Origin: Stegastes partitus
Taxonomy: Eukaryota
Assembly: GCF_000690725.1 (NCBI RefSeq)
Contig: NW_007579125.1
Coordinates: forward strand, 119,456 to 183,455
DNA: 64,000 bases
Direction: 5' to 3'
A program made the position numbers and the translations under genes. Shown here piece after piece: positions 1 through 64,000 of the stretch; position 1 is the stretch's first letter; every line of letters begins with the position of its first letter. Under the pieces are notes generated by a model. That model saw only the letters and a program-made list of their open reading frames with translations, had not been told where the DNA came from and made no database searches.

Positions 1-199
1 TCCAGCAGTAGAGGTAGGAAGATCATTGACTTTATTCTCATTTACAGACATAAGGAAATATCCTGTTTACTTGTCAGCTTGTAACACTCACAGAAGGGTC
101 GATTCACTCAGATCACACAGCAGATATTTTGACATTTTTCTCTACAATTGCTATACTGTTGTTGAGGTTTTGAGATTTCTAAAATAATAAGTAAAGTAA

Positions 200-345
200 G
201 TGATTGGTTGTCTGTCTCTAAGTGTAGCCCTGTGATAGACTGGTTACCTGTCCAGGGTGTCAGCTGGGATAGACTCCAGCTCCCCATGACCCTAGTGAGG
301 ATGAAGCAGTGTATAGATAATGGATGGATGGATGGAAAATCCACC
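200..345 (+). mobile_element. SINE 3' fragment (same family)
   Basis: tggttgtctgtctctaagtgtagccctgtgatagactggttacctgtccagggtgtcagctgggatagactccagctccccatgaccctagtgaggatgaagcagtgtatagataatggatggatggatgg. Confidence 0.7.
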
Positions 346-1815
346 CAACCGGTCGAGGCAGATGTCCGTCCCTCCCTGAGCCTGGTTCTGTCGGAGGTTT
401 TTTTTCCCCTGCGGGGGTTTTCGGTTCCTTCCCACTGCTACAGACTGCTGAAGCTTATAGGGAATCCAGATGTTTTGGATTGTTGGGTGTTTCTGTCTCT
501 GCCTTTGTGAAGCGCTATGAGATGACTTGTTGTTGTAGATATGCACTACACAAATAAAACTGAATTGAAAATCTGAATTAAAAAGGATGTACAGTCGTGT
601 ATCGCAAGAGTAACTGGATCTCTTGAGACAAGTGTCTGGACGTAAAGCTTCTCCCTAAAAAAATCTCTATTTCAATGTTTATTGCTCAGAAATGATTTGC
701 TCCTCAAAATATGTTCAAAAAAAGTGAAGTAAATATAAGTAAGATCAGAGACATCTCTATAGTATGTCGTAGAATGTTTTTTAATGTCAGGTAAATGTCA
801 AGTAGTTTCGTTTCTCTTTTCAAACATTTGCATGAACTGATGGTTATTTCTAGTGGCCTGCTTCCTTTCACAAGTGCTTTAATGTATATTTACGGAGCCC
901 TTTTCACAGAAGAAGTATGAAAAAACAATAAAGAAAACACGACACAAGTCCAGTTTAACCTACTGTAAAAAATCATCGTGCTGCTGTCACTGAAAGTGGC
1001 AGCACACTTTGCTGTGGTGCTTGTGATAATTTACTTTGACTATATTGCTTTGAGTTAAATCTTTTGAACAAATTTGAATGGCCCAACATTGGTTTTCCCA
1101 GAACTGCGCGAGCGAAGGGGCCCCTCAGCTCAAGTTTTACTTCCTAAAGTCAACTTCACTGTTAAGCAACGAGTCAGCAGCAAGTCTGACGTAAGCATCA
1201 TGTGTGTGTGGCTGAAGTTAACAGCTTTTCGCTAAATCATAAACTGATAATAAAAAGACAGGACAGGAGAGAAACTGCTATTTGGTTTTTCCCCAACGTT
1301 CATTTCTCGTCAATGATTTATCGGCACTTACTGATTGACTGTGAAACGTGTTGTTGGCCTTTAAATCAACCGTTTTCAGCAGTTTAGATGCCACATTTAC
1401 ACAGTGCGTCATACATTTATGGTATGATCTGTGTTTTGTTTTTGTCTTTTGCAAACATTAATCATTATATGGTTGACTACAGCAGACGCCCTCACTCAGA
1501 CACTTCCTGCTTCTGATGTTTGTCATCAGTGTTCTCAATTTACAGATGAACTTTGTCACAAGTTTGTCCAGTCATTGAGAGAAACTGCCGTTTGGTTTTC
1601 TCTCCAAAGCTTCTGCTCCAGCGACTCGTTCTTAGCCTTTAAAACAGGCTTTTTTTTTTTTTAGTAGTTTAGACACCAGATTTACTCTGTACGTCTTACT
1701 TTTGAGGGTAGTTCTGTAAACTCAGAACCACCCACCTCTGCTGTTACACATCCCAGATCTGTGGTTTCATCTTTTACATAAGTTAACCTGATTTCTTTCC
1801 TCAGTTTCATCCAGA

Positions 1816-2109
1816 ATGTCGGCTGCAGCGGACGCCTCTGAATCCAAACAGACACCTCCTAGTTGTGATGTCTCCTCACCACCACCACCACCACCACCGT
1901 ATACCTACCAAGAACAGCAGCCTCCAGCTTACTCTGCAGCCCCGGCGACCTACGATCCATCCAAAACTGACACCACCTGCGCCTATCAGCCCTCAGGCAG
2001 ATATGAGTCTTTCTGCGACATAATTCCAGAAGCCCCATCCGACACGACTCCACTTATATCCTCGTCTTCTTTCGATGACAGGACAGTGAGGAGAGGGTTC
2101 ATCAGGAAG
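1816..2109 (+). CDS. GRINA-like TMBIM exon 1 (coding): ATG at 1816, donor GTTTGT at 2110
   Basis: ORF-track ORF 1816..2145. Encodes MSAAADASESKQTPPSCDVSSPPPPPPPYTYQEQQPPAYSAAPATYDPS...RTVRRGFIRK. An acceptor cctcag sits just upstream of the ATG, so a non-coding 5' exon probably lies further upstream. Confidence 0.75.
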
Positions 2110-5100
2110 GTTTGTAGTCTCGGTTTCCCCACGTTTGACGACTGAATGATAGCAACGTATGTGAGATATATTTGACTTTAGTTGTCTACAGCAATTGGGG
2201 GGGGACACAAAATGTTTCTGTGTGGATTGTCAGTCATCCAGGTAATCCTAAGAGCTTCAGCAAAAAGCAACTGGACTTCTCTTTTTGGTTCTTGAAGAGT
2301 AGAGAACCAAATCAAAACCCAAGAAGAAGAGTCCAGAAGCTTAAGGATTCAGTTTTATCTTTTTGCCTTAATCTTTGTTTTCTGACATGATGGGTGACGT
2401 TGTCTCATCAGGACACTAACAATGATTAAAACTAAAATTTAAAAAGTAATGCAGGGATTTACACCTCAGTATATTTGCCAGCTTTTACTGTTTTACGCAT
2501 TTTGACTCTCTCAAAAGATCAGTTTGTTTATGAGCTTTGCACCACCCACATCCACAGTTCTTCTCATCTGGTGATGAAGTTTTTCATTTTTCATTTGTTT
2601 AAGTGCCGTCTTCTGTCTTTTCCGCACGCGTGCAGGTTTTCAGCATCGTGACCCTGCAGCTGCTCTTCACCTTCAGCGTGGTGTGCGTGTTCACCTTCTC
2701 CAGCGAGGTCAAAAAGGCCGTGCAGGACAACCTGTGGGTTTACTTCAGCTCCTTCATCATCTTCCTGGTGGTCGCCCTCGTCCTCAGCCTCTGCAAGTCC
2801 TTCCGCCGCCGGCACCCGTGGAACATCGTGGGGCTGGTGGGTTACAAACGAGGAGTTCATCTGCAAAAACAGATGACTCCATTTTTGTAGATTTTCAGAA
2901 AACTTTTTATTGTTGATTGCTTGAAAGAGGATCAATCAAACTAAAGCTGAGTGGATTTGACTCAGTAGAAATGACATGACAAAAATGGAGATAACTTAAG
3001 TTTGATTGATATTGTCTCAGGTAGACAAATGGAAAGGTGAGTTTTCTGCAGATTTGTGAAGGCAGAGTTAATTGTTGTTGAACTCTTCAAATACAGGAGC
3101 ATAAAACCCCCAAAATAACTAGGGTTAGATATCCCTCCATCCATTATCTATACACCGCTTAATCCTCACTAGGGTCATGGGGGGCTGGAGTCTATCCCAG
3201 CCGACTTAGGGCGAAGGCAGGAGACACCCTGGACAGGTAACCAGTCTATCACAGGGCTACACTTAGAGACAGACAACCAAGCACACTCACATTCACACCT
3301 ACGGACAATTTAGAATCACCAATTAACCTCACCATGTTTTTGGACTGTGTGGGAAGAAGCCGGAGAACCCGGAGAGAACCCACGCTGCACGGGGAGAACA
3401 TGGAGACTCCACACAGAAAGATCCTGGTGCCTCTACTGCAGGGGTCTCGAACTCCGGTCCTCGAGGGCCGCAATCCTGCATGTTGTAGATGTGTCCGTCT
3501 TCCAACACACCTGATTCAAATGATCAGCTCATCATCAAGCTCTGCAGAAGCCTGATAACGATCCTGATCATTTGAATCAGGTGTGTTGGAAGAGGGAAAC
3601 ATCTAAAACTTGCAGGATTGCGGCCCTCGAGCACCGAAGTTCGAGACCCCTGCTCTACAGGGACGCGAACCGACAACCTTCTTGCTGCGAGGCAACAGTG
3701 CTACCAACTGCACCACCCTGCAGCAGGGTTAGATATGGGATCCTCAATGTATAGTTTGATAGTAAAAAATAATATCCATAACAGAGGAACCATGTCTCTA
3801 AAAGGAGATAAATACTGGATATGAAACACCTGATATCACACAGTCACATCCTGGACAGAGAAGTGAAACACTTTCTGCTTCCAGTTCAGCTGAAAGCATT
3901 TTGTGGAAGAACTACTTGACAAAAGAAGTTTCAGTATGAAATCAAATCAGTTTTCTTTGGCGGTTAAATGTTCCCTAAACATTCACATGAGTTCTCAGAA
4001 TTCTGTCTCAAAAGAAAACCTCAGCTTCTTCTAAAGCTGTTCTCACAGATTCAGCTGTGGTTTTTATTGACATGTTAATTTACATTTTGTTTGTTCAATA
4101 CTGCACCTGATGCAGAGCAAAGTGCAAACTAAGCACCTGAATGTGAAAGAAAAAACAAATGAACTGGATCCTAACACACCAGCGCGGGACGGAGAAGTTC
4201 ACACAGTGTCATTATGTGTAATACGGTGAATTTTGTGTCTTCAGGTTGTCGTCACCCTGAGTTTGTCGTACATGGTGGGAACTGTGGCCTCCTTTCACAA
4301 CACCATCGCTGTGGTCGTCACTATGGGAGTGACGCTGGCCATTTCTGTCGCAATCATCGCCTTCTCAGCGCAGGTTAGACAAGCAGGACTGAGTGAAAAG
4401 CTGCATTTCTTGACCAAACGATCGCAATATGTGTTTAAAACCACGTGCAGATGTTTCATTGACCTTCAGTTTAGAATTTTTTTGTTTTGGTGAAAAATCT
4501 ATATATTTTTTTTGACCATGAAGCCTCTTTGTAACTAATTTGGCGGCATGTTTAGGGTCATTGTCCATTTGGAAGACCCGTTTAAAGCTTTAACTTCCTG
4601 GCTGATGTCTTGAGATGTTGCTTCAATATTTCCACATAATGTTCTTTCCTCATGATGCCATCTATTGTGTGAAGTGCACCAGTCCCTCCTGCAGCATGAT
4701 GCTACCACCTCCGTACTTCACAGTTGGGATGGTGTTCTCAGACTTGCAAGCTTCCCCCCTTTGTCCTCCAAATGTAACGATGGTCATTATGGCCAACAGA
4801 TAGTTTGAAGGCATAATAATCTCAGTGTGTGGAAAAAAGAAAATATCATGTTATTTTGGTGAAAAATCAATCTATTTTTTTAAACATATATTTTAAATAA
4901 ATTATGTGGATCCATCCAACATAAGTACATCTGCTCTACTAACCACAAACTATGCAGAAATTATTTGGCAGGGTCTAACATCATGGTCTTATAAAGGTTA
5001 ATAGGAAACAAGGAAAATGCTCCTCCAAGACCTCTTTCTATCTCACTGTGAACTTCTGATAGTTCCTGTTTTGGATTGTTGGTCGACCAAAACAAGATTT

Positions 5101-6826
5101 TTAAATACATCACCGTGGTTTTCTAGGAAACTGTGATGGACACTTTTTAAAAAATATTTTCTGACATTTTGTCGACTATAAACAATAACTATCAACGTAA
5201 TCCAACGTATAAAGAGAAGACAGCTACAGTGTGTCCCTTTTTAATCCCAGGTCTCATTAAAAATGTGCAGAATTTAGGAAATCGAGTGCAAATCTTGTCT
5301 CAAAAACTGAATCAATTCTGAAACACCATAATTCCAAGTACAATCTATTTTATGAGGCCAGATTGGCAGGTTTTATTCGTCATGTGCTCATTTAATATGT
5401 GCAGTAAAATGCAGGATCATATGGAGGTTGTGCAATAAAGTAGAATAATTGGAACTAGAAATGGAAATGAAATGATTTTAAAATTTAGAAATGTGTGTAA
5501 TAAAAGCATTCAAGTTTACACAGGCCAGGTGTGTAGGTGGGTTGTGCAACTGGTATACACAACATTTTATGCACACAGATAGTTACATGTCATAGTCTGT
5601 GATATTTTATCTCTTTATTGCAAAGGCAGCAGCAAATGAATTAGAGAAACAAACTAATTAGTTTTTTCTGTTTTATTTTCAGACTCGTTATGATTTCACG
5701 TATTGCTACGGTTTTATGTTGATTCTTGCCGTGGACGTCATCATGTTTGGGTTCTTTTGCACCTTCTATTACTCGTACGTGGCTGAAGTTGCCTACGGAT
5801 GTCTGGGAGCTCTGTTCTTCTCAATGGTAAGAGAAAGACTTCAACATATGAACAGTTGAAACCAGAAGTTTACTTACACTGTACAAAAAAACATAAAATC
5901 TTTCTTTCTTTCCTCACTGTCTTGACATTAAATGTGACTAAACTTCTCCTGTTGTAGGTCAGATAGGGTTACTTATGTCATTAAAAATCACTAACCAGGA
6001 CCTAACTGGGAAAAGTAGCAGGAAATGGATGGATCGAATAATTTAAAAATAACACATTAAATTTTAGATGTGGATTTTAGCTGATGTTAGAAGAATATTC
6101 ATACCGAGGATCTTCCAGCTAATTTGTGCTGAAATCACACACTTACATGTAAAGTTATAGCCCACACAAACAAAACATTTAACACCTCTAGAAATGAAAT
6201 TCAAGATGGTTTATTACCTTTAAAGCTGTTTTCCATGAAGTAGGAGTCAGTTCTATTTAAAACAGATAAACCAAGGCCAGTGGATATAAAAATGGTTTCG
6301 TTGAGGCTGTGACAGTGTGACAGTGGGTCAGCATTCACTGAACCTGCAGCAGCTAAATAATTTACCTCGTCTTTGTTATTGAGAATGTGTTGAAACATCT
6401 CACAAGGCAAAGGACTCCTGATAAAAAAACACTGACTGGGGCGCCCCTATAGCCCACCTGGTTGAGTGGGCGACCCATGAACAGGGGCTGTAGTTCCCCG
6501 GTGTGGCGTTCGTGAGTTCGACTCCCGCTTGCGACAGTTTGCTGTGAGGTCTCTCCCCATTCTTCTCCCCCCTTTCCTGTCTCACTCTCTCACTGTCCTG
6601 ACTAACAAAGGAAAAAACGCCAGAAAGATAAAAAATTGAGTAGCAGCTAACTGATTCCTCACCCTGTTCTGAATCTCCTTCTCTGCCTCAGTTCCTGATG
6701 ATCGACTGTCAGCTGTTGATGGGGACATTTAGTTACCGTCTGGATCCTGAGGAATACATCAGCGCCGCTCTCACAATCTACCTCGACATAGTCCTCATCT
6801 TCCTCTACCTCCTGGGAAGGAGGTGA
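1816..6826 (+). CDS. TMBIM/Lifeguard-family gene, GRINA-like: gene span with 5 coding exons, predicted 300 aa
   Basis: Exon 1 encodes a proline-rich N-terminus ending ...RRGFIRK. Following exons read VFSIVTLQLL..., RRRHPWNIVGL / VVVTLSLSYMVG..., SAQ / TRYDFTYC..., and ...GALFFSM / FLMIDCQLLMG...PEEY...YLDIVLIFLYLLGRR*. These match the conserved TMBIM core (FIRKV, RRxHPWN, SLSYMVG, TRYDFT, DTQLL, PEEY, IFLY). All junctions are GT-AG and phase-consistent. Confidence 0.75.
2636..2836 (+). CDS. GRINA-like TMBIM exon 2
   Basis: Acceptor gtgcag|, phase 0. Encodes VFSIVTLQLLFTFSVVCVFTFSSEVKKAVQDNLWVYFSSFIIFLVVALVLSLCKSFRRRHPWNIVGL (TM1-TM2). Donor gtgggt. Confidence 0.75.
3131..3724 (-). mobile_element. 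same SINE family, minus orientation, with a nested palindromic MITE-like insert; flanked by an 11-bp target-site duplication (gggttagatat)
   Basis: 3131-3440 is the reverse complement of the SINE body and tail. 3640-3724 is the reverse complement of the tRNA-like head. Between them lie inverted arms (about 3440-3528 and 3558-3650: ggggtctcgaactccggtcctcgagggccgcaatcctgca...cctgattcaaatgatcag / ctgatcatttgaatcagg...tgcaggattgcggccctcgag...cgagacccc). gggttagatat occurs at 3121-3131 and 3727-3737. Confidence 0.7.
4245..4373 (+). CDS. GRINA-like TMBIM exon 3
   Basis: Acceptor tcttcag|. Encodes VVVTLSLSYMVGTVASFHNTIAVVVTMGVTLAISVAIIAFSAQ. Donor gttaga. Confidence 0.75.
5683..5826 (+). CDS. GRINA-like TMBIM exon 4
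   Basis: Acceptor ttttcag|. Encodes TRYDFTYCYGFMLILAVDVIMFGFFCTFYYSYVAEVAYGCLGALFFSM. Donor gtaaga. Confidence 0.8.
6437..6600 (+). mobile_element. second tRNA-derived SINE family (box A tagcccacctggttgag, box B gagttcgactccc)
   Basis: ggcgcccctatagcccacctggttgagtgggcgacccatgaacaggggctgtagttccccggtgtggcgttcgtgagttcgactcccgcttgcgacag... followed by a CT-rich tail, in TMBIM intron 4. Confidence 0.55.
6692..6826 (+). CDS. GRINA-like TMBIM exon 5 (terminal, stop TGA 6824-6826)
   Basis: Acceptor ctgcctcag|. Encodes FLMIDCQLLMGTFSYRLDPEEYISAALTIYLDIVLIFLYLLGRR*. Confidence 0.8.
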   Translation, partial: FLMIDCQLLMGTFSYRLDPEEYISAALTIYLDIVLIFLYLLGRR

Positions 6827-6973
6827 AACTGTACAAACATGTAAACACTCCAAAATGTGAAAGAAAATGTCCTTTATTATCATTATGTATATAACTGAAC
6901 TGCATCATGCGTTAAGCGACAAAAACTGAATCAGTGTTTCTGCAGAATTCTGTCTTTGTTTTATTTTTACATT

Positions 6974-6979
6974 AATAAA
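6974..6979 (+). terminator. polyadenylation signal AATAAA for the TMBIM gene
   Basis: AATAAA about 150 nt downstream of the stop, in an AT-rich 3' UTR. Confidence 0.4.
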
Positions 6980-7542
6980 AAAATATAAAACATGCTTTAC
7001 GTGTAGTTGTTGATTTTTTTTTTTTTTTGCATTATAACCCCAAACAATTATTAAAAGAAACAAAAACATCCAATTATTATTTTTTGGACATTAATAAGAC
7101 ACATTTCATCCCATCAAACTTGAGTTCCATCACTATGTTCTGTCCTTAAAGTCGGATTATTTATTAGATCCAGAAGGCCAATCGTGTTACACGGAGCACC
7201 GATGCTAAAACCAAAATGTAATGAACATAGCTTTCACTCATATTCAGACACTTATAGGAAGCAACACAGACAAAAAAAATAGTGCAAAATGTTCTATATA
7301 CTTTCTTCCCTCCATCCACTCTAGTAAACCTGCTGTAGAAGCCACAAAAGAAATGTTTTGATAGGGTCCTCACATTATAAAGGATGATGTGATACATGAG
7401 AAAAACGCAGAAAACCCGCCGTAGAAAAGTCAGTTTTGTGGATATTTCCCCCCAGTTTTCATTTACATACTGACTGAAATGCACTGAACTATCAGATCTG
7501 TTAAGTCCTGCTGGTCACGTCGCTGTCGAGCTGCAATTAGTG

Positions 7543-7548
7543 TTTATT
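7543..7548 (-). terminator. parp2: candidate parp2 polyadenylation signal (AATAAA on minus strand)
   Basis: TTTATT on the plus strand, about 400 nt downstream of the parp2 stop. Confidence 0.3.
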
Positions 7549-7948
7549 TTTCATCATCAATTCATATTCTGTCAGTTAGTCTATTTGTATAGAAAATGTC
7601 AAAAAGCAAAAAATGTATTAAAACTGATTGTTTTAGTGGGTGAACAGTCCAAAGATATTTAATTTAGAATCTTTTTTTTTTTTTTTAAAGCAGCTAATAG
7701 TGATGTTTGAAGAGATGCAACCATACTAGAAATGATGATTATCAGAATATCCACATCTTATTTTTCTGTCAGCTGGCTAATCAGTGAATTGCTGCAGAAA
7801 CAAGTGTTTCAGTTTCCCACCCAGCAACAGCCGATCCCCAAAAGCAAGAGCTACACGGGAGCCAAGTGCACGTGAAGAATGGCTGAACAACAGATCTGGA
7901 TGGAGAGGAGATTCCCAGATTCCACACCAGCACACCGTTTCTGCAGCC

Positions 7949-8108
7949 TCACCACAGCGAAGAGTAGTTGAACTGGATCCGCAGCAGGTACCTCATGCGA
8001 GTCTGGGCAGGATTGTAAACGATGAACTCGTTGTAGAGGAGCGAGTAGCTGTTGGTTTTGCCCACTCCGGTTTTCTTCGCGGGGCCCATCGGCACCGTCA
8101 CGCCGTCC
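7949..8108 (-). CDS. parp2: parp2 exon 16 (terminal, stop TGA on minus at 7951..7949)
   Basis: ORF-track ORF 7949..8212. Encodes (L)[52 protein letters not shown]. Human PARP2 ends ...NEYIVYNPNQVRMRYLLKVQFNFLQLW. Confidence 0.85.
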
Positions 8109-11100
8109 CTGAGGAAGAGAGAGACGAGGGAAAGTTGCGTTTTAGTTGTTTGTAACACATTAAGTACAAACTGACTTTCCTTTAAAATGATTCTCACTGT
8201 TTTTAAAAACATCCAAAACGTTTCAGATTCCTCTCACGAGAAGCCAAAACTAGTTTACCACTTAGTTCAACTTTCAAAAAAAAGCTGCTTTTTTGAGGTT
8301 TCAATCTTGTGCTCAATTAATATTTGTTGATCTTATTTATACATAAACAACCATCATTTTCTATTAAAGCAGCTCAGACTTTAACGTCAAGGTTGTGTGA
8401 AATGAAACGACTGCTTTGTTTCACGCTCGGCTCGCTGCACCGCGATAACAGCAGAGTTGTGTTGAATCTACAGAAGAGAAGCAGCACAGCAGGAGAAGCA
8501 GCAGAAGGTCAGTCCATTAGTGGATGAGTCACCACACGGCACAGTTCAGCATTTAGTATTTTGACTCTCGTTTAAGTGGTTTACATCCAAATTGCCTCCT
8601 GTGAATTTTTTCTTTTTAAAAACTGACATTTCTGTGCAGTGCTTGATCATGGCCCTCAATGAACAAGCCTAACGTATATTAAACAGATTAGGTAACCTAT
8701 ACAAGCTGTGTGAGGATGGAGGAGTCTCTGAGCTGAGTGTTGGACTCTGATGATGAGAACAATGACAGAAGTTAATAGAAAAACTGCTAAAGCTACTGAC
8801 TAGGACCTATCCCATGGCACCAGCAATGATTTGTTACTAGCATCATGCAAAACGGCTACTTCCTGTAAGATTTATTTTGATATTTGTCTTCGCTAATGTA
8901 ACTGCAAAACCTTTTCGCCAAGACGATGTAGTGGTTTTTAGTGTGTAACAGTTAAACACAACTACATCAGTACTTATCAGAGCAATGAGAGGGACTAACA
9001 GTGTGACAGAGTTTTTGGGGTCAGGTCCGGTCTGGCCCAGGCCCTTGGTGCTGTGTTTTCCAGCAGGCAGCTTGTTGGCTTCGTAGTCGGCGTCCAGCAG
9101 CTCGTTGGAGTCTCCCAGGGCGACCTGCAGCCACACAAACACAAAGAGCATTACCGTCCAATGACGTGTTGCATCACATCTGGGCCACACATGTGACATT
9201 ACGTTCAATTAATGCACTTCTTTGCTCATTGGCTGGATCAGAGAACGGCTTGTTAGAAGGACAAGTAAGAGCGACAAATAGCAGAAGTGACACCTGCAAA
9301 AAGAAAACCCATCGCAGACTGTTGAAGATATTTCCTCAGTAAATCTCCTGCTGCAGCACCTGAAGGAAAATAGTTATAGTTAACCTCAGATAAACTCACC
9401 TCACACAGTAGCAGCAGCCCAACCTTGTTGTTCTGGCTGGCAAAGCAGTAGTTGGCACTTTTTGACGACATGTCAGCAAAGTAGATACCTTTACCAAACT
9501 GCATGAAAGAGAAATGAGAAAATTAAGATGTATGGCGATGATATTTTGCAGCATAATCATGGATCACTTAGTTTGAAAATGGCCAAAATGTTTTAAAAAA
9601 TATGGAGAAATACAGTTTGAAAATCAAGAATGCGTCTGGGTTTTTCCGTCTCAAACCATCAGGGGCCTCCTGCTCGACGATCTCTGATTCTCTGGAAACG
9701 CTTTTTTCTCATAAACTATGAATATTTAAAATGCCATCTGTTAAATTTTAGACTGATTTATCAAATACGTGGAAAGATAAGTTTCCAAGATGTTTTTTGA
9801 CCTAATATTTTAAAATATAAACTAATATACATGATTTTGGTTTTTTTTGATATGCAGCTACATTTGGTTCAGAAAACATCACTAGTTGACTTTTGCATTT
9901 TTAATTTTAGTGCTTAAAGATGGGATTTTTTTAATTCATCTCACCAATAATTACAAATTATTTTATCTTCGTGTCCAATATTGCATAATCTAAATCAATG
10001 ACACGATGAGAAATAACTGTGAAAATTTAGACTTTTGTCCTGAGATAGTTTAATTCCAACATAACCATTATTTTAATGTGTGAAAAAAAGGGAAAATAGA
10101 AAAAAAATCTCTATATAGAAAGTCAAGCTAAAATTTCTTGAATATTATTATAAATATCCATATTTTTATCTATAAAAATGTCGGCCAAATCAGAGTTGGT
10201 TGAGTGAAAAATGATGTGGAAATCTGATTTTTTGGTAAATAGTCTGCACTTATGGAGCGCTTTTCCGCATTAGTGGTACTTAAAGCGTTTTACAACATGT
10301 TTCTGATTCACCCGTTCACAGACACATTGACAACTTTGGCTTCGGTGTCTTGTTTTTTTTTTCTTTGCTATTTTCTAAATCAGACTTGCTTTTGAGGCAG
10401 ACAAACTAACAGACGATCAAGTCTACGTGTGTCTTTTCTTCCATCCCTACCATGTAACCGGTGACGGGAGCTTCAGGTGGGGCGATTCGGAGGCCTTTAC
10501 TGAGGATGCCGACCCAGTTGGTGAGACGGGAACCGTGCCACAGCAGAGTTCTGGTCGTCATACAAACAGGCAGAGTTCATTGTAAAGTAAAACATCATTT
10601 TAATCAACATCACTGTCACATTTTTTTATAGGTAAACAAGGAACTTATGCTGCTCATACTGGATGCCATGTCTTCTGTGCACTCTTCAATTACTTTCTTA
10701 TCATATACGAACCATTTTTTTGCACTTCTGTTAACTCCACAGGTCACTTTCACTATTTTTTGCACCTTATAGCATTTTTGCTGATGTATATGTTGATATA
10801 CTTTAAATTTTAATATACACTTTTTTTATTTTAACACATACTTTTATATTCTAAATCCATGCTGGGCTAATTGCAACAGAGCTTCGTTCTGTGTGCACTT
10901 GTGGTACATTGAATGACAATAAAGTCTGTCTGGTCTAACTCTAACTTGACAAATCAGAAATCAAAGTCAGCATAAAGCAGTCATGACATTCCTGCTAACC
11001 TGTTGTGTATCTGCGAGAGGAAGTTGCCGCTCTCCCCGTCTCTGTCCACAGAGAACATGTCCAGGACAGTCATGGTGTAGTCACGGTGGGTGGAAGCATG

Positions 11101-14100
11101 AGTGGACTGCAGATACTTTTCTATCACCTTTGGCACAGAGAAGAGGGAATTTATTGCAAAACCCAGCAGCAACCCACGATGAATGTCCCAATCCCAATCT
11201 TAAGATCCAATTCAAGGACCCAGCAAAATTTCAACAAACACATGACACGAAGGTGCATGTTACACTTACAGAGAAGCTACTTCACTTGATCCTGACTTGA
11301 TTTAACACAAGCTAGAGGGCATTAAGAAGGCTTTGGCATGGTACCATTTACTAGCTAAACTCCCACAATGCTCTCTGCTTTCCAACATGGAACTGCTACC
11401 TGGTCTGATTGCCACAGTATTAAACAGTAAGAGGTTCATTGGTTACGCTGCAGTACCTGGTGGTAAAACCAAGCACTACAGCTAATATACAATACTTGAA
11501 GTGTGTATTATATGGTAAAATGTTACCAGGTATCAACAGACAGTAAATAATACATGTGTTGGACAGAACTGTGAGCAAATAAAACTTGATATCCCTCATA
11601 ACCACACAAGTTAAAGGCTGTCAGTGGAGAAATGAGCCTTTTTGGCCTTAACTACAATGGATTCTGTTGCAGAAAGACATCTGACTACGTATATGCTATC
11701 AGGAACTGTGAGCAATTAAAGTAATGTAATAATTTGCTCAAGTTGAAGTTTAAAGAATTAACTTTCTCTTAATTGTCATCTCAGCCATATATAAAGCATA
11801 TGATGGGATGAAATAGACAATATGTACTGCAGGGTAAAATACAAAGTGCGAACATACAGTTTGACGAGACAAAACAGTGTAGAAGTGGACACCATAGCGC
11901 ATCGGTCCCCAACCACCGGGCCGCGGACCGTTACCGGACCGTGGGTCATTTGGTACTGGGCCGCACAGATAGAATAAAAACGTTTTATTGGTTTATTTTT
12001 ATTTCCAGCAGAGACTGCAGGGTGTTTTATTTTGAAACATGACTAGCTCGTCTTCCCGTCACTTCCGTTTTCGTTCGTTTCCCGCACTTGACTGTCAGTT
12101 TTTATGTCCGGCTGCTAAACGAAGCCGTCAGTCAAAAACAAACGTCTCAGGAGAGCTGCTTTGGAAAGTGGGAGAGACTTGATACTGAGACAGAGAAAAA
12201 GTAAACATGTTAAGCAATAAAAAGTAATTTTATTTATTTATGAAACTTTTTAATAGAAAAAAAAAAACAATTATTATTTGTTAGGTGCGCAATGACCGGT
12301 CCGTAGAAAAATTTCTTGCTTAAAACCGGTCCGTGGTGCAAAAAAGGTTGAAGACTGCTGCCATAGCGGATGAGACTGACTAAACACTGACGACTGTATC
12401 CGTTTCAGGGCTAATAACAGGTTGAGTCAAACTAAGCTGAACTGTTTTGAATCAATCCGTCCAACTGTCTTGTTACCACCACTGTTGCTTTTTAAATTTG
12501 GCTGTCATGATACAAGTTCAGCAAATTGGTTAGTAAATTATTGAAAACACACTGACCGTGTACTCATTGCTGCTGGAATCAACAGGCTGCAGTTTGCACT
12601 GGAGGGAGTGGTACTGTCTGTCCAGAGGGTGTTCATCACTGTCCTCACTGGACTGGACCATTTTAACTGCTATCTGGATGTCACTCAAGGCCTTAAAAAG
12701 AAAGCAGACAGACTTTAAATGTACACATGGTTCAGTATGTAGCAGATAAAGACAAAAACATCACCAAACTGGAGCACTTCTTAACTCATTCGAAAAATCT
12801 TACCTCCAACAGGGCAATCTTTTCCTTCAGTTCGTCTTCTGAGCGAATGATTGGAGGAGTTTTCAACCTAAAAAAGAAATACTTTCTTTAGCTACAACAA
12901 CACAGGAATCCATGTAAACAATTCAGACGTTGGTTCTGATGCAGCAGTGTGTTAACAGTTGAACTGCACATTCCCTACCCAAAGTCATGTGGGATGCGGG
13001 TGTAAAACTGGTTGCACGCTTCCAGCAGCTCTTTATTGCTGCCCTTCTTCTTCAAACACTCTTCGATTCTCTTCAGTGCCGTGTAACCTGCACGGATCTG
13101 CTCTGAGGTCAGCTTCCCTAAAGGTACGAAGAAAAACACAAACAGCATGAAGCAAAACAGTGAAAGCTTTGGAAATACTGGTCACTTTTTCACCAGCGGA
13201 ATACATTCAAACAGTCATGAGACACAACTGAGAGCTTGTTTGCATCTTTTGATGATATTGTCGCATGATTGATGCGGAAAAGTAAATTTTGAGGATGTAA
13301 AGTGTACAAACTAAAAGAGTATATCATGACACACTTCAGTACATTTCTGCAGTGATTTGTTTGCAAATTGAGACCGACCGAGCGGAGCTTTCCGCGTGTC
13401 GAACTTCATCTCCAGCACACACTCCTCCATGGCTTTGAGGTCACAGATGAGCTCCAGGAGAGACTGAACCTTCACATCCAGCTTGGAGGTCTTCTTTTTG
13501 GGCGCAGCATCCACCACGGTCTGGTTTTCCTCCTGGAACAGTGAAATACATTCATGAACACAACAGAAGCTGCTTTTTTCCAAGATGTCAAGTCCTAAGG
13601 ATAAATATGTTAAGGGCATAAATATTTTTGGCTCTTTAAACTTCAAAGTACCTTTTCATTCGTGCTGTAGTCCATGAACACCAGGTCATATTTTCCAGCT
13701 ACTTTCTCAAAACTGTCTCGCTGCTCCCACTCATTCTTTGTCTTGTCAAAGAACCTGCAGCAAAAAAAAAAGAAAAAAAAGCAGAATTGTATTAAGCACA
13801 CTTCCACGCAAGACCTGTGGCAACCTTCTTTAAATCAGTCACACAGTCTCACTTTTTCTTGAAGGTATCTTTGGCCTTCAGCAGGTCTCCACCACAGGCT
13901 GTGAGGCTGCTTTGACCCACTTTACCCACTGCACAAACACCACATAAAAAATGAATTAATTCAGTCACCACACAGTAATTTCATTTCAGAAAAGCTTTCT
14001 TGTGTATATTTTTTTGCATAATGACCAACATTTACATACAAATAAAAACAAAATCAGAGAGCAGTAAACTCACCTCTGCCCCATCTGTTCCACACGCTGT

Positions 14101-17100
14101 AAGCCTTTGAGCTGTCGTCCTCCAGCAGCTGGATCAGGTAGTATTTATTGTTGTTGAACTGAAGATTAGTCTGCAAAATAAGACAAAGCTTAAAAATTAA
14201 TTCGCCCTCCCACAAGCCATAATCTAAAATGAAAACACAATTGTTTTAAAGCCTTTGCTTGATTTAATTTCGTTAGATATCATTTCAGAAGCAGTCTAGG
14301 AGTTGTTAACTGTGAAGCACAGTAAAATTAATTTGTTCTAAAATCAAATGCTTGAAACCATAAATAGATGTAATTAGAATTTCTATTAAACTAAGCTCAA
14401 ATTACTGCTTTAGTAAATCAGCACTACTCAGTGTGGGAAAACAAAATATTTGATGAAAACATACCTCCAGCTTTGATTGTATAAAAGGTATATTTCCTAA
14501 TAAATTTGGCATATAGCTGAATCAACCTGTAATTAAATGCTGTTCAAAGATTTACCTGGTTCAGCATCACATCATAAACATCTTTTCCTTCATTGTAGAC
14601 ATGAGCCTGAAAGAGAAAAGCAAAAATTAGTTACATAAATGAGGGTAACTACATTAAATTAGCATCCTGTAACATACTATTTAATGAGGTTTAAGACATA
14701 CACAATTTAGGAAATTGCACACTTATAACACAAGTAAAAAGTGCAATAATAATTAAAATACTCCATAAGCTTTACAAACAAACAAGCAAACAAAAAATGA
14801 TTTGATGAACCAATTGTAATTATTATTGATTAGCTTTCTAGTGTCCACTTAGCATTCTGAGACTGCCTTGTTTGTTCAGCTGACAACACAAAACCAAAAA
14901 AAATATGTATTTTATTCACTATTATTTAAAGAAAATTGACAAATTAAATTCTTTGTAATGTCTTGGAACAAGTAATTGCTAGCAATTTTTACATTCAAAA
15001 AATGACTAATTATTAGCTGTTTATCGATTCCGCTGGTAGTGGGGCGAAAAGATACGTAACAAGGACTGCAAATTAAATCTTAAAAGAAATAAAGATAAAT
15101 TACAAAAAAAAAAAGTGTACTAGATATTATTCTCACGCAATAGCAGATAAACAAATAGCATAGTTGTTGGCATTTAGATGTGCAGAACTGAATGCTTTCA
15201 TTTTGTTTGCTGCAATGACATTGTTCAGATTTGTTGCCTATCGACTGAGTTTTTGCTTGACTCGCTTACATGTTTAAAAAGTTACTCTGGTTAAACAAGA
15301 TTTAAACTTCAATCTAATCATTTATGTTGTAACCAGACATTTAGAAGCACACTTACAACACCATGTCATGCCCACAAAGGGAACTGTAACTGGAGCAGTG
15401 CTTTGCCAAAACCCCTCTCACAACCAGGTGTCAAACCGCAAAACACAACCGATGTGACTCATGAGTTTCATGTCTCGTGTGGTCACAGGAAACTTTACCT
15501 TTCCAAGCTTGGCTTTACATTCAGCGTCCACTGGAGCTTTGCCCTTCATAACCACCGTCTTCACAACCTCTGTTGAGCACACGGACATCATGACATCAAT
15601 GAGGTGAGCTGGCATTTGCTAGGTACACTATCACAACACTATCACATCCTGTTCACCTGTATAAACTCACAAGCGTAAAAACAGCAAAAAAAAAAAAAAA
15701 AAGTCCACAGTTGTAAATTAGTTAAACAACATATATAACAAACTAGATCTGTATTACCTTCGCTTTTTATTTCTTCTTTGGGCATTTCTTCCTTTTCTGT
15801 CAGCTTCTTGCTTTGTCCTCTCCTCCTCTTAGCTGCAGGTTGCTCTTCCGTCTCCTCCTCTTCCTTTTTAACTTGAACCGGTTTGCTATTCTGAGTATTC
15901 ACGTCGCCAGCCTCACTGGAACTTTCTTAACAAAAGAACAGAAAATATATATTTTTTTAAATACTTTGAGAAGTTTAGCTTTTGTGCAAACCCAAATATG
16001 ATGAAAAAACTGAACAAATGCAAGATAATTTTGATAATTCTGCTCCTGTGATTGGTACTATACCTATCAAAATGTTTACACAACTGCAACTATTTGAGCT
16101 GACTGCAATTATTTTGCATCATTAAAATAGTTTCACCTGTTAAAACCAGCTGGATCAAACTAACAGAAATATCACAGTTCAATCACTATTTCCATGTCAT
16201 TTTCCAACATTTGCGCTCCCTTCTGCTATTGTTAAATAGCACAAACTATTCATCGAGGTGCCTAACTTTTAATATTTGACCGTCTGTATTTTAATAAGCA
16301 TCTAAATTTCATGGATTTAGTTGCAAAGTCAAACACCACAGGATCTCTGTGGGCCCCTGCTGATATTAAGCCAAATGAAAAAGAAGGACAGCCCAGTAAT
16401 GTGGAAGGAGCAATTTGTCACATTACCACCAAATTGCATATTATGAAGAGAGAAAGACAATTAAATCTTTAATCACGATTATTTACATGACAGTTATTAT
16501 TCAACTGATATTTCATGATTGTGACAGCCCTAACTACTACAACTAACCCTAACCCTTTCCTAAAAATTCTAATACAACACTAGTTTTGAAAATGTAACAG
16601 TCTCATTTTACAATTCTAAATGTGGATTTGTTGAAAATAGACAGCCCCCAGAAAGCTGGCATGTTGAAGGGATGACAGAAACTAAGCATTAAAAAAAAAA
16701 ATCTGGAAAAAGAAAAAGGGAACATATACAGTGTGATACATAATAATACAAACCTGGCTTTACAGTCTGAGAGCGTATTTTCCTCTTGTACTTAGTAACA
16801 GGGTTAATCTGGAACATCTTCTTTAGATCAACTTCGTAGGCTGTCCCCGAACCCAGACTCAGAGTGACAGATGTTTTCCCTGAAGAAACAGCCGAGTCCA
16901 ACAAGGCACAGGCTGAAGGCGAATATGGTTCCCACTGTCCTTCATCTCCCTTCCACTGCCACACTGATCACATAGAGAAAGACAGAGTAGTTATAATTTC
17001 GCTGCTGAAACAGGTTGAATATTTTAATTTCAAAACACTTGGGGTTCCATTAACTTGTCATTTGCTGTTTTTGTTGCATTTAATAGAGTAAATGATTAAT

Positions 17101-18183
17101 GCATTAACCCAAAACATCTTTAACATTAATCAAAATTGAACATAATCTTTCACAGCAGCCCTGGTATACAGGATAATTAAGATTAATAGCTCACCGTCAT
17201 TAACTTGAAAAGTTACAATTGATTAAATTCATAAACAAGACATTTCTTTTCATTAAAATACTGGTTCTGATTACGGTTTGTTGCCTTTCACGGGTGTTTC
17301 TGTTCAAATTTTATTCCTCTGGTACTAATAACAGGTACAAACAAGTGGAAAGTAAACACAGAGAGTTCATTGTTTGTTAGTTTTACTTTGTTGTGGACAA
17401 AATTAATATAGTGCTTTTTCATTGTTATAATTTAAAGCTTCTGGAAAAGTCTTTTTTTTTTTTTTTTTTTAAAGGAAATTGCCAAAGGAAACGTGCAAAA
17501 CGAAAACGAAACCAAAACAGGTATCTGCTTGAAGCATCACACATTGCAATTCCAATATATTGCCTGATATTAGCTGTAAAAGCCTAAAAATGATCCTTAT
17601 TGCCGATATTTGTCTGTGAGCAATTTTGAGCCCAACAGTATGTTCAACTGTAGAAATATTACATGAAACAATTTGCTCTTATTTCACCCGAAGACCTGAA
17701 TATTTGGTTAAACACCACCTCCTACTACTAAAGTGAAAAGTCAAATCTTCGTAAAACTGGTATTTAATGCCAAAACCGTGGATGTTTGCTTGGTGAACAG
17801 TATGAAGCTGCAATACAAATACAATGCACCACATACATCCGTTTTTATCCAGGACTCCTGTCTGACTGGTAAAACTGGATTTGACAGTTTCAGGTTATTA
17901 TAACATGTCGTACCAGGTTCAGATACCACACTGAGAATAAACTTAGTTGATTTTTACAACTTTACATACACAGTAAAGCCAGGTTAGAGTACTTATAAGA
18001 TCTGATAACACTGATTTCCTGCTGCTCTTTGCCCAGACATGTCCTCAGTCCGAGTGCCGTTGTCCACTTACAGCAGCTAACGGCAGCTAAAGCTAAAAAC
18101 AAGCACCAACCTGTTTTCGACTGGACTTCTTCACTGTCTGGTGCACTCTGACTTTTATTTGCGGAACCTCTTGTTCGTCTCAT
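7949..18183 (-). CDS. parp2: poly(ADP-ribose) polymerase 2 (parp2): gene span, 16 coding exons, about 580 aa, plus an optional WWE exon
   Basis: Minus-strand exons translate to a protein colinear with human PARP2 as recalled from memory. Examples: ...[22 protein letters not shown]..., [56 protein letters not shown]...[17 protein letters not shown]...[21 protein letters not shown], and the C-terminus ...[30 protein letters not shown]. All 15 introns are GT-AG with consistent phases. Confidence 0.85.
9000..9124 (-). CDS. parp2: parp2 exon 15
   Basis: ORF-track ORF 8843..9208. Encodes [41 protein letters not shown](L). Donor gttagt. Confidence 0.85.
9400..9498 (-). CDS. parp2: parp2 exon 14
   Basis: ORF-track ORF 9253..9504. 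Encodes [33 protein letters not shown]. Donor gtgagt. Confidence 0.85.
10451..10550 (-). CDS. parp2: parp2 exon 13
   Basis: Encodes (R)[33 protein letters not shown]. Donor gtaggg. Confidence 0.8.
11000..11127 (-). CDS. parp2: parp2 exon 12
   Basis: ORF-track ORF 10981..11172. Encodes [42 protein letters not shown](R), the start of the catalytic domain. Confidence 0.8.
11885..12360. mobile_element. MITE-like non-autonomous DNA transposon with terminal inverted repeats, in parp2 intron 11
   Basis: 5' end cggtccccaaccaccgggccgcggaccggt and 3' end accggtccgtggtgcaaaaaaggttgaag are inverted complements (caacc...ggaccggt). The interior is AT-rich, with internal accggtccgt repeats. Confidence 0.5.
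12557..12691 (-). CDS. parp2: parp2 exon 11
   Basis: Encodes [45 protein letters not shown]. Donor gtcagt. Confidence 0.75.
12804..12867 (-). CDS. parp2: parp2 exon 10
   Basis: Encodes (G)[21 protein letters not shown]. Donor gtaaga. Confidence 0.75.
12979..13117 (-). CDS. parp2: parp2 exon 9
   Basis: Encodes (G)[46 protein letters not shown]. Confidence 0.8.
13379..13532 (-). CDS. parp2: parp2 exon 8
   Basis: ORF-track ORF 13311..13646. Encodes [51 protein letters not shown]. Confidence 0.8.
13652..13754 (-). CDS. parp2: parp2 exon 7
   Basis: Encodes (K)[34 protein letters not shown]. Donor gtactt. Confidence 0.75.
13853..13928 (-). CDS. parp2: parp2 exon 6
   Basis: Encodes (V)[24 protein letters not shown]. 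Donor gtgaga. Confidence 0.75.
14074..14170 (-). CDS. parp2: parp2 exon 5
   Basis: Encodes [32 protein letters not shown]. Donor gtgagt. Confidence 0.8.
14556..14606 (-). CDS. parp2: parp2 exon 4
   Basis: Encodes [17 protein letters not shown] (human [17 protein letters not shown]), in the WGR domain. Donor gtaaat. Confidence 0.8.
15499..15569 (-). CDS. parp2: parp2 exon 3
   Basis: Encodes (E)[23 protein letters not shown], matching human ...KGKAPVDPECTAKVGK. Donor gtaaag. Confidence 0.75.
15758..15925 (-). CDS. parp2: parp2 exon 2
   Basis: Acceptor ttgttaag|aa, with an in-frame TAA just upstream. Encodes (E)[55 protein letters not shown] (basic, NLS-like N-terminal region). Donor gtaata. 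Confidence 0.65.
16754..16963 (-). CDS. candidate alternative cassette exon encoding a WWE domain, inside parp2 intron 1 (210 nt, phase 1-1, in-frame with parp2 exons 1 and 2)
   Basis: ORF-track ORF 16689..16964. Acceptor ctctatgtgatcag|tg, with an in-frame stop 6 nt upstream forcing this acceptor. Encodes (V)[69 protein letters not shown], a textbook WWE motif pattern. Two possible donors: cca g|gtttgt (phase 1, compatible with parp2 exon 2) or act|gtaaag (phase 0). Confidence 0.5.
18111..18183 (-). CDS. parp2: parp2 exon 1 (ATG 18183..18181)
   Basis: ORF-track ORF 17962..18183. Encodes [24 protein letters not shown] plus 1 nt. Donor GTTGGT. Confidence 0.7.
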
Positions 18184-18661
18184 GGTGTTTTATGGAACTA
18201 CTTCGCTAGCTGCAGTGGTAAAGGGGCCACAAGTGACAATAGCACACCGCGGGAAAGTTTTCTCTACTAACTTCCTGCTTGCTGAACTGGTGTGTGCTGC
18301 TAAAGATCGTTTTTCTGTGCGCATGCGTATTGGCAGTTACCATGACAACGGTTTTAACTGAAGTCTATTAGACTGACAACGTTTGTTGCAAATACGTTCA
18401 ACCATAATTTAAAATATATATATTTTATGCTTATGTGCAATTTTGTTCATACTATGATCACATGTTCACAAATTTGATCAAAGAAGAGAGTGTGCACCTT
18501 TGTCTTAAAGGGGGAACAAAGTTTCAAGGCTAAAAGGTTCCGCCTTAGCTCATAGTCGGAATTATTTTGTTAATGGACCGGTAAGCTCCTAACGTGCCGA
18601 ACGTGGATGGAATTTATGAGTTTAATTTGAGACTATTAAAATACTATTTAGCACCGCGAAC
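18184..18661. promoter_or_regulatory. bidirectional promoter / 5' UTRs shared by parp2 (minus) and mettl17 (plus), head-to-head
   Basis: The parp2 ATG at 18183 (minus) and the mettl17 ATG at 18662 (plus) are divergent and 478 bp apart. The interval carries CG-containing motifs (gcgcatgcgtattgg, ccgcgggaaag). Confidence 0.55.
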
Positions 18662-18730
18662 ATGGCATCGCGGTGCTTCGCCACTTGTGTTCTCCGTCAG
18701 CGGGCGGTTGTGGTGAAGCCGACCCGCAGG
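18662..18730 (+). CDS. mettl17: mettl17 exon 1
   Basis: Encodes [23 protein letters not shown]. Donor gtgagt. Confidence 0.7.
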
Positions 18731-21700
18731 GTGAGTGCGGTTCGTGGGTGTCATTGAACGCAGCGTCGTTTATCATGGAGGTCAGATAAACTGTTAACAC
18801 ACAGCTAGGAGAAAGAAAGAGTTAAACTCAGTTCACAGCACAGATTTATGGGGTAAAAATGTTAGAATATTTGTTGTATATGATTATTATTAGGGTTTAG
18901 GCTGCAGAATGGAATAAAAACTTCAAACGTTTCTCACTAGTGTTTTGGGTGATGAAACCTACAACTGGTTAAAATAACATTGATTTCATTTGCGACAAAC
19001 TGAAAACGTGTTAGATATCATCAACAAACTACCCAGCTTGATTAATATTTGTCTTGTTTATTACCTCTGTATTATTCTCTGCTTTATTTTTGTTTGATTT
19101 GTGGTCATATTGGTTGGACTTATACATACACTGTCTAATCTGCGTAAAATTGATGTTTTTCAACAGGATTCAAAGAACTAAACATTCTGTGATCTAAATA
19201 CTTCTCAGATATTTGTCTTCGTTACTAAATTTATGTTTGTGCCCCTTCTATTGTCATTTTTTAAAGAAACCTCTTCCAAATTATTTTAGCGTACTGCAAA
19301 AATTCATTCTTAAAATCGTTTTTTTGGGGGGTCTATTTTTTCTGTCAGTCAGTATTACTCAGATGTATTTAATTAGAATTATGAAAATAACTGTTGGGTT
19401 GGCTAACAAACTGTTTAATTGTGCATTCGCTTATGTTACTGATGATGTAGTTGTGATCTTTCTTAATAAAATTCCTGAAACACACCTTTATGTTCCCAAT
19501 TGATTTAAGTGTTATTTTTGTATTTAATTAAAACAGTGTTGACTTCTTTGTATAGAAAGAGACACGCAAAAAATTCAAAGCATATTGATGGTCGAAGAAT
19601 GAAAGCATTGCATGCAGTTAAAACTAGTACAGGGGAGAAATTTCACTATTTGACTATTTACACACATTGTCATTATTTTTTATGCAAAACAGTGTGAGAT
19701 GCACATTTCTGGAGTAGGTGTTTGAGAAATAAGATTTCCGTCTATCTTGCCTTGCAGATTTCAGTCCTTCTGCCATTCAGTTTGTAGGTAGTTTGTTTGT
19801 GATGCTCCTCTTGTGTGGATGATGGCAGGATAATAGGAATAAAATATTCCAATATGCACATTTTTTATGATAATATATATATATATATCACCTTGAAATA
19901 TAGTTCTTGTAAATGTAATTAAGAAAATGCATATCCAGTGTGAGTGTGAGAGTGTGAGTTATTTAAATAAGAAATCGAACATACGGTTATAGTTGGACTG
20001 GACTGAAGATTTTAGAAAATCTGGTTCTAGTAGTATTTTTGTTCTGTGCATTATTATACTTGACCTTAAAGGTGTATCAAATCTACATTCATGTGAACTT
20101 TACACTCTCAGGCAATGAGTGCAGCTGCCCATCTGCAGCCCCAGGCAGATTTCCTGAAAGGAGAAAAACACAGGAAGCACCCTGGTGTGACCAACCTGAA
20201 AGCTCTGCGACTACCCGAGGAGCTCCAGGTGGCTGCGCAGTCGATTATTCACAGTAAGCTCTGTTGTCATGTAGTACTTGTCAGCTAATATACCAAATGA
20301 TTCCTGCTTCTCAAAATTTGTGAAAACACTTTATCACTCCTCCTCTCCGGGTTCTCCGGCTTCCTCCTACAAGTCCAAAAACATATTGAGGCTAATTGAT
20401 GATTCTAAATTGTCTGTAGGAGTGAATGTGAGTGCTTGGTTGTCTGTCTCTAAGTGTAGCCCTACGAGAGACTAGTGATAGCCCCACGCGACCCTAGTGA
20501 GAATTAAACGATGTATAGATAATGGATGGATGGACTTTATCACTCCTTAATCTCTCCACCTACAGGAGCTCAGGTCACTCGGCTCCCCGAGCGTACTCAC
20601 AAACTCACAAACGTCCTGTGGAGCCGGAAACGAGCAGTCGAGGATTTACCGCTCAGGCAGAAAGCTATGAGTCTGGAGAAGCAGCTCTGGGAGGAAGCCA
20701 TGCAGAAGGATGGAGGTGGGTGGCACATGGACAAACAGTGATAACAACTGTGGAGAGATTTTCTGATGCAGCAGCTGGAGAAAATACATGTGCTTTGTAT
20801 TGCAGATATTGATGAGGAGGCGGTGGAAGACCGCATCAGGAGGAAGGTTTTCTCAGAGCTCAGAAGAACGACATATCGCTGGAGTCCCCTGAAGTAACGC
20901 ACAATTTATACACTGTGCATGCTCTTTTGTACATGGATAGTAGCCATGAATCTGTTAAATTTAGAAAATTACGGGTGTGTTCAGACATTCTCTCTCTGTT
21001 AGTTGACCCATTTCTCGTGGAGAAGCTGCCTCCTTTACCGATATTAGGCTAATCTATGCCAGTGTTGACGAATATTGAACAGTTTAAACCTTTAATTTAT
21101 AGAGTTTAGATGCTATAAAAGTCTTATGTGTTGAATTTTACTGTATAAGAATGTAATGTTGACAGATTGACCTTTCAAAAAACAGTAAACGGTGAACTCA
21201 GTTACATTTTGGAGCTTGAGTTGTAACAGACAGACTCTCTGTGTTGCAGGTTTGATGAAGAGTTAGGTGTGGTGTACATGGCGGCTCGGCTGGCTGGAGG
21301 CTACGCAGCCGTGAGGAGAGCTCTGAATGAGGTAACGAAGAGGTGTTAGATGGGATCATCGTCGGTGATGTGTGGGGCTTTCCTTTTAAGAGAGTTGGTT
21401 CAAGCAGATCACATAGGAAAAGCCTGTAAAAGTTACGGTGTCAGAGGGTGAGGTTTGTGCTTTATCTCTCCTAAGTGAGTGTTTTTGTATTTCAGATAAA
21501 GAAGAGAGATCCTTCGTTTGCCCCTCAGTCTCTCCTGGATTTTGGTTCAGGCCTGGGAACCGTTGCTTGGTTAGTTTGCAACACTGGTGCAACATTAAGA
21601 GAGTTTTGTCTAAATTAAATAAAAACAGTAAATGAAGTCTCTTTTTTTTTTTTTACTTCTGACAGGGCGTCCCACTCGTGCTGGGGCGACTCTTTGAAGG

Positions 21701-24700
21701 AAATGGTGTGTGTGGACAGCTCTGGGCCAATGAACATTTTGGCTGAACGACTTCTCAAAGGTACACACAAACTATTTTACTAGTTTATTTTAAAGTCAAG
21801 CACAGTATTTAATTTAAAAAAAACTGAGCATTTGTGCGTTTATTGTTGCGCAGGTGATGATGAAAGAGCCGAACCTCACTTCAAGCAAGTCTATTTCAGA
21901 CAGTTTCTCCCTGTCTCTCCTAAGGTAAGGCCCCCGAAATACATTCTGCATTCACTGTAAGAAAGTTACAGGTCCTTCAAAACATACTTTGTGTTATAAC
22001 CTTTAATTCTGAGTCATAAATGAGATGAAAACAGAGACATTTCTGGTCTTAAAGTCACATGGAAAAAGTTGGTTCGTGGATAGTTTGTCCACAATCATTA
22101 TTATCGAGATGCATTTAAGTAATATGTAAGAAAGCTTCAAACACACATTTAGGTTTTCATACCTCCAATAGATTATTAATAAAATAAAAGTGTAGGGCAC
22201 TGAGGCTAGAAAGACACACAGAGCAAAATAAAGTCAAAACATTAATGAGAATATTAGCATTACATGCAGTTAAAAGTAGCTCCAAAAAGTGGGGCAAGGT
22301 GACAGAAACATAGTGATTCTAATGGATTGTCTCCTCATACTTTTGCAGTGATGTTGCCAACTTTGCAGATAATCCTAAGGATGAGAAATTGTGACCTGTC
22401 TGTTTCATTTTTATAGGTGCAGTTTGACTTGGTAGTCGCAGCTTTCACCCTGTCTGAGCTTCCTAATGGGAAAGATCGAGAAGACGCAGCATTCACACTG
22501 TGGAGAAAGACGAGCTCGTATCTGGTTGGTTAAAACAACGATAAAACTCACAGATGGTGCACATTTGTGTGTTCTGTTGCTCACTGGACTACTGGAAGAT
22601 TTTAATTTATAGTAAAATATATTATGTAGGGCTGCAAGGTGGCGCAGTGGGTAGCACTGTTGCCTCGCAGCAAGAAGGTCGCCAGTTCGCGTCCCAGTGA
22701 GGACACCCAGGATCTTTCTGTGTGGAGTTTGCATGTTCTCCCCGTGCAGCGCGGGTTCTCTCTGGGTTCTCCGGCTTCCTCCCACACAGTCCACAAACAT
22801 GTTGAGGTTAATTGGTGATTCTAAATTGTCCGTAGGTGTGAATGTGAGTGTGCTTGGTTGTCTGTCTCTAAGTGTAGCCCTGTGATAGACTGGTTACCTG
22901 TCCAGGGTGTCCCCTGCCTTCACCCTAAGTCAGCTGGAATAGACTCCAGCCCCCCATGACCCTAGTGAGGATTAAGCGGTGTATAGATAATGGATGGATA
23001 TTATGTAAGTGGTAGTCCTGATAATGTTTTTCACATTTTATGTTGTAGGTGCTGGTGGAAAACGGGACCAAAGAAGGCCACCAGACGCTTATGGAGGCCA
23101 GAGACACTTTATTAAATGTACTCAAATACAGTAAAGAAGATTTAACACGTGCAAGATGCTGTTGTGTAAATAATTGACGCAGTTAATCAAACTAAAATGA
23201 CATTTCTTTAACTCCAGAAAGAAGAGAAGACTATCCACGACTTCAGACCTGCGTCAGTTTTTGCGCCGGTACGTTTAACTCACAGCTGGTTTAAATCATA
23301 CCATACACTCAGCCAACAGTCTTATTGCATCTCCTCCCTATTGTTGTGTTTTTTTTCCCCCCAGTGCTCTCATGAACTCATGTGTCCTAAACTGGCCCGA
23401 GAGCCCATCACACCCTGCAACTTCCAGCAGATGTACCATCCTCTGTCTCTGCCTGGGGTAACAGTCAGCTCCTACTTACATCTGTCGACTGAATTCTTCT
23501 TAAAACAGTGAAAAAAAAAAAAAGGATAAAAGTTCATTCTTAACCCTGGAAATAATAGTTTAAACAGAATGAACGCTTTTTAGCAGTGAAATATTTGTCA
23601 AGTCAGACTGTAAACAAAAATACTTCTTACATTTGCAAACAAAGTCCCAATCAGCCACATAGTTTCCTTCCAGAAACAGAGTTTCTTATATACAGTCATT
23701 CAGAAAAACTACTCTTCAGATTAAGTCACTGAAACAAGCTGTTTAATTGCTTGTAGCTTTATAACTTTATTTTCTGCGCCTTCTTGTGTTTTTGTCAATA
23801 AATTAGTGCAAAGCCGCTTCTGTAGGTGGCGCTGTTTTCTTTATTTTCCCAGCTCCTGTGTCATCACAGCTCAAGCTGACGTTTCTGTGTTTAAAACTAG
23901 TTTTTAAAAAGTTAAAGTCAAAAGTCAAAGCAAACTTTTTTGTCAATATCTCTACATGTGCACAACATACAGAGAAATTGAAATGCTGTTTCTCGAAGTC
24001 CCGTAGTGTACAGAAAGCAAAAATATAAATATATATAAAGAATACAAATATAAATACAGTGCAAATGCTGCAGGTGTGCAAAATAGTATCTGTGTCAGCA
24101 CACTGGGATCAGCGTGCTTGTGAGCATTTTAAACTCTTTACTGTTTAAATCACCACAATTACAAGGCAGAAGTTAGAATATACAAGCAAACTGAAAACGT
24201 TTCTATTTCATAACAGATAAAGAACAGCAATCATAGCATGGAGAAGTTCAGCTACCTGATTCTGAGTCGGACGGAACCAGTGGAAGCAGAAGGAGTGACC
24301 TGGGCGAGGCTGACCGCTCCGGTGCTGCGCAGATCCAGACATGTTCACTGTCACATGTGCTGCCCCGACGGACAACTGCAACACAAGGTGGTGACGGCAC
24401 GAAAGCACAGCAGGTAAACGTCCTGCAGCGCACAAACGCATCTCATTATTTTCTTGTAGAAAAAAACAGTGATGAAGTGAGGACTGCAGCATTGCCTCAT
24501 TCAGTGGCTTTAATAACTTCTTCTTTGAAGTTGCTTTGCATTTTTTTGTCATTGCTTTGTGTCTGCGTGTAGTTATTTGTGTCTCTGCGGTTGTTTTGCA
24601 TCTCTTTGTAGTGGTTTTGCATCTCCGTGAAGTTGCTTTTGTGTTTTTGTAGTTGTTTGTAGCTGTTTATCGTTGTTTCGTGTCTAGATGTAGTTACTTG

Positions 24701-26954
24701 TAGCTGTATTTTGTGCCTCTTTGTAGTTGTTTCATGCCTCTTTGTCATTGCTTTGATGTCTTTGTGGCTGTTTTTGTGTCCTTGTAGTTGTTTAGCATCA
24801 CTTCTGTAGCTGTTTTGTGCCTCTTTGTAGTTGTTTTGCATCTCTCTGTAGCTGTTTTTGTATCTATTTGTTCTTGTTTTTACATCCACATATAGTTGTT
24901 TTGTGTCTTTTTACGCTTGTTTTTGTTCATCAGGCTCTGAGATTCAGGTAGTGATATAATGCTACCAAATACAGGTTTCAGCTGAACATAGCACTAATTT
25001 AATAAAATGCAATAAAATAAAATATACTTTATTATCCCAGACCTGGGAAATTAAAAACAGCAGCATCCAAAATCCTAGAAATAATTATTTAGAATTCTAT
25101 AGAATCATTGAAAATTCTATAGAATAATTTTGAATTCTATAGAATTATTTAAATTTCTATGGAATTATTTAGAATTCTATAGAATTTTTTAGAATTCTAT
25201 AGAATGAAAAATACTTTATTTATCCCAGACCTGGGAAATTAAAAACAGCAGCATCCAGAATCCTAGAATTAATTATTTAGAATTCTATAGAATCCTTGAA
25301 AATTCTATAGAATCATTTAGAATTCTATAGAATTTTCATGGATTCTATAGAATTTTTTTAGAATTCTACAGAATCTTTTAGAATTCTATAGAATTATTTA
25401 AAATTCTATGGAATTATTTAGAATTCTATAGAATTTTTAGAATTCTATAGAATTGTTTAGAATTCCATAGAATCCTTGAAATTCTATAGAATCATTTAGA
25501 GTTCTATAGAATTTTTCAGAATCCTTGGTGCAGCGCCGCTCTTTAACGCTAACGTGCCAGCATTACACCATCTCTCATTCACACACATGGCGAGTCCCCA
25601 GCCTTTCTTCTTACTGCTGGTGAAATCCGTCCAAAGTTACGAGCAAGTCCAGAGTGAGTTCATTTAGCCATGACTCCATGAACTACATACGGCTGCACTC
25701 CCATTACTCCCACTGCAACCGGGTCAGCGCTGTTAGCTGTTAGCTCTTAGCTCTTCCATCTGTTAGGGAGAGACCTCATGTTTCTATGATGATGGATGGA
25801 CAGATGACTTGTAGCGTCTCCTCCTCTCCCGAGGCTTCAGTCTTGCCCTGCATCCGTTCTTCCTCCTGCGGAGCTCATCGGGGATGTCCGATCTCTCCCA
25901 CGGCGGTGGCTTGGCCTGGCTCAGCGCCAACAGCTGTTGATGAGTGTAACAACAATAGAGCCATGGCTCGGTGGCTCAACGGCTCACAGGCTCACCAGAC
26001 GCAGACCCCAAAAACTCACAAAAACAAGCAAAGAACAGACAAACAAAAACGTAATCTGCATCTCCTATATTCCCGCACAAATGTGGTACAGCTGTGTGAA
26101 ATTAAAATATTAAAGATAGAAGAAAAGTCAAAGTAAATAGCTAAAACACAGAAAGCAGGTAGGAGCCGCTGCAACTGGCTGCCACTCTCACAGCGCCATA
26201 GCATTTTTAATTTTAATGGACTCATTTAAAGCTTTTTTCCCCCAATATTACGCAGTGCTGACTATTTAGTTATTTTCAAAAATGCAAGCCACATTTACAT
26301 TTTCACATTTTTTGTTGTTTCAAAATATTTTAAGATATTAGGGATAGAATATTGCAATTTTTCCAAGTCAAGGTGAGATTCCAAAGTAAAGATAAATAGC
26401 CCCAGGAGTACCTTGCATTTTAGTAAAATAAAATATTGTATTCAGGCTTTACCAAACTCCAGTTGTTTTTGTACAGTATTTAACCAGCTAACGTGAGGAA
26501 ACTTGCATTAAAAACCATTTATAGGCAGCCATTTGTCATGAAGAAATATTACTGGCTTTCATTATGTGGCAGATTAATATTCATAAATTTAAAAAAAATG
26601 TGTTCAAGTAAATGCTCTTATTCTGGTGATAATTAAGAATGTGCTGATTAAATTTGATTCAGTTTACTAGTAAAAAATAAAAACAACAAACAATAATAGG
26701 GTACGACAAGATTTCAAGTAGACTTAGATTCAAATCCAGCCTTTACTATCTGATCGTGTCTCTGAACAGTGGAGAAATTGGGACACCATTTGTTTATTAG
26801 CTTTTATGTGACTTTTCTAGATTTTCCTGTTAACTGTGTGTCATTTTCCCGAATCAGAGACGTGTACCGCTGCGCTCGGAGCAGCGACTGGGGAGATCAA
26901 GTGCCCATCATTCCGACAGTCGAAGAAGACGTCACCAGTGATTCAGAGGGATGA
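18662..26954 (+). CDS. mettl17: methyltransferase-like protein 17, mitochondrial (mettl17): gene span, 14 coding exons, 461 aa
   Basis: Exons translate to a protein colinear with human METTL17 as recalled from memory. Matching segments include [126 protein letters not shown] and [13 protein letters not shown]. The N-terminus [23 protein letters not shown] looks like a mitochondrial presequence. Confidence 0.85.
20112..20253 (+). CDS. mettl17: mettl17 exon 2
   Basis: Acceptor ctctcag|. Encodes [47 protein letters not shown]. Donor gtaagc. Confidence 0.7.
20394..20537 (+). mobile_element. SINE 3' fragment (same family) in mettl17 intron 2
   Basis: gaggctaattgatgattctaaattgtctgtaggagtgaatgtgagtgcttggttgtctgtctctaagtgtagccct...gaccctagtgagaattaaacgatgtatagataatggatggatgg. 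Confidence 0.7.
20566..20715 (+). CDS. mettl17: mettl17 exon 3
   Basis: Encodes (R)[49 protein letters not shown]. Donor gtgggt. Confidence 0.7.
20806..20893 (+). CDS. mettl17: mettl17 exon 4
   Basis: Encodes (D)[28 protein letters not shown]. Donor gtaacg. Confidence 0.7.
21250..21331 (+). CDS. mettl17: mettl17 exon 5
   Basis: Encodes (K)[27 protein letters not shown]. Donor gtaacg. Confidence 0.8.
21496..21569 (+). CDS. mettl17: mettl17 exon 6
   Basis: Encodes [24 protein letters not shown](W). Donor gttagt. Confidence 0.8.
21666..21760 (+). CDS. mettl17: mettl17 exon 7
   Basis: Encodes (W)[31 protein letters not shown]. Donor gtacac. Confidence 0.8.
21854..21924 (+). CDS. mettl17: mettl17 exon 8
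   Basis: Encodes (G)[23 protein letters not shown]. Donor gtaagg. Confidence 0.8.
22417..22524 (+). CDS. mettl17: mettl17 exon 9
   Basis: Encodes [36 protein letters not shown]. Donor gttggt. Confidence 0.8.
22628..22997 (+). mobile_element. tRNA-derived teleost SINE, near-full copy, in mettl17 intron 9
   Basis: tRNA-like head ggctgcaaggtggcgcagtgggtagcactgttgcctcgcagcaagaaggtcgccagttcgcgtccc. Conserved body ...gtggagtttgcatgttctccccgtg...taattggtgattctaaattgtccgtaggtgtgaatg...ccctgtgatagactggttacctgtccagggtgtcccc...gctggaatagactccagc...ccctagtgaggattaagcggtgtatagataatggatgg. Confidence 0.8.
23049..23117 (+). CDS. mettl17: mettl17 exon 10
   Basis: Encodes [23 protein letters not shown]. 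The donor gtactc is weak but is the only one that preserves frame with exon 11. Confidence 0.65.
23218..23268 (+). CDS. mettl17: mettl17 exon 11
   Basis: Encodes [17 protein letters not shown]. Donor gtacgt. Confidence 0.75.
23365..23457 (+). CDS. mettl17: mettl17 exon 12
   Basis: Acceptor ttttttccccccag|. Encodes [31 protein letters not shown]. Donor gtaaca. Confidence 0.75.
24217..24413 (+). CDS. mettl17: mettl17 exon 13
   Basis: Encodes [65 protein letters not shown](R). Donor gtaaac. Confidence 0.8.
24497..24920. repeat. minisatellite, roughly 20-40 bp degenerate units (gtagttgttttgcatctctt-like), about 11 or more copies, in the last mettl17 intron
   Basis: Repeated ctttgtagttgttttgcatctct / ctttgtagctgtttttgtgtct units. 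It gives long spurious ORFs on both strands (24497..24889 minus, QNxYKEMQ-repeats). Confidence 0.8.
25015..25530. repeat. minisatellite with palindromic core (agaattctatagaatt), arranged in a higher-order repeat of about 185 bp
   Basis: About 22 copies of tagaattctatagaat(t/c)att. The flanking unit aatactttattatcccagacctgggaaattaaaaacagcagcatcca(a/g)aatcctagaa is duplicated at about 25020 and about 25205. Confidence 0.8.
26858..26954 (+). CDS. mettl17: mettl17 exon 14 (terminal, stop TGA 26952-26954)
   Basis: ORF-track ORF 26769..26954. Encodes (R)[31 protein letters not shown]. Confidence 0.8.
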
Positions 26955-27127
26955 TTCAGCCATTATGATACAATCTCTGGACTTTAGAAACAGCGGAAAC
27001 ACCCTGAAGCTGCTGGTTACACATAACATCTACATTTCCTCACTGTAGCTGTTAAAATACTGACTCATATATATGTGAAGCTGCTGTCATAGCTGTACTT
27101 CACCCATCTTTATTGTGTCCCACCTTC

Positions 27128-27133
27128 AATAAA
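27128..27133 (+). terminator. mettl17: mettl17 polyadenylation signal AATAAA
   Basis: AATAAA about 175 nt after the stop, followed by a T-rich stretch. Confidence 0.45.
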
Positions 27134-28762
27134 AGGCTGTTTATTCTTTCATAAGCACCATAGACTGAAACGTGAGCTTTTTTTTTTTTTTTTAAAGTTC
27201 CCAGCTAGACACTGAAATTTCCTCCTGCATGTTTCAGTGCACCGAGTTAAAATTCAGACTATTATGTTTCTTACTGAGAGAATCCCGTTGAACCTAATGA
27301 TGATTTGCAGTCACATAGGCCTTCAGTGATGCAGTTGTAAGGACAGCTACACTGCAGTGGATGTAGTGGTCAAAGAATGTGAAGATTCAGTGGTTTAAGT
27401 GTTCAGATATGTTATCTTGTGTCCGGTGGAGCTGCGAGGTTAACGGATCTGATTGTTGATTAATTATTTAAGTCACTTTTCAAGCTTCTCAGTGGTTTCT
27501 TGTGCGAGTCAACTGTTGACAGCATCACCTCAGGCTCTGTAAAACTGTGATGGGCATGTTTCACCCTTTTGTCTCAGATAAAGAGTTAATTGAGATAATA
27601 ATCTACAGAATCATTCATAATCCAGGCTTCACACTTCACACCTGACATCTGACAGCATTTTCTTCTGCATCTCTGCTCACATTAGAGTTTGTGTGAAAGG
27701 AAAAAGCTCTGCCCAACGCCTTTGATATGAGCATGTATGTCTTGGCACGACATGTATCAAGTCCCAGTGCATCCTTAATGGACAAAAGTTACTGATATTT
27801 AGAGCTGTCTGTTATAAGAACCGTTTTTTTTCACAGGTATGTTTGAGTTTTGTACTTTTTGTCACTCAACACTCAACACTCAACAACAACCGAATCAACA
27901 GTTCAATGCATTTGTGCATTTGTTTTTTTCAAAATAAAAGCCAAAATCTAATGATACAAATCGAGATCAGAGTTAAAAGCAAGGTTCAGAAGGGAAGCCT
28001 ATAAATAATTGAGGGTTAACACTTTGGTGTTGAAGCCACTGTGGAACTGAGAAAACAGAAAAGTGGAGTCCAGGGACGTAAACAGGTCAAGTAACCACCA
28101 GCAAAGGACTCCATGATTAACACCAGTTTGTAGAATTCGTGGGAGGTTTGTCATTTATCTGGGACTTAAAAATATTCTTCCTTTAGCATATCCAAGACTC
28201 TTACAGTCTGTCAGAACCAGCATCAATGATTGCATCTTGAATTATATGACCCAGAAGAAAATATATCTGCAAAACCATACTGGATATTTTTCACATATCC
28301 TGCAAAATATTCACCAGTTTTGTTGTATTTTATGACAAGAAGTGACAGAATAGGTGTTGGTCCCTGCTGACATTTTACGCCTCAGGCACAGAGGGGAAAA
28401 GTGCATTTTATATCATCGCAGGATTTTAAGCTGCAGCATCACACACTGATGTCATCGTTGTGTTGTTGCATCTCACGTCCCATTCATCTTCATCAGTGTT
28501 TGTACGGAGTTCATGCGCTGCAACATCCTGCATGTTTAACACCTCAGTTTGGCATAAGACATTCTAGAAACGAGTTATGAACTTGTTTAGAGCTATTTGA
28601 ATGCAAAACCCTTATAGACCCTCAGAAACTTGATTTAAATTGTCAGTTTTTAAAATCCGGATTTAGAAATGGGTTTTATGTGATGTGAGAAACATCAGCA
28701 GGCCTCAAATCTGAAGAATGTGCATGAAAGTTTACTCACTTATGATCCTTATGCGCTTATAT

Positions 28763-28768
28763 TTATTT
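28763..28768 (-). terminator. sdr39u1: sdr39u1 polyadenylation signal (AATAAA on minus)
   Basis: TTTATT on the plus strand, about 50 nt downstream (minus sense) of the stop at 28816. Confidence 0.4.
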
Positions 28769-28815
28769 TATTTCTTGGAACACAGTAAATACGACACACA
28801 CTCCTTCAATATTTG

Positions 28816-29243
28816 TTAGCTCCCAACAATCTGCTTCAGCGCTGAGGTCAAGTCTGGGTACTTGTACTGAAATCCAGACTCTAAAGTCCTCTGTGGGATG
28901 ACTTTTTGGCCTTGAGTGAGGACCACGGCCCTCTCAGAGCCCATCAGGGTGTTCATGACGAAGCCAGGCACGGGAAAAATGGTGGGCCGCCTCAGGACCC
29001 GGCCCAGTTCTTTAGTGAACTCGTAGTTGGTGTTGAGCGCAGGTGCGACTCCGTTCAACACTTGCGGTGAAGGGGAGGCAGCGTCGGCAGCGGGCTCCAG
29101 CGCCTGGGCGATGATTCCTGCCAGGTCCGAGACGTGGATCCAGGGGAACGGCTGACTCCCGGACCCCAGGGTGCCACCGAGGCCGAGCCAGAAGGGCAGC
29201 AGCATTTGCTTCATGGCGCCACCATCTCGACCCAACACCGCTC
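28816..29243 (-). CDS. sdr39u1: sdr39u1 exon 5 (terminal)
   Basis: ORF-track ORF 28816..29280. Acceptor ttctccag|. Encodes AVLGRDGGAMKQMLLPFWLGLGGTLGSGSQPFPWIHVSDLAGIIAQALEPAADAASPSPQVLNGVAPALNTNYEFTKELGRVLRRPTIFPVPGFVMNTLMGSERAVVLTQGQKVIPQRTLESGFQYKYPDLTSALKQIVGS*. Confidence 0.85.
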
Positions 29244-32200
29244 CTGGAGAACGGAGGTAGGAGGACATAGGATGTAGCACAGAGCTTTTTCACTGCAGAG
29301 AAGGTACAGGAGTGTTTATGATGGCTGCATTCCTTTTGTATATTCTGGTTCGCTGTCGAGGCTCACTGAACACTTAATGGAACTAAGCCATCATTAATTA
29401 CACTCGGTCCTTTTCCTGCTGTGACAAGTTAAAATATTTGCTGTGAGAAGCGTCTAATAAGGGAAGATTTAAGTTCAAATGAAGGTAAAACTGAAACTAA
29501 AAACAAACACTTGCTAACAACAAGATGTTACAGATACATGTGTGCTAAAATATATTCTCAGTCCTGGAGACAAATAGAAAAGTAGTGAGACCCGACCTCT
29601 TCAGTGTCAAAACGACTACGAGGGTCCATATTTCTTATTGTTAAATTAGCTTGGCTGCTTTGTTTTGTTGCTCTGACGCAGCCATAAAACACAATTAAAT
29701 GTTATTATAATGCACATATAAATATATTTTTTCAAAAATCTATTTTCCTGTACAACCTTCAAGTTGCTCTTTAAAATTTAGAAACAATGCTCCCATATTT
29801 TTCACCATTTTTTTAACTAACTTGTCAACATTACACTGTTCTGCCATTTCAAAGCATTTCTTCCAGCCACCTTTGCTGCCAGGTTTTAAACAAATTTTTA
29901 GTCCTTCTGTACAGATTCAAGTCATTTTTAAGCCCCATAGGACACGTTTGAGCCATTTTAGACAATTGTTGAGGGATTCTGGACACGTTCCAAGTCATTA
30001 TTGGTAATAATATTAGTTGTGTTAGTATTAAAACTTTCCCAGTTTTGTTTAATTACAGATGACATCTAGTAAAAGATATGTGCAAGTTGCCCTTTAACAT
30101 TTAGAAGCAGTGCATCAACTGAATTAACATACGGGTAAGTGTATATGCAAGTTTGAGGTATTTCTAAGTGAATACTGTACGTAGCGCGTGTGTAATATTT
30201 TCGTTTTGTTTTTTTGTCTGGTGTTAATAACTTGATCAATCAATCTTGACAAACCAATTTTGTTCTTTCAAAATCTTTACCTTTTTTTCTTTTTCTTTTT
30301 TTGCATCCTTTGGTGTAAAATGTTCCAAACCAGACTGGTCTATGTTTAGCATGAACAAAGTCAGGAAAAAAGCTGTCACTCTGGAGAACAAAATCCATTA
30401 AAGAAAAACCTCATGTTAATCTATTGGCTAAATGTATTTATCTGTAATCAATAGTTTGACAATAGTGACTCTCTTTAGGCTTCTCTATGCTGTAAATTTG
30501 ACCATTTTATCCTCAGAGCCTCTTCAAAAGACTGACCTGCGTTTGACTTTAGATAAGACAGGTTTAGTGCGGTTACAGAAATTAGCTTCCTGGTTGCCAA
30601 CAATAAAGTTTAATTGGGGACTACTGCTGTTCCTGTGAAAGTTGCAGGAATCCCTCAACAGCATCGGTTTAGATATTTGATGAACTTCTTTTTAAGCCAA
30701 ATTGAGAAGCTGTGGCAGAAAATTTTTAGGAGGATTGAGAGCAGAGCTACAATTCTTCACAGGATTCAGCCTGTTTGATAAACATGAGTGCAGCTTTCTG
30801 ACCCTGCAGTGGAAGCTTACTGGGACTTTAAGTTTAAGGATTTCCTACAGTCACCGTGGTTTGCACCCACCAGGCCGGATGACGACTTGTTTGGTTGTTT
30901 TTGCCACACTCTCAGGAAGAAGCGCCGAGGCTTCCCACTCTTTGACAAGCTTTGAGAGGAGGTCAAACGGTGTCCACTCGCTGTCTTCTGTGTACTCAGC
31001 TGTCAGACTGGGTTTGTAGCAAGCTGCGGGTCAAAAAGCAAAGCAAAGAAACATGCAGCAATAAATGTCACAGTCTATTTTATCTGCAAGTTCATGTGGT
31101 CTGCCTCCCACTGGGTAGTAAATCGAAAGGTTACAGGCCTTACCTACACCTGACACAAGCACCCATGAGTGAGGCGGACTGGAGGAGGCAGCGATGGCGT
31201 TAGACAGAGCCTTTGTCGTGTCAATGCGACTGGAGAACAAATCTTTTTTGTAGCTTTCATTCCACCTGAAAAAAAAGAAGATAAAAGCAGGTAAAGATCC
31301 AGCAGCTGTATGCTAAAACAGACTAACAGCACTACTGATTCTGTACAGATAATCATTCAGTCAGTTCACGTGAAGCAATAAATTAAAACTGTTCGTGAGC
31401 AGGGGGAAATTAAGAAAATGGCCAGAAGCATGTACTTTTTTCTGGTGTGGATGTAGGTGTTCTATCATTTTATTTATGTTAAGTGTACATCAAGTGGATC
31501 AATACATATTTGGAAAAAGAAGATGTAATCCTTGGTTCTACACCCATATGTGATTGTTCTTCATCTCATTCCAAACAGATGGTGGCCCGACTGAACAGTA
31601 AAGGTAACAGAGCATTAAACTGTCTTTTATTGTATTGAATAATATTTTTGACCTTTTCCACCATTGCGTTGTTTTTTGTAAACCAAATTGTGTTTTTACA
31701 TTTTATAATCTGGTGATTTAATGACTTATCTGTTTTAGTTGCTACCTTGTGGAGCACATGATGCAAAATACTAATATTATCATTTTATTAAACATTTTAA
31801 GAATAGTATCATGTGTATCTACGGTAGACGTGCAAATTTCTAGATGACTTGATTTAACTGATTCAGCTTGTTTAGTGTGAATATTTCTCACAGTTCCTCA
31901 CCTTGTGGTTTATCATCTGACTGTCACTTCATGGTTGGTCCTGTTTGAAAACATCTGAGCTCACTAGTGCCGTTTGTTGTGGCTACCTGTATTGACTCGA
32001 GTGACTGGATGTCATTACTAACCCGGTGTGTAACAGTGATCTCTCACTGCAAACACTAGCAACCTTCTGAGTATCTGAAAATACTGCAGGTGTTTAAATT
32101 GAGAGTGACACCCTGATTGTTTTTTATTCACCATCGAAGTGGGTTCATGAGATTCTCTCCAGCCAAGTTGACGGCACTTTCACATGGTGGGAGGCCCTGG

Positions 32201-32695
32201 GACTCCAACTCACCCTGCAAAAGGATTAAAAAGAGAAAGCAGGAGTTTTAAAGTGCCACTAAATTTGGAGACAATATGACAAAAGGAACTTTCGACACAG
32301 ATATTTCATTTTTCTGGTGCATAGGAAAGGGACAAGTGTCTCCAAAAGTTGCAACTAGACTCCTGCACACTGTCTAACTTGCAAAAAAAACATTAATTAA
32401 TGCAATGTTTCTGTGCCACACTTTCATCTGGAAAATGAACTCTTAATCATCACCTCATACTAAAAGCTGTGATAAATCAGGAGCTTTTAAACTGCCCTTG
32501 ATCTCTCCATTTTAACCTCTTTTATTGCTACTCAGTATTAACTTGCTATCATACCCATGTAATCTTCCCTGGACCAGGCTGGCGAGAAATCACTGTGACC
32601 TCATGGCCTTTGTCTCTGAGCAGGCGAGTCAGCTCACGGCCCACGAAGCCGGATCCCCCTCCTACCAGGAAAACAATATGTAGAGAATTCCACAT
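28816..32695 (-). CDS. sdr39u1: epimerase family protein SDR39U1 (sdr39u1): gene span, 5 coding exons, about 308 aa
   Basis: Minus-strand exons translate to a protein colinear with human SDR39U1 as recalled from memory: VGGGSGFVGRELTRLL...HEVTVISRQPGPGKITW; AVNLAGENLMNPLR; WNESYKKDLFSSRIDTTKALSNAIAASSSPPHSWVLVSGV; YKPSLTAEYTEDSEWTPFDLLSKLVKEWEASALLPESVAKTTKQVVIRPG; AVLGRDGGAMKQMLLPFWLGLGGTLGSGSQPFPWIHV...GQKVIPQRTLESGFQYKYPDLTSALKQIVGS*. Confidence 0.8.
30871..31023 (-). CDS. sdr39u1: sdr39u1 exon 4
   Basis: Encodes (A)CYKPSLTAEYTEDSEWTPFDLLSKLVKEWEASALLPESVAKTTKQVVIRP(G). Donor gtgggt. Confidence 0.75.
31144..31265 (-). CDS. sdr39u1: sdr39u1 exon 3
   Basis: Acceptor ttttttttcag|. Encodes WNESYKKDLFSSRIDTTKALSNAIAASSSPPHSWVLVSGV. 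Donor gtaagg. Confidence 0.75.
32132..32214 (-). CDS. sdr39u1: sdr39u1 exon 2
   Basis: Acceptor ttttgcag|. Encodes GELESQGLPPCESAVNLAGENLMNPLR(W). Donor gtgaat. Confidence 0.7.
32555..32695 (-). CDS. sdr39u1: sdr39u1 exon 1 (candidate ATG 32695..32693)
   Basis: Encodes MWNSLHIVFLVGGGSGFVGRELTRLLRDKGHEVTVISRQPGPGKITW. Donor gtatga. The start codon choice is uncertain; human starts MRVLVGGG. Confidence 0.6.
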
Positions 32696-33560
32696 AAAGA
32701 ACAAACAGAAGAACCAAAGATGCACCTACATGCATCAGTTAGCAATGACAATAAATCTGGATGGGAAAAAAGATGCTTATATTTGCCCTAATTGTACAAA
32801 GACGTATCTACATCCTGCTTACCCACGAACATTGAATATATTAGACAGATACTGCATATGAGTATTACATGCAGCACTGTAGTTCAGCAGTCCTGGAATA
32901 TGCGCCTTTCATAAAGCTCAGTTGCTGTTAAAACTGTCTTATAGGGGTCTTAATGCAGCTTTAATGACATATTTCAGTTTAACTGCATTGCATTGTTCAG
33001 GGGGGTGCTATTATTATCATTACTGTTACTGTGATTATTAATAATAGTAGCAGCTTTGAGTTGCCTGCTCTTAATGGACAAAATAACTGAAACGTTTGTC
33101 AGATTACATTGTTTGATGTAAACTCAGCGAGTCAGACCACTGCGCATGCGTACTATACATGCTTACAAAACAGAACACTGTTCATTACTTAAGCAAACTT
33201 TGCTTGAATAACAATAAAAACACAAATTGACAGTTTTCTAGCTTAATTCACACAGCTGACGGTGTGTTTTACTGCAGTTTAATGGATGAGTGACGTGCAC
33301 ACGTAGTAAATTACTGGTACATGCACTTAATTTACAGCTGCAATGTTAGCTAACAGCTAGCTGGTAGCATTATGTCACATTGACCTTTCCGAGCGACATT
33401 TAAACACAGTTGAATTATTTATAAACTCTACATACCTATTAAGACTCTCATAGCAAGAAGACTATCCTTCAAAGCTGGATGAAATTATCTGAACGTCGCT
33501 GAGACATAAACCTTATCCGAGTGACAAAAATGCTCTGAGCGTCAGTGAAATATTTTAGCG
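32696..33560. promoter_or_regulatory. divergent promoter between sdr39u1 (minus) and an unidentified plus-strand spliced transcript; CCAAT boxes present
   Basis: gaccaatagg at about 33568 and gattggctg (inverted CCAAT) at about 33627, followed by a putative exon ending ...cgtctcgggtttgatgcag|gtaagt at about 33668. Confidence 0.35.
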
Positions 33561-34299
33561 CGTTTGGACCAATAGGCGTTCCGTACTTCAGCCAGGAAGG
33601 TACGTCATTTTGTAGTTTAACAGCAGATTGGCTGTTCACAGAAGCAGCGTCGTCTCGGGTTTGATGCAGGTAAGTTCACGTTTGATTTTCATTTTGAAGA
33701 ATTCCGAGTAAATATAAACGAATTTCAAGTCACCCTAAATAGGTTGAGTCTTTATTTTGATAGTTTTTTAATGTTTTTAGATAATATCTTGCAAAAACTC
33801 TAAAAAAAAACAAACAAAAAAAACAACCAACCAAACAAACAAACAAAAATTTATCGTTTTTGCAGTGTTTAAGCTGTTATTTTTGATTTTTTTTTTTTTC
33901 TGGCACATTTGCTGCCAGATTTCTATTTGATTTATTTATTTTTTTTACTGGTTTTTACAGTTTTACTAAAACTCATCTAATCACCTGACTAAGCAGCTCA
34001 TTTTAACCAGAAATATACATGTATTTTTTATTGTTCTGTGCCCATAAAAAGCCCATTTATGTGTTTTTTTTCTGTTCACACTTGTCTAAATGAACACATA
34101 TTAATCAAACATATGAAAATGCAGAATATATTGGAAAATATTACATGCAGCACTGGTGCACAGTGTAATTGATTTGCATGTTTTCCAGCAGAGGAATACT
34201 GTACCTGTACATTGTACCTGTATTAATAAAGTTCACGCTGGGAAGTCAGCTAACAGGCTACAAAACTTCATCTGACTGAGTGAACAGTTTTACACTGAG

Positions 34300-35205
34300 T
34301 CAACATATAAATTCCATATAAACGGTATAAGCAGTATTTCCACAACTAAACAAGACTTTCAGAGTTACAGGGTTGTACATCAGCCCTTCAACTGATACAG
34401 CAGCTGTGAACCAGAATGTACTACTTGCTACTGAACGATATGAAGAAATATTACTGATTTTGTTTATTTTTTCTGGATTTTTATTTTTTTTATTTGAGGG
34501 TTGAGGGTAATAGAGGGGATGAGGCATGAAGAGAAGAGGGTAGAGAGGGTGGAGAGCAGATAGGGGTGAGGCTGAAGTCTGCAGTTTCATCTTGTCGTCC
34601 TGCAGATCTTTATTCCCGTCCTCCATTTCTGATTTCTGCAGCTTCAGTTCTTTGTTCTCTGTTTTTCCTTCTGCAGTTTTTCACTCTTCACCTCCATTTC
34701 TTTCTTTTCTCTTGCTTCAATTCTAGTTGTTCTTGTCCTGAAGTCCTTGTTTTTCGTCCTCCAGTTTTCTCTGTACTATTTCTTCCAATTCTGATTTTTT
34801 TCCCCCGGATTTCTCTTTTTTGCTCTTGCTCCAGTTCTTTCTTGAGATCTTCCAGCACTTTATTTCTCAGCATTTCTTCTCTGTCCTGCTCAAGCACCTT
34901 CTTCTCGTCCTGCAGCTCCTTGTTCTTCTGCTCGAGCTGTTTCTTATTTATCTGGACCTCTTTTTTCTGCTTCAGAAGTGAGATCTTCTCCTTTTACTGC
35001 CCCTTGTTTCTCTGCTCGAGGTTTTTCTGGACTTCTTCTGCAGCTCCAGAGATCCGTCTTTAGCCATCGAGAACTGTAGGTGCTCCTCCTGTCGTTTTCT
35101 TTCTTTGGCCTGCAGCAGCTCCTCCATCCAGCCGATCCTGGCTTTGGCGCTCACTACTTTATAGGAGTACTGCTCGTAGTCAGTGATGAGCTGCATGATG
35201 CTCAT
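34300..35205 (-). pseudogene. frameshifted E/K/R/Q-rich coiled-coil ORF fragments (possible decayed gene or retroelement ORF1-like remnant)
   Basis: Minus ORF-track pieces 34972..35205 (MSIMQLITDYEQYSYKVVSAKARIGWMEELLQAKERKRQEEHLQ...) and 34688..34897 (...LEQDREEMLRNKVLEDLKKELEQEQKREIRGKKIRIGRNSTEK...) lie in different frames. No splice structure could be built. Confidence 0.25.
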
Positions 35206-35276
35206 GATGCATCATGTTGTGGCTGTGCTTTCTCAGGTTGGTTTGAGAGGCACTAAAGTCTCTTTGGAGCCCAGTT

Positions 35277-35317
35277 CGGTTGCATTTCTTCTTTCTTTCT
35301 TTCTTTCTTTCATTCGT

Positions 35318-35368
<51 letters not shown>

Positions 35369-35377
35369 GTCTTTTTG
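35277..35377. repeat. (TTTC)n / (CTTT)n microsatellite
   Basis: ctttctttctttcattcgttctttctttctttctttctttctttctttctttctttctgtctttt. Confidence 0.9.
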
Positions 35378-38300
35378 GACACATCTTGAGTACTTCTGAA
35401 CAATTTTGAAACACTATGAAGAAATATTTAGTCACTTTGTGCAAATTTTCAGTCACTCTGGACAAATTTTGAGTTACTTGGACAAACTTTGAGTAATTCT
35501 GAACCAGGTCTGAGGCATTTTAAACATGTTTCGAGTCATTTTGGACAATCCAAATTCTGTTTTGAGGTTTTTTTTGAACAATTGCTATTAATTTTAGAAA
35601 GGTTTCAAATCATTTTGGACACATACCAAAGTATTTTGGCCAAATCTTGAGTAATTTTGGACAACTTTTCCTGTAATATATTTTTTATTGTTAGTGTTAT
35701 AATTAATTTTACTACTTTGTCAACCAGTTTAAGTATGAAGTTGCTGCATAAAGGTTGTTTTTCAATATCTAAAATATATATTTTTTATTTAATTTTGTAG
35801 CTGGATTATGATTTTTTTTCTTTACATTTCCAATAGAAAACGTTTTATTTTATTGACAGTATGTACTATACATGCATTAAAAACAATATGGCGTGTAAAA
35901 ATGTATTTTTAAAATAAGGGTTTTTGAAGTCGTTGCCGCTGCAGCTGTATTGAACCCGGAAGCAGGCGGCGGTGATCCAGAAACACGTGGTTTGTGATCA
36001 AGCGATAAATTGCGGCTCAGACTCATTAACTGTCTCTCTTCCTTGTTGCGGTGATGGAGGACGGACCAGCCGCAGCCGAGGCACCGAAATCAACCTGCTG
36101 AAGGCCTCGTTTCACGGTAAATATTCACGCTCAGCATCGGATCTCATCGTTTACATCGCAGCTGGTCCGTTTGTTGTCGTGTTTGCGGCGGTTTGCGGGT
36201 TATTTGTGCGCAGATCATCACCGTTAGCTCGATGCTTGTGTAGCGCCAAACCGACCTCATGGTGTCTGCTGATGAAAGGGTGCAGCCCTTTCAATCCACA
36301 TATCTGCTTTATACAGCCTGTGGTTTAGATTAAAACAGCTTAACTGGCGTTTTAATATCTGTATTTTTAACTATTCACTCTTCTGCTGCGTTCATGCATC
36401 ACGTTGGGCTGCAGGAATAGTGTATTAGTTTCACTATTAAACTGGGAGGGATCAGACGATAAAAGTTGTTTTCAGTTTATTTAGAACACCTAAATACAAC
36501 AGAATCAGTCTTATTATACTCTTTTTAGTCTCTTTTTATTATTTTTGAACCATTTTGCAGAGGGTACATGTCATTTTCTACCACTTTGAGTCTTTTTTGA
36601 ACCAGTTACTTGTGGTTTTGTAGTGATGAAAAGCTGAAAATGAAAGGAGAGAATGGTGGGTTTAATCTTTTTATGTTGGATAAGACGGGCCTTTCTTAAA
36701 CCCACTGACAGGAAATGTGCAACTTTACAGCAGCGACAGGGATATTGCAAAAAATGTAAAGGCATGAGTTGAAAAAATACAAATAAGCATCATATATGTA
36801 CACACAAATTCTGTTTGTATTGTAAAGATTAAATATGTGGAAGTTCAGATGGCTCACATATTTGACTGAATGTGGTGAATTGTGGTATTGCACAGATTCT
36901 ATTAATGCTGCACATATTCTTGTAGCTGTAGTTAAAGTTGATGTTGTACAGAGACTTATTAACCGCATAAAATTTTCAGATTCACTCTTTGTTAATGGTG
37001 TATTCGATGAGTTACACTTGCTTACAAAACCGCAACGAGAGCAGCTCCGTCCGACCTGAACTCTCTCATTCAGGTCTACACTCCCTCTCCTCACTACGCT
37101 CGACCAACAAAAACCGCCTGACACAACCACCACAGCAGGGCCGAGGTCGATAGCCTGACTCTCCTCTGTGGTGGAACGAGTCACCAAACTCTGTTCAATC
37201 TGCTGATTCCCTCTCAAGACATCCTATTACCTCCCACACAGCCTGCTATCGGCATCAGCGCCCTGTCACACTTGAACTTGTCCTGTGGCACTTATCCAGA
37301 TTGTTTTTTCCTGACTAGGTCCATGCTTGTGTTGCATCTGCTCTCAGATGTGCGTCGCTTTGGATAAAAGCGTCTGCTAAATGAAACTGTAGTTTAAGTC
37401 ATGGCCTCAGTCCACGTGGAAGTTGTAGGTTAATCAGCATAAACTCTATTTTAAACACCGAATTAAACCTGATGTAGTTATAATACAACAGTTCTGCAAT
37501 GTGGGTCGTCTTAAGTTATTTTTGCGTTACTGAGAAGGTTTTCTGTTTTGTCAACTGTATATCAGATAAAGAGACTTAAATAGTTTGACACTGCTATAAA
37601 ATCACAAATCCTTCAAAATGAGCCTCAAGCAGTTTAAACTAAAACTGGACTTTATAACCTGCATGAGAACATTTTTAGGACAGTTTTAGCTCGTTTACAT
37701 AAAATAGCAGCTGGATGTAAAACCTCCATCTTCCACGGAGAGACTTTTTTTTTTTTTTTAAACTTCTGAGGAGCTGCAGATCTTAAACATGTCCCACTTC
37801 TGTTTTTGAATGAATCCACTTGTCAAACCTTGATGATGAGCTGCATGTGAGTCCGTGTTTCACCTGAACCTCGTGATTACTCTTCACTGCGCTGATGGTT
37901 TGACTACACGGATAGAAGTCGGGACGTTTGGTGGATTCAGAGTTGGAACTAACCTCTCACTTTTTTATTTTTGTTCTTTTCGTGTGTTTTTTAGGACTGA
38001 AGAACCCACGATGGACATATTTTTATAAGGTAAAGTTTGTGCCTTTCACTCACTGATGCCTGGAGTTGCACATTAATATTCAGTATGTCTGCAGGTCACC
38101 ATTTTAGTTTCCATAAAAATAAGATTTTCAAAGATTTTTCTTCCTTCTGTAGATTTTAACATCCATCTATAAAATGCTGGAGAGTGTAATATTTGCTATA
38201 ATTTGAGCTGCAGAAAAGCAAATTCTCACATTTGAGATGCTAGAAATACCAAATACTTACATGATCAACCTAAATAGATGAATTAAGTGATTTATTTCAG

Positions 38301-40806
38301 CTGCAGTTGTTAAATATTACTGACACATGTAATATATAAACTCGTGCACTTGTGGTAAATCTACCTTTTAAAACACGCCTTCATTCCCTCGTTTTAATTT
38401 ACACGCCTTCATACTTTGAAAGGTGTCATTTTGAAACAGGAGTTTAACTTAATTCGGTGCACACTTCCATCCTTGAACCTCCAAACTGACCTTAAAGCTG
38501 AATTAACCTCTTGGTTTGATTTAAAAAAAATAATTCACCTTTTTGTCGTTTCCCCTCTTTTCCAGGTGGTGAGAACCCTGCAGGAGCTCCAGCTCTGCTT
38601 TATCGCCTCAGTTTGAGGTCTTCTAGTTTAAATCTGAATATTGATGCTTTGTCATAGTGTTTAGTCTGTTTAGAGCGGTAATGAATCCTGATTTAAGATA
38701 CTTGGTGGACGCTTTATTAGCAATATCTGTACAGTTGGTTGCATTTCAATAAAGCAGCTCTGCTATACTTGAGGATGTGTTGTCAGTTTTTGTTACTGAA
38801 AATGTGTGAGCTCAGTTATTTTAAATGATCGAGGTCTTTCAGGGGAAGTCTGTCGATCTGGAGGAAGATTATTTAGATGAACTCAGCTGTATTTATAAAG
38901 CACTTCAACACAGCAAACATGGAAACAAAGTGCTGAACACAAAATATACAACAATTTAAAACATCTAAAATACACAATACAATAAAATTATTATAAAATC
39001 ATTAAAAAGGACAATAAGAACAGTAAAAACAATAAAACTGGAGTCTCATGCCAGGTCATAAAAGTGAGTTTTCAGACAGGTTTTATAACTTAAGATGGTT
39101 AACATCACACTCAAACTGAGCATGCCTGTGTTCAGTATCTGCTGGATTATTATTGTTTGGATCAGTCAGCCACTTTATTTTTCCGTTTGCAGAGCAGATA
39201 GCGAGCAGATGTTTGATCACCTGTGTTAGATTAGTTTTGCTGGCTCTGCTTTTGAATTAAATGGTGAAGTTGACTGAATTATAAGGTTTTCCAACTTTTT
39301 GCTATCAATTTTTTTTTGGTTGCATAAGTAAAAAATAAATTAATTTTCCAATATAATGGAATTTAAATGGTCAAACTTGTCAATCTCAACTTAACACCAG
39401 AAGCTTTATCGAAGCAGTTTGTGACCAAACAGTTGTATTAAATTGTAGAGCAAGTGTTTATGAACTGTGAAGACGGTAAATAAAGCAGAGTTGAAATGGT
39501 GTCTAGTTTGCAGATCAAGTAGAGGCTGGAAGTTGTCACAGAATATGTATGAGGTTCATCAATAGCTGGGCATTTGGTAGTGATTAAATGTTGCCTGCTG
39601 TTGGTAAATCGTCACTGAACACGTCGAAGCAAATGACTGAATTTCAGTAGAAAACTGTTTTTGATTTGTGACTGGATCTTAAATCCTAAAGCAGTTTGTA
39701 CTCCGATATTAGATGGTCTGCACTCACATAGCGCTTTGTGTTTTCTCAGTCACACATTCACACACCAATGGCCACAGAGCTGCCATGCAAGGTGCTGCCT
39801 GCCATTGGGAGCAACTTCAGGTTCAGCGTCTTGCCCGAGGACACTTAGACTGTGGAGGGGATCGAACCGCCAACCTTACGATAGGAGGACAACCTGCTAG
39901 ATGTGGTTTTGATAAGCTGAGTACCTTTCTGTGTGTAAAACAACAAAATCCTAAGTGTAGCATCAGTAAATGTCATTTTATTGAGCTAAAACATTTCATT
40001 AATCGTAAGAAAAAATGAAGTGTCACAAAACAGTTCAGTGCTTTAACGGCAACACATCAGCGTGAACTCAGGACAGAAGCTGTGAACCACGTCGTAAATA
40101 AACTCTCTGAGCAACTTTAAGTACATCAGTAAATCCCACATCCCGATAATCTCAAGAAGAATTTGAGTGTCTAAATGACAGAAATACACAAATAGATGAA
40201 AGAAGACCAAGTCTAAACGTCAAGTTTCTGTGTAGGTTCATAACCGACAGTGTTTGATGTGAAAAGTTAGGACAAAACTTTATGCACCGTGTTAGAGTCC
40301 AGCTCCAAACATTTCAAAGAGGAGCATAAGAATTTCAAGAGTGAATTTAAGTCAACACTGTCATGTGTTTGTTAGAAAATGTGTGATTATTGTTAGAAAA
40401 TGTAGGAAATGACCAAAACAGTTTAAATAAAGTAGATCTTCATAAGAGAAATTATAATCCCTCATCAACACTGTACGTTCATAGACGCTCACAGATGTGC
40501 TGAAAACATGCTCTTTATAGTGTTTTATAAAGCATTTATTATATGTATTATTTACAAATGCATTGAAGTGTGTTTAGTAAGTCATTACAGTATCATGTAT
40601 TGTGCTGTTGTCTGGAACTCTAAAAATGTAAAAAATAAAAAAACTATTTACAGTCCTGGTATACAGGTATAAAGGTGCAGCCACCATTATTCAGCAATAA
40701 AACTCATATTTCAGCACTTTGGCTCGTCTGCTGCCTCGCAACAAAGTCAACATGCTCCACATGCAGCTTCGCAATTTTCCATTTCTGTACAAAGTCCATT
40801 CTGATC

Positions 40807-41055
40807 TCAAAGTTCATTTCCAGTCATTGCAGTCGAGGTGTTGTTCGGAGAGTCAGTGTTGCTGTGTCCCGCATTGTCTTTACCCCCCCATCTGCTCTTT
40901 TTGTTGCCCAGCGACTCGGACGCCGTCCCCTCGAACAGCTTCGCCATGAAGGCGAAGCCGTTCTGCTTGATGTACGACTTCCCAGCGAAGGTGTAGAGGA
41001 CGGGATTGGCACAGCTGCTGATGAAGGCCAGGGCCGAGGTGACGGCACGACTGGA
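40807..41055 (-). CDS. ltb4r: ltb4r-like exon 3 (TM7 and C-tail; stop at 40809..40807)
   Basis: ORF-track ORF 40807..41088. Acceptor catctctcag| (phase 0). Encodes SSRAVTSALAFISSCANPVLYTFAGKSYIKQNGFAFMAKLFEGTASESLGNKKSRWGGKDNAGHSNTDSPNNTSTAMTGNEL*. An alternative acceptor at 41076/41075 would add LDHISQ if paired with the alternative exon-2 donor. Confidence 0.6.
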   Translation of the reverse strand, partial: SSRAVTSALAFISSCANPVLYTFAGKSYIKQNGFAFMAKLFEGTASESLGNKKSRWGGKDNAGHSNTDSPNNTSTAMTGNEL

Positions 41056-44000
41056 CTGAGAGATGTGGTCCAATCTGCATGTAAACACAACGTTTAGATG
41101 TTTATTTCTGGTGAACAGTGAATGTTCAGTGTGATGACCCCTGAGGTCAACTTAAGGGGGGTAGTTTGTTCTATTGGTTCTGCAGGTTGCTGATGGTTGT
41201 AATCAAGAGAACTCTTGGGCTCTGGTGTGTTCCAGGGTTACTTAAGAGCTGGATGCTGTTAAACATCCTCTCTGCTTCCCTCCTCTGGTAACACTCTGAT
41301 GTTTTAGCCTTGCTCTGTAGGATTTGGTTTGCATTTACAGACGTGATTCACACATGCGTCACACACCACTGACTCTACTGATTCTCATAGCGCCACACTA
41401 CTTTGGCTTTTAATTTGACTTGATTTAAGTTAATAAAAACAAGCTTTAATTGTTATACTTGGTGTGCCCTCCCTATTTTTGTTGTGGCCATTTTGAGGCC
41501 GGTCATAACATTAGTGATATTCAGTCGGATCCTTCTTGATTATCCTGCTCTCAGACCAACAGATTCAACAAACTAAAGTCCATTATTGTAATGATATTGT
41601 ACAAGTATTGTACATTATTTGCATTTATTGTAAAAGTAGATCAAATAATCTGGAATTACGAATGAGTTAAAATGTGAAAAATAAATGCAGCTGGTGTAAA
41701 AACCTTTATCTTTGAGCACCGATTAACAAAACAAATCAATAATGCGAAAGTCAAGCAGTGATATTTTCTAAACCTCATGCAGTTATGATTTCATAAAAGT
41801 TTCAAGTAAATCAGAGATGGTTGAGCAAAAGGTTCCTGATAGTTTGAGATGGACGAACCCCTGTAGAGAGAATGCAAAGTGATGGATGGATGGACCATCG
41901 CAAAAATAAAAAACGTTGCAGTGAAGCTTCAACAGAAACATAAGAACCTCTGATTGAATTCAATCCAAATCACAGTGTCGAACGCAAAAATCACTTAAAA
42001 ACTTATTTCTAGACTTTTTGATGAAGTGTTACAGCGCGCAGAATTAAATAGTTAATTGTTGCATCAACCATAAAGCTTTGGCTGTTACACAACCCCAGAC
42101 AGACTTAATATCAGCTTTGAAATACTGAGTATGGTTATCAATCCTGTGTTATTTTAGCTGCCGTCTGAATGTATACAGCAGTTTTATATTAAGTTTTATT
42201 TTTAAAAAAACAATAAAAACTCTCTGCATTTGTACCAATTTCAGCAGAAACAACCACTTTCTACTGCAGTAACTCTTAATAATCAACGACATGTGATTGA
42301 AACCTTAAGAAAAAAAAAGTTGTGTTTGAATTTGTTGATAAACTCTTTCATTACTCACATCTCTCTTGTGGGTGAATCTTCTTTGTACCACTCAGCTGCC
42401 ACCTAAGACACCAAAACCACCAAAACGCAGTCAGTACCCTTTAAAAAAAAAAGCTGTCCAATAATTGATCCGCATCCAGAACCGTGATCCGATGTCACCA
42501 CACACCTGTATCATGTTGATGACGTGGTACGGCAGCCAGAACAGGCCGAACATCACCACGATAGCCAGGATGAGCTTCTCGCTGCGGATCTTTCGGCGGA
42601 ACTTGGTCTGCCTGAGGCGTCTCAGGATGAGAACGTAGCTGGTTATGATGATGGCGTAGGGAAGAATGAACCCGGCCACTGTCTCGAAGGCGTACTGGAA
42701 CCTCACCTGCACACGGGAGGATAAAAAATCATATCTGTAGTCTCTGTGGACATAAACTGATGTGCCAAAACAAGGCAGAGCAGGGCTGAAATGATTGGCT
42801 GGTTGCTGTTTAATTAATTTCTAAAGTAAAAGTAGTTAAAAACAAAAAAACGCTACAATTTCTTCTGATTCTCAAATGAAGGGTTTACAGTTTTTCTTTA
42901 TCATACTGCATGTAAAATTCTTAAAAGGTCTTTTGGAGATTTTTTAAAACGGGCAATACATACATACATTTAATGTTCAAACATTAAAAGTAATTACAGT
43001 TAAAAAAAAAAAAAAAAAAAAAGGAGATTGAGGCAGTTAAAAATGAATGTAGCATTTACGTCTTTTTTTTGTCAAAGATTTAAATACAGTGAAAAAAAAT
43101 AGTGAGATTTTATGGAAAAATGTAAAAAACTAATTACCAGACAGAGTTATTTTAAAATCCTTAATATGCACAGTAAATATCTGTAAAACAGTGATATCTT
43201 CCCTGACTTTAAACCCTTTAAAAAAAGATAAAAATAAAAATTCAATGGGGAAACATTGTAGGAGAATCAATAGATGTTTATACATTTAGACAGATTTTTT
43301 CAAGAGGACAATATTTCAACTTTTGGCATTTTTTATTATTTGTAATTTTTTTACAGTTCACGTGTAAATTAATAATATTTATCCTGTGATTTTACTAGTT
43401 ATTGTCTGTATTTGAACAAAAACGTGAAAATCTTTAAAATGACAGTACTTCTTGAAAAAAAATGACAGTTAAAACTGTTTCGAAACTTAAATTTTTGTAT
43501 TCTGTCTTGGGTAAATATGGATGTAAGATGCATCTGGGCTGGTTGGTGGAAGCATACAGCTACAAGGCGTTGATTCTAACTGTTCTGGAGCTTTTGATAG
43601 TAACACATGATCATCAGCAGCAGATGAAGCTGCCCAGCTGTCATGGACTCTCAGAGGTTCAAATCTCTTTTAAAGGAACAATCCTGAAAATATTCAGCTC
43701 AGTAGCAGATAATAAACATGATCAGTCCTGGTTTACTTACATGTCGGGCCTCAGTGTGATTGGGCGCACACACGTGTCTGGTTCTGTTCTTCTCGTCGCT
43801 GTCTTCTCTCACATCTCGAAACACCAGCGAAGGGATAGCAATGACCATCACCAGCACCCACATGCCCACGATGACCCTCGTCACCACCTTCCTGCTGATC
43901 ATGTAGGACAGTTTCCGCGGAAACACCACGGACACCAGCCTGTGCACGCTCATCAGGGTGATGAGGAAGATGGAGGCGTACATGTTGGCGTTGCACAAGT

Positions 44001-44340
44001 AGAACAGGGTCTTGCACATGGGGTTGCCGAAGATCCACGTCTGCTTGGCCAGGTAGATGATGAAGAAGATGGTGAGGGCCATGAGGAAGCCGTCGGCGCA
44101 CGCCAGATTGAGGATGAGGAGCGTGGTGACCGAGCGTCGCCGGATGCGCGCCAGGATGCTCCAGACGATGAAGAGGTTGCCGGGGACGCCCAGGAGGAAG
44201 ACCAGGCCGAGGATGAGGGCGCCCAACGTGGTGGAGAAGTCATTGCTCACAACGCTGTCGTCCTCGACGCTGTCGTCCTCGACGTTCGTCTCGTTGATGG
44301 GGAGGGGGGCAGTCAGCAGGGAGCGAGTGAAGTTGCTCAT
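40807..44340 (-). CDS. ltb4r: leukotriene B4 receptor-like GPCR (ltb4r-like): gene span, CDS in 3 exons, 349 aa
   Basis: Three minus-strand segments join into one class-A GPCR. Key stretches: GVPGNLFIVWSILARIRRRSVTTLLILNLACAD...NMYASIFLITLMS; FETVAGFILPYAIIITSY...FRRKIRSEKLILAIVVMFGLFWLPYHVINM; ALAFISSCANPVLYTFAG...FMAKLFEGTASES. These closely resemble human BLT1 as recalled from memory (GLPGNSFVVWSIL..RSVTAL.VLNLALAD; SMYASVLLITAMS; FEAVTGFLLP; FAAFWLPYHVVN; VNPVLY; FVAKLLEGTGSEAS). LTB4R is a neighbour of SDR39U1 and NFATC4 on human 14q12. Confidence 0.65.
42506..42706 (-). CDS. ltb4r: ltb4r-like exon 2 (TM5-TM6)
   Basis: ORF-track ORF 42431..42712. Acceptor cccgtgtgcag|. Encodes VRFQYAFETVAGFILPYAIIITSYVLILRRLRQTKFRRKIRSEKLILAIVVMFGLFWLPYHVINMIQ. 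Donor cag|gtgtgt; an alternative phase-2 donor lies 2 nt downstream. Confidence 0.65.
43741..44340 (-). CDS. ltb4r: ltb4r-like exon 1 (ATG 44340..44338; N-terminus through TM4/ECL2)
   Basis: ORF-track ORF 43699..44340. Encodes MSNFTRSLLTAPLPINETNVEDDSVEDDSVVSN...CAPNHTEARH, followed by a perfect donor gtaagt. Two N-glycosylation sites (NFT, NET). Confidence 0.7.
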
Positions 44341-45189
44341 CCTTGAAGAAGTTTATGAACCTGAAGCCGGGAGACAAAGTTAGAACCTGAAACAGAAACC
44401 TCACCTTTGCTCTCATTCACTAGCTCGTTATCTATAATGAGTTCAGTAGAGCTCTGTGTTTTGACAACCCACTTTAACCCGTTCATCCCTTTAAAGTGAA
44501 AAAGACTGAAAGCTCGGAGGCATTTTGTTCAATCGATGGTAAAGTGAAAATACTGTGAAACCCACAGGTTGTGCAAACCAGGTATGTGCCCTCATAGATG
44601 ACAGATGAGAGAGGAAACTGCTGTTTGTGTCTTATTACAAAGCAGGAGATCATTGTTTCTGCAGTACTTGTATCTTAAAATGGTTTACAATTAAATGTTA
44701 GCATTGTGAGACTATCAAATTATAATATTCAGAGTGGGCCCATTATATTGAAGCTACAGTGGCGTGTAAGGCAGTGCCGAGGCCAGATACTTTTTAATAG
44801 GAGTGGCCAGGCTTAAATTGCCAAAATAGTAAATCTTCTTGGAAACTTTCTTCCATCATTTGCTACTGCAGACACATTCTGACTCACTGGCTGTAGATTG
44901 CGTGTATAAACCTGCCATTTGCCGCGCATTTTATCTCTCTTTCTCCTCCCCTTTCAAGGTTTGCAGAGGAGCTGTACTGAGCAGTAAGGCATCCACGCTA
45001 GTTTGTAGGGGTTGTGAATGAACCGTTTTAACAGCAGCTCTCGCGTCCCTGCATGTACATTTTCCAACAAAACAATTCAGCCAGCACTATTTTCAGTGGG
45101 ACACCATTGCTGCATCCTGGGCTTAGCTCCACCCAAGATGATTGGTTAAAAGAAATACCAAACAAGTCAGAACAGTTTATCCCCTTCAG

Positions 45190-46130
45190 CAGAATCATGA
45201 TAAGGTGCAATCAGACCGTTCAGTGCTTCAGAATGATCTGACTGCGCCTCATTATCATTTGATTAGATTAAACTTTATTGTCATCGCACATGTATAAGTG
45301 TGAAATGCAGTTAGCATCCAACCAGAAGTGCACTAATGCAGAGTATAAAGTGTAGATATATTGTTATATTATTCCACTAATGCAGCCATAACTACCTAAC
45401 AGTTGTTCCAAGTAACTATTTTTTAACTGTTAACTGTTTTACATTTTAAATCACATTAGGATGTAACTCCAGTTCTGTGCGTACTTATGTCGTTCTTTAC
45501 TTTTCATTGTGTTGGGTAGCTAGACTCTAGTCTAAGATGGCCACCATTGGCTCCACCCCTGGTTTAAAGAGGTTAGTGTTGTTAAATCTTAGCTTAGCCA
45601 GGCTGAGCAGCATCTAAATCCTTAATACCAAAAGAGCTGATCATTGTTTTTGAACTTGTTTGCGTTCTTTCTATTTTTAATTTTACAAGGTCGCGATAAG
45701 AGGATTGATATCACTCTAAAGTCTGTGTGTTAAGCTGGACAGGCTGCGTCCAAAGTGAGAAAAACACACCAAAGAAGACCTCTGAAGTACATTAATTAAC
45801 ACATTATATCTCCTCTGTTGAATCTATATGCAGACAAAAGTGTATAAACAACAGTTTGTAACTTTACGCATTGAATCTATTTCTTAGTGAGCTGAGTGTA
45901 GCTGAGCACAGTAGCTTGTTTCCTACACAGTCCAAAATAAAATGTGTTAGGATGTGTACCTGGAAACCTGCTCTGTGGATGGAGATGTTGCATCAAAGTG
46001 TTGGACAGATAAATAAACCGCTATTTATCAAGAAATAGCTTCAACACGTGGCAAAAGGTCCCCATAGAAGTTCCTTCCTGGTCTTTAAAGCTCATCAAAT
46101 CAGTTTCTGCTTGGTAAACTGCACAAACCA
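45190..46130 (+). repeat. dispersed repeat copy A (unclassified interspersed element), direct partner of 51720-52270
   Basis: cagaatcatgataaggtgcaatcagaccgtt...ttttcattgtgttgggtagctagactctagtctaagatggccaccattggctccacccctggtttaaagaggttagtgttgttaaatcttagcttagccaggctgagcagcatctaaat...aagctggacaggctgcgtccaaa...cacagtagcttgtttcctacacagtccaaaataaaatgtgttaggatgtgtacctggaaacctgctctgtggatggagatgttg...accgctatttatcaagaaatagcttcaacacgtgg...ctggtctttaaagctcatca. Confidence 0.7.
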
Positions 46131-49100
46131 CAGATTCAAAAAGTATTTTTTTCTTGTTTTTTTTAAACTTCTTGACAGATAGGCATCTGTGTTGATTGCA
46201 CCACTCGTCATAGTCGAAAATACAATTTCCTTTTCAAGGAAATGGTTTCTAACTGTGAATGACGAAAATAGCTGATGAAAGAGGAAAAAAGGGTCAGAAA
46301 ATACAGGAACTCGATGTGTTGTGATGATTTGGTTATTTCGTCTGATGCTCTATTGACTTTAATAGCAGTTTGTGGGCTTGATTGTCAAAGATGGTGATGT
46401 TCTGGGCGAGGAAAGTGCACAAACAAGCAAAGACAGAATATTAGTTCACTAATAGAGTTTTTTTTTCTTTTTCTCAGAACTGGAGGATGCCTGCCATCCT
46501 GACGCAGCCGCTAAAGTATTTACATCAGACCCTGTAGCCAACAGTGCAGCTCAGAGGCAGCAAGCTAAAACACGTCAACCGATGGCAGCTCTGCATCAAA
46601 GACTTCCAGAATTGCGACACAGCATTTGATTCACTTATATTTTTTTTGTTCTCATTTAAATCCTTTCTTGGAGTTTTTTTCCTTTCACATGGAAACTGGT
46701 GGTGCAGGAGGTCGACCTTTAAGTTGCATCCACGGTGCCCACGACATAAAAATTCAATGTGAGTGACGGAGCGAGGAGGTAATTGGTTCAGAAAGTGGCC
46801 AGCACATGACATAAGGATGAGAACGAGACTTCAAGTAGTTATTTCCTGATTAAGTCCTAATTTTCCTGCTCTGGTCCCACTAAAACCATCTGTTTATTTT
46901 CCCCTGATGGCTTTAAACAAGAGCGAGCGGGTAAACAAAATGAATCAGAGCCAGACTTACATCACGAGTAAGACATGCAGCAGAAAGCACAGTCTGAGCA
47001 AAAACATTAATTCTGTCAGGTAAAAGAGCTTTTGTCAGGAAACTGTTACAATGAGGTGTAATTAGCAACCACATATGTTTTTGTAAAAACACAAAATCTT
47101 ATCCTGCAAAGAATATATGACATAGAATGGAGTAAAGTGGAAAAATATTAGGCAATTTATGTTAAAATGACAAATTCAAGAAAGGAGTGGTCGGAGAAAC
47201 AAAAAAAAGAGCAAAAAAATATGCTTTAAAGTCAATTTCAAACATTTATTTGGGTACAAAATCTACAAAACAAAACCTGAGACATCTTTCTAACACTGCA
47301 AATTCCCGTCAGAAGCTCTGTTTTCCAGTAAACGTTGATGGATAATCTTAGTCTAGAAGTTTTAAAATAATGAGTCATGGGTTTGTAATAAATCTGCTTC
47401 ATGTAAATAATCAAGTCAAGAAGAGTAAATTATTATTGTAAGATGGAACATTAGTGAGAAAAGGGAAAGACTGAAGCAAAATGTTAATAAGAAGTTTAAC
47501 ATGGAGGCGCCGTGAAGCAGTGACTGACCTTTCTGGGATGTGATGTCTCTCTAAATGAAGTGTCGGATTCAAATCTCCCACTGCTGTCCAGCTCTGACAG
47601 TGTCTCTGTCAGCTCAGACCATAATAAACTGAACCATGTCCTGTCTCACAGGCTCTAACATGCTGCAGTCGGTGGGAGGCAGGCAGTGGGGTGTGTCCTT
47701 CTGTAAACTATCACTCTCTCTCACTCTGTCACAAATGTTGTATTTCATCTCCATGTATGAACATTCTGTGCCGTTTTCCCAAGTATCAGCACTATAAGTC
47801 TGTATACACTGAGTCCTCCGCATAAACAAACATGCATTCTTCATGAAATCACATGCTAGCTTCACATGGCAAAATGCAAATTTTTGTGTCCTCGGGCACC
47901 TTTTTTTTTTTTTTTTTTTTTCTTTCACTCTGAGTCAAGTGTTGTGTAATAAAAAAGGAACAGAGGAGTTATAGGTGATTCAAATTCTTGCACAAGCTGC
48001 CTGTGTCATAGATGCTGATCACACAAGCGCAAACACGCATATATGAAACACGCACACACACATGTAAAGCACACCAGTTTGTACAAGTCTCCTTCACCGT
48101 CAGGAATGTTGGTTTCCGCGTAGAACTGAACAAGCACGATTCCTCAGCCCTTATCTTTTCAGGTGTTCTTTGACGAACGTGCACGTCCTTGTTAAATGAC
48201 GCCATTTCTCCCCTTTGTGCAGTTTCACTTCTGCACCGGAGATGAGTAAACAGCGTTATCTGAAAATTATCTGTAAACCACTGAGCCACTGGAATGGGGA
48301 AGATGAAGACAATAAAGTTCTCTTACCTTTTTGCAATACAGCCGTGTTAAACTCCCTCTTTGGTCTTTGACTAAACCCTTAAAAAGTCACCTCTGTGTTT
48401 CAAAATTACTCGATTCCTTTGTTTTTTTTGGCTCAGATGTAACTCTACACTATTGCTTCCTTTAGATCTCTACGAAATCATTCATTCTTTCTCCACCCAA
48501 CACTCTGCCTTTTGCTGCATCTCAAGCACACCAGCTCACCTACAACTCTGCTCAAACACTGCTACACTATTCTACACAGCAGCATCCTGTCATATTAGAG
48601 TGATTCAGCCATATTTCCTAATTCTGAAGAAGACTAATGATACAGGAAGCCCCACCCTGCAAGTTAAAAGGATTGAACTATTTTAGAGTTTGTTACATAT
48701 AAAACTCTGAAAGTCTGAATCCTGCTTTAGAAACTGTGATCAGAACACTGCAGGTTCAAGGTGGAAATGTTCAGCTGTGCTGGTATTTTGCTCATAATTT
48801 GTCTTCCAGCGTATATAAAAAACACCACATGGACATGACAACATGGTAAAAAACTTGCTTTTCCCCAGAGGAGGCCTTTAAATGGATGAAACTATTGGTG
48901 GTGAAGTTGCATTGTGGGTATTGTAGGTGCCATGGCAGAACAATGAGTTGTTACCCAGGTACTCCAGCTGTCACATAAAAGTGGAGGGATTAGTTTGCCT
49001 AAAATTATTCCCATCACAAGACATTAATCATATAATAAAGGCTATCTAACCGTCTTCTTCCCAAAGTTTTCCTTATTGGAAAGCGTGAAAAAGGTTTGGA

Positions 49101-51719
49101 GCTAAACTGTAATTTCCTGAATTAATTTTTTGACTAAAGTTCCAAAGTTAGATAGAAACATACTATTTCATCAGTACCTTTACTGGCTCACTCCAAGGAT
49201 CCTCCATGTAAACACTTTGGTTCTATTCTGTAATAGTTGTTACAGATGGCGGATGCTATTGGATTTGCAAATATACTTTTGCTGCTGGAGAAATGTTATT
49301 TAACTTAGATTTAGGTCAAGAACAACCGACAAGAGTCTGACGTCGGCACAAACAATCTGAACTTTTATTACTGAGCTTTGAGAAACCTTAACAAAAAAAT
49401 CTATTACAGAGGAATTATGAACGAGGGTATCTTCATGACTAACCTGACTTCCATTTGGTTTTTGCACAATTAATGAAAAATGTAATGGGTCATAACTGCA
49501 TAAATGCAGCGGCTGAAAGCACAACTTTGTCATGTTTCTGTTAATGTTGTTCATATCTGCCTCTCAGCTGGCACTACTGAAGATCTGTTCAGCTATAGTT
49601 ATACCAACAAAAGAAAAGATTTCTTTTGAAGCAATCTCTGTGTAAGTGGTTATTTGAAAGACAAATGTGTACATACAGGTCTGCGCAATGTTGATTTGAC
49701 TGCAGCGTATTGATAAGTAGCCTGACTGTACTGTTGTGTTTCCGTTTCAAGATCCCAGAAGGCCTCAACACCACTTAAAGCCACCAAGTGTTTGATTAAG
49801 GATGTATTCACACTTAATTGAAAGATAAATGAATTAGATTTAAATAACGTTTCTATGTCTCTTGTAATGTGTGAGTGTAAATAACTGAGCGAATGTAATC
49901 TGTGTCAGAATCTTCGTTCTCAGCCTCCAAAAGCAGAGTTGACGTCTTGGCAAAGCTGAAGTGAAACCGTTCTGGCTTGGGCCACACGAGGGCAACACAC
50001 CCACATTTCTTCTCTTCCCATAAACTTGACACTCAGCAGTTCCTCCTATGTGTTGCACTCATTCATCACACTGCAGCAGTCCATTAACGATTTATTAGTC
50101 ATTCAACTTTACAGTTTCACAATTGCTGAAAACTTTCCATTTCTTGAGACGTCCTGTGTTTGAACTGCAGAAAATGTGTAAGCACACAGTACCTGAATGT
50201 TAAAAAAAGACATTTTTATTTGTTAATTTTGCTACATCAGGAGGATTTTAGGAACTAAAATAGACCTTTTTGTCACTTTGGAAAACCAAATGATTGTAAT
50301 TCAGAATATGTAATGATGGAAACTTAGCTCACTTCATCACTTATGCAACTGAATCTGAAACTGCATCTTTTTCTCTCCACTACTGGCGACAGCTGCTGTT
50401 TTTTACACTCCAAAACTTGAAATGATGACCACAGTGGATAAATAAATCCCTTGCAGCCTTCAATTTTAGCATGACTAAGGAGACATCAACTTCTCCAAAA
50501 CAACGTTGCCTCAAACTGTGAGAATAAATGATCCCATAATACAGATGTTGTTGTTGCATATGTCAGTTTTGTCACACTGACAAAAAAAACGTGCTGCTAA
50601 TTGCTGCATGCCTGCTTAACAGACAGGTTCTTGATTGACAGAAACAGAAATACACGTCAATAAAAAGTAATATTTTTTGCTGAATGTACTACACAATAAA
50701 TGTCAGCCATAAGTGACAGTCAACAGCTCAGACTGGAATCAGACCGAACTGTAGGTCAATTAAAAAGACTTAAAAGTCATTAAAAACAGATTTTATCTTG
50801 ATTATTCAGCGAGGAAACTTTCAAAATACCCGTAATTATAAACACTTACCATTAAAAATGGAGTTTAATTGTTAAAGTGACAACACTTATAGTTAAGGAA
50901 GCCAGAGAGCAAAAGGAAACATGCTGCTCAGTCATATTTCTGTTCCATGAGTCGGACCACCGAGTCAGAGTGCTGGTCGGCCACTGAACGATTCAGTGAA
51001 CTGTGTTTTTATCGAACTGGTTCAATAAAACCGTAACGCTGTAAAGAACTGTGTTGCACATCACTGAGGAAATGCTTCAGCTTTAGACTGTAGTAATGAG
51101 TAAATTTAAGGACTGACCTTTCATAAAAAACAGTGGCCAAAGTAACCAGGGAGGAGGTTGGGGTGATTGGATGGGTGGACAAAACATTGGACTAACATAA
51201 GAGTGCTGTTAACTTCCTATTTACAACTTAAAATCAACATTTCTGTGAACCAAAGCCATTTCAGAACCTTTGACTGCATATTTCTGATGATGATTCTAAT
51301 AGCCTCCTAGCCTGACGCACATAATGTAGACTTCATGTATAAGATGGCCATTTCTGTCAAGCCTATGATTTATGAATTCTTTTGAACTAATCATTTTAAT
51401 GACAGTGCTCAGCTCTCTGCATGCAAATATTCTACCAAAACAGTTTCCAGAACACAATTTTGCAAGTACATATGAATGATAAAGTCCTTAGAGGACCTTA
51501 GAGGACTTTATCCTGCCTTTAAAAAGAACATTCTGGGGGGTAAAAGAAAACCTCCCACTGAAAACATATGCAGAAATGTCTTAGTACGTTTTAAGAACTA
51601 AAAAACCCTAGCTGAGTAGCTCTGCCCAAGACAATTGGGATTGTTAAAAAAATAAAATAAAATTAAAATAACATAAAATGTGCACACACACAAACAATAA
51701 AGAACTTTTTTCCCCCATA

Positions 51720-52270
51720 GCAGAATGATAATGAGGTGTTGCCAGACCATTCTTCAATGCTGACACAGTGCTTTTCATTGTGTTGGGTAGCTAGACTCTA
51801 GTCTAAGATGGCCACCATTGGCTCCATCCCTGGTTTAAAGAGGTTGGTGTTGTTAAATCTTCGCTTAGCCAGGCTGAGCAGCATTTAAATAATATTCTTC
51901 ATATCAAAAGAGTTGATCATCGTTCTTGAAAACCCACTTAAGCTGGTCAGGCTGCGTCCAAATTACCACATTATATCGCCTCTGTTTAATCTGTATGCAG
52001 ATAAAAGTGTAAAAACAACAATTTGTGACTGAGCACAGTAGCTTGTTTTCACAGCAACGTTGCCGTCTTTCCTACACAGTCCAAAATAAAATGTGTTAGG
52101 TTGTGTACCTGAAAAGCTGCTCTGTGGATGGAGATGTTGTGTGAAAGTGTTGGCCAGATAAGCAAACCGCTATTTATCAAGAAATAGCTTCAACACGTGG
52201 CTGAAGGTGCGTATAGACGCTCCTCTCTGGTCTTTAAAGCTCATCACATCAAATTTTGCTTGGTAAATCT
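51720..52270 (+). repeat. dispersed repeat copy B (about 85-90% identical to copy A, with internal deletions)
   Basis: cagaatgataatgaggtgttgccagaccatt...cttttcattgtgttgggtagctagactctagtctaagatggccaccattggctccatccctggtttaaagaggttggtgttgttaaatcttcgcttagccaggctgagcagcatttaaat...aagctggtcaggctgcgtccaaa...cacagtccaaaataaaatgtgttaggttgtgtacctgaaaagctgctctgtggatggagatgttg...accgctatttatcaagaaatagcttcaacacgtgg...ctggtctttaaagctcatca. Confidence 0.7.
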
Positions 52271-52689
52271 GTCATGTAATGTTGACACAGTGCTGTCCAG
52301 ATTAGCCCAGCAATGCAAGACTAGACTAAACCTGAGCAAACAAGTAAGCAAGCTCAGAAAATGCCCATAGCAGTACATTTTAGCTAAAAATCCATGATAC
52401 GAGGAGCCTCAAAAAAGCTCTAGGCCTCATCAAGAAAAGACTGTTCTTGCATTGTTTTCCAACATAGTCTCCTTTAATTTCAATGCCCTTGGTTCACTGA
52501 TGTTTAAACTTTGCTATAGCTTCGTGGAAGAAGGTCACATCTTGAGTCACCAGATTCTCCTCAACAGCATGCATCACCTCATCATCACTCTGAAAATGGT
52601 GGTTTCAGTTTGGGCAACAGAAGTTGGATGGCGCAGGTCGGGTAAGCAAGGTGCATGGGGCAACATTTCAAAGCCACTTTATTCTTTGA

Positions 52690-54210
52690 TTGCTTCAAAC
52701 ATTTAAGTTTTTGTGAACAGTTACATAAGACTGTATAGTTTACAGGTATGCCCCAAAATGGGAGTTATGCCCCTTGTTCCTGGGTGAGAACTTTTTGAAG
52801 TATCCTTGTAGATTGAACATACACTTAAATGGTTGAATCAGCCATCACAAGCCTCTCTTTGGACTTTTTCATCGCTACCATATAGCATTTTTCCTTTTAA
52901 TGTTCGAATGTCATGTTGGGATTCAGTGATGGTGGAGGACCAACAGTTTATCAAGTCTTACTAAGGGCTTTTAGAAATCCTTGTGTTTGTCATCATTTCT
53001 TTGCAGATGACACCCTTTTTAAATCAGCGCTTGATCGTCCGTGTCCGTTATTTTGTGTCTTAGGTGCTCTTCCGTCCCCACTTAAAATCAGCAAAACTTC
53101 TTTACATTTCCTCTTTATGCAGGTACTTGATCACAGCTTTGGCTTACTTCTTTTTCAAACTGTGTTTTCCCTCTCACCTACTAATTTTCAAATGGTGCCA
53201 CCTGCAAAGAAATGATGGCAAACGCAAGAATTTCTAAAGGCCCTCAGTAAGATTTGATAAACTATTGCTCCAACTCCCATTTTGGTGCACAGCTGTATAC
53301 TCTAAAACCCTACAGCACTGTCCACAAGGACGGGAATGTTTGTTGTCATTTCTTTGCAGATGATGCCCTTTGAACATCAGTATGTCAGAGGGAAACCAAA
53401 AAATGGACAAGAAAGATGCCAGACCTGGACACTGATGTCCACTGTTTCCGTTATGTGTTGGACACTCTTTCTTTTCCATTGTTTTTTTGGTTTTTCTGAC
53501 GGATTTTCAAAGGGCGTCATCTGCAAAGAAATGACGACAAACATTTGAGTTTTTGTGGAAAGTGACAGAAGCCTTCATAGTATACAGTTACACTCCTTGT
53601 TTCTGGGTGAAGCCACGAACTGTTTGAAGTACCCTTGTAGTCTGGACATACAATGAACGACTTTGGATTTTTTTTTATTGCTATGATATAACAATTTTCC
53701 TGTGCCATTTTGTCATGGTGAAGAAGAAGGCGTTTACCAAGTCTTACCAAGGGCCTTTCAAAATTCTTGTGTTTGTCATCATTTTCTTGGAAGTTGACAA
53801 AATCAGCAGATGAGAGTGAAGCTGGACAAAAAAAGATGGCAGAGCTCGACACTGGTGTCTGTTGAGGATTGTTTGGTTTCTCTCTGACCTACTGATTTTC
53901 AAAGGGCGTCCACTGCAAAGAAATGACGACAAACATTTGAGTTTTTGTGGAAAGTGACATAAGCCTTTGTAGTATCAAGTTATGCTCCAAAATGGGAGTT
54001 AAGCCCCTTGTTTCTAGGGGACGCCTCAACCTTTTTGAAGTACCCTTTTAGTCTGGACATACTCTTGAATGGCTTTTTTATCGCCATGATACAATAATTT
54101 TCTCGATCATGTTTAAGTGCCATTTTGGGATTTAGTGACAGTGGGGGAGTTTATCAAGTCTTACTGAGGGCCTTTAGAAATTCTTGCCTCGCTGGTAGCA
54201 CTTTTTCCTC
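52690..54210. repeat. satellite-like tandem array, about 390-bp unit, 4 or more copies
   Basis: Recurring blocks tgtg(g/a)a(a/c)agt(g/t)aca(t/g)aag(c/a)c...tacaggtatgccccaaaatgggagtta(t/a)gcccc(t)tgtt(c/t)ct(g/a)gg...tttgaagta(t/c)cctt(g/t)tag(a/t)(t/c)tggacata...atcaagtcttac(t/c)aagggc(t/c)tt(t/c)agaaat(t/c)cttg and ...gattttcaaagggcgtc(a/c)(t/a)ctgcaaagaaatgacgacaaacatttgagtttttgtggaaagtgaca at about 53500 and about 53890. Confidence 0.7.
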
Positions 54211-54329
54211 TCCCCGACCACACTGCAACATCTTGAGATCAGTCCAGGATCCAAGGCCTGCCCACACAACCCCAAGAGGATGACAGGGAGAGTGAAACAA
54301 ACCCCCAGCTCCACGCCAGTATAACATAC

Positions 54330-55541
54330 GCCTAATGATTGTGAGAACCGGAGGAGGGCGAAGAAGGAGGACAGAGGAGAGAGACGGATCGGAGGGGGGG
54401 GAAGGAGGAGGAATAAGGAGCTGGACTGAGCCAGAGAGAGTGTGTTTATTTAAGTTTTTCGTCTCCTGACTCAGACAGAGAGCAGACTACAGAGGATAAT
54501 GAGAAACAGATCTTTGGTGGAGAGGAAGAGGAGGGAGGGGAGGTTCGGCCAGAAGGAGGGACGATTTGTTGGGGGGGGAATAAAACTGAAGAAGAAGAAG
54601 AAAAAAGGGGGAGGAGAGGGAAGAGCCAAAAAAGGGGGGGTAGCTGTCGTGTTCATCGCCACAGGAAATAGGCCCTCTTATGTTCACTAACTGACAGTTA
54701 ACATCACAGCCCTGGTGGCCGAGCAGCCGGCCCACAATGGCAGGTTTTGGAGACAGTGAGCTGCTTGCCATGTGTCCTGCTCATGATTGGAATAATAATC
54801 GCATTATTTGGGTTCAACTGTGTGGAAAGTTACTGATGCTGGAATCACTTTTTAGGCTAATTTTAGTAGGAAAACAGCAGTAAAATGTTGTCCAAACGGT
54901 GCAAAATAAGATGAGAAAAGCCACATTTGCAGGGTATTAAAGTAAAAAGAGAAGGAAAAAAAAAACCCTCTCCAGAGTGAGTGAGGAAGGGGGGAGGAGA
55001 GGATGGAGGTTGGGCAGGGGGGATTCATGACTGACACCCATGAGGCCCTATGGGGAAGGAGTAACGGACCAACTGGAGCTGGGAAACCCACCCAAAGGCA
55101 ATTAAGGGTAAAGGACGACAAAAATATTTGATAAACTTTTTTTTCACCCCTTTCTCTCTCTCGCTCTCTGTGCGTCTTAAACGGGGAAGAAGAAGCTACA
55201 GGGATGGCGATGGAGCGAGAATGAAAGAGCTGACTGTGTTTGGGGGAAGAAGAAGAAGAAGAAGAAGAAGTGAATTCTCCAGAGCGAATTTCAAAGGCAT
55301 CAAGTCTGAGAAACTTGCAAAAACCCCCGAGCAAGAAGCAGTGGAAAAGTTGCCGGAGCAAAGCCTTTCCAAGATGAGGAATATTTGCGCAATGACACGC
55401 ACGCATAGGAGGAAGTTTTTGGGAATATCTTCGTGAAAGTTTCTCCTCTTTTTTTTTGCGCATCAAGGACATTAAAAGTCGCCGTGTCCGAGGCAGGGGA
55501 GATAAGATTGTATCAGCGTCCCTGTATCCTGCCGGAGGGCG
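54330..55541 (+). promoter_or_regulatory. nfatc4: nfatc4 promoter / 5' UTR region with long purine (GA/GGA) tracts
   Basis: GGAGGAGG / GAAGAAGAAG runs at 54340-54660 and 55240-55280, GC-rich, immediately upstream of the exon 1a ATG. Confidence 0.4.
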
Positions 55542-55725
55542 ATGGGGGCCGCGCCGGGCTCGGGCTGGGAGGAGGGCGAGTTCGAGTTCAAGCTGGTGTT
55601 TGAGGAGGATCCGCCGCCGCGCCAGAGCCAGGGGCCGTCCCCGGTGCGCACAACCGAGCCGGAGAGCTCCGTGGCCAGGGAGGAAAGCGAGGGCGCCCTG
55701 CTGCACCTGGATTCCAGCAGCCTGG
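55542..55725 (+). CDS. nfatc4: nfatc4 exon 1a (ATG 55542)
   Basis: ORF-track ORF 55542..55730. Encodes MGAAPGSGWEEGEFEFKLVFEEDPPPRQSQGPSPVRTTEPESSVAREESEGALLHLDSSSL plus 1 nt. Donor gttaga (phase 1). Preceded by about 1.2 kb of GA-rich, GC-rich 5' region. Confidence 0.65.
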
Positions 55726-58700
55726 GTTAGACTCCTTCTTTGAGTGGATGAAAGTGTTAAATTAAACATGACGATATAGGTTTTAATGCATGGGAATGCG
55801 TGCGTCTCTGTGGTGATGGAGGGCCTTCATGTTATGTGAAGTGTGCGTGCCTGCTTCTGCATATTTTTCACTTGTGTGTTTGTTTTGCGTTTGCGTGCAT
55901 ATCTCGCTGTATCCCGAGTGCATTTGTGTGTTTGTGCATGTGTGCGTGCAGCCCCAGACTCAATGTGTTTCCAATCAGCTGTGCGTGTGAGTGAAGTTAA
56001 CAGCTGCCATCTGGGGAGGAACCTCAACCTCTGTGTACTGAACACGCACCACATACACACCTCCCTCCCTCCCTGTTTCACTCACCCCTTCATCTCCCTC
56101 ATTTTTTTTTTTTTTTTACCTCCACTCTCTCACACATGCACACCTCACATCCTCACATGCACTCATTTGTTTCCCGCCCACACTGGCATACAGTTGTATC
56201 ACCACACCCAAGGCATGAAAGTGAACTGCAGGAGAAACAACAGAGCATTTCTTCACTTTGGGTGATAAGTTGTTCTGTTTATTTGTTAGTTGTTTTACAT
56301 TTCAGCAGGCAAACTCTTACACGGGCTGACCTTTGCATCGCTCCTGGATTTCCATACATGTAGTCATGTAGCATGTCAGTGTAACACAACTTTTTTGGCT
56401 TCTGAATACAAGAAGTTTTGACTTGTCACCCAGATCCAACTAAAAAGTTAGTCTGAGATGCTCGACGAGGCCAAATAGAGCGATTTCTCAAGATATCTGC
56501 TGAAAAACAGTGATTTATTTTTCCCAAAGGTACAATCTGTAGCCCATGTTTAGCTGGTTAAAGTGTAGTTGGAGTCATTTAACAAGAAATCCAAAGGTTG
56601 TTGTGGTGCAGTCGACACTGCGTTCCTTTCTAAATGAATTCTATTTACGGCAACCGCCATGAATCACACTCTGAAACTGATTTTAAAAATCTAAATTTAA
56701 TGTCGTGTCATGACTGCCGCCTGTTTTATGAGGTCAGTGTTTGTGTTAAACTCTGAAAAAAATGGAATTGTTGGACCAACGTTGACAGATTGCTTCATGT
56801 AGTAACACGCAATTGAATGAAGTTTATAGAATAGACTTAATTTATTGTTATTGCAAAGTGTACAGTGAAATTAATCAGGAATTTTGTCTGCATTCGCACA
56901 TGAAGACGTTTTTTAAAAGTACAGTAAGAAATGTGCAAATATGTGCAACCAAAAAATGGTATTTGCAGGTGCATTTATGAAAACCGTGGTGGCATATTCT
57001 ATTAACGATAGTTGACGCTAATTAAGTTTTAAAATATTTCGATGCCACTGTTTTGAAGCTAGATGTACTTTAATGATTTGGTTCCTCTCAGATGCTGCGA
57101 CTTAATTTGAAAGAAAGTCAACTTGAAGTTTCCAATTTCTCCAACTCAATCGTTCACTTTACACAAGCGTAAAATGTACAACGTGATTTTGCCATTAGAC
57201 GTACAGCTCTTTCCATTTCTCTGTAACCCTGCCTGAAGAAGACAGTAGTTGAGTTGCAGCAGAAAAATTTGAAGAAACGTGGACGCCATGACGTGCTGCA
57301 CACTCCTGTGTAAGCAGTAAACCCAATGTTCACTTCTGAAATCAGAAATTAAAGTGAAATTATGTGAACGATGCCAGTTTAAAGGGACAAAGTGCAAATT
57401 CATGATAATTGAATCCAACAACTGCCTTCACAAAAGCAGAAAGATGAATTAGATTTACTACAGATGTTTCACAGTAAAGTGTTATCTAGTGTTTATAGAG
57501 AACATTCTGATAAAGGAAACACAATTCGGTGTGGGAAAAGTACTTTCATGCTCATATAATGACCGCTTGGATCTGTTTTGTGACCTCTTGAGTGGACGCT
57601 GACCCCAATTTGGGAGCCACTGATGTAAAAATCACATTTTGTTAGTCATTATACTCCCCACAATCACAAGTATTTTTGGTCTGTTAGACTTTATATGAGA
57701 CTTCCCATAAAACTGACTCATACATCTGAATGATTTGTATCATAAACAGTTTTAAGAGGAGAACTGAATGTGCTAACTTCCCTATTAAGTTTGAGAAACA
57801 AAGAAAAGTGAAAAGAAATAACGATAGTTTTGTGTAGCAGAAATATGTCTTTTTTTTTACTTGCTTAACCATAATTTCTAATTTATTGCATTTTTATATC
57901 ACAGATGATAAAAAAAACACCCATTGAGGGAAAATTCACTATTAATTTGAACTATTTTGAGGGAAAACAGGAACTATTTGAGGAGAATCTGAAAAGTAAA
58001 CATTGCTTTGTGTAGCAGAAATGTGTATTTATGCCTTCGATGATTATCTCATGAGGCTGCACGTTTATATTTCAACTGCTGAAACCAGGTTGGGAAGATC
58101 TAATTATCATTCCTTGCGTGAGGTTCATGTCAGGATACAAGATTAAGTAGTGAAGTATATTTGGAGTGCAGATGAGGCTTTACCTAAGCAAGCAGCAAAC
58201 TGATCACGTCTTTTGATGCTTTTCATATTAGTAAAAAAAAAAACAAAAATATAGGTACTTTGAGACAGTGTGCTAAGTAGGTCAGGATTTCCAGGAGAAT
58301 GCAGCTGTGTTTAGTAGCTATCTTGTAAATTTAGTTGGAAATTAAAATGATCTGTTAATTTGCAAGATAACAAAAGGAACAAAGAGTGGAAAAAACATTA
58401 AAAAAACGAACGCAATTTTGTGACTTGATTATGTTTATTCTGGTTTCTAATTGCGTTAAACATCTCTGGATGACGATGGCTCGTTGCGAAAGCTTCATCT
58501 CAGGGCAGGATGAAATATTTTAGGATGTTAGATCTGAGGATTAGGCTTCGGAAAACAACTGATTGCCTTCAATGACTTCAGGCAATAATACAGTTTTCTG
58601 CTCATCTGTATGCAATATATATACACGTTGACAAATAGCTATAGGGCACATGCAATGTATTTAAGAGGAAAAAACAAGTAGCAATAGCAAAACGTCTGCT

Positions 58701-61700
58701 AATTTTGTCGCCTTTTCTGCTTTCCTTTCTCACTCATAGGGGCCCTGACCTACAGTTTAGGTGTAAACGTTGCATTTTTTGGGGTTCAGGTCAGGACACT
58801 GACTTACACATGAAAGTATATTAGATCTTTTAGACATAAGATCAGCTTTTTTGTGGTCATTAAGTGTTAGGTAAGTTTTCGTGGCTCATAAACCTCTCTG
58901 CTGGTCTGCACACAAACATCTAAATCACCGTTTCATGTGAACAAAAAAAAAAAAAAACACCCACCAGCAGAAGAGTTGCCTCAGCACTGCAGCTTTAATC
59001 ACTTGGAAATATTTTTTGTTGCCAGGAAACATTTGAAGAGATTTTTTTTCACCCCAAAGTCTTAATTTGTTGGCAGTTGCTGTTGTGTGTTGCCCAAAAA
59101 AAATTGCCTGCATGGCCCGCCGCCACTGCAGAGCAACGGCTGGAGCCTCGTTCATTACAGAGTAACTACTGTTTGGCTCCGCGTCGAGGCCCGACCGAAC
59201 CGTGCTGGGGAAATGTTGGGATGAGGGCTGCGGCCTTGAGGGGTTGTGTCCTCGCCCGGGTGGCTGTTTGGCGAAAGTTTTGTAGAGCTCGTGAAAAAAA
59301 AACAAAACAATTATTATGTTAACTGTCAAGGCTAGCAGCAGAAACGGGTGTGTGGTTCTTAGTTTGGATAAATGAGCCAAAAGCAAACTCCAGGATTTGG
59401 TTAGAATTTCCATTTCACCATTTACTGCAGAATTTATGACTATAAAACACACAAAAATGTACTGAAATGGTTCAAAAGCAGAGTTAAAAGTGTAGGAGGG
59501 TGTTTAATAAATCCTTGCCAGGAGTGATTACTGATTATAAAACCAAATCCTGCTTTAACCCTTTGAATCTGGAGCAGTGTCTGGGTGTTTTTTTTTGCTC
59601 CTGCTGTCACATTTTTACTAACTGTGGGCTTGTTTTTCACTTCAATTTAAAGTCCTACACCTCCATGAAAACAGTACAAGCATGTCTGGAAGTATAGGGA
59701 ACTCAAAAATATAAATAAAAAATGTTTCTTGTGCAGTGTGACACAATTGTGATGCCATAAATCATATAAAGAAAAAGAAAATGTTAATTTTTTAAAAATT
59801 TATTTAACAAAAATGGAGGAAAAAAAACAACTAGAATTAGCATGTACACCATTTTTCAAGTGCCCACAAGTGTTAAAAATATTAAGGGAAAAAATGGAGT
59901 TTCGTCATGCTATAGATATTTTACCACTTGCTTTTTAAATTTGCCTCCATACTTGTCTTGCATGTGCATCTATATAAACACTAGCTGCAGTTCAGCTGAA
60001 AAGTCACTGAACTTTTAGTCACATGACTTTTGATCACAGCTGAGTCAGTTGTGAATTTTTGAGTGTGCCAGTAATCCAGAATTTTCTTTTTTTTCTTCTT
60101 CTTCTTTTTCCTTTTTTTTCGGAATCTGGTTACTGAAAATGGTTATTTTTGGCGATTAATTATTTGAATAAGACATGTAGAGTGGAAGGATTTTGATGTA
60201 ATATCTCGTTTTGTAGCTCAGTTTTGGAAATTTTTTTCTGACAGATTATACATCACACATGAGTATTTCATGGGTTACTGGAAAGTTGAAAATCCAATGA
60301 TTCAATTTCTTTTCATAGCTTCTAATTTTGGTGATTTATTTTTTAAAAAGAACACATGCCTTTTAAATTCACTGGATGATTTTGGGGTTATCCTTTTGTT
60401 CACATTTTTATTTATATGGTCATCTGGGTTGATATTTCGTAAAACAGTATTGAAGTTAGCATTTACCATTTATTATTTGTGTTAAAAAGAATTGACTAGA
60501 TAAAGACTAAGACAGAGAAAAAAAAATCACACTAGCAAATTTAAAATGAACAGGAACAGTTGGATGTTGTAGGAAAGACACTGATATGTTTTCTTGCTGA
60601 TAGCTGCCAGTTAAAATTACAATTCACCGCCTGTTAGCTTAGCTTAGCATAAAGACTGGAAACAGATGTAAACAGCTAGCATAAACCTACAATGTGCTAT
60701 TTTTTTGACTCTGATTTTCATGCAAAATAGATGAGAGATAATATGGTAATTAATGAGCATTGGAGGCGACCTGAAGTGACCTCACATGTCAAACCGGCAG
60801 GTGTGGCTAGCCGTTTCTAGACCTTATGCTAAGCTAAGCTAATCGACTGTTGGGTGCCGCTTCACATTTTCTCAAAATATCAAACTTCTCCATTTCATGA
60901 AAGTGACAAAAAGCAGCACTTACTTCAAAGAATTCAACTGAGAAAAAAGTCCCAGTGTGTGCATTTTCCACATGGCAGTAATTACAGTAAATCAAGGAAA
61001 ACTGATGTGCAACGAATGATAGAGGGCGTGCTGATGATAAAAAATGAATCTTTACTGGCCACAAATTGTGTTTACAATATTTTGATGGCCATCTAATGAC
61101 TCTTTCTCATGCCAGATGTAAAAGAACTGTCACTGTGCGGTTGAGAGAAAAGATTAATGTGAGGTCACATGACCCCCAAAAACCACAACATGTGATATAA
61201 AAAGAAATCATGTTTGTACAAAGCGGAAGAACATGCAATTTTCTGCTAGAAAGCAGCCAGATGACAAATTGTTGCCATGTGGAAGTAAAGGTGTGTATTA
61301 GAAAAATTAACAAGCTGTAAACTCTTCATTAGCCGCATTTGTTATGAGCATTTTTTTTAGCTATGAAGTCCAACTTTCACCAACAGGAACATCGTGTGTG
61401 TTTGCCAAGTCATGTTCTAAATCAGATCTGGTTTCCTTACTGACATTTATTTATTTTCAGTTACAGACAACCACCTGGCTGCCACTCATGCAGGACACTC
61501 CATCAGCATCCCGAGCCCGCCTCCTTCGTCCAATCAGAGGGCAGGGATGCATTCCCCGCCTCCTCGAAGGGCTCCAATCAGAGAGTTTAGTGGAACCTAC
61601 GAGAGTCTGCCGGCGCGCTCCGTACAGGTGAGACGACCTGCTTACAAGTTTGTTGTAATCTGCAGTTTGAACGAAAGCAAATCAAAATTTTGTTTAAAAA

Positions 61701-64000
61701 AACAGCTATAATTGATATTTCTACATCAAAGTACAAAGCAAACCGATAGAGACGTGTCACCTCCATGTAAACCTGGTCTTTGTTTAGCTGCAGTTTTGTA
61801 GTTTTCAACCACTGCACAGCAGGCATCTCTTCTGTCGGTATGGAAGTTGGTTGGTATGTTACATTCATATGTTTGTCATATTGATTCTCTATGTATGCTT
61901 TTGCGTACACACATCTATTGCATATCTGTCTGTTTTGGAAGAGGGATCCACCCTCTATACAGCTTTTCCTGAGGTTTCTTTATTCTGTTTTCTTGGAGAG
62001 GACTTCCTTATCCAGACGGAGGTTGCCACATGGTATACAGTTTGCAAAGGCCCTCAAGGCAATATTATTTTGGGCCATTTAAATAAAACCAACTTGATCC
62101 GACTGCATACAAACTACTCTGCACCACACACTGGACAGATATAATTAGAAACTAGCTGCATCGTGAAGCCTTTAGCAGCTAATGAGCCAAATATTTCCCT
62201 CAAGAGGTGGAGACCAAAAACAGAGCAAAAAGAGAGGAAATCATTGTGTTAGATTGAACAGGTGGACAGAAACAGGACCTCAGATGATGTTGATGTTGCT
62301 CTATAACTGCTGTTCTATTTATCATTTTGACTTGTTTCTGCTGCAACCTAGTGGACAAAGCATAATGTTCCCCTGCTTTAAGGACACTTTTTGCTTGTTT
62401 TAAACCACTAACCTCAGATTATGATGCACATTATCACAGTTATGACACAAGTGTTTATTTCTGCTCAAACTCAGCTAATTAACGCACAGTTTTTAAATGT
62501 TATGTCGACTTTAAACATTTTCCAAACTCGCACCCATTCAAGTGTTTGGACCACTAGGTTGATTTTTCAGTTTTCAGGCAACCAGTGGTTTTAGTCAATG
62601 AACGCACATCATTTGCAGCTGCTTGGTTTTGATAATCCACATGGTGAACACATTGTTTGCTTTTATTTGTTGTGTTATGCTGTTGTTGGGCAGTTTGTTA
62701 AATTTTTTTGCACGTTCGGCTGCTTGTTTACTGGGTTTGAAATGTTTACAAGACCGCTGCTGAAACATGTAGCAGTACTGTTGTGGGTTGAATATTAAAA
62801 ATTAACATGAAAGATCTGAATTGAGCATGCTTCGGAGGAGTTGTGAAAATCATCTGAGGATTTTTTTGCATGAAAAGGACTGCTGTCCAGTGGGTGACCC
62901 AAGTGAAAATCAGTGTCATGTGTGCACCAAGAGTTCACACTTGCATTGCCACATAAATACGACATTATGTTGACAAAATATAAAAGCTGCTAAATGCTCA
63001 GTTTGGTAGATTTTGTTCATAGAGTAAGAGTCAGGTTTTAGCCACTAAAATGAGTGTGGAATGTCTGCAACCTGTGATATGTTTTATTTGCAGTTAAACA
63101 TTAGGATTTTTAATCTGGTGTGCCTTCAGTTTTATCTTCTCATTGCTTGTGTCGACATTATTGTAGCATCTCAACCTTAATATTTTAATTTGGTAGGTAA
63201 ATTTGTCACACTTTCTTTCTCTATTGGAAAGCAGTTTGGCTCAAAGCGTACTGTTTTAAATGTGCAATATAAATAATATATCAATAATGGTGACTTGACA
63301 GTTAAAATTTAAAGGTTTCCAATAAAAAGCAGCAGATTTTTACATGACGACAGACAAATGTCTTAAATTACTTGTTAAATGTTTTATTTTCTGTGACACA
63401 GCTAAGGAAGTAAAGTATCCCTTTGCTTGCTTTCGTCTTCGCTGCAGGTTTCAGAGTCTCGCGTGGTCGAGTGTCCCAGCATCCAGATCACCACCATCTC
63501 GCCTGAGGACGAGTCGGCGCCCACCATCTCTAGCTACTGGGACATGAGCAGCAGCGGCGGGTGGGACAGGGAGCGCCTCTACCTCCCCCTGCTGGACCCC
63601 TTTTCTTACCGGGACAGATGCCCCGGCTCGCTCAGCCCCAGCCCCGCCTCCAGCCCCTCCTCCCGGGGTTGGCTCAGCCCCGCCTCCAGCTGCGACTCCC
63701 TGCTGGTTGAGGAGGAGGAGCTCAACGAGGCCGCCATCAATTTCGGGCTTTCGCCATCGTCCAGGCCGACTTCCCCCGGTGGTAAGAAGCGTAGAAACTC
63801 CCCGCTGGCCTCTCCTTGTACTTCGCGGAGAGGCAGCTACTCGGAGGAGCTGCAGGGCTGCAACCTGGAGGGAGGAGAGTCCAGCCCTCAGTCCCAAGCT
63901 CCGCCCAGCAGCTGTGAGCTCAGCATCCCGCAGAAAACCAGGAAGACGTCATTAGAGCAGGTAAAGATCAAGATCAGTGTTGTGGTGTTTCTATGATGTT
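55542..64000 (+). CDS. nfatc4: nuclear factor of activated T-cells, cytoplasmic 4-like (nfatc4): 5' portion, gene continues beyond window end
   Basis: Exon 1a encodes MGAAPGSGWEEGEFEFKLVFEED... (human NFATC4 N-terminus MGAASCEDEELEFKLVFGEE). Exon 2 encodes the NFAT regulatory domain: ECPSIQITTISP (calcineurin-docking PxIxIT), LYLPL, SP-repeat region SLSPSPASSPSSRGWLSPASSCDS, ELNEAAINFGLSP, KKRR NLS, SRRGS and IPQKTRKTSLEQ. Synteny with ltb4r and sdr39u1 favours nfatc4 over nfatc3. Confidence 0.7.
59095..59290. other. isolated GC-rich structured island (about 190 bp) bounded by an A-run on one side and an A/T-run on the other; candidate small ncRNA or regulatory island, identity unknown
   Basis: gcctgcatggcccgccgccactgcagagcaacggctggagcctcgttcattacagagtaactactgtttggctccgcgtcgaggcccgaccgaaccgtgctggggaaatgttgggatgagggctgcggccttgaggggttgtgtcctcgcccgggtggctgtttggcg. 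It contains a perfect 6-bp stem (ggagcc...ggctcc) and further GC stems. On the minus strand it ends in T8 (Pol III terminator-like). Confidence 0.2.
61547..61627 (+). CDS. nfatc4: nfatc4 alternative first coding exon 1b (ATG 61547) with its own CCAAT-box promoter
   Basis: Encodes MHSPPPRRAPIREFSGTYESLPARSVQ, then donor gtgaga (phase 0). It resembles the human NFATC4 segment MHSPPPRPAPSPGTWESQPARSVRL as recalled from memory. Two CCAAT boxes (tccaatcagag) sit at about 61530 and 61575. Confidence 0.5.
63448..63960 (+). CDS. nfatc4: nfatc4 exon 2 (regulatory domain; tandem acceptors at 63446/47 for exon 1b and 63453/54 for exon 1a)
   Basis: ORF-track ORF 63427..63996. Encodes (V)SESRVVECPSIQITTISPEDESAPTISSYWDMSSSGGWDRERLYLPLLDPFSYRDRCPGSLSPSPASSPSSRGWLSPASSCDSLLVEEEELNEAAINFGLSPSSRPTSPGGKKRRNSPLASPCTSRRGSYSEELQGCNLEGGESSPQSQAPPSSCELSIPQKTRKTSLEQ. 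Donor gtaaag at 63961. Confidence 0.7.

Follow-up and report, generated by a model that had tools for sequence, protein, structure and literature searches.

An annotated WWE-encoding second exon in the parp2 gene of Stegastes partitus

Introduction

The presence of N-terminal WWE domain(s) in the PARP2 homologues of bird, frog and fish was described by Perina et al. (2014, DNA Repair 23:4; PMC4245714), the only description of a WWE domain in fish, teleost or zebrafish PARP2 that was found in the literature; Otto et al. (2005) and a preprint on the RNF146 WWE held no pertinent information. The N-terminal region of human PARP2 binds poly(ADP-ribose) (PAR) and is required for PARP1-dependent recruitment and for the synthesis of branched PAR (Chen 2018, PMC6089979).

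The window analysed here is a stretch of 64,000 nucleotides from Stegastes partitus, with parp2 on its minus strand. A sequence-only reading of this DNA had placed an extra WWE-encoding cassette exon inside intron 1 of the gene. It is very probable that this segment is the constitutive exon 2 of parp2 and that a WWE domain is a normal component of teleost PARP2; the domain may bind ADP-ribose units of PAR. This explanation draws on the exon structure, the inclusion of the exon in mRNA, the identity and fold of the encoded domain, the conservation of its adenine/AMP residues and its phylogenetic spread.

The parp2 Gene in the Window

Splicing of 17 GT–AG exons from the window yields a protein 100% identical to the 650-aa entry "poly [ADP-ribose] polymerase 2 [Stegastes partitus]" of NCBI and UniProt (P0015). 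All of the exons lie on the minus strand and are placed by this splice model. Coding exon 1 (18111–18183), also covered by a transcript contig described below (L001), begins with the ATG at 18183 and encodes a 24-residue N-terminal peptide plus one nucleotide; the 5′UTR reaches at least about 18280. Exon 2 (16754–16963) encodes the WWE domain, and exon 3 (15758–15925) an acidic/basic linker (ESSSEAGD...KRRRGQSKK...EEIKSE). The WGR region starts in exon 4 (15499–15569) and is followed by exons 5 (14556–14606), 6 (14074–14170), 7 (13853–13928), 8 (13652–13754), 9 (13379–13532), 10 (12979–13117), 11 (12804–12867), 12 (12557–12691) and 13 (11000–11127). The catalytic His motif LLWHGSR, also read directly in P0015, lies in exon 14 (10451–10550) and GKGIYFAD in exon 15 (9400–9498). 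After exon 16 (9000–9124), the coding part of exon 17 (7949–8108) runs from LLYNEFIVY to NYSSLW and the stop codon, and the 3′UTR extends to about 6872 according to the alignment with L001.

Besides the WWE domain, the same protein carries the WGR (PF05406), PARP regulatory (PF02877) and PARP catalytic (PF00644) domains. The H–Y–E triad can be read in LLWHGSR (His), GKGIYFAD (Tyr) and LLYNEFIVY (Glu), which we take, by analogy, to correspond to H862, Y896 and E988 of PARP1. The best 120 matches in the databases are 76–99% identical, and every functionally named one is a PARP2, the rest being unnamed Logan contigs or "hypothetical/unnamed" entries. In mammals, an RNase P RNA gene lies beside parp2; no Rfam match to such a gene was obtained at gathering thresholds in the whole window.

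Exon 2 and its Splice Sites

Exon 2 comprises 210 nt, is in phase 1 at both entry and exit, and encodes the single WWE domain as residues 25–94 of the 650-aa protein; its exact limits follow from the splice model, whose translation is the annotated protein. The acceptor region (16964–16978, tctctatgtgatcag then TGTGGC) and the donor (AGCCAG then gtttgtat, 16746–16753), both on the minus strand, were read directly and agree with the model. The stop-free stretch starts at 16967, immediately after an in-frame TGA that precedes the first codon of exon 2 by 6 nt. The mechanically called minus-strand ORF (16689–16964) opens at a GTG and exceeds the exon, reading through into the intron. Across the junctions, the protein reads ...EEVQSKT|VWQW...VKP|ESSSEAG, with split codons for Val (g+tg) and Glu (g+aa).

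Most of the sequence-only reading survives this comparison: a real 210-nt coding exon with the flanking exons it had named, an acceptor with an in-frame stop 6 nt upstream, the phases and split codons, and the CCAG|gt donor. Its alternative donor, act|gtaaag, sits within the exon upstream of CCAG|gt and is not used, since the residues that follow are retained in the annotated proteins (VKP in P0015 and VKL in P0016) and in the mRNA contig. Nor is the exon hidden in an intron: it is exon 2 in the sole RefSeq model for S. partitus, and it has the same place in more than 100 PARP2 models from other teleosts.

Transcript Evidence and Conservation

Support for exon 2 at the mRNA level comes from the RefSeq model and from L001, a 3,120-bp Logan RNA-seq contig (SRR28040439) of a close relative whose PARP2 is 93% identical in protein to that of S. 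partitus. This contig contains one 649-aa ORF. Its alignment takes in all 17 exons in colinear order, exon 1 being joined directly to the WWE exon and this in turn to exon 3. In a protein search, about 25 more Logan contigs of 2–4 kb showed the same full ORF.

The conservation in other teleosts that the sequence-only reading had proposed to look for is present and is confined to the exon. In genomic ORFs from 11 other species, similarity runs from VWQW to VKPG, ends at both splice sites and gives way to divergent sequence beyond. All four domains (PF02825, PF05406, PF02877 and PF00644) occur in 120 of the best 120 relatives, none of which lacks PF02825. They come from many different teleosts, including smelt, whitefish, Polymixia and Diretmus, and a separate search added the PARP2 of the catfish Clarias, which also bears a WWE domain.

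The idea that exon 2 is unannotated was considered when a search with the 70-aa peptide gave nothing beyond 14 short Logan ORFs, all unnamed, and so missed every annotated protein. The gap was caused by the word-index step that selects candidates; a full-length composite query found more than 100 annotated WWE-containing PARP2 proteins, which ruled this idea out.

Skipped, Shortened or Nested Forms

Three other accounts of the locus concern how the exon is used. A separate nested gene or transcript in the parp2 intron, with its own start and polyA, had been named by the sequence-only reading as the case that would undo it, and deserves almost no credence. The GTG start of the mechanical ORF call is all that was found in its favour, whereas L001 joins the WWE to the WGR, regulatory and catalytic domains in one parp2 ORF, conservation does not extend past either splice site and takes in neither a start nor a stop, and the phases of exon 2 match those of exons 1 and 3. 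The undescribed cassette exon, with a default PARP2 devoid of the WWE and a special isoform that both writes and reads PAR, is highly improbable. Its length, a multiple of 3, and its symmetric 1/1 phase mean that skipping would keep the frame, a necessary but not sufficient property. Against it, the exon is part of the single RefSeq model and of all the best 120 relatives, and the architecture had already been published (PMC4245714). A direct junction of exon 1 with exon 3 is absent from all 89 annotated or assembled isoforms of 10 teleost clusters, and no isoform with such a junction appears among the best 120 matches either. The WWE domain is present in 85 of the 89, and the other four are N-terminally truncated or fragmentary. 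Isoforms of about 580 aa from these clusters were also rejected as exon skips: they start at an internal Met, within exon 2 or exon 3.

These shorter forms suggest another route, in which fish would make a WWE-deficient PARP2 through alternative 5′ ends and initiation at Met50 in exon 2 rather than by skipping. Annotated isoforms of Sander lucioperca (X5, 581 aa), Gymnodraco acuticeps (X2, 574 aa) and Oreochromis aureus (581 aa) fit this route, and Met50 is invariant and found in the window too. However, the isoforms are computational predictions, and the S. partitus annotation contains none of this kind. WWE domains in general conserve Met50 as a core residue (the M.Q.N motif), so its conservation requires no role as a start codon. 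This route is regarded as unlikely, and the constitutive exon as the preferred reading.

The WWE Domain and its Ligand Pocket

The 70-aa translation of exon 2 (VWQW...VKP) matches the Pfam WWE profile PF02825 with 69.3 bits (E = 3.8e-19) against a gathering cut-off of 21.1 bits, covering profile positions 2–66 of 67. This score, well outside what chance would give, bears out the near-canonical WWE domain proposed from the sequence. The WWE fold is a half-barrel β-sheet packing one helix. An AF2 model of the domain (pLDDT 88.2) has the element order E–E–H–E–E–E–E, and the top 24 Foldseek matches of this model in the PDB are all WWE domains, with rmsd values of 0.8–1.3 Å for the best of them and TM scores of up to 0.88. 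The predicted fold is matched by HUWE1 WWE with ADP-ribose (TM 0.88), TRIP12 WWE (TM 0.85, rmsd 0.8 Å) and RNF146 WWE with iso-ADP-ribose (TM 0.81–0.82).

Four residues of RNF146, Q153, Y107, R163 and Y144, line its AMP pocket (PMC8853533). They align to Q52, W4, R61 and Y43 of the exon 2 domain, which are invariant in 12 of 12 teleost sequences (alignment A1). At W4 the aromatic character is kept, with Trp in place of the RNF146 Tyr, as in ZAP. Given this conservation of the adenine/AMP pocket, PAR reading by the teleost PARP2 WWE is plausible, judged from sequence. Outside this pocket, RNF146 W114 aligns to the conserved W11, R110 aligns to a different residue, D7, and K175 falls outside the alignable region. 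In Wang et al. (2012), these three residues are reported to form the phosphoribose sub-pocket of RNF146 and to give it iso-ADP-ribose specificity, with R110 contacting the phosphoribose. The Asp at the R110 position thus leaves the specificity for iso-ADP-ribose, rather than ADP-ribose, ADP or ATP, uncertain in fish. Certain WWE domains show no PAR binding at all.

It is conceivable, if rather doubtful, that the exon is constitutive while its domain is not a PAR reader, and binds free ATP, ADP or ADP-ribose, acts as a protein-interaction or structural module, or regulates the enzyme through its own automodification chains instead of recruiting it to PAR made by PARP1. The crystal structures of the nearest solved relatives (HUWE1, TRIP12 and DTX1), whose ligands are ATP, ADP or ADP-ribose, agree with such a view, as do the Asp at the R110 position and the example of ZAP, which keeps the AMP sub-pocket and lacks the phosphoribose sub-pocket (PMC8853533). 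However, the four AMP-pocket residues are invariant across the 12 teleost sequences, the ZAP WWE is reported to bind PAR despite the same Tyr-to-Trp change (PMC8853533), and the PAR binding of human PARP2 resides at the same N-terminal position (PMC6089979). No PAR-binding experiment on any PARP2 WWE was found in the open literature searched. Binding of PAR remains the favoured proposal for the function of the constitutive domain.

Proposed Role and Significance

Exon 2 encodes one complete WWE domain, which follows the N-terminal peptide of 24 residues; a charged linker then leads into the WGR, regulatory and catalytic domains. This WWE-bearing form is the normal teleost PARP2. It very probably descends from an old metazoan PARP2, usually with two tandem WWE domains, of which teleosts kept the second; the experimentally studied human and mouse enzymes have neither. 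In the mechanism proposed here, the domain would bind ADP-ribose units of PAR and bring or hold PARP2 at sites that are already PARylated, for instance by PARP1, and this binding would favour further, possibly branched, PAR synthesis. In human PARP2, this role belongs to the disordered N-terminal region.

A more speculative proposal, with only a slim prospect of being right, combines regulated WWE-defective isoforms in teleosts with, separately, an ancestral role of the PARP2 WWE as a device for PARP1-dependent recruitment. Such isoforms could arise by rare frame-preserving skipping of exon 2 or from alternative 5′ ends starting at Met50, and PARP2 would then be toggled between PAR-reading and PAR-blind forms. 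The disordered N-terminal region may have replaced the ancestral recruitment WWE in the human/mouse-type enzyme. The ancestral recruitment role, if true, would be a functional first, since the open literature searched held no experiment on any PARP2 WWE.

The WWE exon of fish parp2 is already known. It does not constitute a discovery, because the reference annotations of S. partitus and of over 100 further fishes include it, and a paper of 2014 had set out the architecture. The sequence-only reading went wrong on novelty by treating the domain layout of human and mouse PARP2 as standard. It nevertheless offers a calibration point: working from raw sequence, it was right about the exon and where it is spliced, about the phases and about the encoded domain. 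Since the WWE of non-mammalian PARP2 occupies the place of the PAR-binding N-terminal region of human PARP2, fish or frog PARP2 could serve as a cleaner, folded-domain system in which to study how PARP2 reads PARP1-made PAR.

Comparison with Known Systems

The product of the window is the same thing as the WWE-bearing PARP2 proteins of Perina et al. (2014), with the WWE upstream of WGR–PARP_reg–PARP. That work, together with examples from sponge to platypus, overturns the statement that WWE domains occur in no described PARP2. In database searches, the architecture WWE(x2)–WGR–PARP_reg–PARP was found in platypus, frogs, coelacanth and electric ray, and in oyster, snail, centipede, flatworm, nematode and sponge, while a PARP2-like protein of tick has one WWE. 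Teleost PARP2 thus differs from that of coelacanth, frogs, platypus, electric ray and many invertebrates in having one WWE instead of two in tandem. To look for a relic of the first WWE in intron 1, window positions 15000–19500 were searched by tblastn with PARP2 N-termini that carry two WWEs, from coelacanth, frogs and platypus; exon 2 was the only match.

Human and mouse PARP2 share orthologous WGR, regulatory and catalytic domains with fish PARP2. The difference lies at the N-terminus, which in the human enzyme is short, disordered, basic and devoid of a WWE (also lacking in mouse), whereas in fish it consists of a folded WWE and a charged linker.

The WWE domains of HUWE1, TRIP12, DTX1 and RNF146 have the same fold as the exon 2 domain (TM 0.77–0.88, rmsd 0.8–2.5 Å), the closest among these E3 ligases being HUWE1, TRIP12 and RNF146. 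The adenine/AMP pocket of RNF146 is conserved in fish PARP2, and the Asp at the R110 position is shared by fish PARP2, TRIP12 and HUWE1. In these four proteins, however, the WWE is carried by a ubiquitin ligase, and in fish PARP2 by a PAR-synthesising enzyme. The clade-3 PARPs (PARP7, 11, 12, 13/ZAP and 14) resemble fish PARP2 in combining a WWE and an ADP-ribosyltransferase domain in one polypeptide. They are, however, mono-ADP-ribosyltransferases or inactive, with the WWE beside the catalytic domain, whereas fish PARP2 is a poly(ADP-ribose) polymerase of clade 1 that contains a WGR domain and has its WWE at the N-terminus.

The parp2 Locus and Its Second Exon

The minus strand of the window carries a complete parp2 gene, recognizable as stop-free segments from about 18183 to 7949. 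A composite protein assembled from these segments, including the WWE exon, was used as a protein-search query and proved 99% identical, over 100% of its length, to the 650-aa poly [ADP-ribose] polymerase 2 of S. partitus held by NCBI and UniRef (P0015). Scanning every junction for GT-AG pairs yielding P0015 gave 17 coding exons and a 1,953-nt CDS. Since the translation of this CDS reproduces P0015 with zero mismatches, the window is the S. partitus parp2 locus.

The segment 16963..16754 (minus strand), which the sequence-only reading had taken for an extra exon hidden in parp2 intron 1, already stands in the reference model as exon 2, with a length of 210 nt and phase 1 in and out. It is bordered by the acceptor tctctatgtgatcag/TGTGGCAGTGGAAG and the donor ACTGTAAAGCCAG/gtttgtat. 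The split codons proposed for its two ends (g+tg, Val; g+aa, Glu) correspond to the annotated junctions of P0015, which reads EEVQSKT/VWQW on entering the exon and VKP/ESSSEAGD on leaving it. An ORF call is present at 16689..16964 on the same strand. The proposal that an in-frame stop bounds the acceptor also holds: a TGA lies immediately before 16967, where the stop-free stretch opens, so that an acceptor further upstream is impossible in this frame.

The 70-aa exon translation matches the Pfam WWE profile (PF02825) at profile positions 2-66 of 67, with 69.3 bits and E = 3.8e-19. As the gathering score of this profile is 21.1, the identification of a WWE exon is correct and far above chance. 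The nearest solved WWE domains by sequence are those of DTX1, TRIP12, HUWE1 and RNF146.

Transcript Evidence and the Constitutive Use of Exon 2

The PARP2 of a relative (P0016, 649 aa, 93% identical) is encoded by a single unbroken ORF, carrying WWE, WGR, PARP_reg and PARP, on a Logan contig of 3,120 bp assembled from run SRR28040439. The uninterrupted ORF identifies this contig as spliced mRNA. In the alignment, it is colinear with all 17 exons of the window and passes from exon 1 (end 18111) through the WWE exon to exon 3 (start 15925/15926). The same full-length WWE-bearing ORF is found on about 25 more Logan contigs of 2-4 kb among the best 120 matches.

These sequences also decide between the two donors that had been considered. 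An alternative act/gtaaag donor is unsupported because the residues ahead of exon 3 are retained (VKP in P0015, VKL in P0016), and because conservation in 11 genomic ORFs of other species extends from (S)VWQW to VKPG and is lost right outside. The donor in use is the distal one.

Skipping of exon 2 would preserve the frame, and the exon had accordingly been presented as a cassette; yet there is no indication of skipping in the best 120 matches or in the cluster members listed. PF02825 was present in 120/120 best matches of the full composite, a list in which a WWE-less full-length isoform from the nearest species (at least 86% identity) would outscore the lower bound. Because such isoforms could hide within 90%-identity clusters, the members of 10 teleost clusters were listed (89 in all, among them numerous RefSeq X1-X5 isoforms as well as Logan contigs). 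The WWE is present in 85 of the 89, and no member shows an exon 1-exon 3 junction. Predicted forms of ~580 aa (Sander lucioperca X5, Gymnodraco acuticeps X2 and Oreochromis aureus; P0349, P0375 and P0318) start at the conserved internal Met50 in exon 2 and would miss most of the WWE, while Epinephelus lanceolatus X3 starts within exon 3; the remaining three WWE-less members are truncated or fragmentary. The ~580-aa forms suggest that the 5' end varies, not that the exon is skipped. Teleost parp2 thus uses the WWE exon constitutively, as its annotated exon 2.

Query length mattered in these searches. In a word-indexed protein search, the 70-aa exon alone retrieved only 14 short Logan ORFs and missed >100 annotated PARP2 proteins that share this domain at 75-100% identity. 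In that tool, a short query that finds nothing is therefore no evidence of absence.

Other Features of the Window

In mammals, PARP2 and the RNase P RNA gene RPPH1 share a bidirectional promoter. This arrangement is not seen here: at Rfam gathering thresholds, no RNA genes were detected in the whole 64 kb, including 18184-19500 upstream of parp2. A DUF1731 domain (67.9 bits) is encoded at 28819-29289 (-) in a stop-free stretch of 157 aa, probably the last exon of an epimerase-family gene resembling SDR39U1 that lies downstream of the parp2 promoter region. Rhodopsin-family GPCR (7tm_1) segments at 43702-44352, 42434-42820 and 40810-41151, all on the minus strand, cover profile positions 1-158, 149-228 and 229-260, respectively, and represent either one multi-exon receptor gene or two genes.

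An interspersed repeat occurs as two inverted copies, at 3241-3552 (+) and 22414-22893 (-), sharing a 33-residue translated stretch; the latter copy has no Pfam match, and a related fragment may lie near 111-507. Tandem arrays are found at 25083-25516 (21 copies of about 20-nt units, AATCATTTAGAATTCTATAG) and at 24717-24880 (3.5-3.9 copies of about 42-nt units), the second within a long lysine/threonine-rich pseudo-ORF. The region 54001-56000, with a GC content of 0.494 (about 0.38 elsewhere) and a strongly positive GC skew (0.217), could represent the first exon of a gene or a promoter of the CpG-island type; it contains a 324-aa stop-free stretch at 54855-55826 (-). At the window end, 63406-63993 (+) holds a 196-aa serine/proline-rich stop-free stretch (SPxSSPSSRGWLSPASS..., GGKKRRNSP) with no Pfam match, which gives the impression of an NFAT-type regulatory region from a transcription factor.

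Phylogenetic Spread of WWE-Bearing PARP2

Residues 1-278 (WWE, linker and WGR) were searched against a 50%-identity representative library, and many long proteins aligned WWE and WGR as a single block. Judged from Pfam scans and cluster names, PARP2 or PARP2-like proteins of WWE-WGR-PARP_reg-PARP architecture have two tandem WWEs in platypus (XP_028933514.1), the frogs Leptobrachium, Ascaphus and Engystomops, coelacanth (XP_064416490.1), the electric ray Narcine, oyster, the snail Bulinus, a centipede, a flatworm, the nematode Syphacia and the sponge Ephydatia, and one WWE in the tick Ornithodoros. Teleost PARP2, including that of catfish, Prochilodus, smelt and whitefish, has a single WWE, slightly nearer the second (VWQW-type) WWE of coelacanth (62.8 vs 58.9 bits). 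No relic of another WWE was detectable by tblastn in 15000-19500, including intron 1 (16964-18110). Two entries appear misnamed: KAL3988835.1 of Sarotherodon galilaeus, titled 'casein kinase 1, delta', is a 654-aa member of the cichlid PARP2 cluster, and UniRef lists the PARP2-like protein of Engystomops as 'MADF domain-containing protein'.

The assumption that WWE domains are absent from all described PARP2 proteins is wrong, because Perina et al. (PMC4245714) already report WWE domain(s) at the N-terminus of PARP2 homologues from bird, frog and fish. The sequence work of the earlier reading was accurate, but its claim of novelty fails, with the exon annotated and the architecture published. 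WWE-bearing teleost parp2 belongs to a known, widespread architecture, and the absence of the WWE from human and mouse PARP2 is the derived state.

Fold, Ligand Pocket and Proposed Role

Modelled with AlphaFold (mean pLDDT 88.2), the exon product superposes on the WWE domains of HUWE1 with ADP-ribose (TM-score 0.88, rmsd 1.1 Å), TRIP12 with ADP/ATP (0.85, 0.8 Å) and RNF146 with iso-ADP-ribose (0.81-0.82, 1.1-1.3 Å). In RNF146, Q153 binds adenine and Y107 stacks on it, while R163 and Y144 hold the AMP phosphate (PMC8853533). With an RNF146 sequence 100% identical to PDB 3v3l_A, these four residues align to Q52, W4, R61 and Y43 of the fish exon product, respectively, all invariant in 12/12 teleost sequences; the Tyr-to-Trp change at the Y107 position is also found in ZAP (PMC8853533). 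Strict iso-ADP-ribose specificity is uncertain because the equivalent of RNF146 R110 is Asp, as it is in TRIP12 and HUWE1.

No experiment on any PARP2 WWE was found in the literature searched.

Human PARP2 binds PAR through its disordered N-terminal region, which is also required for its PARP1- and PAR-dependent recruitment to sites of damage and for the synthesis of branched chains (PMC6089979). By analogy, the fish WWE would most likely fill this role as a folded reader: it would dock PARP2 on PAR that is already present and promote further PARylation.
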